This document shows, piece by piece, positions 1 to 64,000 of a stretch of 64,000 bases of DNA. Both the position numbers and the translations under genes were made by a program. The stretch covers positions 15,979-79,978 of the forward strand of contig JAQUQV010000002.1 in assembly GCA_028715905.1 (NCBI GenBank), read 5' to 3'. How positions within the stretch are numbered: position 1 is the first letter of the stretch; each line of letters begins with the position of its first letter. The notes under the pieces were generated by a model that was given only the letters and a program-made list of their open reading frames with translations, made no database searches and was not told where the DNA came from. This DNA is from Kiritimatiellia bacterium (GTDB taxonomy: Bacteria; Verrucomicrobiota; Kiritimatiellia; JAAZAB01).

Positions 1-1
1 C

Positions 2-316
2 AAAAACGGCGTGATGGGCGCGCTGGAGCCGCGCCGGCGCGCGGCCGGCCACGAGCTGGGCATTGTCATGGAAGCGCTGGCCGGCACGCAGGAGGAAGCC
101 GACATGCTTTGCAGCGTAACGCGCTCAACGCTCCTCCATTACGGTTATCCCGGCCGGATTTCCACGGCCGGCAATCTCGCCCTGCTCTTTTCGCCCTCCG
201 ATATCCGCATGGGCGCAGTCTACGAGTTTGCGGTTTATCACCTTATGAAAATCAAGGACCCGGCCGCTTTCCCGCTGGAGGTGGAAAACATCCGGGACGG
301 AAAGGCGCGTTCATGA
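2..316 (+). CDS. C-terminal fragment of a hypothetical protein; the gene begins upstream of the window
   Basis: The open frame runs from the window edge to the stop at 316. There are no recognisable motifs. Its 3' end overlaps the next start by 4 nt (ATGA). Confidence 0.35.
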   Translation, partial: KNGVMGALEPRRRAAGHELGIVMEALAGTQEEADMLCSVTRSTLLHYGYPGRISTAGNLALLFSPSDIRMGAVYEFAVYHLMKIKDPAAFPLEVENIRDGKARS

Positions 317-630
317 AAAAGAACATCCTGCAGGCCGCGCGCGTCATTCGTTCAAAAAACGCCGGGCCGTTTGAATTGACGCTTGATATCATGTTCAAAA
401 ACAAACATTATTTTGATTTGTTCAGGCGCCGCAGGCTGATTACGGCGCGGAAAATAGCGGCGCTTTACAACGTGCGGCCGCGGGATATTCTCGGCATAAT
501 TTATTTTGAGCCGGCGCGCGCGGTCAAGATAACGCTGCGGCGTTACCTTCCCTCGGGCGCGCCCGGCGACGGTGATATTTACGGCGCCCAGCAGCACGCG
601 CCGCTGCTGGACTTGAATTTTTCACCGTGA
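313..630 (+). CDS. Small hypothetical protein of about 105 aa
   Basis: An internal ATG at 313 in the 109..630 frame; protein-like composition; probably translationally coupled to the upstream gene. Confidence 0.4.
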   Translation: MKKNILQAARVIRSKNAGPFELTLDIMFKNKHYFDLFRRRRLITARKIAALYNVRPRDILGIIYFEPARAVKITLRRYLPSGAPGDGDIYGAQQHAPLLDLNFSP

Positions 631-655
631 ACAGGCGCGGCAGACGCAAGGCGAC

Positions 656-1618
656 ATGCATCCGAAAGACGCAAACACCCAGTCAAGTTTCCGCGCGCAT
701 TACTCGGAAACGCTGATTTACGCCGCCTATTACGCGCCGCGCGGCCGCCAGCGCCTTTACATGGTCGGCGCGGAATTATCGCGGCGTTATCTCAACCCGG
801 CCGACCTTATCATCGGCATCATCGGCGCGGAAGGCTCCGGCAAGTCAACCCTGATCCGCGGCCTGTTCCCGGGGCTGGAACTGACCAACGACGACGACGG
901 CGTCAACATCCGGCCGGCCCGGCTTTACGATTTTACCCCGGATGATTTTTTCGCCCCGCATACCTTCCATATTGACGTGCGTTATGAGGCGGCGTTCAAG
1001 CAGAAATTTGAGATCGCGGAAGCGATCAACCGGGCCGTGGCGCGCGGGCGGCGGGTGATTATTGAACACTTTGACCTGATTTATAAAACGCTCGGCTACA
1101 ACGCCCAGATTATTTTCGGCATCGGTGAGGAGATTATCGTCGCGCGTCCCTCGGTTTTCGGGCCGTTCCCGGCCGGCATAAAAAGCGTGGTGGATAAAAC
1201 CATCAAGTACCGGCTGATGGCGCATTCGGCCGAGGACATCACCACTTATGTCCTGGAACGGGATTACAACTATAAAAACCCCGTCATGCATTCGGACGTC
1301 AAACACGGTTTCGTGATCAATTTCGCCGAGAAGCCGGAGATTGACCCGGCCGAACTGGAGGCCAGGGTGCAAGATATCATCCGCCGGGACGTGCCCATCC
1401 AGGCCTCCGGTGAAAATCATATCCGCATCGGCGAGCATGAAATGGTCTGCACCGGCACACGCACGCACGTCGCCTCGTCGGGCCGGATTGAAAATTTCCG
1501 GCTGCTGCATGAATATAAATATCACCCGATTTTCAAGGAGTATTTGCTGGTCGGCATGGTCGGCCGAAAGGAAACAATCAGCATTGAGGAAATCGCCAAT
1601 GTCGTTGATCAACAATAG
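656..1618 (+). CDS. P-loop NTPase-like hypothetical protein
   Basis: Walker A motif GAEGSGKST near the N-terminus; 320 aa; no further family assignment is possible by eye. Confidence 0.5.
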   Translation: MHPKDANTQSSFRAHYSETLIYAAYYAPRGRQRLYMVGAELSRRYLNPADLIIGIIGAEGSGKSTLIRGLFPGLELTNDDDGVNIRPARLYDFTPDDFFAPHTFHIDVRYEAAFKQKFEIAEAINRAVARGRRVIIEHFDLIYKTLGYNAQIIFGIGEEIIVARPSVFGPFPAGIKSVVDKTIKYRLMAHSAEDITTYVLERDYNYKNPVMHSDVKHGFVINFAEKPEIDPAELEARVQDIIRRDVPIQASGENHIRIGEHEMVCTGTRTHVASSGRIENFRLLHEYKYHPIFKEYLLVGMVGRKETISIEEIANVVDQQ

Positions 1619-3182
1619 TCATCCCGGAAATTACCCGCGTTACCGCCGGCTGGCCTCCGCGCCGGAGCCGCTCCGCGCGGTTGTTAACGAGCCGGTCATC
1701 ACGGTCGGCGCAGACCTGCTCGCCGCCATCACAACGGAGGCGTTCACCGACCTGGCGTATTACCTGAGCGCGGCGCACCTGGAAAAACTGGCCGCCATTC
1801 TCCGCGATCCGGAGTCTTCGCCGGAAGAGCGTTTCGTGGTTTCCTCCCTCATTAAAAACGCCGTGATCGCCGCCGAGGGCGTATTCCCGGTCTGCCAGGA
1901 CACCGGCACGGCCACCGTCGCAGCCTGGAAGGGCGAAGGAATCCGCACCGGCACGGACGACGCAGGCGTAATGAGCGCGGCCATCCGCTCGGTCTGGCAG
2001 AAACATTACCTGCGCCATTCCCAGGTCGCGCCCCTGGCCATGTTTGACGAGCAGAACACCGGCGACAATTTACCGGCGCAGATTGACATCCGCGCCGTGC
2101 CGGGGGAAGAATACAACTTTCTCTTTATTGCCAAGGGAGGCGGATCAGCCAATAAAACCGCCCTGATCCAGGGCTCCAAGGCGCTCCTCAACGAAGTTTC
2201 TTTTGAAAAACTGCTGGACGAAAACATCCGTTCCCTGGGCGTGGCGGCTTGCCCGCCCTATCATCTCGCGGCGGTGGTCGGGGGGACCTCGCCCGAGGAA
2301 AACCTGCGCATGCTCAAGCTGGCGACCGCCGGCTGGCTGGACAATCTGCCGGTCCAGGGGGCGCCGGACGGCAGACCGTTCCGCGTCCCGGCATGGGAAA
2401 AACGCATGATGGCGATAGCTGAAAAAACCGGTTTTGGCGCACAGTTCGGCGGCAAATACCTGGCCATGGAAGCGCGCGTCATCCGCCTGCCGCGCCATGC
2501 CGGATCGTGCCCGATTTCCATCGGCGTCTCCTGCTGCGCGCACCGCAATATCCGCGGGAAAATCACGAAGGACGGCGCATTCCTGGAAGAGCTTGAAAAA
2601 TCTCCGGCGCGTTTTCTGGCCGACTGCCGGGACATGCCGGGCGCGCCGCCCCGCATCAACCTTGACCAGCCCTTCGGGAAAATGCTGGCCGGGCTGAAAA
2701 AGCGCAAGGCGGGCGAACTGGTGCTCCTGGACGGCACGCTGATCGTGGCGCGCGACATGGCGCACGAGCGGTTTCTGCGCGCCCTGCGCGCGGGCCTAGA
2801 ATTGCCGGCTTATCTCAAGGAACACCCCGTCTTTTATGCGGGCCCCTCGCAATCCCCCCCGGGAAAAGTCATCGGCAGCATGGGCCCGACCACCGCCCAG
2901 CGCATGGACGCCTGCGCGCCGGAGCTGATGGCGCACGGGGCCTCCCTGGTCATGCTGGCCAAGGGCAACCGTTCGCCGGCGGTGGCCGCGGCCTGCAAAA
3001 AATTCGGCGGCTGTTACCTGGGAACCATCGGAGGCGCCGCGGCTTTGCTCGCGCAGGAACACGTTACGGAGGCGGAAATCATTGATTTTGCCGAACTCGG
3101 CATGGAGGCCGTGCGCCGCATCAAGGTAAAAAATCTGCCGGCATTTATGATCTTTGACTGCGCGGGCCGCCGCGCTTTTTGA
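1599..3182 (+). CDS. fumA: Class I (Fe-S dependent) fumarate hydratase, single chain with alpha-like and beta-like halves
   Basis: The CQDTGT motif and the overall FumA/FumB / tartrate-dehydratase-like sequence, about 527 aa. I chose the ATG at 1599 rather than the ORF-track start at 1341, which overlaps the upstream gene. Confidence 0.8.
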   Translation: MSLINNSHPGNYPRYRRLASAPEPLRAVVNEPVITVGADLLAAITTEAFTDLAYYLSAAHLEKLAAILRDPESSPEERFVVSSLIKNAVIAAEGVFPVCQDTGTATVAAWKGEGIRTGTDDAGVMSAAIRSVWQKHYLRHSQVAPLAMFDEQNTGDNLPAQIDIRAVPGEEYNFLFIAKGGGSANKTALIQGSKALLNEVSFEKLLDENIRSLGVAACPPYHLAAVVGGTSPEENLRMLKLATAGWLDNLPVQGAPDGRPFRVPAWEKRMMAIAEKTGFGAQFGGKYLAMEARVIRLPRHAGSCPISIGVSCCAHRNIRGKITKDGAFLEELEKSPARFLADCRDMPGAPPRINLDQPFGKMLAGLKKRKAGELVLLDGTLIVARDMAHERFLRALRAGLELPAYLKEHPVFYAGPSQSPPGKVIGSMGPTTAQRMDACAPELMAHGASLVMLAKGNRSPAVAAACKKFGGCYLGTIGGAAALLAQEHVTEAEIIDFAELGMEAVRRIKVKNLPAFMIFDCAGRRAF

Positions 3183-3192
3183 ACGCATAAAA

Positions 3193-3263
3193 CCCGAATA
3201 TTGCGCGAAAATCGTGCAACATTCGCTTTCGCGCAAACGGGGATTGCCCGGCTTGAGCGAAAG
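3193..3263 (+). repeat. About 70-bp conserved intergenic element, copy B; its inverted partner is at 27127..27193
   Basis: cccgaatattgcgcgaaaatcgtgcaacattcgctttcgcgcaaacggggattgcccggcttgagcgaaag is about 85 percent identical to the reverse complement of 27127..27193. It contains a cgctttcgc...gcgaaag stem. Confidence 0.55.
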
Positions 3264-3270
3264 TTTTTTC
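3222..3270 (+). terminator. Rho-independent terminator-like hairpin followed by a T-run, downstream of the fumarase gene; it is part of the repeat element
   Basis: The stem cgctttcgcgc...gcgaaag is followed immediately by ttttttc. Confidence 0.45.
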
Positions 3271-3350
3271 TTGAACATCTCCGCGGCCTGTTATTAAATG
3301 CCGTTTACGACAAATGGCGGCGCGGCCGCCGCAAGAGGAAACATTTTAAT

Positions 3351-4430
3351 ATGAACGCTGAAAACGACGCGACCAGGCCGAACGTCCTTCCGCCGCCCGA
3401 ATCCCGCGAGGAATTCATCTCTATCGGCGACATTGCCCGCATGATCCTGAAACACCGGCGGAAGATTGCCGTTTTTGTGGTCCTTGCCACGGCGATTTCG
3501 GCGGTGTTTTTCTTCCTGTCGCCGCGCCAATACAAGGCGGAAGGCTTCCTGCAGGTGATCCAGGCTTCCTCCGACATAGACGCGAAAATTGACCAGGCCG
3601 CTTTTGAAACAACCATTATTTCCCACCTGCAGACAATCCAGTCGGCTTTTATCGCGGAAGAAGTCGCCGCCGTAATCAGCAAGGGCGATGAGACGCTGAC
3701 CGCGGCCGACCTGAGCCGGATGGTCCGGATATTCCGGCCGGCGAAATCAAGCCTGATCGTGCTGACGGTCTCTTTTTCCTCTCCGGAAAAAGCCGTGGCC
3801 GTGGCAAAAACATGGATCAAACAATACCTGGCGCGCGCGCGGAAAAACAATATCAGCGTGGCGCTGAGCCAGGTGCGCTCCATGTTGAAAACGGCCCAGT
3901 TCAAACTGATGGAGATCCGGGCCAAGGCCGAACAGTTGAAAGCCAACGCCGAGCAGACCCGGCCTTTCGTTGAACTGGCGCGCGGAATTGAAGACAATCA
4001 GCTCTGGCGCGAGCTGAGCGAGAAAACATCCGCCGAAAAACTGGAAGACCTTTCCCGGATTCACATCAAAGGCCAGGAACAGAACTCGGAATACCTGACT
4101 GTGAAAACAATGCTTTACCATGCGGACCAGGCTCTGGCAGCCGCCGTGGCCAATCATGATTTCCTGCTGGACGTTGAAAAATACCTTGAATACAAGGCCC
4201 GCCAGCTTGAAAACCATGCAATTATCCAGGAGCCGCAGATTTCATCCAATGCCATGCAGTTTGCCGACACTATGCTGAAAACGACCGATGTGATTGAAGT
4301 CGGCGAGCCGGCGTTAAAAAGCTCCGAGCGGGGGGCCTTGCGCAAGACGGCCATTGCCTTCTGTATCAGCCTGGTCCTGGCCTCGTTAACCGCCTGTCTG
4401 GCCGAATGGTTCAAGACCTTGAAACTTTGA
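3351..4430 (+). CDS. Polysaccharide chain-length determinant (Wzz/GumC-like) protein
   Basis: N-terminal Wzz-type region (ARMILKHRRKIAVFVVLATAISAVFFFLSPRQYKAEG), a coiled-coil middle and a C-terminal TM helix. The ATG at 3351 is preceded by AAGAGGA. Confidence 0.6.
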   Translation: MNAENDATRPNVLPPPESREEFISIGDIARMILKHRRKIAVFVVLATAISAVFFFLSPRQYKAEGFLQVIQASSDIDAKIDQAAFETTIISHLQTIQSAFIAEEVAAVISKGDETLTAADLSRMVRIFRPAKSSLIVLTVSFSSPEKAVAVAKTWIKQYLARARKNNISVALSQVRSMLKTAQFKLMEIRAKAEQLKANAEQTRPFVELARGIEDNQLWRELSEKTSAEKLEDLSRIHIKGQEQNSEYLTVKTMLYHADQALAAAVANHDFLLDVEKYLEYKARQLENHAIIQEPQISSNAMQFADTMLKTTDVIEVGEPALKSSERGALRKTAIAFCISLVLASLTACLAEWFKTLKL

Positions 4431-4438
4431 TCCGCCGG

Positions 4439-5005
4439 TCAAGGCCTGATTATCCGGCTGATTTTTTTCGCCAGGGCGCGCATGGAAGCGGCGCGCTCAT
4501 CGGCCCGGGTGCCGCCGGCGCGGCCCGCCACCAGCACCGTCCTGCATCCGGCCCGCCGGCCGGCTTCCACGTCCGTTTCCGAGTCGCCGATCATCCATGA
4601 AGCGGCCAGGTCCAGATGATATTTTGCGGCCAAAGCCAGAAGCATGCCCGGCTGCGGCTTGCGGCAGGAACATTCATGAACGTTATGCGGGCAATACGCT
4701 ATCTCAAGCAGTTCCAATCCGTACCGGCTCATGAGCAGGCGGCGCAGGCGCCGGTGGATATCTTCCAGATCGTTTATGCTCATCAGCCCCCTGGCTACGG
4801 CTCTTTGATTGGTGACCAGCGCGGCCTGATAACCCAGTTGCAGAACGGTCCGCAGGCAAACCGGAAATTCGGGGATCAAGCGGAAATCCTTCCAACGCGT
4901 CACATAGCGGCCCGGTCCGGGAGACTTGTTGACAATACCGTCGCGGTCAAAAAAAACGCATTTCCGTCCGGAGGCGGCGGGCACGATCGTTTTTGGCGCA
5001 CTCAT
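4439..5005 (-). CDS. gmhB: D,D-heptose 1,7-bisphosphate phosphatase, HAD superfamily
   Basis: The FFDRDGI HAD motif I and the overall GmhB/histidinol-phosphatase-like sequence, 188 aa. Confidence 0.8.
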   Translation of the reverse strand: MSAPKTIVPAASGRKCVFFDRDGIVNKSPGPGRYVTRWKDFRLIPEFPVCLRTVLQLGYQAALVTNQRAVARGLMSINDLEDIHRRLRRLLMSRYGLELLEIAYCPHNVHECSCRKPQPGMLLALAAKYHLDLAASWMIGDSETDVEAGRRAGCRTVLVAGRAGGTRADERAASMRALAKKISRIIRP

Positions 5006-5108
5006 TGCATCTCTCCAACCCGCGGAACGATTCCATCAGACCGCGAAATTGCGGGAAATTATAACCGCCGGCGGGGAGACTTTCAAACAAGAAAAATTTA
5101 TATTTGAT

Positions 5109-5137
5109 TTGACGGCGGGCGAACAAATTGATATTTT
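5109..5137 (+). promoter_or_regulatory. Sigma70-like promoter for pyrH (TTGACG-N17-TATTTT)
   Basis: Hexamers with 17-bp spacing lie 60 nt upstream of the pyrH ATG. The 5' UTR contains a GCCGCTTCGGCGGC tetraloop hairpin. Confidence 0.4.
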
Positions 5138-5199
5138 GCCGATTAAATGAAGCATTCCGCCGCTTCGGCGGCGGCCATGGAACACCGACTGGCGGCAAT

Positions 5200-5934
5200 A
5201 TGGCTGTAAAAAAACACCGGAAGAGCAGATACAAACGGGTTCTTTTAAAACTGAGCGGCGAAACTATGCAAAACGCCCGGACCGGGCAGAGCATTGATCC
5301 GGGCGTTGTGCGGCGCGTGGCCCAAAGCATTAAAGCCGGCCGGCGCATGGGCGCCCAGATTGCCATTGTCATCGGCGGCGGCAACATTTTCCGGGGCGGC
5401 AACGGCCAGAACCACGGCATTGACCGCAACACCGGCGACTATATGGGCATGCTGTCAACCGTCATCAACGCCCTGGCCCTGCAGGACGCCCTTGAAAAAA
5501 TCGGCATAAACACCCGGGTGCAGACGGCGATTGAAATGAAACAGGTGGCCGAACCTTTCATCCGCCGGCGCGCCATCCGCCATTTGGAAAAAGGGCGGGT
5601 GGTCATTTTCGCGGGCGGCACGGGAAATCCTTATTTCACCACCGACAGCGCCGCCGCGCTGCGGGCCAATGAAATCAAGGCGGATATCCTTCTCAAGGCG
5701 ACCAAGGTTGACGGGGTCTACAACCGGGACCCACTGAAAGACGCATCGGCCCGAAAGTACATGCGGATATCTTTCCACAAAGCCCTGGTGGATACGCTTA
5801 AAATCATGGATTCGGCCGCGTTTTCGCTCTGCATGGAAAACAACATTCCGGTTATTGTGTTTGATTTTTTCAAGGATGAAAACATGCAGCGCGTCCTGGC
5901 CGGCGAACGGGTCGGCACGCTGATTTCCAACTGA
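5200..5934 (+). CDS. pyrH: UMP kinase
   Basis: VLLKLSGE and the GGGNIFRG amino-acid-kinase family motifs; 244 aa. Confidence 0.9.
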   Translation: MAVKKHRKSRYKRVLLKLSGETMQNARTGQSIDPGVVRRVAQSIKAGRRMGAQIAIVIGGGNIFRGGNGQNHGIDRNTGDYMGMLSTVINALALQDALEKIGINTRVQTAIEMKQVAEPFIRRRAIRHLEKGRVVIFAGGTGNPYFTTDSAAALRANEIKADILLKATKVDGVYNRDPLKDASARKYMRISFHKALVDTLKIMDSAAFSLCMENNIPVIVFDFFKDENMQRVLAGERVGTLISN

Positions 5935-5944
5935 GGAACTGGTC

Positions 5945-6508
5945 ATGGAGACTCTTGACGATATTCTTCTGAGCGCCGAAGAACAGATGGAAAAGGCCCT
6001 GGAATTTGTCTTGCAGCAGTTTGCCGGCCTGCGGACCGGCAAGGCTTCGGCCGGCATGGTTGAACATCTGCAGGTTGCTTACTACGGGTCTACGGTGCGT
6101 CTCCGCGAAATAGCCGGCATTGCCACGCCGGACGTGCGTTTGATTGTCATCAACGCCTACGATCCCACCGCTCTGCCCGCCATTGAAAAAGCGATCATCG
6201 CCGCCAACCTGGGGGTTACCCCTTTGAACGACGGCCGCGTGATCAGGGTCCCCATACCGGAATTAAGCGAGGAACGCCGCCGCGAACTCGGTAAAATCGC
6301 CCGGCAAATGACGGAAAAAGGCCGGGTCGCCGTCCGGAGCATCCGCCAGGACGCGAACGAAAAAATCAAGGCGCTCGCCAAGGAAAGCAAAATCACCGAA
6401 GACGAAAAGGACAACGGCTTGAAGGAAATCCAGAATCTGACCGACGGTTACATCAAAAAACTTGACGAAAACCTTGAACGCAAGGAAAAAGAAATGATGA
6501 CCATATAG
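5945..6508 (+). CDS. frr: Ribosome recycling factor
   Basis: Full-length RRF homology (187 aa) in the conserved pyrH-frr arrangement. Confidence 0.95.
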   Translation: METLDDILLSAEEQMEKALEFVLQQFAGLRTGKASAGMVEHLQVAYYGSTVRLREIAGIATPDVRLIVINAYDPTALPAIEKAIIAANLGVTPLNDGRVIRVPIPELSEERRRELGKIARQMTEKGRVAVRSIRQDANEKIKALAKESKITEDEKDNGLKEIQNLTDGYIKKLDENLERKEKEMMTI

Positions 6509-6540
6509 CCTGCGGGTCTTACGTTTATAAGGCGGCAACC

Positions 6541-7419
6541 ATGGATGACAACGCTTCAGACAAGAAAAGGGACGATTCGGAAATTGAATCCCTGAAAAAA
6601 ACGACGCGCATATTCCTTGACGACGCCCTGCTCGCCAAGGCTGCGCCTAAAAAGACAACCACCTCCATCGCCGGCCAGGCCGATGACAAACAATCCACCG
6701 GGCCGATCATGGGCATCCCCACTCACAAGGTGTCGCCGATTCCCCAGACCATCCGCCTGAAACGGCCTTCAACTTCGCCGATTGTCATCAGTCCGCCTGA
6801 TATTACCACCGCCCCGACCGTGGTTAAAACCGCCCGCTCCAAGCCCCCGACCGCGCCGGTCGGCGAAAACGCCACCGTCATCAGGCCGCCGTCCCCGCAA
6901 AGGCCGCTCAAGGAAACATCGCGGATAATACTGGAGCTCGGTCCGCAGGCGGCCGAAAGCCCTAAAAAAACAAGCCCCATTCCCGCCATATCGCCGCTGG
7001 AGCCGACTCCCGGCCCGAAAACCATCCGCCTCAAACGGCCGTCAACCATCATTGCCGAGGCGGCCGGCGAAATGCAGGCGGCCAAAAAGTCCGAAACGGC
7101 AAAAATTGACCTGCCGAAAGAGGCGGAATATCTGACGCCGGCCACCCAGCGTAAAACGATCAAAATAAAGCGGACCGACCGGAACATTATCGCGCGCACC
7201 GTGTCCGTAACCCGCCAGGCGGAGGCCAGGCCGCCAGCGAAAGCCGCCGCGCCCGAAAAAAAACCCGCCCCGGAAATATCCGCCCCCGAGGAACCTCTGC
7301 CGGTCTTTTCAATCCTGGCGGGCCTGACGGCGGTTTGTCTTGTCCTGCTGGCATACCTGCTGACCGCCCAGGCCTTCGGTCCGGAACTTATTTTGCCCGT
7401 TCCTTCGGGTCTGTTTTAA
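6541..7419 (+). CDS. Proline/threonine-rich low-complexity protein with internal TIRLKRPST repeats and a C-terminal TM anchor
   Basis: The repeated motif TIRLKRPST (twice) plus TIKIKRT, a P/T/A-rich composition, and a hydrophobic C-terminal helix FSILAGLTAVCLVLLAYLL. Confidence 0.55.
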   Translation: MDDNASDKKRDDSEIESLKKTTRIFLDDALLAKAAPKKTTTSIAGQADDKQSTGPIMGIPTHKVSPIPQTIRLKRPSTSPIVISPPDITTAPTVVKTARSKPPTAPVGENATVIRPPSPQRPLKETSRIILELGPQAAESPKKTSPIPAISPLEPTPGPKTIRLKRPSTIIAEAAGEMQAAKKSETAKIDLPKEAEYLTPATQRKTIKIKRTDRNIIARTVSVTRQAEARPPAKAAAPEKKPAPEISAPEEPLPVFSILAGLTAVCLVLLAYLLTAQAFGPELILPVPSGLF

Positions 7420-7447
7420 TGCCAACGAAATAATCAAGGGGGATGTC

Positions 7448-7777
7448 ATGAGCAGTGATAACATTATTCATCTGAATGAAAGCAACTGGGAAAGCGAAGT
7501 AACCAATTCCGACATTCCGGTCCTGGTGGATTTCTGGGCCGAATGGTGCGGCCCCTGCCGGATGATCGCGCCCGTGCTGGCGGAGCTGGCGGATGAACTT
7601 GCCGGAAAAATCAAAATCGGCAAGGTCAACGTTGATGAAAGCCAGGGCCTGGCTGAAAAATTTTATGTCCGCTCAATACCCACCCTGCTGGTCCTTAAAA
7701 AAGACGCCGTGCAGGAACAGATGGTGGGGGCCATGCGCAAGGAAGACCTGAAGGCAAAGCTGACCCCCTACCTTTGA
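7448..7777 (+). CDS. trxA: Thioredoxin
   Basis: WCGPC active site; 109 aa. Confidence 0.9.
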   Translation: MSSDNIIHLNESNWESEVTNSDIPVLVDFWAEWCGPCRMIAPVLAELADELAGKIKIGKVNVDESQGLAEKFYVRSIPTLLVLKKDAVQEQMVGAMRKEDLKAKLTPYL

Positions 7778-8811
7778 GCGGACGCGGGCTGCGCCGTGAA
7801 TTTCCGATTATAGACCTGCCGGTAGTAATTCTGGTAGTCCCCGTTGCGCACCCGCTCCCACCAAGTCCGGTTGGCCAGATACCAGTCAACCGTCAAACGC
7901 AGGGCCTGTTCAAAACTGAACGCCGGCCGCCAGCCGAGTTCCGTCTCTATTTTTGCCGTGTCCATCGCGTAACGCCGGTCGTGTCCCGGGCGGTCGTTGA
8001 CGTATTTGATGAGCGTCTCCGGTTTATTCAGCAGTTTCAACAGCAGCCGGATTACCTCCAAATTGGGGACATCGTGCCGGCCGCCGATGTTATAAACCTC
8101 GCCGGGCCGGCCTTTCCGCAGAACCAAGTCAACGCCGCGGCAGTGGTCGCGGACATAAATCCAGTCGCGCACCTGTAAACCGTCGCCATAGACCGGCAGG
8201 GGCTTGTCTTCCATGGCATTGGCGATCATCAGCGGGATCAGTTTTTCCGGAAATTGATACGGCCCGAAATTATTTGAACAGCGGGTGATCACGGCGTTGA
8301 GCCCGTGGGATTTAACCGCGGACCGCACCAGGCAATCCGAGGCGGCCTTGGTGGCCGCGTAGGGATTGTTCGGCTGGAGGGGCGTCTCTTCCGAAAAACG
8401 GCCGCCGTTCTCCAGGCTGCCGTAGACTTCATCGGTGGAAACATGCACAAAGCGCGGCACGGAATACCCGCGGCAGGCGTCCAACAGACGCTGCGTGCCG
8501 GAAACATTGGTTGTAATAAAGGGCTGAACGTCAAGATGTATGCTGCGGTCAACATGAGTTTCGGCGGCAAAATGCACGACCGCATCAAACGCCTGCGCCT
8601 TGAACGCGGCCTGGATATCCTCCGGCGAGGCGATATCGCCCTTGAAGAAACGGTAACGGGAGTCCTTCTCAACCGGCGCCAGATTTTCAAGATTGCCGGC
8701 GTAAGTGAGCGCGTCAAAATTAACGATCTGGATATCGGCATGCTCCTGCAGCATGTAATGAATAAAATTGCTTCCTATAAAACCGGCCCCGCCGGTGACC
8801 AAGATCCTCAT
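7768..8811 (-). CDS. rfbB: dTDP-glucose 4,6-dehydratase
   Basis: The N-terminal MRILVTGGAGFIGS Rossmann motif, the YxxxK short-chain-dehydratase catalytic pair and full-length RmlB homology. I chose the start at MRIL (8811). Confidence 0.85.
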   Translation of the reverse strand: MRILVTGGAGFIGSNFIHYMLQEHADIQIVNFDALTYAGNLENLAPVEKDSRYRFFKGDIASPEDIQAAFKAQAFDAVVHFAAETHVDRSIHLDVQPFITTNVSGTQRLLDACRGYSVPRFVHVSTDEVYGSLENGGRFSEETPLQPNNPYAATKAASDCLVRSAVKSHGLNAVITRCSNNFGPYQFPEKLIPLMIANAMEDKPLPVYGDGLQVRDWIYVRDHCRGVDLVLRKGRPGEVYNIGGRHDVPNLEVIRLLLKLLNKPETLIKYVNDRPGHDRRYAMDTAKIETELGWRPAFSFEQALRLTVDWYLANRTWWERVRNGDYQNYYRQVYNRKFTAQPASAQR

Positions 8812-9275
8812 GGGCATCCCTTTCGCTTGTGTTCGCGGCAAGCCACCCCGGCCTGCCGCAGCAACGCCTTCGCCTGCCGGTTATACTGATACGCTTTCTC
8901 GTAAATCACTTTTTTTATGCCCGCGCTGATAATCATTTTGGCGCATAATAAACAGGGACTTTCCGTGCAATACAATACGGCCCCCCTCAAACCCACGCCG
9001 TAATGGGCGGCCTGGATAATGGCGTTTTCCTCCGCGTGCGCGCAAACGCACTCACCGAGGTTTTCCCCGGACCCGACATTGCTGGCACAACGCGGACAAC
9101 CGCCCTCATAACAGTTGCGGATGCCGCTCGGCGTGCCGTTATATCCGGTTGAAATAATGCGGTGATCCTTGACAATCACCGCCGCCACCTGCCGGCGCAA
9201 ACAGTTGCCGCGGGTCTTGACAACCCGGGCGATGTTCATGAAATAAGTGTCCCAGTCCGGCCGTTCCATATCCAA
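8808..9275 (-). CDS. Deoxycytidylate (dCMP) deaminase, zinc-dependent
   Basis: CMP/dCMP deaminase motifs HAEENA and PCxxC; 155 aa; 4-nt overlap with rfbB. Confidence 0.8.
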   Translation of the reverse strand: MDMERPDWDTYFMNIARVVKTRGNCLRRQVAAVIVKDHRIISTGYNGTPSGIRNCYEGGCPRCASNVGSGENLGECVCAHAEENAIIQAAHYGVGLRGAVLYCTESPCLLCAKMIISAGIKKVIYEKAYQYNRQAKALLRQAGVACREHKRKGCP

Positions 9276-9327
9276 ATGTTTACTACATTCCGGCCCAAAA
9301 TCAACTGAAAACAGGGCAAAAACAATA

Positions 9328-9356
9328 TTGACATGATCCCAAAAATATCATAGTAT
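9328..9356 (+). promoter_or_regulatory. Near-consensus sigma70 promoter (TTGACA-N17-TAGTAT) driving the 9518/10216 cassette
   Basis: An exact TTGACA, a 17-bp spacer and TAGTAT sit in an AT-rich gap, about 160 nt upstream of the 9518 ATG. Confidence 0.55.
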
Positions 9357-9410
9357 TTTTTTATTGCCTGAATTTTGCGCAGAAGTTTAAATAAGACCGG
9401 CGGATCGCCA

Positions 9411-9446
9411 GCCGGGAAAGTTTTGGATGGCGGCGCTGCCGCCTTA
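9411..9446 (+). repeat. 36-bp conserved motif copy 1 (GCCGGGAAAnTTTyGGATGGCGGC-N2-3-GCCGCCTT)
   Basis: Near-identical copies at 19418..19455 and 38195..38228; all contain a GGCGGC/GCCGCC hairpin. Confidence 0.5.
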
Positions 9447-9517
9447 GGGTATTATCGGCAGGCGGCTTTCCGCCGCGCGGAAGCATACGAAAAACTCAAA
9501 CAAAGGAACAACCAGAC

Positions 9518-10186
9518 ATGAAAACAGGAAAAATATCAGTCGCATTAATGGCCGCGGTATTGATGCTCTCTGTCTATTGTTTTGCGGCGCCGGAGGCTCC
9601 CAAAGAAGTTACACTGGCCGCCGAGCAGGGGCTGCGGCCGTTTTTGAGTGAAATCGCGGATACGCCAGAGCAATTCGGCTTTACCGCCGGCGATGATTTG
9701 AACGCGGCCTCTCTCGGCGCCCCGTTCCAGCTCCATACCATCCCCCCTTCCGCCCTGGAAAAATATCAGGCCGGCATGACGGTGGCCTCCATGGTTACTC
9801 CGACCACGACCTGGTGGTTTCCCGTCCTGATCGCGGGCGAGCCCCGCGCCATGCTGCTCGTTGACCGGCTTGACGGCCGCTGGGAGGCGGTTTCGCTCGG
9901 CCACGCGGGCGTGGCGCAGGAATTGAGCGCATTCTGCCGGCAATGGAAAGCCGCGCAGGGATACCATCCGATGCTGATCGCCGTTTTCCAGGCAAAGCAA
10001 TTCCTGGTTTCCGTCCCGGAAAAGGACGCTTACAATCTTACGACTCTGACCATAAAGAACGCCCCGGAAATGGGCGCCAAACAGACGCCGGCCGTTGCCG
10101 ATTATGCCACGCTGGGAACGATTGATGACGCAATGAACCAGTTGAAACCGGTTGTGCGGGATGCCCTTAAAGGGTCTGACCAATAA
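9518..10186 (+). CDS. Secreted hypothetical protein with a signal peptide; first gene of the cassette
   Basis: N-terminal signal peptide MKTGKISVALMAAVLMLSVYCFA; an AAGGAA RBS; no recognisable domain. Confidence 0.6.
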   Translation: MKTGKISVALMAAVLMLSVYCFAAPEAPKEVTLAAEQGLRPFLSEIADTPEQFGFTAGDDLNAASLGAPFQLHTIPPSALEKYQAGMTVASMVTPTTTWWFPVLIAGEPRAMLLVDRLDGRWEAVSLGHAGVAQELSAFCRQWKAAQGYHPMLIAVFQAKQFLVSVPEKDAYNLTTLTIKNAPEMGAKQTPAVADYATLGTIDDAMNQLKPVVRDALKGSDQ

Positions 10187-10215
10187 TGCAATTCACAATA
10201 AGGAGGAAACGCATC

Positions 10216-11199
10216 ATGAATATTCGCCATTGCACGCCAAAGTTCATAGCCGTTGCCGTGATCAGCATCTTGACGGCAACGGGCGCCTGCCCGGGGGCCA
10301 AGCTGAACGTTCCCCAGTATAAACAGGAAAAGGACCAGTGGTGCTGGGACGCCGGCTCCCAGATGGTGCTGGCGTTCAAAGGGTATTCATATTCCCAGAC
10401 GGCCATCGCAAATTGGGCGGTCGGCGGCCGAAACATACCCAATTATCTTTACGGTTCCACTGATTCCAGCATGCACGGCTGCGACGAAATTCTCAAGCAT
10501 TTCGGCAATATCAGCAGTTCCGGCTCCGCGTCCCGGATGTCGCTGAACAATCTGAACACCGAAATAAACAACTCGCGCCCCGTCCTGATCCGCTATGGAT
10601 GGAACAGCGGCGGCGGACACATCGCCGTATTACGCGGGACTTCCGGCAGTTCGGTTTATGTGAATGACCCCTGGTACGGTCAGAGCCTGGTAAGCTATAA
10701 CTATGTGTGCCAGGCATACAACCAGGGTTCCTGGACGCATACCCTGAAACTCACCGGCGGCAGCAGCAGTTATTACCAATACGCCATGTATTATTACGGG
10801 CTTTACGGGCAATACTGGTCTGCCTATCAATCCACGGGCAGTTACTACTACCTGTCCTATGCCTATTACTATTACGCCTATGCCATCGGATATTATTACC
10901 TGTATTGCGGCGATTCTTCTTCCGCCAACTATTATTACAATTATTACATGCAGTACGCGCAGTATTATTACAACTTATATTACTACGCGTATTATTACTC
11001 GTATTATCACAATTATTACTCGTATTATTACAATTACTACCTCCGGACCGGCAGTTACGTGGCTCTGGCTTATGCCTATTATTATTACGCCTACGTTGAA
11101 TATTGTTACTACATGTATTACGGCAACAGTTCGTACGCCAATTACCTGTATAATTACTACATGTACTGGGCAAATTACGTCTACAACCACTATTGCTGA
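10216..11199 (+). CDS. Putative lipoprotein: a C39-like (papain-fold) cysteine peptidase domain fused to an extremely Tyr-rich tandem-repeat C-terminal region
   Basis: An AGGAGG RBS lies 9 nt before the ATG at 10216. The signal peptide ends in a lipobox-like TGAC. The QWCWDAGSQMVL...GGHIAVLRG...VNDPWYG arrangement resembles Peptidase_C39_2. Residues from about 175 to the end are roughly 45 percent Tyr, with two homologous units of about 47 aa (YAYYYYAY...G-SS-ANY-YNYYM). Confidence 0.65.
   Translation: MNIRHCTPKFIAVAVISILTATGACPGAKLNVPQYKQEKDQWCWDAGSQMVLAFKGYSYSQTAIANWAVGGRNIPNYLYGSTDSSMHGCDEILKHFGNISSSGSASRMSLNNLNTEINNSRPVLIRYGWNSGGGHIAVLRGTSGSSVYVNDPWYGQSLVSYNYVCQAYNQGSWTHTLKLTGGSSSYYQYAMYYYGLYGQYWSAYQSTGSYYYLSYAYYYYAYAIGYYYLYCGDSSSANYYYNYYMQYAQYYYNLYYYAYYYSYYHNYYSYYYNYYLRTGSYVALAYAYYYYAYVEYCYYMYYGNSSYANYLYNYYMYWANYVYNHYC
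10741..11190 (+). repeat. Coding low-complexity Tyr-codon (TAT/TAC) rich tandem repeat inside the 10216..11199 CDS
   Basis: Reiterated tattac/tattat codons with synonymous variation. The other two frames give I/T-rich and L-rich spurious ORFs. Confidence 0.6.
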
Positions 11200-11606
11200 A
11201 TAGTGCCGGCGAGAATGTAGGAGGCCGTGCCCATGGTGCCGCCAATCAGGACCGGCTGGCCCGTTGTCTGAAATTCCGGCAGCAGGGCCGGATTGCCCGG
11301 CCCGAGGGCGCGCGTGGCGCCTTTGCGGTGCACATAAAGCGTCTGTTTCCGGCCGCCGATTACATGCTCCTCAACGTGGCGGATATTGTGCGAAACATCA
11401 TAAAGGAGCGGCAGGTCCATTTTTCCGAAAATCATTTGAAATCCATCCCGGACCAGCTGGGTCAGAATCTGGCGGTTGGCAAGGGCGCAATTAACCGTCG
11501 CGCGCATTGCGCCCAGATAATTTTTTCCCTCCGCCGACTGCGCCGGCGCGCAGGCCAGTTCGCGGTCGGGCAGGCAAATGCCGTGCCGTCCCGCAGCTTT
11601 CAGCAT
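11190..11606 (-). pseudogene. rtcB: Truncated internal fragment of RNA-splicing ligase RtcB
   Basis: The segment LYDVSHNIRHVEEH...YVHRKGATRA...TGQPVLIGGTMGTASYILAG matches the RtcB core. The N-terminal 200-250 aa and the C-terminal His-nucleophile region are missing. The 3' end abuts or overlaps the Tyr-rich gene. Confidence 0.6.
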
Positions 11607-11657
11607 TGATTTTGAAAATTCGGCCGCGATCTGATGCTCATTTCCGCAGCCCGGCGC

Positions 11658-13004
11658 TCAACACGGCGCGCCGTATAATGTTTGCGCTTCGGCCCGGTTG
11701 ATTTTGATCCGGACAAGTCCACCCGGCCGGCATCCGTCCGTTTTTTCAAACACGGCCAGGACGTTCCCATCCGTGCGGCCCGACCAGCGGTCCGGATTCC
11801 GCCGGCTCCGGCCCTCAATCAGCGCCAGGCATTCCCGGCCGAGCAGTTTCCGGTTCAGCTCCAGGCTGCGCCGGTTCTGTTCCTCAAGGATGACATGGTT
11901 CCGGCGCAACTTTTCGGCAGAAGGAACGTCATCGTCCAATTCCGCCGCCTTCGTCCCGGGCCGGGGGTTGTATTTAAAGATAAAAGCGTTATTGAACCCT
12001 ATTTCTTCCATGAAGGCGCGGGTCAAGTCAAAATCCTCCCTCGTCTCGGCGGGAAATCCGACGATGATATCGGTGGTTACGGCGATATCCGGAACCCGCC
12101 GGCGCAGGCGGGCGACGGCGCCGCGATATTCCGCGGCGGTGTAGCCGCGGTTCATCATTTTTAAAATCCGGTCGGAGCCGGATTGCAGGGGCAGATGAAC
12201 ATGCGGGCAGACCGCGGGCAGTTCCCCGAAACAACGCGCGAGTTCATCGGTGCATCCGGAAGGATGGCTTGACATGAAACGCAGACGTTTCAATCCGTTG
12301 ACGGCGGCAAGGGCTTCCAGCAGGCGGGGGAAAGGCTCTGTAAATCCCAGGGGCGATTCCGGTTCGTTTTTCCAGACCGGGTTGAGGCGGCCGTAGGCCA
12401 GAATGCTCTGGCCCAGCAGAATGATTTCGCGGGCGCCGTTCCGGACCACTTCGGCCGCTTCCCGGATGATTTCAGCCGCCGGCCGGCTCCACTCGCGGCC
12501 GCGCACCGCGGGCACGATGCAATACGAGCAATGCCGGTTACAGCCGTACAAGACGTTGATAAACGCCGACACCTTGTTTTCAAAGTGGGTGTTTGTTTCG
12601 CCAGCGGGCCGGCCTTCAGAAAAATCAGCGGCCGGCCGCCGGCCGGCCAGAACTTTTTCAATAACATCTCCGGCGGCGGCAAAGGCAGAGGGCGAGAGCG
12701 CGAAATCAAGCCCCGGAACCTGGCGGAAAATATCCGCCTGCATTCTCTGCACCATGCAGCCGGCCGCGCCAATGATAAGGTTTTTCCGCCCCTTTTTTCT
12801 GCCGGCGGCAAGCAGCCTCATTTTCCCGATTGCCTTTTCCTCCGCCTTGGCGCGGACGCTGCAGGTATTGAGGATAATAATATCCGCCTGTTTTTCGCAA
12901 TCGGCGATGGTGAATCCGCGCCGCTGGAGAAGCACGGCCGCCATTTCGCTGTCGCGCTCGTTCATCTGGCAGCCGTAGGTTTTAATGAATATTTTCAGGC
13001 GCAT
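11658..13004 (-). CDS. miaB: tRNA-i6A37 methylthiotransferase (radical SAM MTTase)
   Basis: N-terminal MTTase domain (KTYGCQMN), the CNRHCSYC radical SAM motif, a TRAM-like C-terminus; 448 aa. Confidence 0.85.
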   Translation of the reverse strand: MRLKIFIKTYGCQMNERDSEMAAVLLQRRGFTIADCEKQADIIILNTCSVRAKAEEKAIGKMRLLAAGRKKGRKNLIIGAAGCMVQRMQADIFRQVPGLDFALSPSAFAAAGDVIEKVLAGRRPAADFSEGRPAGETNTHFENKVSAFINVLYGCNRHCSYCIVPAVRGREWSRPAAEIIREAAEVVRNGAREIILLGQSILAYGRLNPVWKNEPESPLGFTEPFPRLLEALAAVNGLKRLRFMSSHPSGCTDELARCFGELPAVCPHVHLPLQSGSDRILKMMNRGYTAAEYRGAVARLRRRVPDIAVTTDIIVGFPAETREDFDLTRAFMEEIGFNNAFIFKYNPRPGTKAAELDDDVPSAEKLRRNHVILEEQNRRSLELNRKLLGRECLALIEGRSRRNPDRWSGRTDGNVLAVFEKTDGCRPGGLVRIKINRAEAQTLYGAPC

Positions 13005-13047
13005 GAGGTTTATCGGGCAAAAAAAAATAAATTTGGATTGTGCCGGT

Positions 13048-13605
13048 TCAGCGCCCGGAGCGCAAAGTTTTTCCGTCCGTCGCCGCCGCCGGGTCGGAAA
13101 CCGCGGGCGGGCGGATGTAAAAGACGGACGAAAACGACGGCAGGGCTTCGGCGTTCAACTCGTGCCTGGTGAAGGTTAAAACATTTGTGCCGTCTTCAAT
13201 CTGCAGCGGCGCCGACTTCAGCCGGCAGAGGTTGTTGGTTGCCAGCAATTCCGCCAGGTGCTGCTCGTTTTCCGCGCGGCGGGTGGCGGAAAAAATGCGT
13301 TCGGTTTCAAAACGGAAAATCCGGAGGGCGCGGGATTTCTGCTCAATTTTAAGGACGTTGATCTGGGAACCGAGCGCTGCCGAAACGGCAATAGCCACGA
13401 TTACCAGAGCGACCAGGATTTCAAGCAGAGTAAAGCCCGAAGGGCTGAAAACTGAAGGCTGAAGGCCGGAATTTTTACATTCAGGAACACTTTTCTGCCT
13501 TCTGCTTTCCGCCTTCCGTCTTTCCCTACAGGTCCGAGCTGGAGATATCGGCGGCGGTTCCGTCGCCGCCGGGCTCGCCGTCGCTGCCATAGGTAATGAT
13601 TTCAT
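13048..13605 (-). CDS. Prepilin-type pseudopilin (type II secretion minor pseudopilin-like); the start is uncertain
   Basis: Contains a GFTLLEILVALVIVAIAVSA prepilin N-methylation motif. There is no canonical start within 30 codons upstream of the G. The nearest in-frame ATGs would give a leader of more than 50 aa overlapping gspG. Confidence 0.45.
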   Translation of the reverse strand: MKSLPMAATASPAATEPPPISPARTCRERRKAESRRQKSVPECKNSGLQPSVFSPSGFTLLEILVALVIVAIAVSAALGSQINVLKIEQKSRALRIFRFETERIFSATRRAENEQHLAELLATNNLCRLKSAPLQIEDGTNVLTFTRHELNAEALPSFSSVFYIRPPAVSDPAAATDGKTLRSGR

Positions 13606-13951
13606 ATGGCTCCTGATTCCTTCCGGGGGAAAGATAAATGAAGTCATGTTTCCAGGGATCTTTTGGGAGGTTGACGCTTTCAAGGTAACCTTCGGCCGGG
13701 TATTTTTCGGGCGCGGGCGGCGCGGTGGGTTTGACGCAGAGCGCCTTCAGACCCTGCTCCTGGGTCGGATAACGGTTGTGTTCCATCCGATAAAGCTGGA
13801 GGGCGCTTTTGAAGGTTTTGATCTGCATGACGGCAGCCGTCACTTTGGCCTCGCCGGGGTGGCGCAGAACGCTCAAGCCCACGATCCCGGCCAGAATGGA
13901 AATGATCAGCACCACGACCAGGATTTCTATCAGGGTAAAACCATCACGCAT
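13526..13951 (-). CDS. gspG: Type II secretion major pseudopilin GspG-like
   Basis: MRDGFTLIEILVVVLIISILAGI prepilin motif with a short leader and GspG-like length (141 aa). Confidence 0.8.
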   Translation of the reverse strand: MRDGFTLIEILVVVLIISILAGIVGLSVLRHPGEAKVTAAVMQIKTFKSALQLYRMEHNRYPTQEQGLKALCVKPTAPPAPEKYPAEGYLESVNLPKDPWKHDFIYLSPGRNQEPYEIITYGSDGEPGGDGTAADISSSDL

Positions 13952-13959
13952 GGCAAGAG

Positions 13960-13986
13960 AGTATAATCAACCCCTTTTTTTTACAA
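13960..13986 (-). promoter_or_regulatory. Possible sigma70-like promoter for gspG (TTGTAA-N15-TATACT on the minus strand)
   Basis: Hexamers upstream of the gspG start; the spacing is suboptimal. Confidence 0.3.
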
Positions 13987-14050
13987 GGAAATTACGCAGA
14001 ACTGCCTTGCGTCCGAAAAAAAACGCGGACCTGAAGAAAGCCGGCATGGC

Positions 14051-16282
14051 CTAACCATCCGCGTCTTTTTCGGAGGAAAGCCCCTGTCCGGACTGCAGCC
14101 GTTTATAGAGCGCCTCAAGTTTTGCCTGGTAATAAAGGAGGTTTTCATCGCGTTTTGCCGGGCTCCACTCCGCGACCAGGCGGGCGGCCGCGTGCATGGC
14201 CACATTTTTTTTCGTGCCGGCAATATAATAGGAAACGTGGTCGCCGGCTTCGTAAGCGCGGCCCGAACGCAGGGCCAGCTCGTAGGCGGCGTTTCTGCCC
14301 CGGCCGCCTTTCGCGATTTTGGCCGCGTAAGTGGCGGGCGCATCCTTTAAGGTCTCGGTTTTGGCGAGTTCGGCGATTGCAAAACCGCCCTTGTTTATTT
14401 TTTCCCCGTATTGCGTTTTCAGCCCCGGAATTTCGGCGTCCCTGGATTCAAGTTTCAGACGCAGATAATCGCGCAGGAAAGAACGCAGATAGGGCTCAAG
14501 GCCGCGCGACTTCAAGGCGGCGCCCTTGATGATGATCTCGCCCTGGCCGGTCAAAAGGGCGTAATTTTTTATTTTATAACTGAACATGGCCGGATATTCG
14601 CCGTCAAATTCCAAATCAATGCCCGCGGGCAGGGCCGCGCTCAATTTTCCGCGGAATTTTTCCGCGTCATTTTCGGATTTAAACTCCGGCGGGACAAAAT
14701 AAATGCCGTCGGTATCGGCCTCCACCGGATCCGCGCCGTTTTTTTTGAGCCAGTTGATGATGTCCTTGATTATGGCCCGCCCCTCGGCGGCAACCCGCTC
14801 GGCGGCGTTGAAATCATTGAAACGCGCCTGGGCGAAACCCAGGTAGCCGTAAAACGAGTTGATCAGTATTTTGAACGCGCTTTGCAGGGAATCAAAACGA
14901 TGCTTCTCGGCCGGGGATTTGCTCTGCCGCATTTTCCGTTTGACTTCAAGGCGGTATTCGCGGAAATAGGCAAGCATCTGCGGAAAAAGCCCGAGTTCAT
15001 CGCGGTCCGGCGCTATTTTGCTGACGAGCATGATGGATGGATACAGGGAGCTGACGTCGCAATGGTGGACGTTGCGGATGACGCCTTCCCGGAATATATC
15101 GGTGTAACCGCCCTCAAATTTCCGCGCTTTTCCCGGATACGGCAGGGCCGCTGTCCGGCGCAGATAAGCGCGCAGGAGAAGGGCGTCAATCTTGGCGGCG
15201 TTGCCGCGCAGGCAGATGTTCTGATAACTGAAGGGCAACACCCCGGCCTGGACAAAATAAGTGCGCGAGAGCAGATTGCTCAAGGCGGCGATTTCGCGGA
15301 CATCATCGCGCGCATAGCGGGCAACGCGCTCCGGATTGCGGTCAAATTCCCCGGAAATCCGGTCGCCCTCAATATAAACCCGTCCGCCGGATGCCAGCCC
15401 GAAATGGCGCGCCGCCGCCTTCAGGCTGAGGCTTTCCAGCGAGCGGCGCGCCAGATCATAGGCCTGCAGGAGGAAATAAGTGTCAACGACGTGCCGGCCG
15501 TATATTTCGGGCTTGGCGAAAGAAACCATTCTTTCGCCGAGCGCAAACCGGCTGGGGTGCGACCGCATTGTTTCCCCGCCGCGCCCCAGCTTTAAATCAA
15601 CCTTATGCCGCTCGGCGCGGGCGGAAATGTAAGGCAGGTCAAACTTGAAAATATTGTGGCCTTCTATTACGTCCGGGTCGCGTTCGCGCACGCGCGCGAC
15701 AAAATTTTTCAACAGCTCTTTTTCGCCGCCCGGCCCCTCCGCGAGGATTTCCTCCCAGCCGGCGCTGTCGCGCATGGCGATGATGATGATCCGGTCTTCG
15801 GCGCGGAAAGGATTGCTGAATTCAAAACCCGGCGCGGTATGGGTTTCAATGTCTATCTGCATCCGGCGCACATCCTCAAAGTCCATGCCCTTGAAAAAGG
15901 TGCGGCCCGAAGAAACCAGGTGCTGGTGCACGGGATCGTTAAGCATGATAAAAGGCGCGTCGGGCGCGCCGGCGGTTTTGCCCGTTTTCTGGACCAGCCG
16001 CTTTTTCGCCCGCTCCCATTCCGGCCAGGATTGGAAAGAGACGGCAATTTTAAGCGGGCCGCCGCCCGCCAGCTTTTGAATCGTGAACTTGCCGTCCAGA
16101 CCCTCCAGCAGATTTTCGTTTTCAACGATCATGAAAGGCCGGAAAGGCGCGCCGCGCTTGCTGACTCCGGTTTTTCCCCGGGAAAAAACCACAACCCGAC
16201 AAGGATCAGACCCGCAGTCCGCCTCAACCGCCACGATTTTTTCCTCGGGATTGTGCCCGAAAACCAATTCGCTGTTAATCAT
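14051..16282 (-). CDS. polB: Family B DNA polymerase (Pol II-like) with 3'-5' exonuclease
   Basis: Exo motifs DIET, FDLPY and YARDD. Pol motifs A DVSSLYPS, B KILINSFYG and C DTDG. 743 aa. Confidence 0.8.
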   Translation of the reverse strand: MINSELVFGHNPEEKIVAVEADCGSDPCRVVVFSRGKTGVSKRGAPFRPFMIVENENLLEGLDGKFTIQKLAGGGPLKIAVSFQSWPEWERAKKRLVQKTGKTAGAPDAPFIMLNDPVHQHLVSSGRTFFKGMDFEDVRRMQIDIETHTAPGFEFSNPFRAEDRIIIIAMRDSAGWEEILAEGPGGEKELLKNFVARVRERDPDVIEGHNIFKFDLPYISARAERHKVDLKLGRGGETMRSHPSRFALGERMVSFAKPEIYGRHVVDTYFLLQAYDLARRSLESLSLKAAARHFGLASGGRVYIEGDRISGEFDRNPERVARYARDDVREIAALSNLLSRTYFVQAGVLPFSYQNICLRGNAAKIDALLLRAYLRRTAALPYPGKARKFEGGYTDIFREGVIRNVHHCDVSSLYPSIMLVSKIAPDRDELGLFPQMLAYFREYRLEVKRKMRQSKSPAEKHRFDSLQSAFKILINSFYGYLGFAQARFNDFNAAERVAAEGRAIIKDIINWLKKNGADPVEADTDGIYFVPPEFKSENDAEKFRGKLSAALPAGIDLEFDGEYPAMFSYKIKNYALLTGQGEIIIKGAALKSRGLEPYLRSFLRDYLRLKLESRDAEIPGLKTQYGEKINKGGFAIAELAKTETLKDAPATYAAKIAKGGRGRNAAYELALRSGRAYEAGDHVSYYIAGTKKNVAMHAAARLVAEWSPAKRDENLLYYQAKLEALYKRLQSGQGLSSEKDADG

Positions 16283-16396
16283 TTTTTTTCCGGTGGTTCC
16301 TGATTTCCGCCCTGACCGCTGGGCTCACGGTCTTTTTTTGGGGCTCACGCTATAAACACATATTCAGGCCCGGCCAGACCCGGCGGACGGCTCCCG

Positions 16397-19300
16397 CTAC
16401 AACCCCACGTCCATCCGGACCTTTGGAAACTGGGTGAACCAGAACTGGAGCCAGACCGTGAAATCGTCGTCGGTTTGCTGTTCAACCCCGATTTTGGTGA
16501 CGATGCAATCCATGGTCTTCTGGACCGTGAAACCGTATGCTTCCATGTGCTGGTCGTGGAAATCATAGCGCAGATAAATGCTGTAGGCCCAGTTGGCGAA
16601 GGGCGAGAGTTTAAGCTCGTTGTTCAGCAGGCTGTTGCTGTCCTGAAGGTAACGGTGTTCAACCTCGTAACGCCAGGCCGGGTCATCAAAAACGGCCAGG
16701 CGCGTGTTAATGGTATGGAATTTTCTCTCATACTGGTCAAACTCGCCGTCCACGTACAGTTCCATGCCGTCAACCGGCGCGGAACGGATGTCATAGCTTA
16801 TATTCTTGAACAGGTTTTGATTTTTTTCCGGCGCGATCCGATAGGAGGTCCAGATATCGGCATTAATCAGGTCGGCGACCACATAACTGCGCGAAGAAGG
16901 GGAGAGTTTGCCGAAACGCTGGGTCTGGATTTTATTCCGCATCCCGAATTTAACCTCGTTCAGCTTGCCGCGCTCGTCAATGCTGTCAAACTGGTAGAGA
17001 TTGGAACTGAGGACGTTCGGCTCCGGCGTGAAAGAATAATCGGCGTAAGGCTCGGCGATATGCCGGATATGATTAATGACCGTGCCCGGGTACGTTTCCC
17101 AGACCTTGAACGCCTTGAAGGAGGTCTCCACGCCCAGCTTCGGCATGGAGCGGAACTGCGCGTCGCCGGCGCGGGTGAAGACATTGGTGGTTATTTTTGT
17201 TTTCGTTACGCCGTTGGTGTCCAAATAGGAAGTTGTGGTGATATTGGTGTAATAGTCGCAGCCGGCCGAATAAAAAGTGCCGTCCCATCCGGCGCGCGGG
17301 ATGATATTCAGGAAGCCGAACTGCTTGGTGGGATAATAAATTGTATTGGGGGTGTCAAACCGGAAAACGGAGTAATCCGTCCGGTTGGTATATTTTTTCT
17401 CCCACTCCTTTGAAAGATAACCGAGGGTGTGCTTGCCTTCATAGTAAAAGGGCGTGTCCCAGATCTGCTGGCGGGTGAAATCCAGGGTGGCTTCCGGCAG
17501 ACGGTTGACGGTCGTGTAAAAATCGTTCAGCCTCTGCCGGAACAGCAGACTGGCCGAATAATATCTGCCGCGCCGGCCGAGGACAAGGTAATTATCCGGT
17601 TCCGGGTCGGTTTTATACTGTTGGCGGAAGAAATGCTCAACCAGATAGGGGTCGCTGAGATAATCGGCCTGCAACATGAGATAATCGCGCTCGTCAAGAT
17701 TATGGTTGTGCGACAAGCGCACCCGGTAGCGGTCCTCGGGAACGGCATAGTCATACTCATTGCCTTCGTCCGGCCAGAGGTCGTGGGCATAGTAAGTGAT
17801 CAGGTCGCCGCTCCATTGATCATCTTCCTCCTCTTCGGGATGTTCCCAGCGGTTCATGGAGCGCATTCCGAAAGACCAGGGCTCGTCTTCCAGCTCGCCC
17901 ATGTATTTTTCGGTGGAAAGCCCCTTGGCGTTGCCGCTGGATGACCAGAGGATGTCCTGGCCGACGGCGACGCCGCGCCGGGCGCGCAGGTCAATATGCG
18001 ACTTGGCCTCTATATGGCGGCTGATCCGGTAATTAAAGGTCGTGAGCAGAAATGCCCACATGCGGCTGTTGTAACCGGGCACCATACTGATGAAATTCGG
18101 GTCGCCTATATTCTGGGCCCAGTAAGGACTGTACATGATCGGCACCCCACCCACGTAGAGGGTTACATGGCGGGCATAGACGTGCCGGCCGGGAATAATC
18201 CGGGCGCTTTTGACCCGGAAAAAAGCCCGCGGGTGTTCGCCTTCGCAGGTTGAGAGCACGGCATCCTTGAGCAAATATTCATTTTCGCTGATGCGCTTGG
18301 AAGACTCGGCGTGGACATAGAAAGGCTCCATGTAGGCCGAAAAAACGCCGAAATCGCCTTTTTTGGAGCGAAAGTTATAGCGCAGTTTTTTGCCGATCCA
18401 GACGTCGCTGCCGCTTTCAAACTGCACGTTGCCCTCGGCGAGGACATCGTATGAATCAAGATTCATGATCGCATGGTCGCCGCGCAACAGTTCGTCGCCT
18501 TTCTGCAGGCGGACATGGCCCGCGGCGATGATCAGATTGCTGGCGCTGTCAAATTCAAGACTGTCCGCGCGCATATCCAGCGGCACGGCTTCTATGGGGG
18601 TAATACAGCCGGGATACGCTTCCTCCAGCAGATAGCGGTTGAGCCTGACCAGCGCCAGTCCGGCCGCCTGTTGTTCAACAAGGCCCTTGGTGCGCGCCGA
18701 AAGTTTCACCGCCGCAAAGCGTTCTTCTTCATAAAACCGGTCGCTCTGCAGAATAATATTCAGTCCGTTCGCCAGATTTTCACGGAAATTGGAAGGGGGC
18801 GGAAGCGCGGGGTCATATTCGCGCAATTGCCGCCGCACAGTTTCGGAGAAATGGTCGCGCAGATAGGCCGAAACCGGGTCTTTTGCCTCGCGCAGTTTGA
18901 CCGCAAAATCCGGCAGGTTCAACAGGTCCGAAGGCCCCAGCATCCAGGCCCGTTCCGGCCGGCCGGCGATTTCATTGGAAAAAATCTCCTCCAGCACCAT
19001 CCGGTTCAGATGCATGCGCTCATAACCGCGCGGGTTCTGGCTGATCAGGCTCCGGGCGGTAACGGAGAGTTCGGCCCTTTGCAGAACCGGTTCCTGGCAC
19101 CATTCCGATTCCACGATAACGCGGTTTAAATCGGCGAGAAGGGACTGGCGCAGCTCATCGCCGGGCGGATTAACGCCGTCGTAATCGGCCAGCAGGCGCT
19201 CTGTTTTTTCCGAGAAAAAATCGCGGAGGCAGACGGAAACATCGTCGGCTTGCTCGTTCAGCCGGATCGCCAGGGCCCGGCCGTCAATCACATCGTTATC

Positions 19301-19471
19301 GCGCAACATCCAGATATTGTCCGCGACTGCCGCCGGGCCGGCGCCCTTCGCCGACGCAACGGCAAGACAGGCTGAAAACAGCAAAACGATAAATGCGCCC
19401 CGGGCGGAGAGGGCGCCGCCGGCGGCAAATTCTGGATGGCGGCGCAGCCGCCCTGTAAGTTGGGCATTCAC
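16397..19471 (-). CDS. lptD: LPS-assembly outer membrane protein LptD (OstA) with a long duplicated N-terminal extension
   Basis: OstA-N-like region (LIIAAGHVRLQKGDELLRGDHAIMNLDSYDVLAEGNVQFESG) followed by a large beta-barrel-like C-terminus. 1024 aa versus about 780 for typical LptD. Two homologous roughly 100-aa segments in the first 300 aa (VCLRDFFSEKTERLLADYD... and AYLRDHFSETVRRQLREYD...). Confidence 0.75.
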   Translation of the reverse strand: MNAQLTGRLRRHPEFAAGGALSARGAFIVLLFSACLAVASAKGAGPAAVADNIWMLRDNDVIDGRALAIRLNEQADDVSVCLRDFFSEKTERLLADYDGVNPPGDELRQSLLADLNRVIVESEWCQEPVLQRAELSVTARSLISQNPRGYERMHLNRMVLEEIFSNEIAGRPERAWMLGPSDLLNLPDFAVKLREAKDPVSAYLRDHFSETVRRQLREYDPALPPPSNFRENLANGLNIILQSDRFYEEERFAAVKLSARTKGLVEQQAAGLALVRLNRYLLEEAYPGCITPIEAVPLDMRADSLEFDSASNLIIAAGHVRLQKGDELLRGDHAIMNLDSYDVLAEGNVQFESGSDVWIGKKLRYNFRSKKGDFGVFSAYMEPFYVHAESSKRISENEYLLKDAVLSTCEGEHPRAFFRVKSARIIPGRHVYARHVTLYVGGVPIMYSPYWAQNIGDPNFISMVPGYNSRMWAFLLTTFNYRISRHIEAKSHIDLRARRGVAVGQDILWSSSGNAKGLSTEKYMGELEDEPWSFGMRSMNRWEHPEEEEDDQWSGDLITYYAHDLWPDEGNEYDYAVPEDRYRVRLSHNHNLDERDYLMLQADYLSDPYLVEHFFRQQYKTDPEPDNYLVLGRRGRYYSASLLFRQRLNDFYTTVNRLPEATLDFTRQQIWDTPFYYEGKHTLGYLSKEWEKKYTNRTDYSVFRFDTPNTIYYPTKQFGFLNIIPRAGWDGTFYSAGCDYYTNITTTSYLDTNGVTKTKITTNVFTRAGDAQFRSMPKLGVETSFKAFKVWETYPGTVINHIRHIAEPYADYSFTPEPNVLSSNLYQFDSIDERGKLNEVKFGMRNKIQTQRFGKLSPSSRSYVVADLINADIWTSYRIAPEKNQNLFKNISYDIRSAPVDGMELYVDGEFDQYERKFHTINTRLAVFDDPAWRYEVEHRYLQDSNSLLNNELKLSPFANWAYSIYLRYDFHDQHMEAYGFTVQKTMDCIVTKIGVEQQTDDDFTVWLQFWFTQFPKVRMDVGL
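19418..19455 (+). repeat. 36-bp conserved motif copy 2, overlapping the lptD start codon region
   Basis: gccggcggcaaattctggatggcggcgcagccgccctg; compare 9411..9446 and 38195..38228. Confidence 0.45.
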
Positions 19472-19665
19472 TCTCTTATGCTGTCAAAAAATGCGTTTAA
19501 GACTGCAGCCGGCCGTTTGCGGCCGATTGCCGATTTCAGCCGGCGCTTGTCTTTCTCCGTTTTTCACCCGACCGCGCGCGATTTCATTTCTTTTATCACC
19601 TCAACGCGGTTTGACCAAGCATATTCTCCGATCTTCCGGCAAACCGGAGGCGCGGCGGAAGAGCA

Positions 19666-21258
19666 TCAGCGGGTCCGGTTGTTAAACAACTCCTGGCCGG
19701 TTTCGGCGTTGACAATTGAGATTTCCTCCATGTGGCAGTTGGGGTCCGGCCGGAAAGAGAGCCGGCCGTGAAACTGTTCCTGCATTTTCAGGAGCAGTTC
19801 CTCGTCCTCCTCGCGCAGGCGGGTCAGGATCGTGGGGTTGACGGTGATCCGCAGGGCCAGGCTCTCCTTGTCACCGCGCTGAGACTGGCGCATGATGGCC
19901 AAAAGCCGGCGCTGGATTTCAACGCTCATATTAAACAATGATTTGACGCTTCCCCTTCCATTGCAATAGGGGCAGTTCATATACATGGTGGATTCTATGC
20001 TTTCATCCACGCGCTGGCGGGTCATTTCAAGCAAGCCCAACTGGGAAATCGGAAGAATATGAGTGCGCGCCTTGTCTTTCTTCAGCGCCTCCCGTAGGGC
20101 GTGATAAACCGCATTGCGGTGCCGTTTGTGCCGCATGTCAATCAAATCTATGACAATCAACCCGCCCATATTGCGCAGGCGTAAATGCCGCGCGATCTCA
20201 TGCACGGCCTCGGTATTGACCTGGAGAATCACTTCGTCCTGCGAAGAAGCGCCCTTATGCTGTCCGGTGTTGACGTCCACGGCGATCAGCGCCTCGGTTT
20301 CGTCAAAAATTATGTAACCGCCCGACTTGAGCACCACCTTGCGGCGGAACGCTTCTTCCAGATGCTGTTCAACTCCGTAATGCTCAAAAACGGGCCGGAC
20401 GCCGTCATAGTGTTTCAAAATACCCCGGGCGCGCCGCGAAACAGCCGCGAGAATATTCCTGATGCGTTCGTATTCCTCCGCCGAATCAACAATGATGCCG
20501 TCCAGGTCTTCCGTGACGGAATCGCGCACAACGCGCTCAATAAGGTCGGGCTCCTCGTATAAGCAGGCCGGAGCGGGCTTGCCGGCCGCGGCGGTCTGAA
20601 TGGCCTGCCAGGCCGCCAGCAACGAACGCATATCGCGCACAAAGCTTGACCCGGACGCGCCGACGCCGGCCGTCCGGATTATCAGGCCGCATCCCTCCGG
20701 CACAGGCAGGCGCCGGAGTATTTTTTTTAAACGTTTCCTTTCTTTCTCGTCTTCTATCTTACGCGATATGCCGCGCAGCGAACTGCCCGGCATGAGCACG
20801 AAAAACCTGCTCGGAATACTGAGATTCGCCGTTACGCGCGGGCCCTTCGTGCCGATCGGGCCCTTGTTAATCTGGATAATGATTTCGGAGCCGACCGGAT
20901 AATGTTTCGCGATTTCCTCCCGGGAATAATTGCGGCGGCGTGAATGAGAACGCGTTTCTCCGCCGCTGCCGCCGTCTATCGCCTCAATCCGCGCCACGTC
21001 CTCCGGGAACATGTCCCAATAATGGAGAAAAGCGTTCTTTTTCATGCCGATATCAATAAAAGCGGCCTGCAGACCATCCTCAAGATTCTGCACCTTTCCC
21101 TTGAAGATGCTGCCGACAATTCTTTCCTCGGTGGGGTGCTCAATTTTGAAATCCTCCAACACTCCGTTTTCCAGCACGGCGACTCTGATTTCAAGTTTTT
21201 CCACGCTGATAATAATTTCCTTGCGGTTTGTTTTTTTTCTTCTGCGAAAACCAAACAT
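19666..21258 (-). CDS. rng: Ribonuclease G/E family endoribonuclease
   Basis: S1 domain plus the RNase E/G catalytic domain (DVNTG, zinc-link CPxCxGxG), 531 aa. The start is placed at MFGFRRRKK. Confidence 0.8.
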   Translation of the reverse strand: MFGFRRRKKTNRKEIIISVEKLEIRVAVLENGVLEDFKIEHPTEERIVGSIFKGKVQNLEDGLQAAFIDIGMKKNAFLHYWDMFPEDVARIEAIDGGSGGETRSHSRRRNYSREEIAKHYPVGSEIIIQINKGPIGTKGPRVTANLSIPSRFFVLMPGSSLRGISRKIEDEKERKRLKKILRRLPVPEGCGLIIRTAGVGASGSSFVRDMRSLLAAWQAIQTAAAGKPAPACLYEEPDLIERVVRDSVTEDLDGIIVDSAEEYERIRNILAAVSRRARGILKHYDGVRPVFEHYGVEQHLEEAFRRKVVLKSGGYIIFDETEALIAVDVNTGQHKGASSQDEVILQVNTEAVHEIARHLRLRNMGGLIVIDLIDMRHKRHRNAVYHALREALKKDKARTHILPISQLGLLEMTRQRVDESIESTMYMNCPYCNGRGSVKSLFNMSVEIQRRLLAIMRQSQRGDKESLALRITVNPTILTRLREEDEELLLKMQEQFHGRLSFRPDPNCHMEEISIVNAETGQELFNNRTR

Positions 21259-21352
21259 GAATCCCTGCCTTTCTGTTATAAGACCAGCGTTTAGCGGACA
21301 ACATGGCGCGCATGTAAAGACCATTGCGACCGCTCTCCGCTCTACGTTGCTG

Positions 21353-22546
21353 TTAAGACTGCCAATCTCCTCTGATATGCACGCTTTGCACGATGCCCAA
21401 AGCCGACATGGTGCTTACGATAAATGTGCCGCCATAACTGATCAGCGGCAACGGAATGCCGGTAATCGGCGCCAAACCAACGGTCATGGCGATGTTGATG
21501 AAAATATGGCAGAAAATCATGGCCGCCAATCCGACGCATAACAACCTGCCCATTTTGTCGCGCGCCACCGCGGCTGACCGCAGGGCGCCGTAAATCAGCA
21601 CCGCAAAAACCGTCAGGGTAAAAAGGACCCCGGCAAAACCTTTTTCCTCGGCGATCACCGCAAAGACAAAATCAGTCGGCTTGACCGTCCGCGGCAAAAA
21701 TCCGAGTATATTCTGGGTGCCCCGCAGAAAACCTTTGCCGAACAAGCCGCCGGAGCCGACGGCGATCCGCGACTGGGCCTTGTTCCATCCCGAACCGAGC
21801 GGGTCGCGCCCGCTGTCAAAAAACACGAGAATCCGCTCCCGCTGGTACGGGGTGATGCCGGCGCGCATCAATAATTCCTTGTGCTCCTGCTCCGGCAATC
21901 CGAAGCGCGCCGGCAGAAAAACAACGGAGAGCGCCAGCAGCACGATCAAGCCGGCGGTAGCCAGGAAAAAGAATATTGTTTTTCCCGGCGCGCCGGCGGC
22001 GAACATCACGCCCAGCAGGACCGGGAAAAATACGATTGCCGTGCCCAGATCGGGCTGCTTGATAATCAGCGCGGCCGGCAAAAGGGTGACAAGCACGCCG
22101 ATAACGGCATACCTTAAGCGGCGCACCGGCCGGCCGGGCCAGCCGAACAAACGGGCGAGCACAATCGCCAGGGCGATTTTCATGAATTCCGCCGGTTGGA
22201 AAAGACGCGCCCCGCCCACCTGCAGCCAGCGTTTGGCCCCGTACATCTCCAGCCCGATATGCGGCACAAAAACCAGCGCCAGCAGGATCAGGCCGGCCGC
22301 GTAGATCCACCAGGCCAGACGGGTCAAATAATGATAATCCGTCAGGGCAAAACCAAGGAAACAGGCAAAACCCAGCGCCGCCCATCCGATCTGTTTCTCA
22401 TACAGCCGTATGCCCTCCCGATCGGCCATGTTGGCAGTGGCGCTGTAGATGAACACAATGCCCAGGCCGAGCAGAACAAACATGGCCGCCAGAATCGGAA
22501 AGTTCAAGCGGCGCAATTGCTGAATTATGTTCCTCATAGATGACAT
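21353..22546 (-). CDS. rodA: Rod shape-determining SEDS glycosyltransferase RodA
   Basis: FtsW/RodA family multi-TM sequence immediately downstream of mrdA. The start at MSSMRNII (22546) avoids an R/G-rich artefactual extension. Confidence 0.85.
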   Translation of the reverse strand: MSSMRNIIQQLRRLNFPILAAMFVLLGLGIVFIYSATANMADREGIRLYEKQIGWAALGFACFLGFALTDYHYLTRLAWWIYAAGLILLALVFVPHIGLEMYGAKRWLQVGGARLFQPAEFMKIALAIVLARLFGWPGRPVRRLRYAVIGVLVTLLPAALIIKQPDLGTAIVFFPVLLGVMFAAGAPGKTIFFFLATAGLIVLLALSVVFLPARFGLPEQEHKELLMRAGITPYQRERILVFFDSGRDPLGSGWNKAQSRIAVGSGGLFGKGFLRGTQNILGFLPRTVKPTDFVFAVIAEEKGFAGVLFTLTVFAVLIYGALRSAAVARDKMGRLLCVGLAAMIFCHIFINIAMTVGLAPITGIPLPLISYGGTFIVSTMSALGIVQSVHIRGDWQS

Positions 22547-22608
22547 TGAAAATCCGGATAAAAAAATTCCGTTTCCGCGCTGGTTTCTGTTTTCAAATTT
22601 TGCGGCAT

Positions 22609-24441
22609 TTATTCTGCGCTCCGCCTCTCGTCCGCAAAAATTTCCGCCATCATTTTTCCCAGCCGCGGTCCGACGTCGGCCCCGCCGCTGCCGGAAGCCG
22701 CATCCATGACCATGGCAACCGCGTACTGCGGACGGGCGAAAGGCGCAAAGAGAATCATCCAGCCGCGCTGCCGGCCGGAGCCCTTCCGGCCGAATTCGGC
22801 CGTGCCGGTCTTGCCCGCCATTGCGACCTGCGGCAGGCCGGCCAAATGGCCCGTGCCGGAAGGTTCGCAAACAACGCGGCGCATGCCTTCCCTGACCACC
22901 GCCAAATGATCGGCCGACCAGCGCAGGTCGCGTTCAAGAATCGGCGGGACAGGCTCAAACTCGCTCTGGTCGTGCCGTTTCCGGCCGATGACAAGCCGGG
23001 GACGGTATAAACGCCCCCCGTTTGCGATGGCGGCCGCAAACATCGCCATTTGCAGGGGCGTCACCAGCAGGTCGCCCTGGCCAATGGCGATATTGCAGGT
23101 GTCGCCGTCGCGCCAGAGCTCGCCTTTTGTCTGCCGTTTCCAGCTCTTGGAAGGAAGCAGACCGGCGGACTCGCCGTCAAGGTCAAGCCCGGTCTTTTCG
23201 CCGAACCCGGCGGCCAGGGCCATATGATAAATCGCGTCATAGCCGCACTGCAATCCCAGTTTGTAGAAAAACACGTTACAGGATACTTCCAGCGCGCGCG
23301 CGATATCAAGGTCGCCGTGCGCCACGCCCCCGTGGCAGGAAAAAACGCGGCCGCCGAGCGCAAGCGAACCGTCGCATTTCAGGACCGTGTCCGCGGTGGC
23401 CTTGCCCTGAATCAGGGCCGCGATGGCAATCAACGGTTTAAAAATGCTGCCGGGCGCATACGAACCGGATATGGCGCGGTTAAAAAGCGGCTTGCGTTTA
23501 TCCTCCACCAGGGCCTGCCAGGTGTGAACCGCGAGATGCGGATAAAACATACCGGGATCAAAACCCGGGGCGCTGGCCATGGCGAGAACATCGCCGTTTT
23601 CGGGATTCACGATTACCGCCGCGCCGCATTCGCCGGCGAGCGCCTCCTCCGCCAGACGCTGCAGGCGTAAATCCAGACTGAGGCGCAGGTCGCCGCCGGG
23701 AACAGGTTCGCGGATGCTTTCTTCGTCATGCTTGAATCCCGCCACGTCAATCCGGATCAAACTCCCGCCCGCGCTCCCGGCCAGCCATTTATTATAGACT
23801 TTCTCCAGCCCTCTTTTGCCTTCCATGTCGGGAAGATAATAGTGATAATCCCGCTCGGTATCCTCGCCGGCTTTGCCGGTTCCCACATATCCGATAATGT
23901 GGCCGGCCAAGGCGCCGCAGGGATAGATGCGCTTTGGATAGAGCGCGATATCCGCGGCGGGAAAATGCATGCTGATTTCCGCGAAACGCGCCATGGCCTT
24001 ATGGTCAAGATGGAGCCAGACCGGCATGGGCAGGGGCTTGCGCATGTAAATATGGTCGTTGATCCGCCTTAAGGTGGTCTGCGGCTCAACGCCGGTAATC
24101 CGGGCCAGTTCCTGAACCATGTCCCAGGCTTTCCGGGCGGTCGGACGTTTTTTGCCGGAACGCAGCAGTTCTTCAAGATAAATGCATATCCCGTAATCCG
24201 GCTGGTTGCCGGCCAGGCATATCCCATTCCGGTCAAAGATCCGTCCGCGCACGGTCGGCAGACGCACGCGGCGGATTGACTGCCGGTCCTGGCTGAGAAG
24301 ATAGTCATGTCCCTGCCCGATCTGAATAAACCAGATCGCGCCGGCCAGCAGGGCCAGGCTGCCGAACATTATCAACGCCAGGATCAACAATCGTTTTTTT
24401 TCCCGGTCAGTTAGTCGCATGAATGTCATCTGAAATATCAT
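22609..24441 (-). CDS. mrdA: Penicillin-binding protein 2 (elongasome transpeptidase)
   Basis: N-terminal TM helix, a dimerisation domain, and transpeptidase motifs SIFKP (SxxK), SxN and KTG; 610 aa. The start may be 4-7 codons downstream. Confidence 0.85.
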   Translation of the reverse strand: MIFQMTFMRLTDREKKRLLILALIMFGSLALLAGAIWFIQIGQGHDYLLSQDRQSIRRVRLPTVRGRIFDRNGICLAGNQPDYGICIYLEELLRSGKKRPTARKAWDMVQELARITGVEPQTTLRRINDHIYMRKPLPMPVWLHLDHKAMARFAEISMHFPAADIALYPKRIYPCGALAGHIIGYVGTGKAGEDTERDYHYYLPDMEGKRGLEKVYNKWLAGSAGGSLIRIDVAGFKHDEESIREPVPGGDLRLSLDLRLQRLAEEALAGECGAAVIVNPENGDVLAMASAPGFDPGMFYPHLAVHTWQALVEDKRKPLFNRAISGSYAPGSIFKPLIAIAALIQGKATADTVLKCDGSLALGGRVFSCHGGVAHGDLDIARALEVSCNVFFYKLGLQCGYDAIYHMALAAGFGEKTGLDLDGESAGLLPSKSWKRQTKGELWRDGDTCNIAIGQGDLLVTPLQMAMFAAAIANGGRLYRPRLVIGRKRHDQSEFEPVPPILERDLRWSADHLAVVREGMRRVVCEPSGTGHLAGLPQVAMAGKTGTAEFGRKGSGRQRGWMILFAPFARPQYAVAMVMDAASGSGGADVGPRLGKMMAEIFADERRSAE

Positions 24442-24940
24442 CCGAGGGGCAGACGCCGGTCATCAACTCCAGTTTCTTCAACAGGAAGTATATCGCCGGG
24501 AAAAAAAACGCGCCGTAAATCGTCGTGCCGATGAGTTTAAGAATAAACAGTCCGGGCTGAAAACAAAAAGGCGTGCGGCCGGAGAACAGGAGGAAGAAAA
24601 GGACAATTAACGGCACGCCGGCCCCGATCACGGCGCCCAGAAAAACATTTGTCATCGGCTTCCCGCTGAAAACGGCATGGCGATAATAATACAGAACGGT
24701 TCCGAACGCCGCAAACGCAAGCGTGCTCCCGCCCGGAGGCAAAGCGCCGATACTGTCGCTGATTATCCCCCCGAGCAACGCGGCCGAAAGCATCGCCGGC
24801 GCGGAATGGGTAAGGGCAAAATATGCCGCCACGCTCGCCAGAACCGGCGGCCGCGCAAATCCGATAAAAGCCGGCGCGGGGATGGTTTGCTCAATAACCA
24901 CGCCGAATCCTATCGCCATCATCATAATAACCGCGCTCAT
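24407..24940 (-). CDS. mreD: Rod shape-determining protein MreD
   Basis: A small polytopic membrane protein between mreC and mrdA in the conserved order. Confidence 0.7.
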   Translation of the reverse strand: MSAVIMMMAIGFGVVIEQTIPAPAFIGFARPPVLASVAAYFALTHSAPAMLSAALLGGIISDSIGALPPGGSTLAFAAFGTVLYYYRHAVFSGKPMTNVFLGAVIGAGVPLIVLFFLLFSGRTPFCFQPGLFILKLIGTTIYGAFFFPAIYFLLKKLELMTGVCPSDDISDDIHATN

Positions 24941-25779
24941 GGGGCTATTTGCTCCTGTTCCGTTTGTCCGGGCGCCGGCCCGTTCCTCTCAGGCAGAACG
25001 ATAAAAACCACGTCCAGCGATCTGAAGTCCGCCGCCGGCGTAACTTCGGCGTATTGAAAAAGGCCGGAAGCGTCAGCCTGCACGCTCTTGACATAGCCGA
25101 TAACCAGGCCCGCGGGATAAACCCCGCCCAGACCGGAAGATATCACTTCGTCCGCCGGATTGATCTCGGCATCCTTCGCGATATAATCCAAGCGGCAGAC
25201 GGCGGGGCCCTGCCACGACGCGCCCTGGCCGCGGACAATCCCGAAAACGTCCGAACGCGCAAGACGGGCGGCGATTCTTACCTTGGGACTGGTCAGGAAC
25301 AGCATGTCCGCCGTGGTGCGGGAAACGTCAACAATCTGACCCAACAGCCCATCCGGACCGATGACGGGAAGACCGGGCCGGATGCCGTCCTCCCCGCCCT
25401 TGTCAAGCCGGGCCGTCTGCCACCAGCCGTTGACGTCCCGCGCCAGCAGTTGGGAGGGCAGCAGGCGGTAGCCGGATGTTGATTTCAACTTAAGCAACGC
25501 GCGCAATTCCCGGTTTTCCCGCTCCAACGGCTCGCTTTGCCGGATTTTATCGCGCAAAGTTTCATTCTCCAGGCGCAACCGCCTGTTTTCATCCGCCAGT
25601 TCTCGCTTACTGCGGGTGAAATCACCTGCCCGGTCGCTTGCCCGCCGGAACCCCGCCTGCGGAACGGCGAAAATATCCCGGATAAATCCCGAGACGGCGT
25701 TCGTCTGTTCCGGCGGCAGACTGAACAAAACGCCCATCAGAATGAAAAAAAAGATAAAAATAAAAATATCGCGTTTCAT
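24937..25779 (-). CDS. mreC: Rod shape-determining protein MreC
   Basis: N-terminal TM helix, a coiled-coil (RRLRLENETLRDK) and a beta-rich C-terminal MreC domain. The start is placed at MKRDIFIF. Confidence 0.8.
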   Translation of the reverse strand: MKRDIFIFIFFFILMGVLFSLPPEQTNAVSGFIRDIFAVPQAGFRRASDRAGDFTRSKRELADENRRLRLENETLRDKIRQSEPLERENRELRALLKLKSTSGYRLLPSQLLARDVNGWWQTARLDKGGEDGIRPGLPVIGPDGLLGQIVDVSRTTADMLFLTSPKVRIAARLARSDVFGIVRGQGASWQGPAVCRLDYIAKDAEINPADEVISSGLGGVYPAGLVIGYVKSVQADASGLFQYAEVTPAADFRSLDVVFIVLPERNGPAPGQTEQEQIAP

Positions 25780-25950
25780 ATTGCGTGTCTTGCAAAGCGT
25801 ATCCGGCATTTCACGCGGCAAACGATGAAATACGCCTCACGGATTCAGACGGCGGAATAACGGCGGGAGAGACACCATTCCATGTGAGAGTGAAAACTTC
25901 CGGCGAGAAGAACGTTTGCGGGCGGGTTCAAACCGGACCGGCAGTCCTGG

Positions 25951-26979
25951 TCAAGCGCCGTAACTGGCCACTTTGCGCAAGAACTTGAGCTCGTGCAGAA
26001 CCATGCCCGTCCCTTCCGCCACGGCGCTGAGAGGGTCGTCAGCCATATGAACCGGCAACCCGGTTTGTTCGGCCACGAGTTTGTCTATGCCGTGCAGTAA
26101 AGCCCCCCCTCCGGCCATGACAATCCCCCGGTCAACCAGATCGGCCGAGAGTTCCGGCGGACAGCGCTCAAGCGTGAAACGCACCGCCTCCACGATGGCC
26201 ATGACCGGTTCGCGCAGCGCTTCCCGGACTTCTTCAGAAGTGAGGGTCAGCGTTTTCGGCAATCCCGCCACCAGGTCCCGGCCCTTGACCTCCATGCTGG
26301 TTTCCTCGGCCAGGGGATAGGCGGATCCGATGTTTATCTTGATCTGCTCGGCGCTGCGTTCGCCAATCATAAGGTTATACGCTCTCTTCATATACTGAAT
26401 AATGGCCTCATCCATTTCGTCGCCGCCCACGCGGACGCTGCGGCTGAACACAATGCCTGCCAATGAAATCAGGGCCACCTCGGTTGTCCCGCCGCCGATA
26501 TCAATAATCATATTGCCGGCCGGCTCCTGGACCGGAAGCCCCACGCCGATCGCCGCCGCCATGGGTTCTTCAATTAAATACACTTCTCGGGCGCCCGCGT
26601 GCGCAGCGGAGTCTTTTACCGCCCGTTTCTCCACCTCCGTTATTCCGCTGGGTACTGAAATAATGATTCTGGGGCGGACCATGATGCGGTTGCCCTGCAC
26701 CTTGCGGATAAAGTAGCGCAACATGGCCTCGGTAATTTCAAAGTCGGCAATAACGCCGTCCTTCATCGGCCTGATGGCCGTTATATTACCCGGCGTGCGG
26801 CCCAGCATCCGCTTGGCTTCCGCGCCGACCGCCAGAACGCGGTTGGTCCCGGTTTGAATGGCAACCACCGACGGTTCCCGCAGCACAATTCCCCGGTCTT
26901 TGACATAGACCAAGCTGTTCGCCGTGCCAAGGTCTATGCCAAGATCGTTTGAAAACAGATCAAAAATCCGCCCCAGCAT
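25951..26979 (-). CDS. mreB: Actin-like rod-shape protein MreB
   Basis: Full-length MreB with the phosphate-binding motifs DLGTANS and DIGGGTT. Confidence 0.95.
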
Positions 26980-27016
26980 ATTTCAGTCCTTTGAAAATTA
27001 TTACTGTTTGGAGTAA

Positions 27017-27044
27017 AAATTATGCAAAAACCAGTGATTGTCAA
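27017..27044 (-). promoter_or_regulatory. Sigma70-like promoter for mreB (TTGACA-N16-TAATTT, minus strand)
   Basis: An exact -35 hexamer lies about 60 nt upstream of the mreB ATG. Confidence 0.45.
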
Positions 27045-27074
27045 TAAATAAAATCAGAAAAAGCGGGCGCCCGC
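27045..27074 (-). terminator. Terminator-like GC hairpin (GCGGGCGCCCGC) followed by a T-run on the minus strand, just upstream of the mreB promoter
   Basis: A perfect 6-bp palindromic stem is followed on the minus strand by TTTTTCTGATTTTATTT. Confidence 0.35.
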
Positions 27075-27126
27075 ATAACGGGTGCAAACGGCGTGCAGCC
27101 GCGTTGCGGCCTACGTCGCTCACGTC

Positions 27127-27193
27127 TTTCGCTGGCGGGCAATGCCCGCCTGAGCGAAAGCGAATATTGCACGAAATTCGCGCAATATTCGGG
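27127..27193 (-). repeat. About 70-bp conserved intergenic element, copy A; inverted partner of 3193..3263
   Basis: Its reverse complement aligns with 3193..3263 at roughly 85 percent identity. It has a cgctttcgc...gcgaaag stem enclosing a ggcgggca/tgcccgcc hairpin. Confidence 0.55.
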
Positions 27194-27588
27194 TGATACA
27201 ACTTTGTGACAACAAGGAGGTTCATTATGCATTTCTTGAACGGCATACCGAGGACATTCTCGGCGCCTATTCGTGTTTTGACCGGATCATCATCCAAGGC
27301 GCCCTGCCCGACATTGCCCATGCGGACGCTATCACGCAGTGGTTCTTCTGGCATGATAAACTCACCCATCGCACCTTTTTCCGTTACGACACCGGCCGCT
27401 GTGTCCACTACTGTAACGGGCACAACTGGCTGGCCCGCCGTATGACCAGGGCCGGCATTTCCTTCACGCAAGTGAATTACTATGTTGAAGCAGATTTGCA
27501 ATATTATTCCGGGACATCTTGTGAACAAGCCAAGGCTGTGTTACCCCTGGGGGTAACACAGCCTTGGAACATTACCGAAAAAGAGTAA
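27193..27588 (+). CDS. Hypothetical small protein with a GTG start (low confidence)
   Basis: A 131-aa ORF of protein-like composition. However, an AAGGAGG RBS sits 6 nt upstream of an ATG (27228) in a different frame, encoding a 72-aa S/T/P-rich peptide. The coding status is unresolved. Confidence 0.25.
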   Translation: MIQLCDNKEVHYAFLERHTEDILGAYSCFDRIIIQGALPDIAHADAITQWFFWHDKLTHRTFFRYDTGRCVHYCNGHNWLARRMTRAGISFTQVNYYVEADLQYYSGTSCEQAKAVLPLGVTQPWNITEKE

Positions 27589-27665
27589 AAAAATCTTGCA
27601 ATTTATAAATTAAGTGATATTTTTAGTTTTAAAGAGCTATGGAGCACCATGGCGCATGAAATAAA

Positions 27666-28880
27666 ATGAATATACAAGAATCAATATTGGACGGTAATTC
27701 TAAAATTCCCAAGTATTTCCAATTAAAGAATATTTTATTGCAACAGATATTGGAAAAGAAAGCGGACGAAAGATTTTACTCGGAACGCGAGTTGGCAGCC
27801 TTATACAAGGTAAGCGTATTTACAGCGCGCCAGGCGCTGGCCGAACTGGTCAAGGGGGAAAAACTGGTCAGATTACATGGTAAAGGCACCTTTATTGCCA
27901 ATCATTCAAAAACAATAAAGCTGGAAGACGCCAGAATCGGCTTGGCATGGCAAGAGGACATAGAAGTGAATGGTGTTGTTTTTACATACGAGATATTGAA
28001 TCTAATGGCCGACTGCGACCGCCGGCATATACATTTGTCAACCTTTACCTATCCCAGGCAGGGATTGCGTAATTCTGCCTGCCTGTTGCGCAATATGTTG
28101 GATCAAAAGCGGTTGGATGCGCTGTTGATCTATTGTGTTCCCCTTGATATTGGCGATATAGCATGGCTTCAAGACAGACAGGTTCCGTTCATATTGGCAG
28201 GAACAGACCTTTTTGAGGACAATATATTTAGTGTCATGGGAGATGTTTTTGAGGGAATACGCATGGCAATGAATCATCTGGCCGAACTGAAACACACCCG
28301 GATTGGCCTAGTCAACACCGCGATGAATAATTATCTCAAGGCAACGGCCGTTTTGGGATATCGTTCGGCTCTGGACAAGCGTGATATTCCCTTTAAGCCG
28401 GAGTTGATTATAGATATGCCGTACGGCGAAGATATAGATCTTGGCCGATTTGACAAGTGGGTGGAGGCTGCGCGTCCGACCGGCATTCTAACGGTGGAAG
28501 AGGTAATGGCACTGGGAGTTATGAAAAGACTTTTGTGCACCGGTAAATCCGTGCCCGGAGATATCTCGGTGATCGGATACAGCGACCGGCTGCCTCCTTC
28601 GTGTTACCCGGTATCCCTGACCACGATAGACACCCGGATTCGCATTCAGAATCAAAAGACGCTGGATTTATTAAGCGATATGATCAGCGGCAAGCCTGTG
28701 CAACAACAGCATGTCAAGATTGCGCCGGAACTGGTTGTGCGCTCATCAACCGCCGTTTGTCCTTCCTTTTCATATGAACAACAAATTGATCATCCGGAAA
28801 AATATTCCGCAGCGGCCAAAGCCGTCACGGAACCAGGGTATAATCGGAGGCAAATATGCAAGACGCCGCAAGAATATTAA
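27666..28880 (+). CDS. Transcriptional regulator with a GntR-type HTH N-terminus and a LacI/periplasmic-binding-protein-like sugar-binding C-terminus (AraR-like architecture)
   Basis: GntR winged-helix signature ERELAALYKVSVFTARQALAELVKGEKLVRLHGKGTFIA, then a PBP-like domain of about 300 aa. Low-GC gene. Confidence 0.65.
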   Translation: MNIQESILDGNSKIPKYFQLKNILLQQILEKKADERFYSERELAALYKVSVFTARQALAELVKGEKLVRLHGKGTFIANHSKTIKLEDARIGLAWQEDIEVNGVVFTYEILNLMADCDRRHIHLSTFTYPRQGLRNSACLLRNMLDQKRLDALLIYCVPLDIGDIAWLQDRQVPFILAGTDLFEDNIFSVMGDVFEGIRMAMNHLAELKHTRIGLVNTAMNNYLKATAVLGYRSALDKRDIPFKPELIIDMPYGEDIDLGRFDKWVEAARPTGILTVEEVMALGVMKRLLCTGKSVPGDISVIGYSDRLPPSCYPVSLTTIDTRIRIQNQKTLDLLSDMISGKPVQQQHVKIAPELVVRSSTAVCPSFSYEQQIDHPEKYSAAAKAVTEPGYNRRQICKTPQEY

Positions 28881-29809
28881 AACGTCACCCGGCCAATCCG
28901 CTGCTGCATGTCAAGGATTATCCCGGAACAGCCCAGCTTTACAATCCCTCGCCGGTAATTTACAATGACGAAACCTTGCTGTTGGTTTCGGTGGTGGAAC
29001 ATGCGGCCAGACGCGGCTATGGCCGGGATGTTGGGCAGACAAGAATCGCTAGAAGCAGCGACGGTGTTCATTTCGCCCTTGGCATGGAAGACTTCATTGG
29101 CGTGCAGTCCGAAGAATTTCCCTGGTCCCTTTGTCATCATTTCATAGATAACCGCGTTACAAAAATAGACGATGTTTATTATATCGTGACGCCGGTTATG
29201 GTCCGTGATTTCGTCTCACCCGTGGGCATGCTTGGAAGGACCATGGATTTTATAACCTATGAACGCATGGGGATTATTACCCAGCCGCGCAACCGGGGAG
29301 CATCGCTTTTTCCGGAAAAAATCGGCGGAAAATACTGGAAGCTTGACCGGCCCGGCGGCGACACCCGCTGTAGCGGCGACCTCTGGATTTCATCGTCGCC
29401 CGATCTACTGCACTGGGGCGGATTTCGGCCGGTATTGGCGGCCAATTACCGGTTCTGGAACGAAAAAAAGATCGGGCCGACTCCGCCCATAAAAACGGAC
29501 AAAGGCTGGCTGGTGATAATTCACGGGGTTTCTGCTCCTGCCGGAGGAACCTATTATTACATTGGCGCCATGCTGCTGGATTTGAAAGAACCATGGAAAG
29601 TGATCGGGAAAACGAACAGTTATATTCTGGGGCCTGAAGAGGAATACGAGCGGCACGGCAACTGCGATAATACCGTTTTTCCATGCGGCGCCATAGCGGA
29701 TCAAGCCAAGGATGAACTGCGGCTCTATTACGGGGCTTGCGATCAATGTGTTTGCCTCGCCACCGGCAGCCTCAACAGCCTTATCCAAGCTTGCCTTGAT
29801 GAAATTTGA
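28856..29809 (+). CDS. Glycoside hydrolase family 130 (beta-mannoside phosphorylase/hydrolase, DUF377 fold)
   Basis: GH130-like blades (NPSPVIYNDETLLL..., GDTRCSGDLWISSSPDLLHWG, WLVIIHGV); 317 aa. A GGAGG RBS lies 6 nt upstream. Confidence 0.65.
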   Translation: MQDAARILKRHPANPLLHVKDYPGTAQLYNPSPVIYNDETLLLVSVVEHAARRGYGRDVGQTRIARSSDGVHFALGMEDFIGVQSEEFPWSLCHHFIDNRVTKIDDVYYIVTPVMVRDFVSPVGMLGRTMDFITYERMGIITQPRNRGASLFPEKIGGKYWKLDRPGGDTRCSGDLWISSSPDLLHWGGFRPVLAANYRFWNEKKIGPTPPIKTDKGWLVIIHGVSAPAGGTYYYIGAMLLDLKEPWKVIGKTNSYILGPEEEYERHGNCDNTVFPCGAIADQAKDELRLYYGACDQCVCLATGSLNSLIQACLDEI

Positions 29810-30016
29810 AATTGAGAAAAGAATGCCGGGGAAAGCCGGCAAAGAAACGTGCGTGATTGTGAACGCATAACGGCGGTGATTGCGGACGGTATTGCGGAAC
29901 AGGCTGAAAATCGCAAAAACAACCGGTTCGGCTTTCGCAAACTTTTGGGCGATGCCAACCCGTCATGCCATAGGCAGATATCCGCCTCTGGCGGAAAATT
30001 AATCATTCGGAAAAAC

Positions 30017-30046
30017 ATTCCTTGACGGCCAAAGCTGTCAAGGAAT
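30017..30046 (+). promoter_or_regulatory. Perfect 10-bp inverted repeat ATTCCTTGAC-N10-GTCAAGGAAT immediately upstream of the 30059 gene; candidate operator
   Basis: The palindrome ends 12 nt before the ATG and is followed by an AGGAG RBS. Confidence 0.4.
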
Positions 30047-30058
30047 CAGGAGCCTTGC

Positions 30059-33000
30059 ATGTCCACTCAATATAAAACACTCCTGTTGACATTTTTCGGG
30101 ATGTTAATGGTTGGCGCGAATACTTTTTGCGGCAATGTGAGGCAGCGCGTGTGGACAAAATATTTTCCCAATATCACTCCACATTATTCGGGATATGAGC
30201 CTGAATTCGAGGAGGTGTCTACGAATTACGTAACCCCACATACAGAATGGGCAAAACCTTGGAGTCTCGGACAGGTAAAAACATTGGCGCTTGCGCCGCG
30301 CGTGTGTCACCGCGATACCGTGGAATTGGCGCAATGTTTGGATATGGCCTTTGACACCTTCGGCTCTTTTGGACGCACTAGGCTCAGCGGAATAACCGGA
30401 CCAGAGTTCGACGGCACCCCGGTCTGCGCGTTTGCCGGTTTCAGCCAACAGGATCAGGTTCAACGCCTGAAGAATATTTTGACAAATAATTATGATGTTT
30501 TGATTATGGGGGGCATGTGCTGGGCGGCATTCCCCTCAGACATACAGGCAATCATTTTGGAGAAGGTTGAGAAAGGAACTGGATTAGTCATCGGTTTCAC
30601 CGGTTCCGGCATGAAAAACTATGTGCCTGGCGTCATTCAATCCGCGCCGACCGTTGGACAAACCGATTCATCGTGGGTTTGCTCGGGAATTCCTTTCACC
30701 GCCTTATATGGAAGCGAGGGATATAAATCCGACAGAGAAGCCGCCATGGCAATCGTGAGCCTTAAACAATTCGGCAAGGGGCGCGTGGCAATATTGTCCT
30801 TGGGTGGAAATTCTGAAAACACCTATTTTGTTCCGCCATTGCCGGCGCAACCTGCATGGAGAATATGGCAGGTGGATTATTATTTTTCACTTGCGGCAAA
30901 AGCAGTGCTCTGGGCATCCGGCAAAAATCCGGCAAAGAGCGTCGTATGGACCGTCAAGAATCAACGAATAGTGGTTGATGGCGATTACAACGCCAAAAGT
31001 GCCGTTCAATGCGTGAAAATACGCAACGATCTCGGGGAAATCGCGTGGGAAAAAGATATTTGGGAAAACGAGATCGCCCTTCCAAGCCTGGCGCCCGGCA
31101 AATACCTTGCCGATATCGTTTTAAAAAAGGAAGGCAAAAACCTCGATTGGGGAACTTGTGTTTTTGAAATAAAAGGAGACGCGCAAATAAGTTCGGTTGC
31201 CGTCACCCCGGCTATTGTGGAATCCGGCTCCAGTATGTCCCTCTCTACAATGTTAGAGGGAAATACCAGGAAGGAATTGTATTTAAATGTCCGATTATGG
31301 GACATGTATGAAAGACTTCTCGGCGAGATAACTCAGAAAGCTCCGCCGGGACAAAAGTTGATCCAAACGAAAATTGACGCGAGAAGCCCTTTGACTTGTT
31401 TGATGAAGGGACGCCTGGTTCTTAATGACGCTGCCGGCCACGAAGTAAGTCATAAGGAAATTTTCATTCCCGTGAAAATTCCATATATCGCGGATGATTT
31501 CGGGTTTCTAACGATGGAGGATGGATTCAATGAATACCCTTGGTATTATGCCCGCAAGGAAATGCGCGCGCTTGGCATGAATCTGGCGTACACAAAAGTA
31601 TTCGCGGATACTCATGCTTCCCTGAACAATCCGTGGATGTTGTGCTGGGTCAATGCTTTGGCGGGCATCCAGCCGGTGCCTTGGATCACGTCATATCGCG
31701 GGGATATGTACAGGGAGAATGCTGCGGACAAAACTCATTACGAACGGACGCCGTGTCTGAGCGATCCGGAATACATCACCATGGAAAAGGAAAGAATTCA
31801 TCGGCTTGTACGCGAGGCAGTCGTTTTTGGGCCGCCGGCTTATTGTCTGGGTGACGAAAATTTTTTATCGTTGAATGACGTGGAGATGTGTTTTTCCAAG
31901 CATTGCATGGAAGGATTCAGGAAATATCTTAAGGCGCTGTATCTTCGGCTTGAGGCTCTAAACTCCGAGTGGGGAAGCAGATATAAAACGTGGAATGAAA
32001 TAACGCCGCTTACGCTGGCGGAAGCACGCGCGCTCGATCAACCGGCACGGTGGGTTGATTTCAGACTCTTTATGGAGCGCGTATTTCTCGGCATTCATCA
32101 GGCTGGCGCCGCTGCGGCGAGAGAATATGCCCCTGATGCGCGGGTGGGTTTTGACGGGCTTTTTAACACAACCAGTTTTACCGGTTATGATTGGTGGCAA
32201 TTGTCGCAAAATTTAGATTTTCTGGGCGTCTATCCCGATCACCTTCAGACCGAAATATTAAGATCTTTCCATAAAAACAAATCCATTACCGGACGTTGGT
32301 GCGGCGGGTACCGGAATTTGACAAGCTTTAAAGAATACGGCCATTGGGAGCCGTGGCATACATTGTTTCACGAGATGAACACAGTATGGTGGTATAATAT
32401 GATTGAACGCGCCGCCAACGGTATTTTCTGCTCGGATACGATGAACCCGACTTCATTTCAGCCTTTCCCGGTCCTTCAGGCAACGTCCACGGAGGTTCTG
32501 GAGATCAAAGGCGGGATCGGGAAACTGCTCTTGAATGCCAAACGCGATACGGGCGGTATTGCGATCCTGTATTCCCAATCCAGTCTGCACGCGGCGACGT
32601 ATTATGCAAAGCATGGAAATTCCAATGACAGCGCGCTTGATTTCATCAGAATTCTGGAGGATCTCTGTCATCAATATCGGTTTATCTCCTATGAGCAACT
32701 GGCGCAAGGAATATTGACGCGAGAAAAATATAAACTGATAATTCTTCCGAGTTCAATAGCGTTGTCGGAAGCGGAACGAGACGCTCTTATGGCCTTTTCA
32801 AAATCTGGCGGCCATGTCGTTGCGGACACAATCCCCGGAATTTATGACGAACATGGGAAACCCCTGGTTCCTGATATGCAGTGGGCGGAATGGCAAAAGA
32901 ACAGCGTAGAAATAGTCGGAGATAAAGTCAGGGGCTATAAGAGGGGGAAATCCGGAGATATTGAACAGCGGCATCGGTTTTCAGGCAAACTGAGCGAAAA

Positions 33001-33598
33001 AGGCATTTCGCCGGAATTTTCTGTCAAAACCGACAAGGGCGATTTGTATGAGGGGGAACTGGTTGTATTTAGCGATCATGACACCCGGTATGTTGGGATG
33101 TTGAGAAGTCATTCGCCTGCGGTTAAGAATCAGGGCTTGGTGATAATCCTGCCCGAGAAAAGACATGTTTACAATGTCCGCGCAGGCCGCTATCTCGGAT
33201 ATCAGGACAGAATCAGCGATGAATTGAAACCCGGCATGGCCGGATTATGGGCATTGTTTCCCTCAGAACAGCCGAAAGATTTAATAATGTTGAATGTACA
33301 ACAGGAAGCCGACATTGGCGGAAATATTGAATATAGCGTCAGGTTAAAAACCGAATCACCCGGATGTCACGTGGTTCGGATAACGGTGAAAAATCCCGAC
33401 GGTATCGCGCAAAAACATTATAGCCGAAACCTGATTGTAAGGAACGGCGCCGCAACGGATATTGTGCCGCTGGCGTTGAGTGACAAGGCCGGCAGCTGGA
33501 GAATCCACGCAATGGATGTTGCCACCGGCTCTTCAATAAATAAACGATCTGCCGTCAAACGAAGGGGGAACATTGGATCAATAGATGAAAGGAAATGA
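30059..33598 (+). CDS. Large secreted protein (1179 aa), putative glycoside hydrolase with a GH42-like fold, including a domain-M/class-I-glutamine-amidotransferase-like module
   Basis: Signal peptide. An internal segment GIAILYSQ...YKLIILPSSIALSEAERDALMAFSKSGGHVVA resembles the GH42 trimerisation domain. Low GC. Confidence 0.45.
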   Translation: MSTQYKTLLLTFFGMLMVGANTFCGNVRQRVWTKYFPNITPHYSGYEPEFEEVSTNYVTPHTEWAKPWSLGQVKTLALAPRVCHRDTVELAQCLDMAFDTFGSFGRTRLSGITGPEFDGTPVCAFAGFSQQDQVQRLKNILTNNYDVLIMGGMCWAAFPSDIQAIILEKVEKGTGLVIGFTGSGMKNYVPGVIQSAPTVGQTDSSWVCSGIPFTALYGSEGYKSDREAAMAIVSLKQFGKGRVAILSLGGNSENTYFVPPLPAQPAWRIWQVDYYFSLAAKAVLWASGKNPAKSVVWTVKNQRIVVDGDYNAKSAVQCVKIRNDLGEIAWEKDIWENEIALPSLAPGKYLADIVLKKEGKNLDWGTCVFEIKGDAQISSVAVTPAIVESGSSMSLSTMLEGNTRKELYLNVRLWDMYERLLGEITQKAPPGQKLIQTKIDARSPLTCLMKGRLVLNDAAGHEVSHKEIFIPVKIPYIADDFGFLTMEDGFNEYPWYYARKEMRALGMNLAYTKVFADTHASLNNPWMLCWVNALAGIQPVPWITSYRGDMYRENAADKTHYERTPCLSDPEYITMEKERIHRLVREAVVFGPPAYCLGDENFLSLNDVEMCFSKHCMEGFRKYLKALYLRLEALNSEWGSRYKTWNEITPLTLAEARALDQPARWVDFRLFMERVFLGIHQAGAAAAREYAPDARVGFDGLFNTTSFTGYDWWQLSQNLDFLGVYPDHLQTEILRSFHKNKSITGRWCGGYRNLTSFKEYGHWEPWHTLFHEMNTVWWYNMIERAANGIFCSDTMNPTSFQPFPVLQATSTEVLEIKGGIGKLLLNAKRDTGGIAILYSQSSLHAATYYAKHGNSNDSALDFIRILEDLCHQYRFISYEQLAQGILTREKYKLIILPSSIALSEAERDALMAFSKSGGHVVADTIPGIYDEHGKPLVPDMQWAEWQKNSVEIVGDKVRGYKRGKSGDIEQRHRFSGKLSEKGISPEFSVKTDKGDLYEGELVVFSDHDTRYVGMLRSHSPAVKNQGLVIILPEKRHVYNVRAGRYLGYQDRISDELKPGMAGLWALFPSEQPKDLIMLNVQQEADIGGNIEYSVRLKTESPGCHVVRITVKNPDGIAQKHYSRNLIVRNGAATDIVPLALSDKAGSWRIHAMDVATGSSINKRSAVKRRGNIGSIDERK

Positions 33599-36500
33599 GG
33601 ATGAAAGTTATGAGCAAATCGTTTTTGGTGGCTTTATTTTTACCGCTTACGGTTATAACCGGTTTGACGAACGTAGAGACACTGATTGTGCCCAGAGCGA
33701 CAGCGCCTGAAATTGACGGGCAAATCAAAGGTGAAGAATGGCGCGGCAGCGCAAAGGCGGGCCTGTTTGTGCATTTAGGAGGTTCCAGTAATGCCGCGTC
33801 CGACCAGACGGAAGCATTCATTATGCGTGATTGCGAGAATATTTACGTTGCGTTACTCTGCCATGGTTACAATCCAACGCAGGATCCGGCCGACGATGAA
33901 ACGGAATTCCATTTTAACGAGAACATGGAGCTCCAATCTACCACACGCCAGTTTATTATGAACTCGCGAGGCGTCCGCGCCGCCAAGAAAGCAGCATCCG
34001 CAATCGGAAGTAATAACACATGGGCCGTGGAAATGGCCATTCCGCTTGCCGATTTGAAAATTAAGCCGGATGAGGGAACGATGTTTCGCGGGCATTTTTG
34101 CAGAAAAGTGTCGTCTAAGAAAGAATACAGCTCTTGGCCGCCGATCTTGTCCGACAGTTTTCACGATTTGTACAATTCGGCCCGTTTTATTTTCGGCTCA
34201 TATCAGGCAGTAATCCTGCAAAAGTTGGGAATATTAATCAGAGAAACCGAAAAGATATATGTCGCGGATGCCATGAATGCCGACAGGGACGCCATTTTGA
34301 ATGAGGCGCGCAGATTGGAGTCAAAATTCAAGGCAAAGGCTGATTTATCCCCGGAAGAATTTCATGAGGCAATAGATGAAGTGATTAAAGTTGAGGATCA
34401 AAAGGCGGCGATGGATCGTCGGATTTTCAGGGAACTCTCCTTGCGTCACCTGGAGAGTTTGATTGAAAGCACGGGCAATTTGTCGGCATCCGATGAAATA
34501 GCAAAAGAAAAATCCGGGCTTTTGGATGATATGCAAAAACTGGCGGCGGCGGTTAAAATAAAGGGAGGCCTGTCAATAAGTGAATTTTACGCGACAAACA
34601 CAAAGGTATCGGAATTGGAAGATCGCAAAGCGGCCTTAGATGTTAAACTCGTACGCCGGAGTTTTGGCCCCATGGCGGCTGCGCCCGGGGCGAAACAGCC
34701 TGATGGAAATATCTTTTTGACGTCTGACGCGGCGCGGGGCGGCTATGACTTGCCTGAAGTCTGGACAAATCGTCAGATTCTGGGAAAGGATTTCTGGTTT
34801 GACATATGTTATTATCCGTCATTTTGGCAGAAGGTCGGCTTGGAAGATGAGCCCTTTATAAAGGATTCGTTGATGCGGATCGGGAGCTCTCCGATCATCA
34901 GAGAATATCCTTATAAGATTACTAATTTTGAATACGATTTTTTTGACCCACAGTCCGTGATATATCGTGCCCTGCATGAAACAGACAGGCCGTTCGCCGT
35001 GTACGGAGAGATTGGGCCTCTGGATATCGCTCCGTCGGTTTGCCGTCGTTTTTTAAAGGAGTACGGCGACAGGTTTGCCGGTTTCATGGCCGATGAATGT
35101 TTCGGCAACAAAGCTCGCGAAAGATGCTGGATGGCAATGGGGTTGCCATATCCGCGCACCCGGCAGGAAGCATTTTTGGGATTTACGGCCGCCTATTTCA
35201 ATTCAACCATTAATACCAATATTAATATGTTTTATTTCAGGAGTTGGGCGCTTACCCATCTGGTATTCCGCCCCTGGACATCCTGCGGGACGGCAACCTA
35301 TCTGGATCACTGGATATTGGAGCTTGGGGCCCCGTACAGCGGCGAGGAACTCGGCGCTTCAGGAATTGTATGCACGCCCATGCAGCTCGCGTTCTCGCGC
35401 GGGGCGGCGCGGCAATACAGAAAGCCGTGGCGGACATATCTGGCGCTATATGCCGCCGGAGTCGCGGGCGATTCGGCAATGAGCTATTCGGGGTGCCTTT
35501 CTCCGGAATGCCGGAGGGGAACAAAATTCGGGCCATACAGCGGAACATCTCTCTCGCTGCAACGGCGGCAATTGTTCGCCGCGTACATGTCGGGCGTCAA
35601 TATGATCAGAGATGAACACGATCTCGAACCATATCCTGGTAAAAACGAACGTCTCTCAACTTATGTGGCGCTTTATGATTGGCGCCATATCGATAAAACC
35701 GATCCATTGGTGAAAGTTATGAGAGATAAACACTATTATCTGTCGCCGGCCGGCGAAATCCGTAAAGAATTATATGATAATATTGTCAAAAAACATGACC
35801 GCGGCATGGCTTATACGCCTGTGGGTTTGATCTTTGATCGATATCATGGATTCATACTGAATTACGCAAGGAATAGAATCTTGGGGATTTTGCCCTACAC
35901 GGAAGGCGATTATATGATGCGAGCCGTTAATAACTCCTTGTTTCCCTGGGAGGACAATGTCAGAAGTGAAGGACATACGATGGTGACTTCTCCTTATGGC
36001 GATATGTTTGATGTGCTTACGAACAATGCCAGACTGGAGACTTTGAAGACGTATAGAACTCTGTTATTGGTAGGTAATGTTGATTTGGACAAATTGTTTG
36101 CGCAGCGCCTGCTGGACTACGTCAGCGAGGGCGGCACATTGTTGATAAATGCCGCACAGATCAGCGACGGAACATTGCCCGAGGCATTTCTTGGATGCAA
36201 AATATTGAACGAGCGCGGCGAAGGTCGAATATGGTACAGCCTGTTGGATGGAGAGGCGGCAGCCGAGCGGAAATCGTTCGGATATCGGCGACTGAAACCG
36301 ATAAGCGCAACCCCTTTGATCATTCGCGCGGACGGCGATAACAAAAAAGACGCGTTGGCGACTATGAACGAATACGGCAAGGGCCGCGTGATCCTGACCG
36401 CGCCTGATTACTTGTATGAAGTTGGAAGTCGCAATCGGATGTTGAATATGTTCGGCTACCTGATGGGACATCTGCGGGATGAATTGTTGCCGGTCCGGTG

Positions 36501-36792
36501 GGAAGGAAATGTGGAAGTTTTGGTGAACAGGAGCAGCAGGGGTTGGGTGGTAACGCTGATCAACAATGAGGGGGTGCTCAAAAAGGGTGGACAAAAGGAA
36601 ATGATTGATGATACAAAAAAGGCCGATGTGCGGGTAACATTGAACAAGGCGGCCGGCGGCCCGGAGGTGAAGAAAATCGCGGAATGGGTCAAGGGAGAAA
36701 AGCTGGAGATGCGGAAAACGGGTAATGAGGCCGAGGTCAAAATAACGGTTCCGCCGGGCGATGTTCGTATCCTGGAGTTCCGGATGAATTGA
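33595..36792 (+). CDS. Large secreted protein (1065 aa) with an N-terminal CBM9/DOMON-like carbohydrate-binding module and a GH42-domain-M-like segment
   Basis: Signal peptide. ATAPEIDGQIKGEEWRGS matches the CBM9-like motif. LLLVGNVDLDKLFAQRLLDYVSEGGTLLINA is amidotransferase-like. 4-nt overlap with the upstream gene. Confidence 0.45.
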   Translation: MRMKVMSKSFLVALFLPLTVITGLTNVETLIVPRATAPEIDGQIKGEEWRGSAKAGLFVHLGGSSNAASDQTEAFIMRDCENIYVALLCHGYNPTQDPADDETEFHFNENMELQSTTRQFIMNSRGVRAAKKAASAIGSNNTWAVEMAIPLADLKIKPDEGTMFRGHFCRKVSSKKEYSSWPPILSDSFHDLYNSARFIFGSYQAVILQKLGILIRETEKIYVADAMNADRDAILNEARRLESKFKAKADLSPEEFHEAIDEVIKVEDQKAAMDRRIFRELSLRHLESLIESTGNLSASDEIAKEKSGLLDDMQKLAAAVKIKGGLSISEFYATNTKVSELEDRKAALDVKLVRRSFGPMAAAPGAKQPDGNIFLTSDAARGGYDLPEVWTNRQILGKDFWFDICYYPSFWQKVGLEDEPFIKDSLMRIGSSPIIREYPYKITNFEYDFFDPQSVIYRALHETDRPFAVYGEIGPLDIAPSVCRRFLKEYGDRFAGFMADECFGNKARERCWMAMGLPYPRTRQEAFLGFTAAYFNSTINTNINMFYFRSWALTHLVFRPWTSCGTATYLDHWILELGAPYSGEELGASGIVCTPMQLAFSRGAARQYRKPWRTYLALYAAGVAGDSAMSYSGCLSPECRRGTKFGPYSGTSLSLQRRQLFAAYMSGVNMIRDEHDLEPYPGKNERLSTYVALYDWRHIDKTDPLVKVMRDKHYYLSPAGEIRKELYDNIVKKHDRGMAYTPVGLIFDRYHGFILNYARNRILGILPYTEGDYMMRAVNNSLFPWEDNVRSEGHTMVTSPYGDMFDVLTNNARLETLKTYRTLLLVGNVDLDKLFAQRLLDYVSEGGTLLINAAQISDGTLPEAFLGCKILNERGEGRIWYSLLDGEAAAERKSFGYRRLKPISATPLIIRADGDNKKDALATMNEYGKGRVILTAPDYLYEVGSRNRMLNMFGYLMGHLRDELLPVRWEGNVEVLVNRSSRGWVVTLINNEGVLKKGGQKEMIDDTKKADVRVTLNKAAGGPEVKKIAEWVKGEKLEMRKTGNEAEVKITVPPGDVRILEFRMN

Positions 36793-36806
36793 CATAAAGA
36801 TGGAGG

Positions 36807-38111
36807 TTGACGATGAAAAGATTATTACTGGTTGCGATGGGACTTTTGGTTGCGGCGGCCTGTCCGGGGGCCATGCATTACGTGGTGACGAACGGGACGC
36901 CGGGATGGACCGGCGCTGTTGATCCCTACACCAACTGGGCCACGGCCGGAACAAATATTATTGACGTGGTCAATGCCGCCATGACCAACGACGAACCAAG
37001 ACTGGTGCTAGTCTCCAACGGCACGTATTATCTGACCAACCAGGTGCTGATAACCAACGCCCTGACAATCCGCGGGGTCAAAGGCCGGGAGGCAACGATT
37101 GTGGATGGAGGATACGGGATGCCGACGAACACCTATGGGGGATGTTTTTATCTCTTATCGGGTGGCGGTGCGAAGACGTTGGATGGGTTTACGATTACTA
37201 ACGGATGTGCAACTTCAGGCGGTGGTGTTTATATGGCCAACGATGTCAGTAATACTGTTAAAAATTGTCGGATAACAGGGTGCGTGGCTACCAATACGTT
37301 TGGCAGTCTGGCCAGCGGGGGTGGGGCTTATGTCTGGCGTGGAGTTATGACCAATTGTGAAGTTATTGGGAACATTAACTATAACTGCTATGGCGGAGGA
37401 ATTCTTCTGCGACGCGGTATAGTTGCGAGCTGTGTCGTTGCTCAAAACACGGTATACCAGGGAAAAACAGGGAATGAAGTTACGGGCGGCGGAATACATA
37501 CTTTTGAATCTACTAGTTCCATTAATAATTGTGAAATTTATAGTAATGAAGTTGTCGGCACCTATCTAATAGGCAGCGGCGTGGCCTTGAAGGACAATGC
37601 GGTTTTGCGTAATTCGCTAATCTATGGCAACATGGGCCAGCATGCAGTGTCTATCTATAATACAGGGGGAAAAGTTCAGAATTGCACAATAGTAGGTAAT
37701 AAGGCTGGAGGAATTTATCTTTATGCTGCTTCTACATATACCGGTTGTATTGAAAATGTCGTCAGTTATTTCAATGTGGGATCGTCTGATAGTAATGTTT
37801 ATTTTAATTCCAACGGCAAAGGTTCTTACCAAATAATCAACAGCTGCATTGCGCCCACTAACACCTTTCCGACCAGTGGAATCGAGGGATATTATTACGC
37901 CGGTAATATTGAGTCCGATCCACAGCTCGCGGATAAGGACAATAATAATTTTCGACTGGCGCAGGATTCTCCCTGCGTCAATGCCGGCACGAACCAGGAA
38001 TGGATGACGAACGCGGTTGATCTGGACGGCGCCGCGCGCATCCGCTACGGCCGGGTGGACATGGGCGCCTATGAACGCATCTATCACGGCGTCGTCTACG
38101 GCGTGCGATAA
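36807..38111 (+). CDS. Secreted right-handed parallel beta-helix repeat protein with a choice-of-anchor-Q-type C-terminus
   Basis: Signal peptide. G/N/T-rich beta-helix rungs (NCxIxGN repeats). C-terminal DLDGAARIRYGRVDMGAYE motif. Confidence 0.6.
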   Translation: MTMKRLLLVAMGLLVAAACPGAMHYVVTNGTPGWTGAVDPYTNWATAGTNIIDVVNAAMTNDEPRLVLVSNGTYYLTNQVLITNALTIRGVKGREATIVDGGYGMPTNTYGGCFYLLSGGGAKTLDGFTITNGCATSGGGVYMANDVSNTVKNCRITGCVATNTFGSLASGGGAYVWRGVMTNCEVIGNINYNCYGGGILLRRGIVASCVVAQNTVYQGKTGNEVTGGGIHTFESTSSINNCEIYSNEVVGTYLIGSGVALKDNAVLRNSLIYGNMGQHAVSIYNTGGKVQNCTIVGNKAGGIYLYAASTYTGCIENVVSYFNVGSSDSNVYFNSNGKGSYQIINSCIAPTNTFPTSGIEGYYYAGNIESDPQLADKDNNNFRLAQDSPCVNAGTNQEWMTNAVDLDGAARIRYGRVDMGAYERIYHGVVYGVR

Positions 38112-38194
38112 AACCTGATGGCAAGCCTAAAGGGCGTGTTGCCCAAACGATGAAAAAGAGAATAACGCCGGCGAACGGGACGCGGGGAATATTT

Positions 38195-38228
38195 GCCGGG
38201 AAATTTTCGGATGGCGGCCTGCCGCCTT
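38195..38228 (+). repeat. 36-bp conserved motif copy 3
   Basis: gccgggaaattttcggatggcggcctgccgccttgg; compare 9411..9446. Confidence 0.5.
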
Positions 38229-38319
38229 GGATCATTCCGTTTAAAACCTGGCCACGCACAGCGCGTGGTTGGCCTGCAGCTGGGCAGGCATATGACAGTT
38301 TTGCGAAGATGATGAACCT

Positions 38320-38367
38320 GTAGGGGCGCCACCCCGCTGGCGCGATAATTCGCCTCAGCGGGGCTCC
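38320..38367 (+). repeat. REP-like GC-rich hairpin element beginning GTAGGGGCG
   Basis: GTAGG head plus a ccccgctg...cagcgggg stem; similar heads at 47101 and 47255. Confidence 0.3.
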
Positions 38368-38407
38368 TCCAGCGGTCTAATAAAGCGCGAAGCGCGGGGG
38401 ATTTGTG

Positions 38408-39505
38408 ATGAACACGCCGTATTATCTGATAGACGAAAGCAAACTGCTCGGGAATCTTAAAATCATCCGGCGGGTGCGCGCCTATTCGGGCGCAAAGTCC
38501 GTGCTGGCGCTTAAATGTTTTTCAACCTGGAGCGTGTTTCCCCTGATGCGCAGATACATGGACGGCACCACGAGCAGTTCGCTCTTTGAGGCCCGCCTGG
38601 GGTATGAAAAATTCGGGGGGGAAACGCACGCCTACAGCGTCGGGTTTTCCAGGGAGGACGTCAAGGCCGCCGCTGAATTCGCCGATAAAATCATCTTTAA
38701 TTCGGTTTCCCAGCTTGAAGCCCATGGAGCCGAAGCGCGCGGTCCGCAGATCGGTCTGAGGATCAATCCGGGAATCAGTTATTCGCATTACGATCTGGCC
38801 GACCCGGCCCGTAAATATTCGCGTTTGGGCGTCAGGGACCGGCGCGAATTGATGCGGGTATCCCGCCTTGTCAGCGGCGCGATGTTTCATTTTAACTGCG
38901 AGAACGGCGACTTTAAAAATTTTGCGGCGGCCCTGGATTTCATCGGGCGCAATTATGCCGGTTTCCTTGAGAAACTGGAATGGGTCAGCCTGGGCGGCGG
39001 GGTAACCTTTACCGGACGGAAATACCCGCTTGAAAAATTCTGCCGCCTGTTGAAAAAATTCAGCGAGCGGTTCGGCGTGCAGGTTTATCTGGAGCCGGGC
39101 GAGGCGGTTATTGCCGGCTGCGCCGAGCTGGTAACGACGGTGCTGGATGTTGTGCGCAATAAAATTGACATCGCCGTCGTGGATGCTTCCACCGAGGCGC
39201 ACATGCTGGACCACCTGGTTTATCGGACCAGCGCGCGGATTGCCGCCCCGGGGCGGGGACGCTTCCAGTGCATGATTGCCGGCCGTTCCTGCCTGGCGGG
39301 AGACGTGTTCGGCCAATACCGCCTTGCGAGAAGGCTGAAGTCCGGCGATATTGTCCGCATCGCGGACGCGGCCGGATACACAATGGTCAAAAAGAACTGG
39401 TTCAACGGCCTGCCCATGCCGGCCATTTGCGTGAGAAGGCTGGATGGAACATTTACTACGGTCAGAAGTTTTGGATACAAGGATTATGTTGCCAGTCTGT
39501 CATAA
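38408..39505 (+). CDS. nspC: Carboxynorspermidine/carboxyspermidine decarboxylase (PLP, fold III)
   Basis: The N-terminal TPYYLIDE and the overall NspC homology; 365 aa. Confidence 0.8.
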   Translation: MNTPYYLIDESKLLGNLKIIRRVRAYSGAKSVLALKCFSTWSVFPLMRRYMDGTTSSSLFEARLGYEKFGGETHAYSVGFSREDVKAAAEFADKIIFNSVSQLEAHGAEARGPQIGLRINPGISYSHYDLADPARKYSRLGVRDRRELMRVSRLVSGAMFHFNCENGDFKNFAAALDFIGRNYAGFLEKLEWVSLGGGVTFTGRKYPLEKFCRLLKKFSERFGVQVYLEPGEAVIAGCAELVTTVLDVVRNKIDIAVVDASTEAHMLDHLVYRTSARIAAPGRGRFQCMIAGRSCLAGDVFGQYRLARRLKSGDIVRIADAAGYTMVKKNWFNGLPMPAICVRRLDGTFTTVRSFGYKDYVASLS

Positions 39506-39694
39506 AAAGGAATTTGAAATTTCTCTCGGCTTCGGTACGCAGGAGGAAATCAACGAATCAATTCAGTTAATCGAGAAGCACTTCTGAGTTTCGGCATAAA
39601 GAAACACACAAAACAGATGTTTTGCCAGACTGTCTCCAGCGCGCTGGGCGCGCTTCCAGTAGTGGGTGATCTTTAACGTTTGGAGAAGGAAATA

Positions 39695-40699
39695 ATGCAG
39701 ACGAACATGCAGAATGGGGAGACGAGAGGAGAAATCGTTATTTACCGGGCGAAGGATGGGCGGACCAGCCTGGAAGTCAACCTGCATCAAGAGACCGTCT
39801 GGCTGACACAGTCCCAAATGATTGATCTGTTCCAGAGGGATCAATCGGTCATTTCGCGTCATATTCATAACGTGTTCAAAGGAGGAGAGTTGCATCCGCA
39901 AAGCAATATGCAAAAAATGCATATTGCCGGGTCAGATAAACCCGTGGTGATGTACAGTTTGGACATGATCATCTCAGTCGGTTACCGGGTTAACTCCCGG
40001 CGTGGCACGGAGTTCCGCATATGGGCAACGCAAGTCCTCAAAGACCATATTCTTAAAGGATATACGGTCAACGAAAAGAGACTGCGTGAACAGGCAACGC
40101 GATTCAAAGAACTACAAGAAGCCGTTGACCTGATGGGCCGGATCATGCAAGACCGGCAATTGGCAGGTAACGAAGCAGAAGGTCTGCTCAAGATCATTGC
40201 CAACTACTCGTTGGCTCTGTCGCTTCTTGATCAGTATGACCATCGGCAATTGGCGTTTCGTGACACCACCTTGACAACGTCTTTTGTTATGACATACGAG
40301 TTGGCCAAGAAAGCCATTGCAAAGTTGGCGGAACAGTCGCCGTTTGGTGGCGGGCTTTTCGGTCAGGAGAAAGACGCGTCCTTTAAAGGTTCGCTTGGCG
40401 CCATTTATCAAACTTTCGGCGGGCACGAGCTTTACCCAAGTATTGAGGAAAAAGCGGCTCATCTTTTATATTTCGTGATCAAGAACCATTCTTTTGCCGA
40501 CGGCAATAAACGGATTGCCGCCTTCTTGTTCGTCTGGTTCATGGACGCTAACCGGATTCTGTACCGGAAAGACGGGACCAAACGCATCGCAGATAATGCG
40601 CTCGTCGCGCTTACACTCCTGATCGCGGAAAGCAAGCCGAAGGACAAGGATATCATCGTCAAAGTGTTGGTGAATCTGATTAATAGAGGAAATGTTTGA
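39695..40699 (+). CDS. RhuM-family protein with a C-terminal Fic/Doc domain (Doc-type HxFxDGNKR motif)
   Basis: RhuM-like N-terminus (GEIVIYRAKDGRTSLEVNLHQETVWLTQSQMIDLFQRDQSVISRHIHNVFKGGEL). The Fic/Doc active-site motif HSFADGNKRIAA. A GGAG RBS lies before the ATG at 39695. Confidence 0.7.
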   Translation: MQTNMQNGETRGEIVIYRAKDGRTSLEVNLHQETVWLTQSQMIDLFQRDQSVISRHIHNVFKGGELHPQSNMQKMHIAGSDKPVVMYSLDMIISVGYRVNSRRGTEFRIWATQVLKDHILKGYTVNEKRLREQATRFKELQEAVDLMGRIMQDRQLAGNEAEGLLKIIANYSLALSLLDQYDHRQLAFRDTTLTTSFVMTYELAKKAIAKLAEQSPFGGGLFGQEKDASFKGSLGAIYQTFGGHELYPSIEEKAAHLLYFVIKNHSFADGNKRIAAFLFVWFMDANRILYRKDGTKRIADNALVALTLLIAESKPKDKDIIVKVLVNLINRGNV

Positions 40700-40709
40700 A
40701 AAGGAAATT

Positions 40710-42092
40710 ATGAAAAAAAACATACTTATCATAGGCGCCGGCGGGGTGGCGCATGTTGCGGCCCACAAGGCAGCCATGCATAACGATTTGCTCGGCGATA
40801 TCTGCATCGCGTCGCGCACGCAATCCAAATGCGATGCGATCATCCAGAGCGTTAAGAGGAAAAATCATGTCAAGGACAAGTCAAAAAAGCTTTATTCCCG
40901 CCGGCTTGACGCGCTTGACGTTTCCGCGACCATGCGGTTGATCAAGGCCGCCCGGGCCGGGATTGTCATCAACCTTGGCAATGCGTTTGTCAATATGTCG
41001 GTTCTGGAGGCATGCCTGGGAACCGGCGCGGTTTACCTGGATACCGCCATTCACGAGGAACCTGACAAAGTCTGCGAAAACCCGCCCTGGTACGCCAATT
41101 ACGAATGGAAGCGCAAAGCCCGCTGCCGGAAAAATGGTCTGACCGCCATTCTCGGCGTCGGTTTTGATCCGGGCGTGGTCAACGCCTATTGTGCCCTGGC
41201 GGCGAAACATTATTTTGACAAAATTGACACAATTGACATCATGGATGTCAATGCCGGCCGCCACGGCAAATATTTTGCCACCAATTTTGACCCGGAGATT
41301 AATTTCCGCGAGTTTATCAAAGTCTGGACATGGATTGACCGGCGCTGGAAACAATATCCCACGCACTCCGTCAAGCGCGTTTACGATTTCCCGGTCGTCG
41401 GTCCCCAGCCGATTTACCTGAACGGGCACGACGAACTGCATTCGCTTTCCAGAAACATTGACGCCAACAGCATCCGGTTCTGGATGGGATTCGGCGACCA
41501 CTACATCAATGTTTTTACCGTGCTCCGCACGCTCGGCTTGCTTTCACATCTGCCGGTAACGCTCGGCGCGGGGCAAAAAGTCGTGCCGTTGAAAGTTGTC
41601 AAGGCGCTTTTGCCGGACCCGAAGACGCTCGCGCCCAGCTACACCGGCAAAACCTGTATTGGCAATTTTGTCAGGGGATGGAAAAACGGGAAGAAACGGG
41701 AGGTTTTCATTTACCAGGTTTCGGACCATAAGAAATGCTATCGCGAGGTAGAATCCCAGGGCATCAGTTACACGGCCGGCGTGCCGCCGGTGGCCGCGGC
41801 CATGCTCGTGGCCAGGGGCGTCTGGGACCCGAAAACCATGGTGAACGTGGAAGAACTGAATCCCGATCCCTTCATTGCGATACTTGACAAGATCGGCCTG
41901 CCCACGGACGTCAGGGAAATCAAGCCCGGAAGCAGGGATTCGTTTAACGGCACAGTCGGCAAGATAGAAAATGAACTTGAGAAATCTACCGCAACGGTTA
42001 CCGTCTCTGCCGCCAACCCGATGATTGCCGTGGGGCCTGTTTCCGGAACCGCGCAACAAAAGAAGAAAAAAATATACGGATTCGGCAGATAA
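40710..42092 (+). CDS. Carboxynorspermidine synthase/dehydrogenase (saccharopine dehydrogenase family)
   Basis: N-terminal Rossmann motif MKKNILIIGAGGVAHV and full-length similarity to CANSDH-type saccharopine-dehydrogenase-like enzymes; the usual partner of nspC. Confidence 0.75.
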   Translation: MKKNILIIGAGGVAHVAAHKAAMHNDLLGDICIASRTQSKCDAIIQSVKRKNHVKDKSKKLYSRRLDALDVSATMRLIKAARAGIVINLGNAFVNMSVLEACLGTGAVYLDTAIHEEPDKVCENPPWYANYEWKRKARCRKNGLTAILGVGFDPGVVNAYCALAAKHYFDKIDTIDIMDVNAGRHGKYFATNFDPEINFREFIKVWTWIDRRWKQYPTHSVKRVYDFPVVGPQPIYLNGHDELHSLSRNIDANSIRFWMGFGDHYINVFTVLRTLGLLSHLPVTLGAGQKVVPLKVVKALLPDPKTLAPSYTGKTCIGNFVRGWKNGKKREVFIYQVSDHKKCYREVESQGISYTAGVPPVAAAMLVARGVWDPKTMVNVEELNPDPFIAILDKIGLPTDVREIKPGSRDSFNGTVGKIENELEKSTATVTVSAANPMIAVGPVSGTAQQKKKKIYGFGR

Positions 42093-42209
42093 AAACCGCG
42101 CGATATTCTAACGTGATGGAATATAAAGAGCGCCTTAATCAACTTTGGGGTTGTCAAAGTTGAGGTGAAAAGAAAAGTCAGGCAGTTGACCAACTGAGGA
42201 ATAGTGGAT

Positions 42210-42235
42210 TTACAGGATAAAAAAGTATCCTGTAA
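42210..42235 (+). repeat. Perfect 10-bp inverted repeat TTACAGGATA-N6-TATCCTGTAA
   Basis: Seen directly in the sequence. It lies between the CANSDH gene and a degraded ORF. Confidence 0.35.
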
Positions 42236-42594
42236 TCCTGTCGATTCTTTTCTGCGGATTGCTAAATAGCCGCGCTGATGTATCCGCGCCGCCGGCGTTC
42301 ATACGGGATTACCGGTTCTGGAAAATGTTCAAGCGCTTTGACAAAATCACCGGTCTCAAATCCCGGAATGCGATGCTTGATTTTGACGCGCAGGATTTCC
42401 TGGAAAATCGCCAGCATGGCCGGTTTTAAGCAGGTCAACGGTCTGTTCAAACTGGCGCTGGAGCCGTTCCGGATGCAGGGCGCTGTATAGGAAGAATATT
42501 CATGACTATGGACGCATGACGTTAAATCTAATTCCCCCTTGTCAAATAATTATTCCCTGCGGATTTGCGGGGGGATAAAATTATAAAAATATTA

Positions 42595-42622
42595 TTTACA
42601 ACAATATACAATAATGTATATT
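42595..42622 (+). promoter_or_regulatory. Promoter (TTTACA-N16-TATATT) with an embedded operator palindrome ATATACA-ATAA-TGTATAT for the abiE operon
   Basis: A perfect 7-bp inverted repeat (42604..42621) overlaps the -10 element. It ends 2 nt before the first ATG, which suggests autoregulation and a possibly leaderless mRNA. Confidence 0.4.
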
Positions 42623-42623
42623 A

Positions 42624-43271
42624 ATGATTATGAGATTTGGAGAGCTTATTAAGGCTGTCAGGGAGATGCCGCATTTTGACCTGGCAGCGATTGTGCAACT
42701 CGCGGGAGAGCCGAGGCAATCCTTGCGCATGCAGTTGTCCCGCCTGATCAGACAGCGAAAAATTATTTCCCTTCGGCGCGGCATGTATGTGTTGGGCGAG
42801 CTGTACCGGAAGGTGAATCCGAATCCGGCAGTAATGGCGAACCGGATTTACACACCATCGTACCTGAGTTTTCACTGGGCGCTGGGATATTACGGAGTGA
42901 TTCCGGAGAAGGTTGTTTTGTTCACAAGCGCAACCGCGCGTGTGCCACGGTTATTTAAGAATGAGTTCGGAAGTTTTCAATACAAACATATCAAACCGGA
43001 TTGTTTTACCGGTTACCAAACCGTAGACATAGATGGCCAAAAGGTTCTGATCGCCGTTCCCGAGAAAGCCCTGCTGGATCTCTGGCATATTGAAAACAGG
43101 GAGTGGACAACAGAACGTATGGCCAGCATGCGATTCCAGAACTTTGAAATCGTGTCACGGAAGAAGTTGGAAAAATATGCGGAATTGTATCAATCGTCCC
43201 GTCTTCTCCGGGCTGTCAAGAATTGGCGGGTATATGTTAAAGCGGAGATGGAAGGGGCAAAGGAATTATGA
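42624..43271 (+). CDS. abiEi: AbiEi-type antitoxin/transcriptional regulator (type IV TA / abortive infection)
   Basis: An N-terminal winged-helix-like region upstream of, and overlapping by 4 nt, an AbiEii-family gene; size 215 aa. Confidence 0.65.
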   Translation: MIMRFGELIKAVREMPHFDLAAIVQLAGEPRQSLRMQLSRLIRQRKIISLRRGMYVLGELYRKVNPNPAVMANRIYTPSYLSFHWALGYYGVIPEKVVLFTSATARVPRLFKNEFGSFQYKHIKPDCFTGYQTVDIDGQKVLIAVPEKALLDLWHIENREWTTERMASMRFQNFEIVSRKKLEKYAELYQSSRLLRAVKNWRVYVKAEMEGAKEL

Positions 43272-44074
43272 AAGACGAGGTTATCAGTCTGACCAGAAAT
43301 ATCGCAGATCCCGCCCAGCGCCTTAATGTGCTTCGGGAATATCTGCAGGTGCTGGTAATGCGTTCGTTTCATGAAAGCGAAGCTTTCCAATGCATCGCTT
43401 TTGTCGGCGGCACGGCGTTGAGATTTTTATACGGATTGCCGAGATTTTCTGAGGATTTGGATTTCTCGCTTGATTCCAAAGATAACTATTTCCCCGAGAA
43501 ATGGTTGAGCAAAACAAAGCGGGATCTTCAGCTTGCCAGCCTCGACGCCACGGTTACTTTGAATGACCGCAAGACAGTCCACGTAGCTTGGATCAAGATT
43601 GGCGAAGTTCTCAAAGATGTTGGACTGGCCGCAATGGTCCAACAGAAACTATCAATCAAACTGGAGATTGATACGCGCCCCCCGGGCGGGGCGCAGACCC
43701 GGAATCAGGTTATTGAACGTCATCGGATGTTTGTGGTCAGATGTTATGACCTGCCGTCGCTTATGGCCGGCAAACTGCACGCGTTGATTACGCGCCAGCA
43801 TTGCAAGGGCAGGGACTGGTATGACTTTCTCTGGTACCGGGCGCAACGGCCGCAGCCTGAGCCAAATCTTTTGTTGTTGCAGAATGCGCTGGATCAGACT
43901 GAGGGCAAAAGCGCATTTAAAAGCGGCCAGTGGAAAGATCTCGTGCGCGACAAGATCGGCAAATTGAATATCAACCAGGTGAGGCAAGATATTCGTCCGT
44001 TCCTGGAAGAGCAGAGAGACGTGGATTTGATTACAAAAGAAAATCTGGAATCCCTGCTGAAACCCATCGGCTGA
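43268..44074 (+). CDS. abiEii: AbiEii/AbiGii-family nucleotidyltransferase toxin (DUF1814)
   Basis: Motif FVGGTALRFLYGLPRFSEDLDF typical of DUF1814 nucleotidyltransferases; 268 aa; ATGA overlap with abiEi. Confidence 0.75.
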   Translation: MKDEVISLTRNIADPAQRLNVLREYLQVLVMRSFHESEAFQCIAFVGGTALRFLYGLPRFSEDLDFSLDSKDNYFPEKWLSKTKRDLQLASLDATVTLNDRKTVHVAWIKIGEVLKDVGLAAMVQQKLSIKLEIDTRPPGGAQTRNQVIERHRMFVVRCYDLPSLMAGKLHALITRQHCKGRDWYDFLWYRAQRPQPEPNLLLLQNALDQTEGKSAFKSGQWKDLVRDKIGKLNINQVRQDIRPFLEEQRDVDLITKENLESLLKPIG

Positions 44075-44103
44075 TATGGAATATTTTGGCGGGCGGCCGG
44101 CCG

Positions 44104-45186
44104 TCATTTTGCCGGCGGAATATGGCGCAGGGCGGCGTCGGCCAGGACCAGGGCGGTCATTGCTTCAACAATCGGCACGGCCCGCGGAACAACACAGGGA
44201 TCGTGCCGGCCCTTGCCCTCCAGCAGGGCCGGGCGGCCGTTAAAATCAGCCGTGCGCTGTTTTCGGGCGATGGTTGCCGCGGGCTTGAAGGCCACCCGGA
44301 AGAAAACCGGCTCGCCGTTGCTGATGCCGCCCTGGATGCCGCCGCTGTTGTTGGTCAGCGTTCCCAGGCGTTTCCCCTTTTTGACAAAGAGGTCGTTATG
44401 TTCTGAACCGCGCATTTGTGCCGCGGCGAACCCCGACCCGATTTCAAAGCCCTTTGCGGCCGGTATGGATAACATGGCGTGCGCCAGCAGGGCCGGCAGT
44501 TTGTCAAACACCGGCTCGCCCCAGCCGGCCGGGACCGGCCGGCAGAGGCAGGTGATTATTCCGCCGATGGAATCGCCGGCGGCGCGGACTTTTTCTATTT
44601 CAGCTTCCATTTCTTCCGCGGTTTTTGCGTCAGGACAACGGACCGCGTGTTTATCCACGGCGGCGCGGGCGGGCGGCGCGGCGCTTAAATCCGGCGCCGC
44701 GATTCGGCCGACCGAACTTACCCAGGCCGTGATTCGCACGCCGTGTCTGACGGCGAGCAATTTTTCCGCCACCGTTCCGGCGGCGACGCGCGCCGCGGTT
44801 TCGCGCGCGCTGGCCCGTCCTCCGCCGCTGGCCGCCAAAATGCCGTATTTTAAAAGGTAAGTCAGGTCGGCGTGCGCCGGCCGGGGAACGTTTGAGAAAC
44901 GTTTGTAATCAGAAGAGCGCGCGTCGGTATTGCCTACTAAAAGCGCGATCGGCGCGCCGGTCGTCATCCCTTTTTCTATTCCGGAAAGAATGCTTACCCG
45001 GTCCGCTTCCTGCCTTTGGCTGGTCAGCTTGCTTTGCCCCGGACGCCGCCGGTCAAGCTGGTTTTGCAGTTCCTTTTCTGAAATTGGAATCCTTGAGGGA
45101 CATCCGTCAATGACCGCGCCCAGGGCCGGGCCGTGGGATTCACCGAAGGTTGTTACCCGGAAAACTTTTCCAAAAGTGTTTGACAT
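44104..45186 (-). CDS. aroC: Chorismate synthase
   Basis: [16 protein letters not shown] and full-length AroC homology. Confidence 0.9.
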
Positions 45187-45317
45187 GATTTTACCTTTCT
45201 GCGGGCAAGAATAATACAAACATTTTTTTTATTCAACTGCAAAAACCGGCTATTGACGATGACTTTTAATACGCTATTCTAAATCGGCGGTAAAAACGCA
45301 ATTTTGAAAGTGGAATT

Positions 45318-46037
45318 ATGAACCATGATGCGCCGGGCGAAGGGATAGTTGCTGCCGGAAAAGGCGGGGAAGATATAGAAACGATTGATTTTATCAGCCT
45401 TGGCAGGGGATTTTCGCGCATGTTCTGGGGGCTGGCGCTGGCCGCGGTTTTGTTTTTGAGCCAGGCGAAGTTTGAGTTTTTTGCCAACATCCGCCTGCCG
45501 GCCTGTTTTCTGGGAATTGCGTTTTATTGCTGGGGGCTGCTGACTTTACTGCGTGCCGGAAAAATAAGCTCCGGCTGGAATTTTCATGTGGGGCTGGCGC
45601 TATTGCTGGCGCTGCTGGAAATATATTTTTTTCCGTTTGTGCGCTGGTGGCGCGCCATGCCGTATGTTTCCTTTTTCACGTTTAACGTCGGCGCGCTGGC
45701 CGCGGCGGTTATTGTTTCTCTTTATTTGAGCAATATCATCGCCGCCGATTTTTTCAATCGCCTGTCTTTGAAGAAAGAGCGCCTGGAATCCCGGATTTAT
45801 GCCGGCACGGTCGCGGTTTTTATGGCTCTTCCGCTTCTGGCGGCGGTCGTTTTGGCAAATTTTTCCGCCCGGCGCTACCAGACCATGTTTCTGGACGAGC
45901 TGGCCGGCTTGGCGCATGATGTGCCGATATGGCTTTATATTATCGTTACCGTGCCCTATTCATTAACCCTGGCGGTTTTGTGGAAGGCGCGCGACCGCAG
46001 TTATCAGAAATTTTATCAGGCAGGAACGACAAGCTGA
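45318..46037 (+). CDS. Hypothetical polytopic membrane protein
   Basis: Five to six predicted TM helices; no family recognised. Confidence 0.5.
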   Translation: MNHDAPGEGIVAAGKGGEDIETIDFISLGRGFSRMFWGLALAAVLFLSQAKFEFFANIRLPACFLGIAFYCWGLLTLLRAGKISSGWNFHVGLALLLALLEIYFFPFVRWWRAMPYVSFFTFNVGALAAAVIVSLYLSNIIAADFFNRLSLKKERLESRIYAGTVAVFMALPLLAAVVLANFSARRYQTMFLDELAGLAHDVPIWLYIIVTVPYSLTLAVLWKARDRSYQKFYQAGTTS

Positions 46038-46051
46038 TCCGGTCGTTTTTT

Positions 46052-46999
46052 ATGCGCATATTTTTTTCATTAACCTTGAACACGGCCCGCGACATCATGC
46101 GCCAGCCGGTGATTATTATTCTGCTGACGGTCTGTATCGCCACGATCGGCATGCTGCCGGTGATCGCGGTTTTTACGCTCGGCCAGGAAGAACGCATTGT
46201 CCGCGACGGCGCGCTGGCTTCCTGCTTTCTCTATGGTCTTTTCCTGGTGGTTGCCTCATCCATCGCGTCTCTTTCCAGGCAGGTCCGCGACGGGACGGCG
46301 GGGATGGTGCTGGCCAAGCCGGTCAGCCGTGAATTGTTTTTCGCGGCCACATACTGCGGCATTGCGCTTGTTTGCTTTCTGTTCACGGCCGCCGGCGGCA
46401 TGGCGGCTCTGCTTGCCGTGCGCATGGCCCTGGCGGGCATTCATACGGACTGGCTGGTCGGCGGCATGTTGGCCGCGGCATTTTTACTGGCTTTCGCGGC
46501 GGCCGGCGCGGCGAATTACCGCGGGTACAATTTCTGCTCGGCGCTGTTTAAGACGCTTTTGCTTTGTCTGCTGGCGGCATTGATAATTGCCTCGTTTTTC
46601 GGATTGGACGGGCAACTTGTCGCTTTCGGGACGCTCATGCGCTGGCGGCTGGTTCCGTCCGCGTTCCTTGTCTTCGGGGCTCTGGCCGCGCTTTCCGCGA
46701 TTGCGCTGGCATTTTCCGCGCGCCTTGTGCCGGCGGTTGTTTTTTTCTGTTGCTGTCTGGTTTTTATCCTGGGGATGATTTCCGAATACCTGCTGGTCAA
46801 CCTCGCCGGGGGCGGTCCGCTTGCCGGGATTTGCGCGGCGGCGTTGCCGGACTGGCAATGTTTCTGGGTTGATGAAGCGTTTGAGAAGAGCGGCGCGCTG
46901 GGGCCGGGATATTTTCTGAGAGCAGGCGGCTATGCGGTTCTTTATATTTCCGGGGCGCTCACTCTCGGAATGCTGCTGTTTCGCAACGCGGATGCCTGA
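46052..46999 (+). CDS. Hypothetical polytopic membrane protein (ABC-2-like permease topology)
   Basis: A start at MRIFFSL after the upstream stop; multiple TM helices. Confidence 0.5.
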   Translation: MRIFFSLTLNTARDIMRQPVIIILLTVCIATIGMLPVIAVFTLGQEERIVRDGALASCFLYGLFLVVASSIASLSRQVRDGTAGMVLAKPVSRELFFAATYCGIALVCFLFTAAGGMAALLAVRMALAGIHTDWLVGGMLAAAFLLAFAAAGAANYRGYNFCSALFKTLLLCLLAALIIASFFGLDGQLVAFGTLMRWRLVPSAFLVFGALAALSAIALAFSARLVPAVVFFCCCLVFILGMISEYLLVNLAGGGPLAGICAAALPDWQCFWVDEAFEKSGALGPGYFLRAGGYAVLYISGALTLGMLLFRNADA

Positions 47000-47100
47000 A
47001 TCAATTCTGCCGGCCGGCGGGATGGCCGTTCGGATTGGCTTTCTTCATAACTTGAGGCATGGAAATCTCAAACTTGCCGCAAAAGAGCGCAAAATCGTGG

Positions 47101-47170
47101 GTAGGAGCCGAACCCCTGTTCGGCGATGTATCTGGTGTTTGGAATCGCTGCATGGGGATGCGGCTCCTAC
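47101..47170 (+). repeat. REP-like element: GTAGGAGCC...GGCTCCTAC outer stem enclosing a ccgaac/gttcgg hairpin
   Basis: Seen directly in the sequence, in a convergent intergenic region. Confidence 0.4.
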
Positions 47171-47253
47171 ATCTATCAAATACAGTTGCCGCTTTTGGCG
47201 GGCTAATTGAAGGCATAGGAATTTCAAAGACATATGTTTGTCCGAAAATCCCG

Positions 47254-47310
47254 TAGGGGCGTCGCTTGACGACGCCCGCCGGAAGGGCTTCGCAAGCGAA
47301 GCCCCTACGT
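47254..47310 (+). repeat. REP-like element: CGTAGGGG...CCCCTACG outer stem enclosing two GC hairpins (gggcgtcg/cgacgccc and gggcttcg/cgaagccc)
   Basis: Seen directly in the sequence. It may also act as a bidirectional terminator between convergent genes. Confidence 0.4.
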
Positions 47311-47355
47311 CGAACGGGATAATAGTTGCCCCCGATGCGCTTCGCGATCGGGGAC

Positions 47356-48486
47356 CTAATTGATTTGCAGGCTTTTCTCAAATAACTCAAGATAAATCCC
47401 GGCCGTCCTTTCCCAGTCCCATTGCGCGCGGGCGTATTTTGCAAGCCCGAAACGCTGTTCATCCGGCAGGGGCGTTCCGGCGGCGAATTGCAAAACCGCT
47501 TTTTTCAGGGCGGCCGCATCGCGGCGGCAAATTATAAACCGTTCCCGGTCTTTTCCGTAACCCAGAAAAGTCTCCTCTGAAATCAGGCAGGGCAGACCGC
47601 AGGCCATGGCCTGCGGAATCACGGCCGGCCAACCTTCGCCGATGGAAGGCATAATGAAAAGATCATGCGCTCCGTATAATTCCCTTAATTCCGCGCTGGA
47701 AACATAAGCAATTAAACGAAGGTTGGGCAGCCCCCAGGATGCCGGTGAAATCGGCCCCTGTCCGACCAGGGTGAAGCGAATTTCCTGAGATGTTTCCGCC
47801 ATTTGCCGGATCAGCGGCAGTCCTTTTTTTTCGTAAAACCGCCCCACGAACAGCACGTTAAGCGCTTTGTCATCCAGGCGCCATTTGGCGCGGAACCGCC
47901 GCCGTTCCTCGTCGGCCGCGAAGAAAAAGACATTGTGGTCAATGCCGGCCGGGGTCATAACGGTTTGTTCCGGCCTGATCCCGGCGTTATCCAGGAACCA
48001 CTGCCGGACAGCTTCGCCCACAAAAGTCAGCTTCATTCCTTTCCCGGTTCCCCATTTCGCGGTTGCACAGAGAAACGATTTTTGAAAAATATCCAGCATT
48101 TTGTTTGCCAGCGGGATTACGCCGACGTGCTGGGTGGCGACCGCGGGTTTGCGCCGGCGCAGGGCCAGGAACATGACAAAACTTGCCAGGCCGGGGGCGA
48201 GGCTGTGAACATTGACCACGTCGCAGGCGTTAAGCGCGCGGTTGATAAGCGGCAGGCAGAAAGGATTGATGAGGGGCGTATTTATCTGCCACTTGCGTTC
48301 CGGGAAATTGGCGGCCGGCACGCGAACGTTGTTCTTTGAGCGGGGGAAAGCGCCGGGCGGGATATCGGTTGTCAGCCAGACGACCTCATGGCCGAGTTTC
48401 AGCCAGCATTCCTTGAGGGCGGCGGCGGCGTATTCAATCCCGCCCATGTGCGGCGGTTGGTAATTGGTGACAAGCAGGATGCGCAC
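47356..48486 (-). CDS. Family 4 (GT-B) glycosyltransferase
   Basis: N-terminal MRILLVTNY; a C-terminal EGWPAV...GLPCL motif typical of the GT4 E-x7-E region. Confidence 0.8.
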   Translation of the reverse strand: MRILLVTNYQPPHMGGIEYAAAALKECWLKLGHEVVWLTTDIPPGAFPRSKNNVRVPAANFPERKWQINTPLINPFCLPLINRALNACDVVNVHSLAPGLASFVMFLALRRRKPAVATQHVGVIPLANKMLDIFQKSFLCATAKWGTGKGMKLTFVGEAVRQWFLDNAGIRPEQTVMTPAGIDHNVFFFAADEERRRFRAKWRLDDKALNVLFVGRFYEKKGLPLIRQMAETSQEIRFTLVGQGPISPASWGLPNLRLIAYVSSAELRELYGAHDLFIMPSIGEGWPAVIPQAMACGLPCLISEETFLGYGKDRERFIICRRDAAALKKAVLQFAAGTPLPDEQRFGLAKYARAQWDWERTAGIYLELFEKSLQIN

Positions 48487-48524
48487 GGAAAGTTTGAATT
48501 CTTAAAATATGGGAAACACTTTGA

Positions 48525-49589
48525 TCAGTCGTAATAAACCGCGCGATTAACAAGCTCGTGCTGCATGGCAACGACCTGAATGCCTTCTTCGGCGCTCATG
48601 CCCTGAAGTGAATCATTTCCCCGGATGGCTTGCAGAAAGCGGTTTTGGACTTCCAGATTGCCGTAGAGATGCCGGCCGCGGAAATACTGGATGCCGCCGG
48701 TTAAAACTCCCTGCCAGTGCCGGACGGTTGCCAGCAGGCTTGTGCGCACAATGTCCCTGGCCGCGTGAACGCCGTCATTGGGCAGATAGACGTAAATATC
48801 CCGCCAGACGTCAATATCCGCCGTGCCGTTTTCACCTACCACGGTTACGTGCCATTCCGTCAAGCTGGACTCAAAGTTGATATGGAGATAAACGGGGAAA
48901 TCATCCCCGGCTTGTTCTGAAGCATTGGAACAAGCCCGGTATTCGGCGGTTACCAGGCGGGGTGTGTTGCGATGCTCCCGGCTCTTCCATACTGTCGCGT
49001 TTAAAAACGAGCATTGCCCGCCGCTCAACCACCGGAACAGGTAATAAAAATGGGGCGATTCGTCAAAAAACAATCCCAAGGGAAGTTTGTCGCACCAGGC
49101 AGGAATATTTCTGCGGTGGTTGCACAATTGTACGCCATAGGCGGCCTGGATTTTGCCGATGCGTCCTCGGGCGAGGTCATGCTGATATTTTTTTGCCGCC
49201 CCACTGAACTGAAAATTGTGGACGACAGCCATGACAAGTTTTTTTTCTTTGGCGAGGGCTGCCAGTTCCTGCCCCTGTTCCACGGTCAGGGTCATTGGCT
49301 TTTCGGTCAGAACATGCTTGCCCGCCAGGAGCGACTGCTTCGCGATTTCATAATGCGCGTGCGGAATGGTCCCGATGATGACCGCGTCGGCCGAGGCCTG
49401 CCAGTCAGCCGAAAAATCAATATTGGCCGCAAAATGCGGAACGCCAAAACGCCGGGCGGTTTCCCGGGTGCGTTGCTCATTGTCGGAAACAATCCCGGCC
49501 AGCTCAAACCCGGGATTCAATTTCAACGCCGGCAAATGCCGGTGGTTCACGACCCAGCCCCCGCCGATGCTTAATATTTTTACGGCCAT
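48525..49589 (-). CDS. Gfo/Idh/MocA-family NAD(P)-dependent oxidoreductase
   Basis: N-terminal Rossmann region and the EKP motif (VLTEKPM). Confidence 0.8.
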   Translation of the reverse strand: MAVKILSIGGGWVVNHRHLPALKLNPGFELAGIVSDNEQRTRETARRFGVPHFAANIDFSADWQASADAVIIGTIPHAHYEIAKQSLLAGKHVLTEKPMTLTVEQGQELAALAKEKKLVMAVVHNFQFSGAAKKYQHDLARGRIGKIQAAYGVQLCNHRRNIPAWCDKLPLGLFFDESPHFYYLFRWLSGGQCSFLNATVWKSREHRNTPRLVTAEYRACSNASEQAGDDFPVYLHINFESSLTEWHVTVVGENGTADIDVWRDIYVYLPNDGVHAARDIVRTSLLATVRHWQGVLTGGIQYFRGRHLYGNLEVQNRFLQAIRGNDSLQGMSAEEGIQVVAMQHELVNRAVYYD

Positions 49590-49731
49590 CCGTATTTACC
49601 TGTTTTTTAAACGCATTGCCATTTATGCAAAGATATATTATAAAAGATTACGATACAACATTATTGTGCGCAACATCCCTGCAAGATGCCCCGGAATGAG
49701 GTATGTTGTGCATTCGTGCCTTGGGGTGGCA

Positions 49732-51129
49732 ATGAAATTATTATTCATTGATTTATTGAAATATATCTCCGACCAGCAAGGTGTTTATTCGCTTATTTCA
49801 TGTTTAAAACATGGCGGCATGGATGTGAATTTTTTTGCCGGCACCAATGTTGAAAAATTAATTGCAAGGGTTGTCAAATACCAGCCGGATGTCTTGTTGT
49901 ATTCCTCTTTCACCAGCTCGTTGCCGCGTTATATTGAATTTGACAGACAGGTGAAACGGCGCTGGCGCGGTTTTTCAATCATTGGAGGTCCCGGGCCGAC
50001 TTTTGACTGGCAGTGCATTCAAAATTCAACCATTGATGCGGCCTGTGTTGGCGAAGGCGAGTATGCTTTGCTGGCGTTTCTGCGTAACAATTTTCAGCCG
50101 TCTGGCAATATCTTTCTGTGTGGAGAATCCGGCCCGCGGTCTTTCGCGGAATTTGCGGATTTGGATGCTCTGCCTTTGCCGGATCGGACACAGGTTTATG
50201 CCGAGAATGGACTCTTGAAGGAGATGCCCTCCAAGCAGTTTATTTCCGGGCGCGGTTGTCCTTTTAACTGCACCTATTGTTTCAACCACCAGTACAGAGC
50301 CATGTTCAAGGGGTGCGGTCAATATGTCCGAAAAAAAAGCGTGGACTATCTGTTTGCAGAGCTTGCTCAGGTGAAGCAACGTTACGGATTGCAAAATGTG
50401 GCTTTCAGCGACGACACTTTCATTATTGACAAAAAATGGTTTGCCGAGTTCTGCGCGCGATTTCCAAAAGAGGTCGGATTGACTTATAACTGTTCGGTGC
50501 GCGCCAATTTAGTGGATGAAGATGTTGCCCGGATGCTCTCCGAGAGCGGTTGTGCCGGCGTAATGTGGAGTATAGAAACTGCCGATATAAAATTACGCAA
50601 TGAAGTTCTGCGGCGTGCCATCAGCGACGAGCAGATTGAGCTGACCGCTTATTGGTTGAGCCGGTACAAAGTCCCTTTCCGCATAGGCAATATGATTGGT
50701 TTGCCGGGGGAGTCTATTGATCAGATGCTGCAAACAATCCGCGCCAATATTAACGCCAGGCCGGCCTTGGCGTATGCTACGGTTTTTGTGCCGTTCCCGG
50801 GATTGAGCCTCTCGCAATATGCGGTTGAACACGGGTACTATAACCCTGACACTCCATTGCCGAAAAATTGTTTCACGGAAAGTCCATTAAATTACGATCC
50901 AGCAGAAAAAGACATGATTCGGCGCTTAATGTGCTGTTTCCCGTTTTTTGTGCGTTTTCCGGTGCTCTTCAATTGCAAATATCTGCGCCGGGTCTGCCTG
51001 GGAATTCCTTATTGGCTGATAAAAATTATTTTTGGTGTTTATTTTCCTTATGCCCTTTCGCGTGCTTACATGCTTAAAGTCGGCCTGTGGTTCAAAATGC
51101 GAATGGCTGTTCGTTTTTTGCGCGGTTGA
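49732..51129 (+). CDS. B12-binding-domain radical SAM protein
   Basis: An N-terminal cobalamin-binding-like domain followed by the CPFNCTYC radical SAM cluster motif. Confidence 0.75.
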   Translation: MKLLFIDLLKYISDQQGVYSLISCLKHGGMDVNFFAGTNVEKLIARVVKYQPDVLLYSSFTSSLPRYIEFDRQVKRRWRGFSIIGGPGPTFDWQCIQNSTIDAACVGEGEYALLAFLRNNFQPSGNIFLCGESGPRSFAEFADLDALPLPDRTQVYAENGLLKEMPSKQFISGRGCPFNCTYCFNHQYRAMFKGCGQYVRKKSVDYLFAELAQVKQRYGLQNVAFSDDTFIIDKKWFAEFCARFPKEVGLTYNCSVRANLVDEDVARMLSESGCAGVMWSIETADIKLRNEVLRRAISDEQIELTAYWLSRYKVPFRIGNMIGLPGESIDQMLQTIRANINARPALAYATVFVPFPGLSLSQYAVEHGYYNPDTPLPKNCFTESPLNYDPAEKDMIRRLMCCFPFFVRFPVLFNCKYLRRVCLGIPYWLIKIIFGVYFPYALSRAYMLKVGLWFKMRMAVRFLRG

Positions 51130-53281
51130 AGTTGCCCGGCCGCTGGTCAGAGATCTGCGGATAAACGGCGCCAGAGCTTTTTCTTAAGGTGTCTGTCTTC
51201 TCCTTTGGCAAGTTTTGGCGGGCGGGGGTGATTTGAGCGTCGCTTGTCAATAGTGGGATTTTGGAGATTGACCAGAGTGGATCGGAAAAAACTATTTGAT
51301 TCAACCCCGGACGCAGGGCAATGTCTTTTAACTCCCATTCCTCCATTTGCAAGTGGCGGAAATCATGATATTGACTATCGCTCGCGACCCGTTTGGACCC
51401 GTTGAGCGCCATGCCGCGCAGCTTGAGCGTTACCCTGTTGGTTGAAGAAGTCAGGTTGTAGATTTCCAGGGACGCCCGGTTTTCAAGAACGCGCCAGTCG
51501 CGGAAATCACGCAGTTGTTGCCAGAGTTTCACGTAACCCCATTCCGGGCCGTATAAAACAAGATATTGTTTTCCGGCGTTCCGGGCATTTGCAAGAACAT
51601 CTTCCCGGGTATTATAAAAAATGGTGTTAATCAACCGGTTATTATCGGGAGTAAAAAATTCCTCGCGGTGCGCCAGGCCCAGCCGCGCCAGGCGGATGGC
51701 CGCCTCATTTGTGAAAGAAACGCTTCTGGCAAAAGGCCAGTTAGTTGCAATGGCCTTGACCGGCCGTTCCAGGCGGGAAAACTCCAGGTAGGCCGCATCC
51801 GGATATTTTTCCATGAATTGGCGGGCGGCGGCGGGCCAGTTCATCCGCTCAAACACGTCCTGCGGTTCGGAAGGAACCGGGAAAGTAAAATAAACGTTGG
51901 TGGAATTATGAACCCTCAGTTCGTTCCAGGGGTCCAGCCAGCGCTCAACGAGCACAAGCGTATGCGGCGGCAGATTCTTGTCGCACCAACGCGCAATGTC
52001 CCAGTAGGGGATCGGTTTACCGGTGAGTCGGGTGGCGAGATAGGCGGGCCAGAGGTTCAAGCCGAGTGCCACCGCCATGAGTCCGCAGAGAACCGCAATG
52101 TAAACTTTTTTGCCGATTTTTCCGGATGCGCGTAATATGCCGGGAACAAGCCACAATCCGAGCGCGAGCCATATCAGATGCAGGGGCAGGAAAGCCAGCA
52201 AATATCTAGAGCTGACTTCAGCCGCCAGAAAAAAACGGGTGATGACAAACAAAACAATGCCGCCGGCTGTCAATATAACAAAAATCTTGATAATAAACGC
52301 ATGCTGCCATAAATAAATCATTGTTGCCAGGGCAGATAGCAATACCGCAACCGTGAACATCGCTCGCGGCCATGTGGTGCCCCAGCTAAAGGCAAGCGCT
52401 GTTTTTTGCAGCAACGACCAAATTGATTCGCGGTGGGAACCGATTACGCGGTTGACATATTCCTTGTGGGCTGGCGATGATATACTGAACATTTCTGAAA
52501 GCGACCAGTCGGCAAACAACAATGGCGTTCCGATGATGGTCAGAATAACGAAAATCCAGAACAAACCTTTCAGCATTGCCCGGTTCCGGAAACCGCCTTT
52601 AACCTGTAACGCAACGATGGCCAAGGCGGCGATAAGGGCGAAACTCCAGGATGAAGGCTGGGCATAGGTTGTCAGGAAAAAACCCGAGGCGAGCAGAACA
52701 TAAAACGAAACAGGCAGCGCCGTTTTATCCCGGCCAGACCGAATCTGCAGGAAAATCGCCCAAAGCATCAGGGCGCTGCCGCAAACCAGCGGCGGATAAA
52801 AGTAAGCCTCGCGGCTGATCCCGATATGAAAGGGGTTCAGCGCAAACAGCGCCGCCAGAAACAAGGCAAAAGCATTCTCGGCCAGGACACGGCCGCATCC
52901 ATATATGGCCAGCACGGACAAAATGCCCCAGACGGCCGAAGGCAGCCGTACCATGAAAGCGGTTGGTTGAGCGCCCGTGATGTTCAAGACCAGCTTCATC
53001 AATGCCATAGGAAAGGGAAATTGTCCCGATTTATGCATCCCAAGGTCGGTTGTCCATTTTGTAAACATCTCCACAGGCCCTGCCGGCTGGCTTGCAAAAT
53101 CCATGAAAATCATCGTGTCCGCCCGGAAGGCGGATTCGCCCAGGTGATACAATCTGAAAAAGGCGGCGATGCAAATCACAAGCGCCAGAAGAACCATCTC
53201 AAATCGCAACGGAATGATCAGGGATGGAAACAACGCGCGGGATGAATTCTGATGGGATGGAAAGTCAAAAAATTTAATCAC
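51092..53281 (-). CDS. Large polytopic membrane protein, GT-C-fold glycosyltransferase-like (ArnT/PMT-like)
   Basis: Ten or more TM helices in the N-terminal half and a soluble C-terminal domain. It sits in a glycan-biosynthesis cluster. Confidence 0.5.
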   Translation of the reverse strand: MIKFFDFPSHQNSSRALFPSLIIPLRFEMVLLALVICIAAFFRLYHLGESAFRADTMIFMDFASQPAGPVEMFTKWTTDLGMHKSGQFPFPMALMKLVLNITGAQPTAFMVRLPSAVWGILSVLAIYGCGRVLAENAFALFLAALFALNPFHIGISREAYFYPPLVCGSALMLWAIFLQIRSGRDKTALPVSFYVLLASGFFLTTYAQPSSWSFALIAALAIVALQVKGGFRNRAMLKGLFWIFVILTIIGTPLLFADWSLSEMFSISSPAHKEYVNRVIGSHRESIWSLLQKTALAFSWGTTWPRAMFTVAVLLSALATMIYLWQHAFIIKIFVILTAGGIVLFVITRFFLAAEVSSRYLLAFLPLHLIWLALGLWLVPGILRASGKIGKKVYIAVLCGLMAVALGLNLWPAYLATRLTGKPIPYWDIARWCDKNLPPHTLVLVERWLDPWNELRVHNSTNVYFTFPVPSEPQDVFERMNWPAAARQFMEKYPDAAYLEFSRLERPVKAIATNWPFARSVSFTNEAAIRLARLGLAHREEFFTPDNNRLINTIFYNTREDVLANARNAGKQYLVLYGPEWGYVKLWQQLRDFRDWRVLENRASLEIYNLTSSTNRVTLKLRGMALNGSKRVASDSQYHDFRHLQMEEWELKDIALRPGLNQIVFSDPLWSISKIPLLTSDAQITPARQNLPKEKTDTLRKSSGAVYPQISDQRPGNFNRAKNEQPFAF

Positions 53282-53438
53282 GCAATTTTGGTTTTTACGG
53301 TTTTAGCGTTCAATGCGTTCGACAATTATTTTTACACATTCATTCTGCTTGTTACAAGCGGATTTATAATGTAATAATGAATTCAGTTTTAAACAGAGAT
53401 GCCGCGTGCATTCAGCGCGGACAAGGAAGGCGAAAAAC

Positions 53439-54653
53439 ATGCGCATCAATCCGTTCCGCGCTTTGCGTCCGTGCCAGGACCTGGTTGACCGGGTGGCCAG
53501 CGTGCCGTACGACGTTGTCAGCCGCACTGAGGCCTGTGCCCTGGCGCGCGATAATCCCATGAGCTTTCTGCATGTTTCCCGCGCCGAAATTGATCTGCCC
53601 GAAAACATTGCTCCCTATGCCCCGGAAGTTTATGCAAAAGCCGCGGCCAATTTCGCCGCCCTTCAGGAGCGCGGGGTTTTAATCCGCGCGTCCCGGCCGT
53701 GCGTTTATGTTTACCGTCTCAGGCGGAACGGTCGTTACCAGCACGGCATCGCGGCCTGCTGTCATGTCGGCGATTACGCAAACAGCGTCATCAAAAAACA
53801 CGAGAGGACGCGGATTGAAAAGGAAGAAGACCGTAAAAAGCATACCATTGCCTTGCGCGCCCACAGCGGACCGGTATTTTTGACTTACCGCGATAGGCCG
53901 GAAATTGACAGCCTGATCCGCGCAACGGAAGAACAGCCGCCGCTCTATGATTTCACCGCGCCGGACGGGGTGGAACATGCCGTCTGGCCGGCAAAAGAAA
54001 CCGCTGCTTTTATTGAGGCTTTTAAGCAGGTGCCGGCGGCCTATATTGCCGACGGCCATCACCGCGCCGCGGCCGCCGCGGCCGTCGCCCGCGAGCTTGG
54101 GCAAGCCAATGCTGATGAAAACGCCGAGTTTAACTGGTTCCTGGCGGTGCTGTTCCCGGCCGGACAGCTTGAAATTCTTGCTTATAACCGCTGTGTGCGC
54201 GATCTGGCCGGCATGGACAGCGGCCGTTTTCTTGAGGAAGTCCGAAAATATTTCATTATTGAACAAAACGTCCCGCGGGCCCCGGCCGAAGCCGGCCGGA
54301 TAAACATGTATCTGGACAAAAGCTGGTTCGGCCTGCATTTGAAAAAAATGCCGCCGTCTGATGATCCCGCGGCGGCGCTTGACGTCAGTCTTCTGCAAAA
54401 CCAGCTTTTTGATAAAATCCTGGGGATTAAAGACCCGCGGACGGACAGCCGGCTGGAATTCATCGGCGGCATTCACGGGCCGCAGGAGCTTGAGAACAGG
54501 GTGAATTCCGGCAACGCGGCGGCGGCTTTTTCAATGTATCCGACCGGCATCAATCAACTGCTGGCGATTTCCGACGCGGGCCGGACCATGCCGCCTAAAA
54601 GCACCTGGTTTGAGCCCAAACTGCGCGACGCCCTTCTCATTCACACATTTTAG
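53439..54653 (+). CDS. DUF1015 family protein
   Basis: The N-terminal MRINPFRALRP...VPYDVVS pattern is characteristic of DUF1015. Confidence 0.55.
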   Translation: MRINPFRALRPCQDLVDRVASVPYDVVSRTEACALARDNPMSFLHVSRAEIDLPENIAPYAPEVYAKAAANFAALQERGVLIRASRPCVYVYRLRRNGRYQHGIAACCHVGDYANSVIKKHERTRIEKEEDRKKHTIALRAHSGPVFLTYRDRPEIDSLIRATEEQPPLYDFTAPDGVEHAVWPAKETAAFIEAFKQVPAAYIADGHHRAAAAAAVARELGQANADENAEFNWFLAVLFPAGQLEILAYNRCVRDLAGMDSGRFLEEVRKYFIIEQNVPRAPAEAGRINMYLDKSWFGLHLKKMPPSDDPAAALDVSLLQNQLFDKILGIKDPRTDSRLEFIGGIHGPQELENRVNSGNAAAAFSMYPTGINQLLAISDAGRTMPPKSTWFEPKLRDALLIHTF

Positions 54654-55228
54654 ACGGAAGTATCCTGCCAGTCGGCGCGGTTGTCGGTTTCGGGCAGGGG
54701 CTTTTCGCCCGGGATGATTTCGTTCACATTGACCTTGATGGAAGTAATTTCGGCGATGCCGAGCCCGTCGCGCATGCTTTCGCGCACGCGCTGCTGCAGA
54801 ACCTGGGAAAGCTGTTGGATTTTCGTCCCGCTCTTGACGTCGATATCCAGTTGCACTTCTATGCGGCCGTCGCGCGAGGCGGCGATGTCCGCCCGCAGAT
54901 TGAGGATGTCGGCGAATTCGTCGGCAAGGCGCTTCAGGAATTCATTGACCGCCTTGACGCGGATATTCACGCTGCCGCCTTCGGTTGTAAAAGACAGAAA
55001 CTGCTCCTTTGCATCGCCGCCCATGGCGGTCAGCCAGTAGAGAATGACGATCAGGATCAGGACGGTGCCAGCGACAAATTTGCCGATGGCGTCACTGAAC
55101 AGAAAGTAACCGATGCCGCTCGGCACCCCGAAAACTTCGGCTAAAAAGAGAAGCCCCAGTCCGAGGAGCGAAATTGAGATTATAAATTTCATCAGGCCGT
55201 GCAGGAATTTCACTTTTTTTACCTCCAT
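54650..55228 (-). CDS. Asp23-associated membrane anchor (AmaP-like)
   Basis: An N-terminal TM region and a C-terminal Asp23-like domain, adjacent to an Asp23 gene. Confidence 0.55.
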   Translation of the reverse strand: MEVKKVKFLHGLMKFIISISLLGLGLLFLAEVFGVPSGIGYFLFSDAIGKFVAGTVLILIVILYWLTAMGGDAKEQFLSFTTEGGSVNIRVKAVNEFLKRLADEFADILNLRADIAASRDGRIEVQLDIDVKSGTKIQQLSQVLQQRVRESMRDGLGIAEITSIKVNVNEIIPGEKPLPETDNRADWQDTSV

Positions 55229-55232
55229 GTTT

Positions 55233-55760
55233 TTAGCCGCCGCCGGCCAGGCCGGTTCCAGCCGGTCTGGCCGCGCTTTCCAGCTCTGGGCGGCGGGCCG
55301 GCGATTCGCCGGCGGCGGATTTGGTTTCTAACGGCAGCCTGACGCCCTGAACCACTACGTCAATGGCGCCGACTTGTTTGCCGGTCATCTCTTCAACGGC
55401 CTGGCGGACCTCGTTCTGGACGGCCCAGGCCACGGCGGGGATTTTAGCCCCGTATTCAATGATCAGATTGATTTCAACGTTTACTTTCTGTCCCTGCATT
55501 TTGACGCTCACGCCGCGCTCGCCGGTGTTTCGGCCGATCATGCTGGCGATATTGGCGATGCCGTCCGCAAACGAACTGCTCGTTTCAACCACGCCCGGCA
55601 CTTTTAACGCGGCCGTTCTGGCGATGACCGCGATCACGCCGTGGTGCACCATGATGGCGCCCAGATCGCTGCCTTCGTCTGTCCGGTTTTCAGTGTAATA
55701 AGGGTCGGCGAAATTTTTCTTTTCCGGATGCTCCATGCGGGCGCTGTTTTTTGTCTGCAT
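55233..55760 (-). CDS. Asp23/Gls24-family envelope stress protein
   Basis: The IAVIARTAALKVPGVVE and VNVEINLIIEYGAKIP signature. Confidence 0.75.
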   Translation of the reverse strand: MQTKNSARMEHPEKKNFADPYYTENRTDEGSDLGAIMVHHGVIAVIARTAALKVPGVVETSSSFADGIANIASMIGRNTGERGVSVKMQGQKVNVEINLIIEYGAKIPAVAWAVQNEVRQAVEEMTGKQVGAIDVVVQGVRLPLETKSAAGESPARRPELESAARPAGTGLAGGG

Positions 55761-55780
55761 TTTCTGTCTCCTATGGCGGA

Positions 55781-57151
55781 TTACCGGGGATTCTTCAGCA
55801 GTTCAAGGCCTTCCTTGACAAAATTGTCCAGGAAGGCGGTGTTATACTTGCCGCGCCTGAATGAAGCGTCGTTCATAAGGGCTTGCCCGAGCGGCACGGT
55901 GGTTTTCGGGCCTTCTATCATGAATTCGCCGAGCGCGCCGTACATGCGGTTGATCGCCTCCGCGCGGGTCGCGCCCTGCACGATGATTTTGCCGATCAGG
56001 CTGTCATAATACGGCAGGATTTCATAGCTTGGATAAACGTGCGAGTCCACCCTGATCCCGGGACCGCCCGGAAAATGAATCCATTCCACCTTGCCGGGCG
56101 AGGGCGCGAAATTATGAAAAGGGTCTTCGGCGTTCACCCGCCATTCAATCACATGTCCGACAGGATTGATATCCTTCTGGCTGAAGGAGAGCTTTTCGCC
56201 GGCGGCGATCCTGATCTGTTCTTTGACCAGGTCCAGATCGGTTGCCATTTCAGTCACGGGGTGTTCAACCTGGATGCGCGTGTTCATCTCCATGAAATAA
56301 AAGCGGCCGGAGCGGTCAAGGAGGAACTCAATAGTGCCGGCGTTGCGGTAATTTATGGCCTCGGCCGCGCGGACGGCGAGTTTGCCCATTTTCCGGCGCT
56401 GGTCGGAAGTAAGCGCCGGACAGGGGGTTTCCTCCAGCAGTTTCTGGTGGCGCCGCTGGATGCTGCAATCCCTTTCGCCGAGCTGGACAACGTTGCCGTG
56501 ATGATCGGCAATGATTTGGATTTCAACGTGCCGGGCGTCGTCAAGGTATTTTTCAACATAAACCGCCCCGTTGCCGAAAGCGCGCTCCGCCTCGGAGCTG
56601 GCCATGATAAAAGCCTGGGCCAGGCTGACGTCGTTATGGGCGATGCGCATGCCTTTTCCCCCGCCGCCGGCCGCGGCTTTAATCAAGACCGGATAGCCGG
56701 CTTTCCGGGCCGCTTCCAGGGCTTCTTCCTGCGTTTTCAAAACCGTGTCGCTGCCCGGGATCGGCAGAATGCCGTACTTGCGCATTGTTTCCCGCGCCAC
56801 GGATTTATCGCCCATGCGCTGGATATTTTCGGACGAGGGCCCGATAAAGGCGATGTTGCAGCTTGTGCAAATCTGGGCAAAGTGCGCGTTTTCCGCGAGG
56901 AAGCCGTATCCCGGATGAATGGCGTCAACATCCGTCACTTCGGCCGCGCTGATGATATTGGAAATTTTCAGGTAGCTCTCATTGGCCGGGGCCGGACCAA
57001 TGCAGATTGCCTCGTCGGCCAGTTGGACATGCAGCGATTTCTCGTCCGCTTCCGAATAAACGGCAACGGTCTTGATGCCCATCTCGCGGCAGGCCCGGAT
57101 GATTCGCAGCGCTATCTCGCCGCGGTTGGCAATTAAAATTCGGTTGAACAT
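55781..57151 (-). CDS. accC: Acetyl-CoA carboxylase biotin carboxylase subunit
   Basis: Full-length ATP-grasp biotin carboxylase homology. Confidence 0.95.
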
Positions 57152-57161
57152 ATGTTAAATC

Positions 57162-57267
57162 AGGCACAAAGTAACAAAGGCACAGAGGCACAAAGTTTGT
57201 TCAGCAAACATCTTCTTAAATGTTCTTATCACTTTGTGCCTTTGTCCCTTCTGCCTGTGTGCCTTTC
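57162..57267. repeat. Structured accB-accC spacer: a large imperfect inverted repeat built from reiterated GGCACAnAG units
   Basis: Left arm caggcacaaagtaacaaaggcacagaggcacaaagt; right arm cactttgtgcctttgtcccttctgcctgtgtgcctttc. A 33-nt loop. It fills the entire 117-bp intergenic gap. Confidence 0.4.
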
Positions 57268-57268
57268 T

Positions 57269-57715
57269 TTAGATTTTTTCAATCCTGAACAAGGGCTGGC
57301 CATACTGGACCGGGTGGGCGTTTTCCACAAGAATCGCGCGCACAATGCCGCGGATTTCCGCCTTGATTTCGTTCATAACCTTCATGGCCTCCACGATGCA
57401 CAAAACCGTGTCCGCATTCACCTCCTGGCCTTCGGCCACATAGGGATCGGCGTCCGGCGAGGGCGCCCGGTAAAAGGTGCCGACAAACGGGGCCTTAATT
57501 TCCACGCAATTATTTTGCGCGGCGTCCGGAGCGGGCGGGGCGGTTTCCGCCGGCTTGGTCGCCGGCGGCGGAGCAGCCGCCTGCACCGTATGGATGACCT
57601 GGCCGGACGGGCCTTTCTTGATCAGCAGCCGCACGCCGTTTTTTTCAAGTTCAAACTCGTTCAAGCCGTTTTCATTCATCAAATCAATGATCTGCCTTAT
57701 CTCTTCCAGTTCCAT
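57269..57715 (-). CDS. accB: Biotin carboxyl carrier protein
   Basis: The EAMKVMN biotinyl-lysine motif and a Pro/Ala-rich linker. Confidence 0.9.
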   Translation of the reverse strand: MELEEIRQIIDLMNENGLNEFELEKNGVRLLIKKGPSGQVIHTVQAAAPPPATKPAETAPPAPDAAQNNCVEIKAPFVGTFYRAPSPDADPYVAEGQEVNADTVLCIVEAMKVMNEIKAEIRGIVRAILVENAHPVQYGQPLFRIEKI

Positions 57716-57717
57716 AT

Positions 57718-58179
57718 TTACCTCTTTTGTCTTTTCTTTTTGCGCTTTCCGGAAAGATAATCAATCAGGGCGATGAGCGCCAGTTCATAACTTAAAACCC
57801 CGAACCCCATGATCTGTCCCAGACAGACCGCCGCCGTCAGGCTGAAGCGCCGGAACTCCTCGCGGCCGGCGGTGTTGGAAAGATGCACCTCAACGCAGGG
57901 AACCTGCACGGATTGAAGGGCGTCCCGCAAGGCGATGCTTGTATGCGTGTAGGCGCCCGGATTGAAAATAATGCCGTCATAGACTCCTTCGCTGGCGCCG
58001 ATTTTGGCAACGAGCGCCCCTTCAATATCACTCTGGAAAGAGCATATTTTTGCCCCGCTTGCCCCGGCCCGCGCCTGGAGAACGCGTTCTATGTCGGCCA
58101 GAGTCGCCGTTCCATAAATGCCCGGCTCGCGTTTGCCGAGCCGTCCCAGATTCGGGCCGTTCAATAAAAGAATTTTTAA
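57718..58179 (-). CDS. aroQ: Type II 3-dehydroquinate dehydratase
   Basis: LLLNGPNLGRLG and the conserved HLSN motif. Confidence 0.85.
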   Translation of the reverse strand, partial: LKILLLNGPNLGRLGKREPGIYGTATLADIERVLQARAGASGAKICSFQSDIEGALVAKIGASEGVYDGIIFNPGAYTHTSIALRDALQSVQVPCVEVHLSNTAGREEFRRFSLTAAVCLGQIMGFGVLSYELALIALIDYLSGKRKKKRQKR

Positions 58180-58390
58180 CATGCCCCCCATTATCCCTAT
58201 TTACCGCTCCAGGCCAAGCATTTTTTTTGCCCTGGAAGACGAAAAAAATCCGGCGCGGTTTTTGTCCGCAGACAATTTTCGGCAAACCCATGCCCGTCCG
58301 CAGGGTCTTTGCGTCGGCCGCCGCCGGGCAATGTGCGGAAATTAACGCCGTTATGGCATGACGGTTCGCATGTTTTTCTTTTTCCCGGCG

Positions 58391-59092
58391 TTAAAGGCGC
58401 TGCTCTTCGCCCTCCAATGCCGCCGGATGCGCGGCCGGGGGACTGTTTATCTTTTTATACGCGCTGAAATATTCAAAACGCAGGCAGCATTTCAGCCGCC
58501 CGCACATGCCGTTGATTGATGTCTGGCGCATGGGCAGGCCCTGGTTCTTTGCCAGGCTCATGTGCACGTTTTCAAACTTCTGCAGCCAGCTCTTGCAGCA
58601 CATGACCCGCCCGCAGGAAGCCATGCCGCCGCGCAGGGCGGCCGCGTCGCGCGCGCCGATCTGATTCATCTCCACCCGGGCATGGAGTTCGTCGGCCAGC
58701 GCCTGTACCAGTTGGCGGTAGTCAATTCTTTCCTCGGCGGTGAACATAACCATCAGGCGGGAACGGTCAAACGTGTAGTGGACCCGGATCAGCCGCAGGG
58801 GGAGATTGCCGGCGGCGACTTTTTCCTGGCAGATTCGCCATGCGTTTTTGGATAAGAGGATGTTTTCATGCGCCACGGCCTGGTCCTGCAGGGTTGCCCG
58901 TCTCATCACCATGGGGGCGGCGCCGCTTGTCTCCGCGGCGCCGTTGCGGGTCTCCATGATCACGCGTCCGAATTCCAGGTGATTTTCCTTTTGAACGATG
59001 CATTCGTCGCCCTTGTTAATGGCGAGGACCGGGGAGACGTTGCATTGCCACAAATGAATGTCTCCGCAGTCAACGTGAAGCAGACGAAACAT
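58391..59092 (-). CDS. PSP1 C-terminal domain protein (RicT/YaaT-like)
   Basis: A PSP1 domain with a CGRVMCC cysteine motif, immediately downstream of holB as in many bacteria. Confidence 0.7.
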   Translation of the reverse strand: MFRLLHVDCGDIHLWQCNVSPVLAINKGDECIVQKENHLEFGRVIMETRNGAAETSGAAPMVMRRATLQDQAVAHENILLSKNAWRICQEKVAAGNLPLRLIRVHYTFDRSRLMVMFTAEERIDYRQLVQALADELHARVEMNQIGARDAAALRGGMASCGRVMCCKSWLQKFENVHMSLAKNQGLPMRQTSINGMCGRLKCCLRFEYFSAYKKINSPPAAHPAALEGEEQRL

Positions 59093-60113
59093 TTTCCCTT
59101 TCCCCGCAGGGGCGGCATGCGGCATTGGTGTTGGCAGCCAGTTGCAGAAACGCCCTTTCTATAACCATGTTTTCGGGCAGATATTGGTCAAGGCATGCCT
59201 GCGCTTTCTCAACCGCGGCTATGTTATTCATTGCCTGCGGATATGTCAATCCGGATGCCGCCGCCCGGAGCCGGTCGGCATCGGAACGGTAAAACAGCAG
59301 GCTGTCATCATGCAGGCCGCTGGCGCAAATGAGCAAATCCCTCTGCCACATAATCAACAGGTGCAATACGTGGCGGCGGCGCTCGCGATAAACGGCGGCT
59401 GTTCTTCCCAGGCCTATTTCTTCCAGGTCTTCGTTCTGTTCGCCGCTTACCTGGGCCAGGCGCAGCCATTCGGCCGTCTCGTGCTCGGCCTGTTCCCGTA
59501 TTTCTTTAAGCAGGGCGAGCATTTCTTTCGCCTGGAGCAGTCCGGCCGCAGTCCCGCCGCTTGCCGCGCCGGCCGCGATCTTGGCCACGACCGGCCGCAA
59601 TTCGTCATTAGAATCAATGGCGCAATCGCTCATTGCGACCCGCTGGCAGCGGGAAGCGATGGTGGGCAGAAGGGCTTCCGGCTGATTGGAAAGCAAAAGA
59701 AAAATACTGCGCGGGGGCGGCTCTTCCAGCGTTTTCAGCAGTTTGTTCGCCGCCTCGTTGTTCATCCGTTCGGCGTCGCTGAACACAACGGCCTTCCAGC
59801 CGCCTTCAAAGGTTGTTTGAAAAGTCTGCCTGATCACTTCCTCAATCTGTTCCACCAGGATGCCGCGTGATTTTTTGATCGGCTCAATCCGGATAATATC
59901 AGGATGAATGCGTTTTGAAACCCGCCGGCAATTGTTGCAGTTTCCGCAGGGGCGTTCTGTTTTCCCGGCGCAAAAAAGCATCTGCAGGATGCTTTCCGCC
60001 AGTTGTCCGGCATTGCCGCGCGGGTCGCCGACGATCAGGTAGGCATGCCCCATCCGGCCGCCGGCAAAACTATCCTGAAATTGTTTCAGTTTATTAACGA
60101 CTTCACCGCTCAT
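59070..60113 (-). CDS. holB: DNA polymerase III delta-prime subunit
   Basis: AAA+ clamp-loader fold with the zinc module CGNCNNC and an SRC-like region. Confidence 0.8.
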   Translation of the reverse strand: MSGEVVNKLKQFQDSFAGGRMGHAYLIVGDPRGNAGQLAESILQMLFCAGKTERPCGNCNNCRRVSKRIHPDIIRIEPIKKSRGILVEQIEEVIRQTFQTTFEGGWKAVVFSDAERMNNEAANKLLKTLEEPPPRSIFLLLSNQPEALLPTIASRCQRVAMSDCAIDSNDELRPVVAKIAAGAASGGTAAGLLQAKEMLALLKEIREQAEHETAEWLRLAQVSGEQNEDLEEIGLGRTAAVYRERRRHVLHLLIMWQRDLLICASGLHDDSLLFYRSDADRLRAAASGLTYPQAMNNIAAVEKAQACLDQYLPENMVIERAFLQLAANTNAACRPCGERENVSSASR

Positions 60114-60460
60114 CCTGAATTCTTCCGCTCGTTTTGCTTTTTATATTCCCTGAAGCTATCAACCAACTGCCTGAATGAGACAGGCTTGAATTTCTCAAAG
60201 CTTTCCCGGTCCACATAAACAAAGTCGTATTTCACATCCGATTGCACATGGTTGATACGGCCCCAAGGACAGAGAGGATCCCCTTCTTCTCTTTGACTTT
60301 GGCGGACAGTCGCTTGACTACAGCATCGGCGACACGGCTGATGATCGTTTGCACGAATATGATGACACATGCAAGGCAGAGGTAGAACAGCCATTTTTCG
60401 GGTTCCGTGACCAACTTCTTGAATAGCTCGCCATCCATGATGTTTTTTCCTCATCCCCAA
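60110..60460 (-). pseudogene. Possible frameshifted small membrane-protein gene, split across two frames
   Basis: The 60232..60438 frame encodes a TM-containing N-terminus. The 60110..60460 frame encodes a hydrophilic C-terminus (VKYDFVYVDRESFEKFKP...). The frames switch around 60255..60290. Confidence 0.3.
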
Positions 60461-60467
60461 CCATTGC

Positions 60468-60545
60468 TTAACAGAATCTTTTGATCTGACAATTTGCGAT
60501 TGAGCCTTTGATCGGTCAAATTGACCGATGTCATTATCAAATTAT
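60468..60545 (+). repeat. 78-bp direct repeat R1; partner R2 at 61275..61352
   Basis: Identical 19-bp and 23-bp ends (ttaacagaatcttttgatc ... attgaccgatgtcattatcaaat) with a divergent palindromic centre. Confidence 0.55.
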
Positions 60546-60661
60546 TTGAGGATATAGTAGGCATTCGTCATGCAGAGTCAACGGCAAACTACATCCTGAC
60601 GGCGTGTGGTAATACACCCAGAAGGGCATGTGGGGAACGAAGCCGCCGCCATCTGTGGCCT

Positions 60662-60937
60662 TTAGCTGGGTTTCATTTGTCCCGTTAAATATTTGTGAAT
60701 TATACTTGAAACTAATGTTTGATAAGGTAAGCCTTCTTGAATAGCCCGTAGCTTTATATTGTTATAGTCCCAATCGGACATGCGGATGTTGATTTTTTTG
60801 ATCTTATTCAAAGCATTCCGGGCATGGGTTTGATATTTTTTTATTTCTTCCGCCATATCGGGAACAGCAACCCATTCGCCATTTTCAATTTCATTTTCCA
60901 GCGCCGCTTCTTCTTTAGTGAGCAGTAATTTTTTCAT
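60662..60937 (-). CDS. brnA: BrnA-type (CopG-like) antitoxin
   Basis: C-terminal NIRMSDWDYNNIKLRAIQEGLPYQTLVSSIIHKYL matches the BrnA family; 4-nt overlap with brnT. Confidence 0.7.
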   Translation of the reverse strand: MKKLLLTKEEAALENEIENGEWVAVPDMAEEIKKYQTHARNALNKIKKINIRMSDWDYNNIKLRAIQEGLPYQTLVSSIIHKYLTGQMKPS

Positions 60938-61221
60938 TTTTTGTCTCCAATATATTTTTTAGTTGACGCGCGGCTGGGATATATTGTTTTTAAAAAACAT
61001 GTTCCATCATGTTCTTTCACAAAGGGCACATTAAATGCATATCCTTCGCGTTCAACCACCAATATTTCTTGATTTGGTTTCTTCGGGTGCTTTAAAATTG
61101 CCCGCAAATAGCCTTCGTCTATAAGATAAATTATTTCCTCAAATGTAATGTTGCGGTTTTCTGCGAGCCATTTATTTTTCTCGGGACTCCAATTGAATTT
61201 CATGTGCTGAATATAGGACAA
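60934..61221 (-). CDS. brnT: BrnT-type (DUF497) ribonuclease toxin
   Basis: N-terminal MKFNWSPEKNKWLAENRNITFEE matches the BrnT MKFxWDxxKNxxNxxKHGVSFEE pattern. Confidence 0.75.
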   Translation of the reverse strand: MSYIQHMKFNWSPEKNKWLAENRNITFEEIIYLIDEGYLRAILKHPKKPNQEILVVEREGYAFNVPFVKEHDGTCFLKTIYPSRASTKKYIGDKK

Positions 61222-61274
61222 TGCCTATCTTTTGTCAATATCATTGTTTATCTGGTCTGGTCCGCACAGATTGA

Positions 61275-61352
61275 TTAACAGAATCTTTTGATCCGGCAAC
61301 TTGCTATTGAACCTCCGCCACGGGCGGATTGACCGATGTCATTATCAAATCA
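61275..61352 (+). repeat. 78-bp direct repeat R2
   Basis: See R1 above. It lies 54 nt upstream of the brnT start. Confidence 0.55.
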
Positions 61353-61362
61353 TTTATTTCTT

Positions 61363-61680
61363 TCACTCTTCCAATTCCAGGGCAAACCGGATAGCTGCCT
61401 GGACTTCCATCATCTTTGATTGAACAAGCGTTGTGATGACGTTCCCGAGTTTGTTTTTTGAAACAGTTTGAAAATGGTCGCAATTTACAGCACATTCTCT
61501 GGGCATTCCATCTTCCCGGGAGAGATGAACTTCGCTTGGGATGTCCCGTACGGTTGACGTGATGGGCGCTACGGTGACTTCATTCAGATATTCCATGACC
61601 GAATTCCGCGTCAAAATTAACACGGGACGGTTCTTGTCGGGGTGTTGGAATCTGTACCATCGGGCCTCGCCTCTTTTCAC
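61363..61680 (-). CDS. MazF/PemK-family endoribonuclease toxin
   Basis: RPVLILT...VTVAPITST...AVNCDHFQTVSK matches the PemK/MazF fold signature; 105 aa. Confidence 0.7.
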   Translation of the reverse strand: MKRGEARWYRFQHPDKNRPVLILTRNSVMEYLNEVTVAPITSTVRDIPSEVHLSREDGMPRECAVNCDHFQTVSKNKLGNVITTLVQSKMMEVQAAIRFALELEE

Positions 61681-61910
61681 TTTTCACCCCAGGCCTGCTC
61701 TTTTGTCCAAACATCGAATTCTCCCTTTGCAACCGGTTTGCCGGCATATCCCAGCCGGTGTTTTTGTTCCAATTGCCGCGCCTGCAACCGGCGAATTGCC
61801 AGACGAAGGGCTTCGCGAGTAAAGGCTGATCGGGTGGTCTTTGTTTCTCTGGCAACGCGATCAACTGTTTTGACGAGATTATCGTCCAGGGTCATTTGTA
61901 TGGTTCTCAT
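61677..61910 (-). CDS. Ribbon-helix-helix (CopG/MazE-like) antitoxin
   Basis: N-terminal MRTIQMTLDDNLVKTVDRVARETKTTRSAFTREALRLAI RHH motif; 4-nt overlap with the toxin gene. Confidence 0.65.
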   Translation of the reverse strand: MRTIQMTLDDNLVKTVDRVARETKTTRSAFTREALRLAIRRLQARQLEQKHRLGYAGKPVAKGEFDVWTKEQAWGEK

Positions 61911-61981
61911 GACTATATACCTTTATGTTGAGACTTATAGCTATAATACCCATTATTGATTTATTGTCCATGGCATGAGTC

Positions 61982-62005
61982 GCTTGCAAAAGTCTACTTT
62001 TGCAA
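61982..62005. promoter_or_regulatory. Perfect palindrome CTTGCAAAAG-TCTA-CTTTTGCAAG upstream of the RHH-MazF operon; candidate operator
   Basis: A 10-bp perfect inverted repeat about 70 nt upstream of the antitoxin start. Confidence 0.4.
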
Positions 62006-62008
62006 GCA

Positions 62009-62113
62009 GAATCCAGAAGTCAGAAGACAGTAGTCAGAACGACAGCACATGCCAAGATGCTTAATATCAGCGACTTGCGCTTATTCTGAATTCTGACTCC
62101 TGACTGAATTCCA
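62009..62113. repeat. Imperfect inverted repeat built from GTCAGAA/CTGAC units (arms of about 32 bp, spacer of about 45 bp)
   Basis: Left arm gaatccagaagtcagaagacagtagtcagaa; right arm ttctgaattctgactcctgactgaattc. Confidence 0.4.
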
Positions 62114-62245
62114 GCAAAACAGGAGTTTTGCAATTAACTCGCATATTTTCAATTTTTTTGAGCCAACGCCTCCTTCACCGTTTGCAAACCAGCTGCGGGA
62201 CGGCGATAATTCGACAGGTATCCGGACAGAACGGACGATTCTAAC

Positions 62246-62896
62246 TCACCGCTCAATGACATTTTTCGCCGCCTTCCAGATATCCGTTTGAACTTTTGTC
62301 ACCGGCCGCCCGGCGTTCACAATGCAAAACCGCTCCGGATTTTTTTTCGCCAGATCAAGATAACCTTCGCGGACGCGCTGATGGAAGGCCATGTTCTCGC
62401 TTTCAATCCGGTCTTTTTCGGTTCCCTGCCGCCGGTTGCGTTGGTGCAGTCTTTTGAATCCGGCGCGCAGGTCCAGATCAAGGAGAATGGTGAGGTCGGG
62501 CGCGAGTTTCTGGACCGCGAAGGCGTTGATGGCGGCGATTAATTTCAGGCTGCATCCGCGGGCGTATCCCTGATAGGCTGCCGTTGAATCCGAAAACCGG
62601 TCGCAAACGACGTGTTTTCCGAGCCGTAGAGCCGGCAAAATGACGGTTTGCACAAGCTGGGCGCGGCTGGCCATGAAAAGCAGGAGTTCCGTCCGGGGAC
62701 ACATTTTCTCGCTTCCGGCCTTGCTGCTCAGCAGGCGGCGGATAACTTCGCCGATGGACGTGCCGCCAGGTTCGCGGACTTCCGCAACTTCATGGCCGGC
62801 CGTGCGCAGTTTTTCCGCCAGGAGCCGCGCATGGGTGGATTTGCCGCTGCCTTCAATGCCTTCAAACGTTATCAATCTGCCGCGTTTGGATTTCAT
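62246..62896 (-). CDS. tmk: Thymidylate kinase
   Basis: P-loop FEGIEGSGKST and LID-region homology; 216 aa. Confidence 0.9.
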   Translation of the reverse strand: MKSKRGRLITFEGIEGSGKSTHARLLAEKLRTAGHEVAEVREPGGTSIGEVIRRLLSSKAGSEKMCPRTELLLFMASRAQLVQTVILPALRLGKHVVCDRFSDSTAAYQGYARGCSLKLIAAINAFAVQKLAPDLTILLDLDLRAGFKRLHQRNRRQGTEKDRIESENMAFHQRVREGYLDLAKKNPERFCIVNAGRPVTKVQTDIWKAAKNVIER

Positions 62897-62910
62897 GTTC
62901 TGTCTGCTGA

Positions 62911-64000
62911 CTACTGACTTCTTTTTTTAAGCTTAAACCCGTCCGCCGCGTCCTGGATAATCCAGCCTTTTGTTTCAATCTCCCGGCGCAGCCGGTCGGC
63001 TTCCGCCCAGTCTTTTGCCTTTCTGGCGTTCTGTCTTGACCGGGCGAGCTCCATGATGGCGCGGTCGGGTTTGTCCATGCCCCGTTTTAATACGCCCAGA
63101 ACGGCGTCCATGCCGTCCAGCGCATTGAGCGCGGCCTGGGCTTCGGCGGCGGAAAGAGCTTCGGCATTCATTTTACGGTTGCCTTCGTGAATCATGTCAA
63201 ACAAGGCCGCCAGGGCGGCGGGGAGGTTCAGATCCTCGTCCATTGCGGCGCGGAATTTCCGGAAATAATTTTCAATCCAGGCCGGATTTCCGCCAGGGCT
63301 GGTTCCGGTCTTTCCGGCGGCATCCTGCAGGCGCGCGTTAAATTCATCCAGCCGGTGCAGGGATGAACGGGCCGCCTCCAGCGCCGGAAAGGTGAAATTG
63401 AGGGATTGGCGGTAATGGGCGGAAAGGAGGACGTAGCGGATTTCGCGGCCCGAAAATCCTTTTTGGGTTAAATCGCGCAGGGTATAAAAATTTCCGAGCG
63501 ATTTTGACATCTTGCGCCCGTCCACTACGAGGTGGGCGCAATGCATCCAGTATTTGACGAAGGGTTTTCCGGTGGCCGCCTCGCTCTGGGCGATTTCGTC
63601 CTCGTGATGCGGGAATATGTTGTCAATTCCGCCGGTATGCAGGTCAAACGATTCGCCGAGATATTTCATGCTCATCGCCGAGCATTCAATGTGCCAGCCC
63701 GGGCGCCCCCTGCCCCAGGGCGAATCCCAGGCAACATCGCCGTCTTCCTCCTGATACGCTTTCCAGAGCGCAAAATCGGAGGCATTTTCCTTTTCATATT
63801 CATCCTGAGCGATCCTTGCGCCCGGCTTGAGTCCCTGCATGTCAAGATGGGCCAATTGCCCGTATTTCTTGAATCTGGCTATGCTGAAATAGACCGAGCC
63901 GTCCGCTGCGGGATAAGCGTACCTCTTGTCAATGAGCGTTTGAATGAGGGCGATCATTTCCGGAATATGTCCGGTCGCCTCCGGGTAATGCTCGGCCGGC
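62911..64000 (-). CDS. cysS: Cysteinyl-tRNA synthetase, N-terminally truncated by the window edge
   Basis: The KMSKS motif and the zinc-binding WHIECSAM region. The ORF continues past position 64000. Confidence 0.9.

Follow-up and report, generated by a model that had tools for sequence, protein, structure and literature searches.

A toxin-antitoxin islet with a mobile-promoter-like element between tmk and holB of a Kiritimatiellia bacterium

Adjacent tmk and holB genes are common in bacteria, for example in E. coli. In the 64,000-nt stretch of Kiritimatiellia DNA analyzed here (the window), 2,132 bp lie between them (window 60114-62245, minus strand), which raises the question of what this DNA encodes, how it came to lie there, and whether it arrived as one element. 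The original prediction had described it as a toxin-antitoxin (TA) island that may have been carried in by recombination or a mobile vehicle. We found two TA modules amid the debris of other genes, together with one feature that the prediction did not contain, a 131-nt promoter-like repeat.

A strain-variable insert of low GC content

Both flanking genes were confirmed by Pfam: tmk (dTMP kinase, 62246..62896, minus strand; PF02223, 1.9e-53) lies upstream and holB (DNA polymerase III delta', 59070..60113, minus strand; PF13177 DNA_pol3_delta2, 3.7e-46) downstream. An NCBI protein identical to the window Tmk is named dTMP kinase of a Kiritimatiellia bacterium, and the window HolB is identical to MDD5482223.1, likewise from a Kiritimatiellia bacterium. 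Four independent Logan assemblies contain the islet sequence at 100% identity, and an NCBI MAG has its proteins, which rules out an assembly artefact. The insert is the lowest-GC 2.1-kb stretch in the whole 64 kb, at 43.6% compared with 54.5% in the rest of the window, so that the low GC content had been recognized correctly and only the figure of about 40% needs to be raised to about 44%; a value as low as 36% is confined to the BrnT-like module within the islet.

Two genomes served for comparison, a moderately distant relative and a close strain. The former (L005), the only such relative found, is a Verrucomicrobiota MAG whose HolB is 66% identical; its gene order is cysS-tmk-holB-PSP1-aroQ-accB, with tmk and holB overlapping and no insert. 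The window flanks, cysS-tmk and holB-PSP1-aroQ-accB, are syntenic with this arrangement, and homology to it stops at ~62246 and ~60107. The close strain (L044) is 98% identical over holB and loses homology upstream of window position 60193, where it has a truncated KilA-N gene in place of the islet sequence, within the 370 nt upstream of holB that its contig covers. These comparisons indicate that the 2.1-kb stretch is foreign low-GC DNA inserted between normally adjacent tmk and holB, and that the junction is polymorphic between strains. Neither of the two observations named in advance as refuting the original prediction was made: no broadly conserved insertion was seen in the two genomes compared, and the ORFs match TA families.

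Acquisition of the DNA is therefore upheld, whereas a vehicle is not, as no integrase, transposase or attC site is present at the islet. The absence of an integrase follows from the synteny with L005, which continues on both sides. Palindromes do occur at the tmk border, as predicted; the main repeat, however, is internal (two copies of the 131-nt element), and a 17-nt direct repeat at both islet borders did not rise above shuffled controls.

Two toxin-antitoxin modules with separate histories

The prediction of two complete TA operons with 4-nt overlaps was borne out for both modules. The one nearer to tmk encodes a 77-aa ribbon-helix-helix (RHH, CopG-type) antitoxin (61677..61910, minus strand; PF01402 RHH_1 over residues 7-41, 27.3 bits, cutoff 20.5), whose stop overlaps the start of the toxin gene by 4 nt (GTGA). 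The toxin is a MazF/PemK endoribonuclease of 105 aa with a GTG start (61363..61680, minus strand; PF02452 PemK_toxin, 1e-16, 61.5 bits, cutoff 23.1, residues 2-99). It has more than 7,900 homologs, with PF02452 present in 120 of the 120 listed, and aligns over 91 residues with Mycobacterium tuberculosis MazF3 (5UCT, E 1.5e-14); MazF4 and the S. aureus and B. subtilis-type MazF also match (E 2e-5 to 4e-4). The original assignment to RHH and PemK/MazF-like families is confirmed, both Pfam matches being above cutoff. A promoter-like site (TGGACA-16-TATTAT; 61943..61970, minus strand) precedes the pair and is overlapped by a perfect palindrome, TTATAGCTATAA (61935-61946), which is likely to be the operator of the module. 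The antitoxin-toxin pair, the palindrome and the promoter hexamers are conserved in two other loci of unrelated context, L042 and L043, the module (61362-61976) being 86.5% identical in DNA to the former and 82% to the latter (82-87% overall).

The RHH antitoxin would be translationally coupled to an endoribonuclease that attacks RNA without needing the ribosome; by binding MazF, the antitoxin would neutralize it, and it would also repress its own operon through the TTATAGCTATAA palindrome that covers the -10 box. The closest known systems are those of the MazEF type with an RHH antitoxin, and the nearest solved toxin is MazF3 (5UCT/5CCA). The module resembles MazEF in its above-threshold PemK_toxin domain, its upstream antitoxin, its 4-nt overlap and the palindrome over its promoter. 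It differs in the antitoxin, which is of the RHH_1 (CopG) type and falls below the NCBIfam MazE cutoff (NF050104, 16 bits, cutoff 65).

The second module has the toxin gene first. The 89-aa toxin (60934..61203, minus strand) starts at ATG 61203, not at TTG 61221 as originally placed. Its assignment to BrnT (DUF497) failed at the Pfam threshold (BrnT_toxin, PF04365, 12.5 bits, E 0.18, cutoff 34.5); DUF4258 scored E = 0.041, and an NCBIfam search gave no match. The relatives and the fold nevertheless support it: the 87 homologs are named 'DUF497 family' by JGI and 'toxin' by NCBI, PF04365 matches 23 of 43 relatives at E <= 0.01, and the AF2 model (pLDDT 95.3) has Brucella BrnT 3U97 as its first Foldseek hit (E 7.7e-4, prob 1.00; TM 0.65/0.73, rmsd 2.6 Å), with HigB2 and RelE ranking next. 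We place the toxin in a divergent BrnT-like clade with a predicted BrnT/RelE-type fold. The antitoxin gene (91 aa; 60662..60937, minus strand) overlaps it by 4 nt (ATGA), and both order and overlap are kept in L014 and L015. The original prediction of a BrnA antitoxin did not hold. PF12441 CopG_antitoxin gives 19 bits against a cutoff of 28 for the protein itself and matches 37 of 38 relatives at E <= 0.01 (best 1e-6); BrnA PF14384 does not match the protein and matches one of the 38 relatives (E 0.0049), and BrnA NF047399 stays below cutoff (16.8 bits, cutoff 60). Homologs are named 'antitoxin' or 'CopG/RHH family' in their source databases, and the C-terminal half, the RHH domain, superposes on the CopG fold (prob 0.97, TM(target) 0.75). 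Of the Pfam families named in the original prediction, PemK_toxin and RHH thus matched above cutoff, and BrnT_toxin and BrnA did not.

The closest described system is BrnT/BrnA of Brucella abortus (PDB 3U97; Heaton et al. 2012, as cited in PMC7180214 and PMC10714953). It has in common with the islet module the toxin-first order, a small RelE-fold toxin and a C-terminal RHH domain in the antitoxin, and the DUF497-type toxin 7VD7 has in common with the islet toxin an N-terminal F-x-W-x(3)-K-N motif. However, the islet toxin is only 14% identical to 3U97 and below the Pfam cutoff, and its antitoxin probably belongs to PF12441 CopG_antitoxin rather than PF14384 BrnA. A published study reports that a Lys-His dyad (and a Glu) matters for the RNase activity of BrnT-type toxins (PMC10714953). 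In a profile alignment to 7VD7, the K-H of 'RKHG' is placed against e-R of the BrnT-like toxin family, the dyad falling on Asn-Arg in the islet toxin; R17 is invariant in the family. If, as this alignment suggests, an Arg stands at the position of the catalytic His of characterized BrnT-type toxins, the chemistry of the islet toxin may differ. We envisage a divergent BrnT-like RelE-fold RNase whose antitoxin would bind it through the N-terminal helices and DNA through the C-terminal RHH domain. The promoter-like site (TTGACA-17-TATATT, 11/12 matches; 61210..61238, minus strand) is conserved in L014, L015 and L016; with 6 nt between its -10 hexamer and ATG 61203, a nearly leaderless mRNA is predicted. 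The module (60652-61249) is 91%, 80% and 92% identical in DNA to these three loci, respectively, with unrelated flanks.

A 131-nt promoter-leader element and the debris around it

The one unusual feature of the islet is the 131-nt promoter-like repeat. Its copies were first detected as ~95-nt direct repeats (D1, D2), corresponding to the leader part. Copy B is full length (60456..60586, minus strand; nhmmer 9e-43) and has a sigma-70-like promoter sequence, TTGACT-16-TACTAT (60581-60554; 9/12 consensus matches), followed by a leader of ~100 nt with a hairpin, ATCGGTCAAtTTGACCGAT (60511-60529), and a conserved 3' end, GATCAAAAGATTCTGTTAAgCAATGGTTGG. Copy A comprises the leader part only (61270..61355, minus strand; model positions 41-125; 8.9e-19); it begins 8 nt past the MazF stop, and the BrnT-like module starts 12 nt beyond its end. 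The two are 82.6% identical over 86 nt, and exact 19-mer, exact 22-mer and nhmmer searches found none elsewhere in the 64 kb.

At least 11 metagenome loci carry the element just upstream of unrelated accessory genes (copies in L019 (two), L020, L023/L030, L025, L026, L032, L034 and L039). Copy B is 84-91% identical to them over 124-138 nt; because a single exact 19-mer retrieved all of them, the sample favors near-identical copies, and they may not come from one genome. Ten of 11 further copies are each followed, at a distance of 4-18 nt from the conserved 3' end, by the start of a different gene, the exception being a split 5' half of the element in L039, and the leader ends just before each downstream gene's own ribosome-binding site. 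The downstream genes encode GNAT, CrcB, thioredoxin-like and Zn-ribbon proteins as well as unknown products, and the cargo elsewhere also includes other genes typical of islets, among them one for a DUF6082-like membrane protein. Locus L019 mirrors the architecture of the islet, being laid out as element, GNAT and hicBA-like pair, element, further cargo, the latter including an apparent ParE/RelE-like TA pair (both pairs named by sequence resemblance). One copy lies inside an integrase-bearing island adjoining tRNA-Arg.

Being at least 80% identical across more than 50 nt in front of genes that are not homologous, the element agrees with the definition of putative mobile promoters (at least 80% identity, at least 50 nt, non-homologous genes downstream; Matus-Garcia, Nijveen and van Passel 2012, PMC3575422), and we regard it as mobile-promoter-like, its promoter activity being judged by consensus match. 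Both have a promoter-like -35/-10 pair and no Rfam family (a search with the element gave no match). The element differs in that its conserved block includes the ~100-nt leader ending before the ribosome-binding site, and in recurring in TA-rich islets, with copies possibly from several genomes. It also recalls the promoter-bearing MITEs of the Correia/ERIC kind, with which it shares a short length (~130 nt), a dispersed and intergenic distribution and the potential to supply a promoter to an adjacent gene. Unlike these, it has no terminal inverted repeats, its unrelated ends (TTGACTYTGCATGACG... and ...CTGTTAATCAATGGTTGG) not being complementary, and no target-site duplication was evident in the flanks of the aligned copies.

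The remaining DNA consists of fragments. On the tmk side lies a unique 269-nt spacer with nested palindromes (61977..62245, not assigned to a strand; inverted repeats I1, I4, I6 and I13), one of which forms a perfect 12-bp hairpin (61982-62007); the palindromic region 61977-62140 has a fold z of -4.9, and no second copy of the spacer was found in the window or the fetched loci. Its score against RF01998 (21.2 bits, gathering score 35) is below threshold, and the spacer may be what is left of a group II intron on the plus strand, in degenerate form. The gene originally described as a frameshifted small membrane gene is instead a truncated 5' fragment. The ORF as read (60232-60438, 68 aa) matches six homologs of 91-280 aa solely through their residues 1-63; since it holds the first 64 codons (60245..60438, minus strand) of a two-transmembrane (2-TM) family with a full length of 190-280 aa, it is a truncated remnant, and tblastn of the window found no further homology to the rest of the protein. 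Next to holB, an 80-nt segment (60114..60193, minus strand) is common to the window and L044, the 98%-identical alignment ending at 60193. It reads as the last 26 codons of a lost gene, with a TGA overlapping the holB ATG (ATGA), and the differences between the two strains in this frame are five synonymous and three non-synonymous.

Origin of the islet and its meaning

Taken as a whole, the junction is probably a strain-variable hot spot with horizontally acquired DNA, in which two intact TA modules sit amid debris. The islet appears to have been pieced together from minimal modules that were acquired separately, rather than to be a single element: the modules begin a few nucleotides before the -35 box and end with the stop codon or just beyond it, and each would have arrived as a minimal ~600-bp unit that brought its own promoter and ended with its stop codon. 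The debris is made up of the truncated 2-TM gene, the lost-gene tail, the palindromic spacer and the 131-nt element in one and a half copies. The modules would persist through addiction, as TA loss is costly, while neighboring cargo decayed. The islet genes, tmk and holB are all co-oriented, and no terminator-like site was found on the minus strand between 60000 and 62350; holB-PSP1 would thus still be transcribed by read-through and from the promoter of the repeat.

An ancestral insert that L005 lost by deletion is highly improbable. Just one distant relative lacks the insert, which leaves room for such a loss, but overlapping tmk and holB are a tight arrangement of a pair commonly adjacent in bacteria, the GC content is lower than in the host by 11 points, both modules are 82-92% identical in DNA to copies in unrelated loci, and the strain with 98% identity has other DNA at this junction. 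Another account sees the modules as kept mainly for abortive infection, the whole being a small anti-phage defence islet rather than a case of selfish addiction. RNase TA systems, including the MazF type, abort phage infection in some bacteria; another low-GC patch of the window has an AbiEi/AbiEii pair, and the DUF6082-like cargo of the element elsewhere points the same way. Against this, PADLOC defence models matched none of the five islet proteins (E <= 0.01) and a phage-sensing component is absent, and we consider this role unlikely.

The repeats invite two further readings. Small promoter-proximal cassettes, TA cargo and species-specific repeats superficially resemble chromosomal integron arrays, and the ~95-nt repeats might be attC sites of an array without integrase (CALIN). 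This is effectively refuted: no complementary pair of attC-type R'' and R' boxes (RYYYAAC...GTTRRRY) 50-200 nt apart occurs on either strand of 60000-62400; the repeat copies fold as separate small hairpins and not as one long imperfect hairpin; their 5' part is promoter-like; the TA modules have their own promoters; and the flanks (cysS-tmk, holB-PSP1-aroQ-accB) contain no IntI integrase. More tenable, if still doubtful, is a decayed cassette array in which the element itself is the junction of a site-specific or homology-driven system, placing a ribosome-binding site and ORF cargo, TA pairs included, behind a standard promoter-leader, with recombination between copies reshuffling the arrays. 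The confinement of both window copies to the islet, the change of gene just past the conserved 3' end, the alternation of element and cargo in L019, the start of the BrnT-like module right after copy A and the copy in the integrase-bearing island all speak for it. However, there is no recombinase near the islet, the termini are not inverted, TA modules occur elsewhere without the element, and the copies compared are the biased, possibly multi-genome sample described above.

Overall, we are dealing with an ordinary toxin-antitoxin islet and a mobile-promoter-like element. It is conceivable, though we think it improbable, that the element represents a previously undescribed portable expression platform of a Kiritimatiellia lineage, marking and perhaps mediating the junctions where accessory genes are exchanged. 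If so, cargo, TA modules included, might be swapped by recombination between copies or by a recombinase yet to be named, and the lineage would in effect handle cassettes much as an integron does, with a promoter-bearing repeat in the place of attC.

A low-GC insertion between tmk and holB

In the window, tmk (62246-62896, minus strand; Thymidylate_kin, 1.9e-53) and holB (59070-60113, minus strand; DNA_pol3_delta2, 3.7e-46) are flanked by cysS upstream of tmk and by PSP1, aroQ, and accB downstream of holB. From the tmk stop to the holB start they are separated by 2,132 bp (60114-62245), within which all genes are co-oriented with tmk and holB. The GC content of this insert is 43.6%, against 54.5% in the remaining window, and no equal-sized stretch within the 64 kb has a lower one; the original prediction was right about the low GC, though its figure of about 40% was not reproduced. 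Three independent Logan assemblies reproduce the interval at 100% identity, a fourth includes the holB-proximal part, and HolB and Tmk match Kiritimatiellia MAG entries at NCBI (MDD5482223.1 and MDD5482229.1, both identical), which excludes an assembly artefact.

Scanning genomes with HolB yielded one usable relative, an uncultured Verrucomicrobiota MAG (L005) with a 66% identical HolB. Its gene order is cysS-tmk-holB-PSP1-aroQ-accB-accC, and its tmk (7319-8011) overlaps holB. Aligned by blastn, L005 and the window match as far as the end of tmk (stop at 62246) and then from about 60107 onward, the gap between being unmatched. The overlapping genes, these breaks in homology, and the foreign GC bear out the predicted insertion.

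We also followed the earlier suggestion to look for polymorphism among strains. The 90% cluster of HolB contains one additional variant, P0335, encoded on a 1,716-bp contig (L044; JGI 3300037067) that is 98.0% identical to the window across 1,426 bp, with homology ending at window position 60193. Upstream (L044 1-370), the contig carries a truncated KilA-N ORF (PF04383, 1.3e-6) and a hairpin-rich spacer adjoining the 80 nt shared with the window; the place of the KilA-N ORF is occupied in the window by one copy of a repeat element and a truncated gene with two transmembrane segments. Only 370 nt upstream are visible on this contig, too short a stretch to reveal toxin-antitoxin (TA) modules. 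The tmk-holB site therefore varies even among strains that are nearly identical. The shared 80 nt (60114-60193) encode KPVSFRQLVD(S/G)FREYK(K/E)QNER(K/R)NSG*, with five synonymous and three non-synonymous changes between the window and L044 and a TGA that overlaps the holB ATG, and may be the tail of a gene that formerly preceded holB.

Judged by its sequence, the islet is a mosaic of separate segments. In coding-strand order these are a 269-nt palindromic spacer of unique sequence (62245-61977), an RHH-MazF module (61976-61362), a partial element copy A (61355-61270), a BrnT-like module (61249-60652), 65 nt of unique sequence (60651-60587), a full element copy B (60586-60456), a truncated gene (60438-60245), and a 131-nt stretch (60244-60114) whose final 80 nt are those common to L044. 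The truncated gene had been described as a frameshifted small membrane gene. When its 68-aa ORF was used in an exhaustive HMMER search, the six relatives recovered (91-280 aa) matched solely via their first 58-63 residues; in tblastn, these relatives aligned to the window through residues 1-64 (60438-60247), with no further homology to them in any frame downstream. Because homology is confined to residues 1-64, the ORF is a 5' gene fragment, and the frameshift gives way to a truncation.

The palindrome-rich borders and mobile origin that had been proposed were confirmed in part. The spacer near tmk (61977-62245) contains nested palindromes, with outer arms at 61977-62003 and 62114-62140, and a perfect 12-bp hairpin at 61982-62007 (fold z-score -4.9). 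No integrase, transposase, or attC site was found in the islet, and a 17-nt border repeat (60107-60123 and 62078-62094), considered as an att-like site, scored 36 by local alignment against 27.6 ± 5.0 (maximum 51) for shuffled controls, which is not significant. The motif AGTCAGAA in the spacer recurs inverted at 62086-62105. On the opposite strand, 61982-62056 (plus) matches the Rfam family group-II-D1D4-1 at 21.2 bits, below the gathering score of 35; this stretch is unlike the genuine group II intron of one metagenome locus (L025), and an intron remnant is at most a tentative reading. A plasmid or phage origin was rejected: in blastn the islet matched none of 72,556 plasmids and 50,697 phages, and four pattern scans of viral contigs gave no match or chance word matches alone.

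Elsewhere in the window, a low-GC patch at 42001-43500 (GC 0.435) hosts a type IV AbiE TA/abortive-infection pair (42624-44074, plus strand), made up of AbiEi (215 aa; PADLOC 6.9e-49, no Pfam match) and AbiEii (268 aa; PF08843 2.6e-27, PADLOC 1.1e-71). Additional low-GC patches (0.41-0.47) lie at 10601-11300, at 27201-28500 (after mreB, covering intergenic DNA and the first part of a GntR/LacI-like regulator gene), within 30801-38100, and at 49401-50300.

Two toxin-antitoxin modules

The RHH-MazF module matched the prediction of an RHH and PemK/MazF-like operon with a 4-nt overlap. Its 77-aa antitoxin scores 27.3 bits against RHH_1 (cutoff 20.5), its 105-aa toxin (61363-61680) scores 61.5 bits against PemK_toxin (cutoff 23.1), and the two genes share a GTGA overlap. 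Over 91 residues the toxin aligns to M. tuberculosis MazF3 (1.5e-14); its homologs number more than 7,900, many of them named MazF mRNA interferase, and PF02452 is present in all 120 of those listed. A promoter-like TGGACA-16-TATTAT lies at 61970-61943, overlapped by the perfect palindrome TTATAGCTATAA. A palindrome over the promoter is the usual layout for antitoxin autorepression, and by analogy the antitoxin would repress its own module at this site. The DNA of 61362-61976 shares 86.5% identity with one comparison locus (L042), where the copy has an AIR-synthase-like gene on one side and a HEPN gene on the other, and 82% with another (L043), where it adjoins a beta-lactamase-like gene. The flanks are unrelated, and the shared block begins 6 nt upstream of the -35 box and finishes at the stop codon.

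For the second module (60652-61249), we place the toxin start at ATG 61203 (89 aa), not at the listed TTG 61221; homologs have 87-89 aa. A strong promoter-like TTGACA-17-TATATT (61210-61238; 11 of 12 matches) ends just 6 nt before this ATG, which predicts a near-leaderless mRNA. The toxin falls below every Pfam and NCBIfam threshold (BrnT_toxin 12.5 bits, E 0.18; DUF4258 E 0.041), and a single-sequence PDB search returned just spurious summed matches to designed Armadillo repeats. Databases contain 87 relatives, of which some are annotated as "DUF497 family" or "toxin"; at E ≤ 0.01, 23 of 43 relatives matched BrnT_toxin and 10 of the 43 matched DUF4258. In the family profile, an N-terminal F-x-W-x3-K-N...F-E-E motif aligns with the DUF497-type toxin 7VD7, and the His of the 7VD7 "KHG" corresponds to an invariant Arg17. 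The AlphaFold model (pLDDT 95.3) has Brucella BrnT (3U97) as its top PDB match (E 7.7e-4, probability 1.00, TM 0.65/0.73), followed by HigB2 and RelE. The predicted BrnT DUF497 toxin is thus upheld by its nearest fold and by its relatives, though the protein itself reaches only a sub-threshold score. The gene (60934-61203) was left uncalled by the gene finder in the four Logan contigs L001-L004; given this and the sub-threshold scores, the toxin clade is probably under-annotated, with antitoxins that look like orphans.

The 91-aa antitoxin gene overlaps the toxin gene by ATGA, in agreement with a second TA operon with a 4-nt overlap. Its predicted assignment to BrnA did not hold: the antitoxin scores 16.8 bits against the NCBIfam BrnA model (cutoff 60) and 19 bits against CopG_antitoxin (cutoff 28), and among 38 relatives, 37 carry CopG_antitoxin and just one BrnA_antitoxin. 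Source databases name these proteins "antitoxin" or "CopG/RHH family protein", and the C-terminal half superposes on CopG (probability 0.97). Like BrnTA, the module puts the toxin first, and it pairs a predicted RelE-fold RNase with an antitoxin whose C-terminal domain is RHH. It differs in that the toxin belongs to a divergent clade in which, by profile alignment, Arg takes the place of the usual His of BrnT-type toxins, and in that the antitoxin lies outside the BrnA family. The DNA of 60652-61249 is 91% identical to L014 (GCA_030652805.1), where the module is flanked by unrelated genes, 92% to a Verrucomicrobiota MAG (L016), and 80% to a third locus (L015), with borders lying about 10 nt upstream of the -35 box and about 12 nt beyond the stop codon.

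A dispersed element with a putative promoter and leader

The 131-nt element, a unit defined by alignment with its flanks, forms a direct repeat with exactly two copies in the window, both inside the islet. Its 5' part holds a promoter-like TTGACT-16-TACTAT (60581-60554 in copy B), followed by a leader of about 100 nt with a hairpin ATCGGTCAA-n-TTGACCGAT and a 3' end in GATCAAAAGATTCTGTTAATCAATGGTTGG. Copy B is complete, with the truncated gene next downstream. Copy A comprises model positions 41-125 alone, a leader without the promoter; it starts 8 nt past the MazF stop, and the BrnT-like module starts 12 nt past its end.

A metagenome scan with a 19-mer of the element gave 23 loci, in which nhmmer recognized a dozen genuine copies in ten loci (two in L019, and others in L020, L023/L030, L025, L026, L032, L034, and L039, with fragments in L024 and L035); all were found via one exact 19-mer, so the sample is biased to near-identical copies, and the copies may come from different genomes. 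Flanks are unrelated among loci on either side. In 10 of 11 further copies, the element is followed within 4-18 nt by the start of a different ORF that has a ribosome-binding site of its own, the exception being the split 5' half in L039; the cargo includes GNAT, CrcB, thioredoxin-like, Zn-ribbon, and DUF6082-like proteins, small membrane proteins, and unknowns. No copies were found in plasmids, phages, or viral contigs by blastn and pattern scans.

Locus L019 (Ga0247841_10034205, 2082-5149) contains an element, a GNAT gene, a gene pair, a second element, small ORFs, and a second gene pair. The Pfam scan covered the GNAT alone; by sequence resemblance, we take the first pair to be hicB/hicA-like, the later one to be an addiction-module antitoxin with a ParE/RelE-like toxin, and the adjoining gene to be a radical-SAM housekeeping gene. 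L019 would then be a second TA-rich islet with the layout of the tmk-holB islet. In L030 (Ga0247840_10002591), an element copy (2076-2206) lies about 740 nt from a tRNA-Arg(ccg), inside an island (1259-9891) that also has a DEAD-box-like helicase, an excisionase-like HTH gene, and a tyrosine integrase (8605-9891). L039 carries a further repeat, about 180-240 nt long and unrelated to the element, which has inserted mid-element (1100-1342); this repeat recurs at 82-84% identity in L023 (8507-8685), downstream of the L023/L030 element cargo. In L025, the genuine group II intron (1641-3441; RF02001, 129 bits), accompanied by a reverse-transcriptase ORF, follows the 145-aa cargo gene of the element.

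Several identities for the element were rejected. The islet at E ≤ 10 and nine element-bearing loci at E ≤ 0.1 had no match to it in Rfam; RNAalifold on nine copies gave one long-range stem with zero compensatory pairs, and mismatches in the central hairpin across copies are uncompensated, against a structured RNA. A leader peptide fails because the 27-codon ORF from ATGACATCGG lacks its ATG in four copies and its frame is broken in L026 by a 31-nt insertion. The conserved ATG in CAATGGTT is in frame as a cargo start in only two of ten loci. The element lacks the terminal inverted repeats of a MITE.

Assembly of the islet and its implications

The tmk-holB islet is a strain-variable insertion of foreign composition with two intact TA operons, each with its own promoter-like site, and decayed neighbouring cargo. 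MazF and the BrnT-like protein would act as RNases restrained by RHH antitoxins, which would also repress their own module promoters. The modules would have arrived separately, as minimal units, and may outlast neighbouring cargo because their loss is costly. With the islet genes co-oriented and no terminator-like site on its coding strand, holB, 2.1 kb from tmk, is probably still expressed, via read-through and the element-B promoter. We consider this picture as a whole likely.

The main rival for islet assembly treats the element as a cassette junction. The element could act as a mobile promoter or mark a cassette junction; the closest concept, which it fits, is the "putative mobile promoter" (PMC3575422). 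Junction-based assembly strikes us as rather unlikely. An integron is effectively excluded, as a script search of both strands of 60000-62400 found no R''/R' box pair and DNA folding also argued against attC, and so is an ancestral presence of the insert, given the overlapping tmk and holB of L005.

Small variable islets are a common landing place for type II TA modules, and TA islets between housekeeping genes are commonplace. As an islet this one is routine, and both toxins fall in known superfamilies. Its clean borders delimit two TA modules that move as minimal units, each about 600 bp long and reaching from the promoter to the stop codon. At 80-92% DNA identity, these have moved among bacteria of the PVC group (Verrucomicrobiota, Kiritimatiellia, and a Lentisphaerota-named antitoxin homolog). 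The analysis also defines a sizeable BrnT-like clade missed by Pfam and NCBIfam, with CopG_antitoxin-type partners and, in the profile alignment, Arg for the usual His. Because the insert parts two normally translationally coupled essential replication genes, holB expression may depend on foreign promoters. Finally, a dispersed promoter-leader repeat stands before unrelated accessory genes and recurs in TA-rich islets; should it serve as a recombination junction or a common regulatory leader, it would account for the way in which such islets are put together and expressed in this little-studied phylum.
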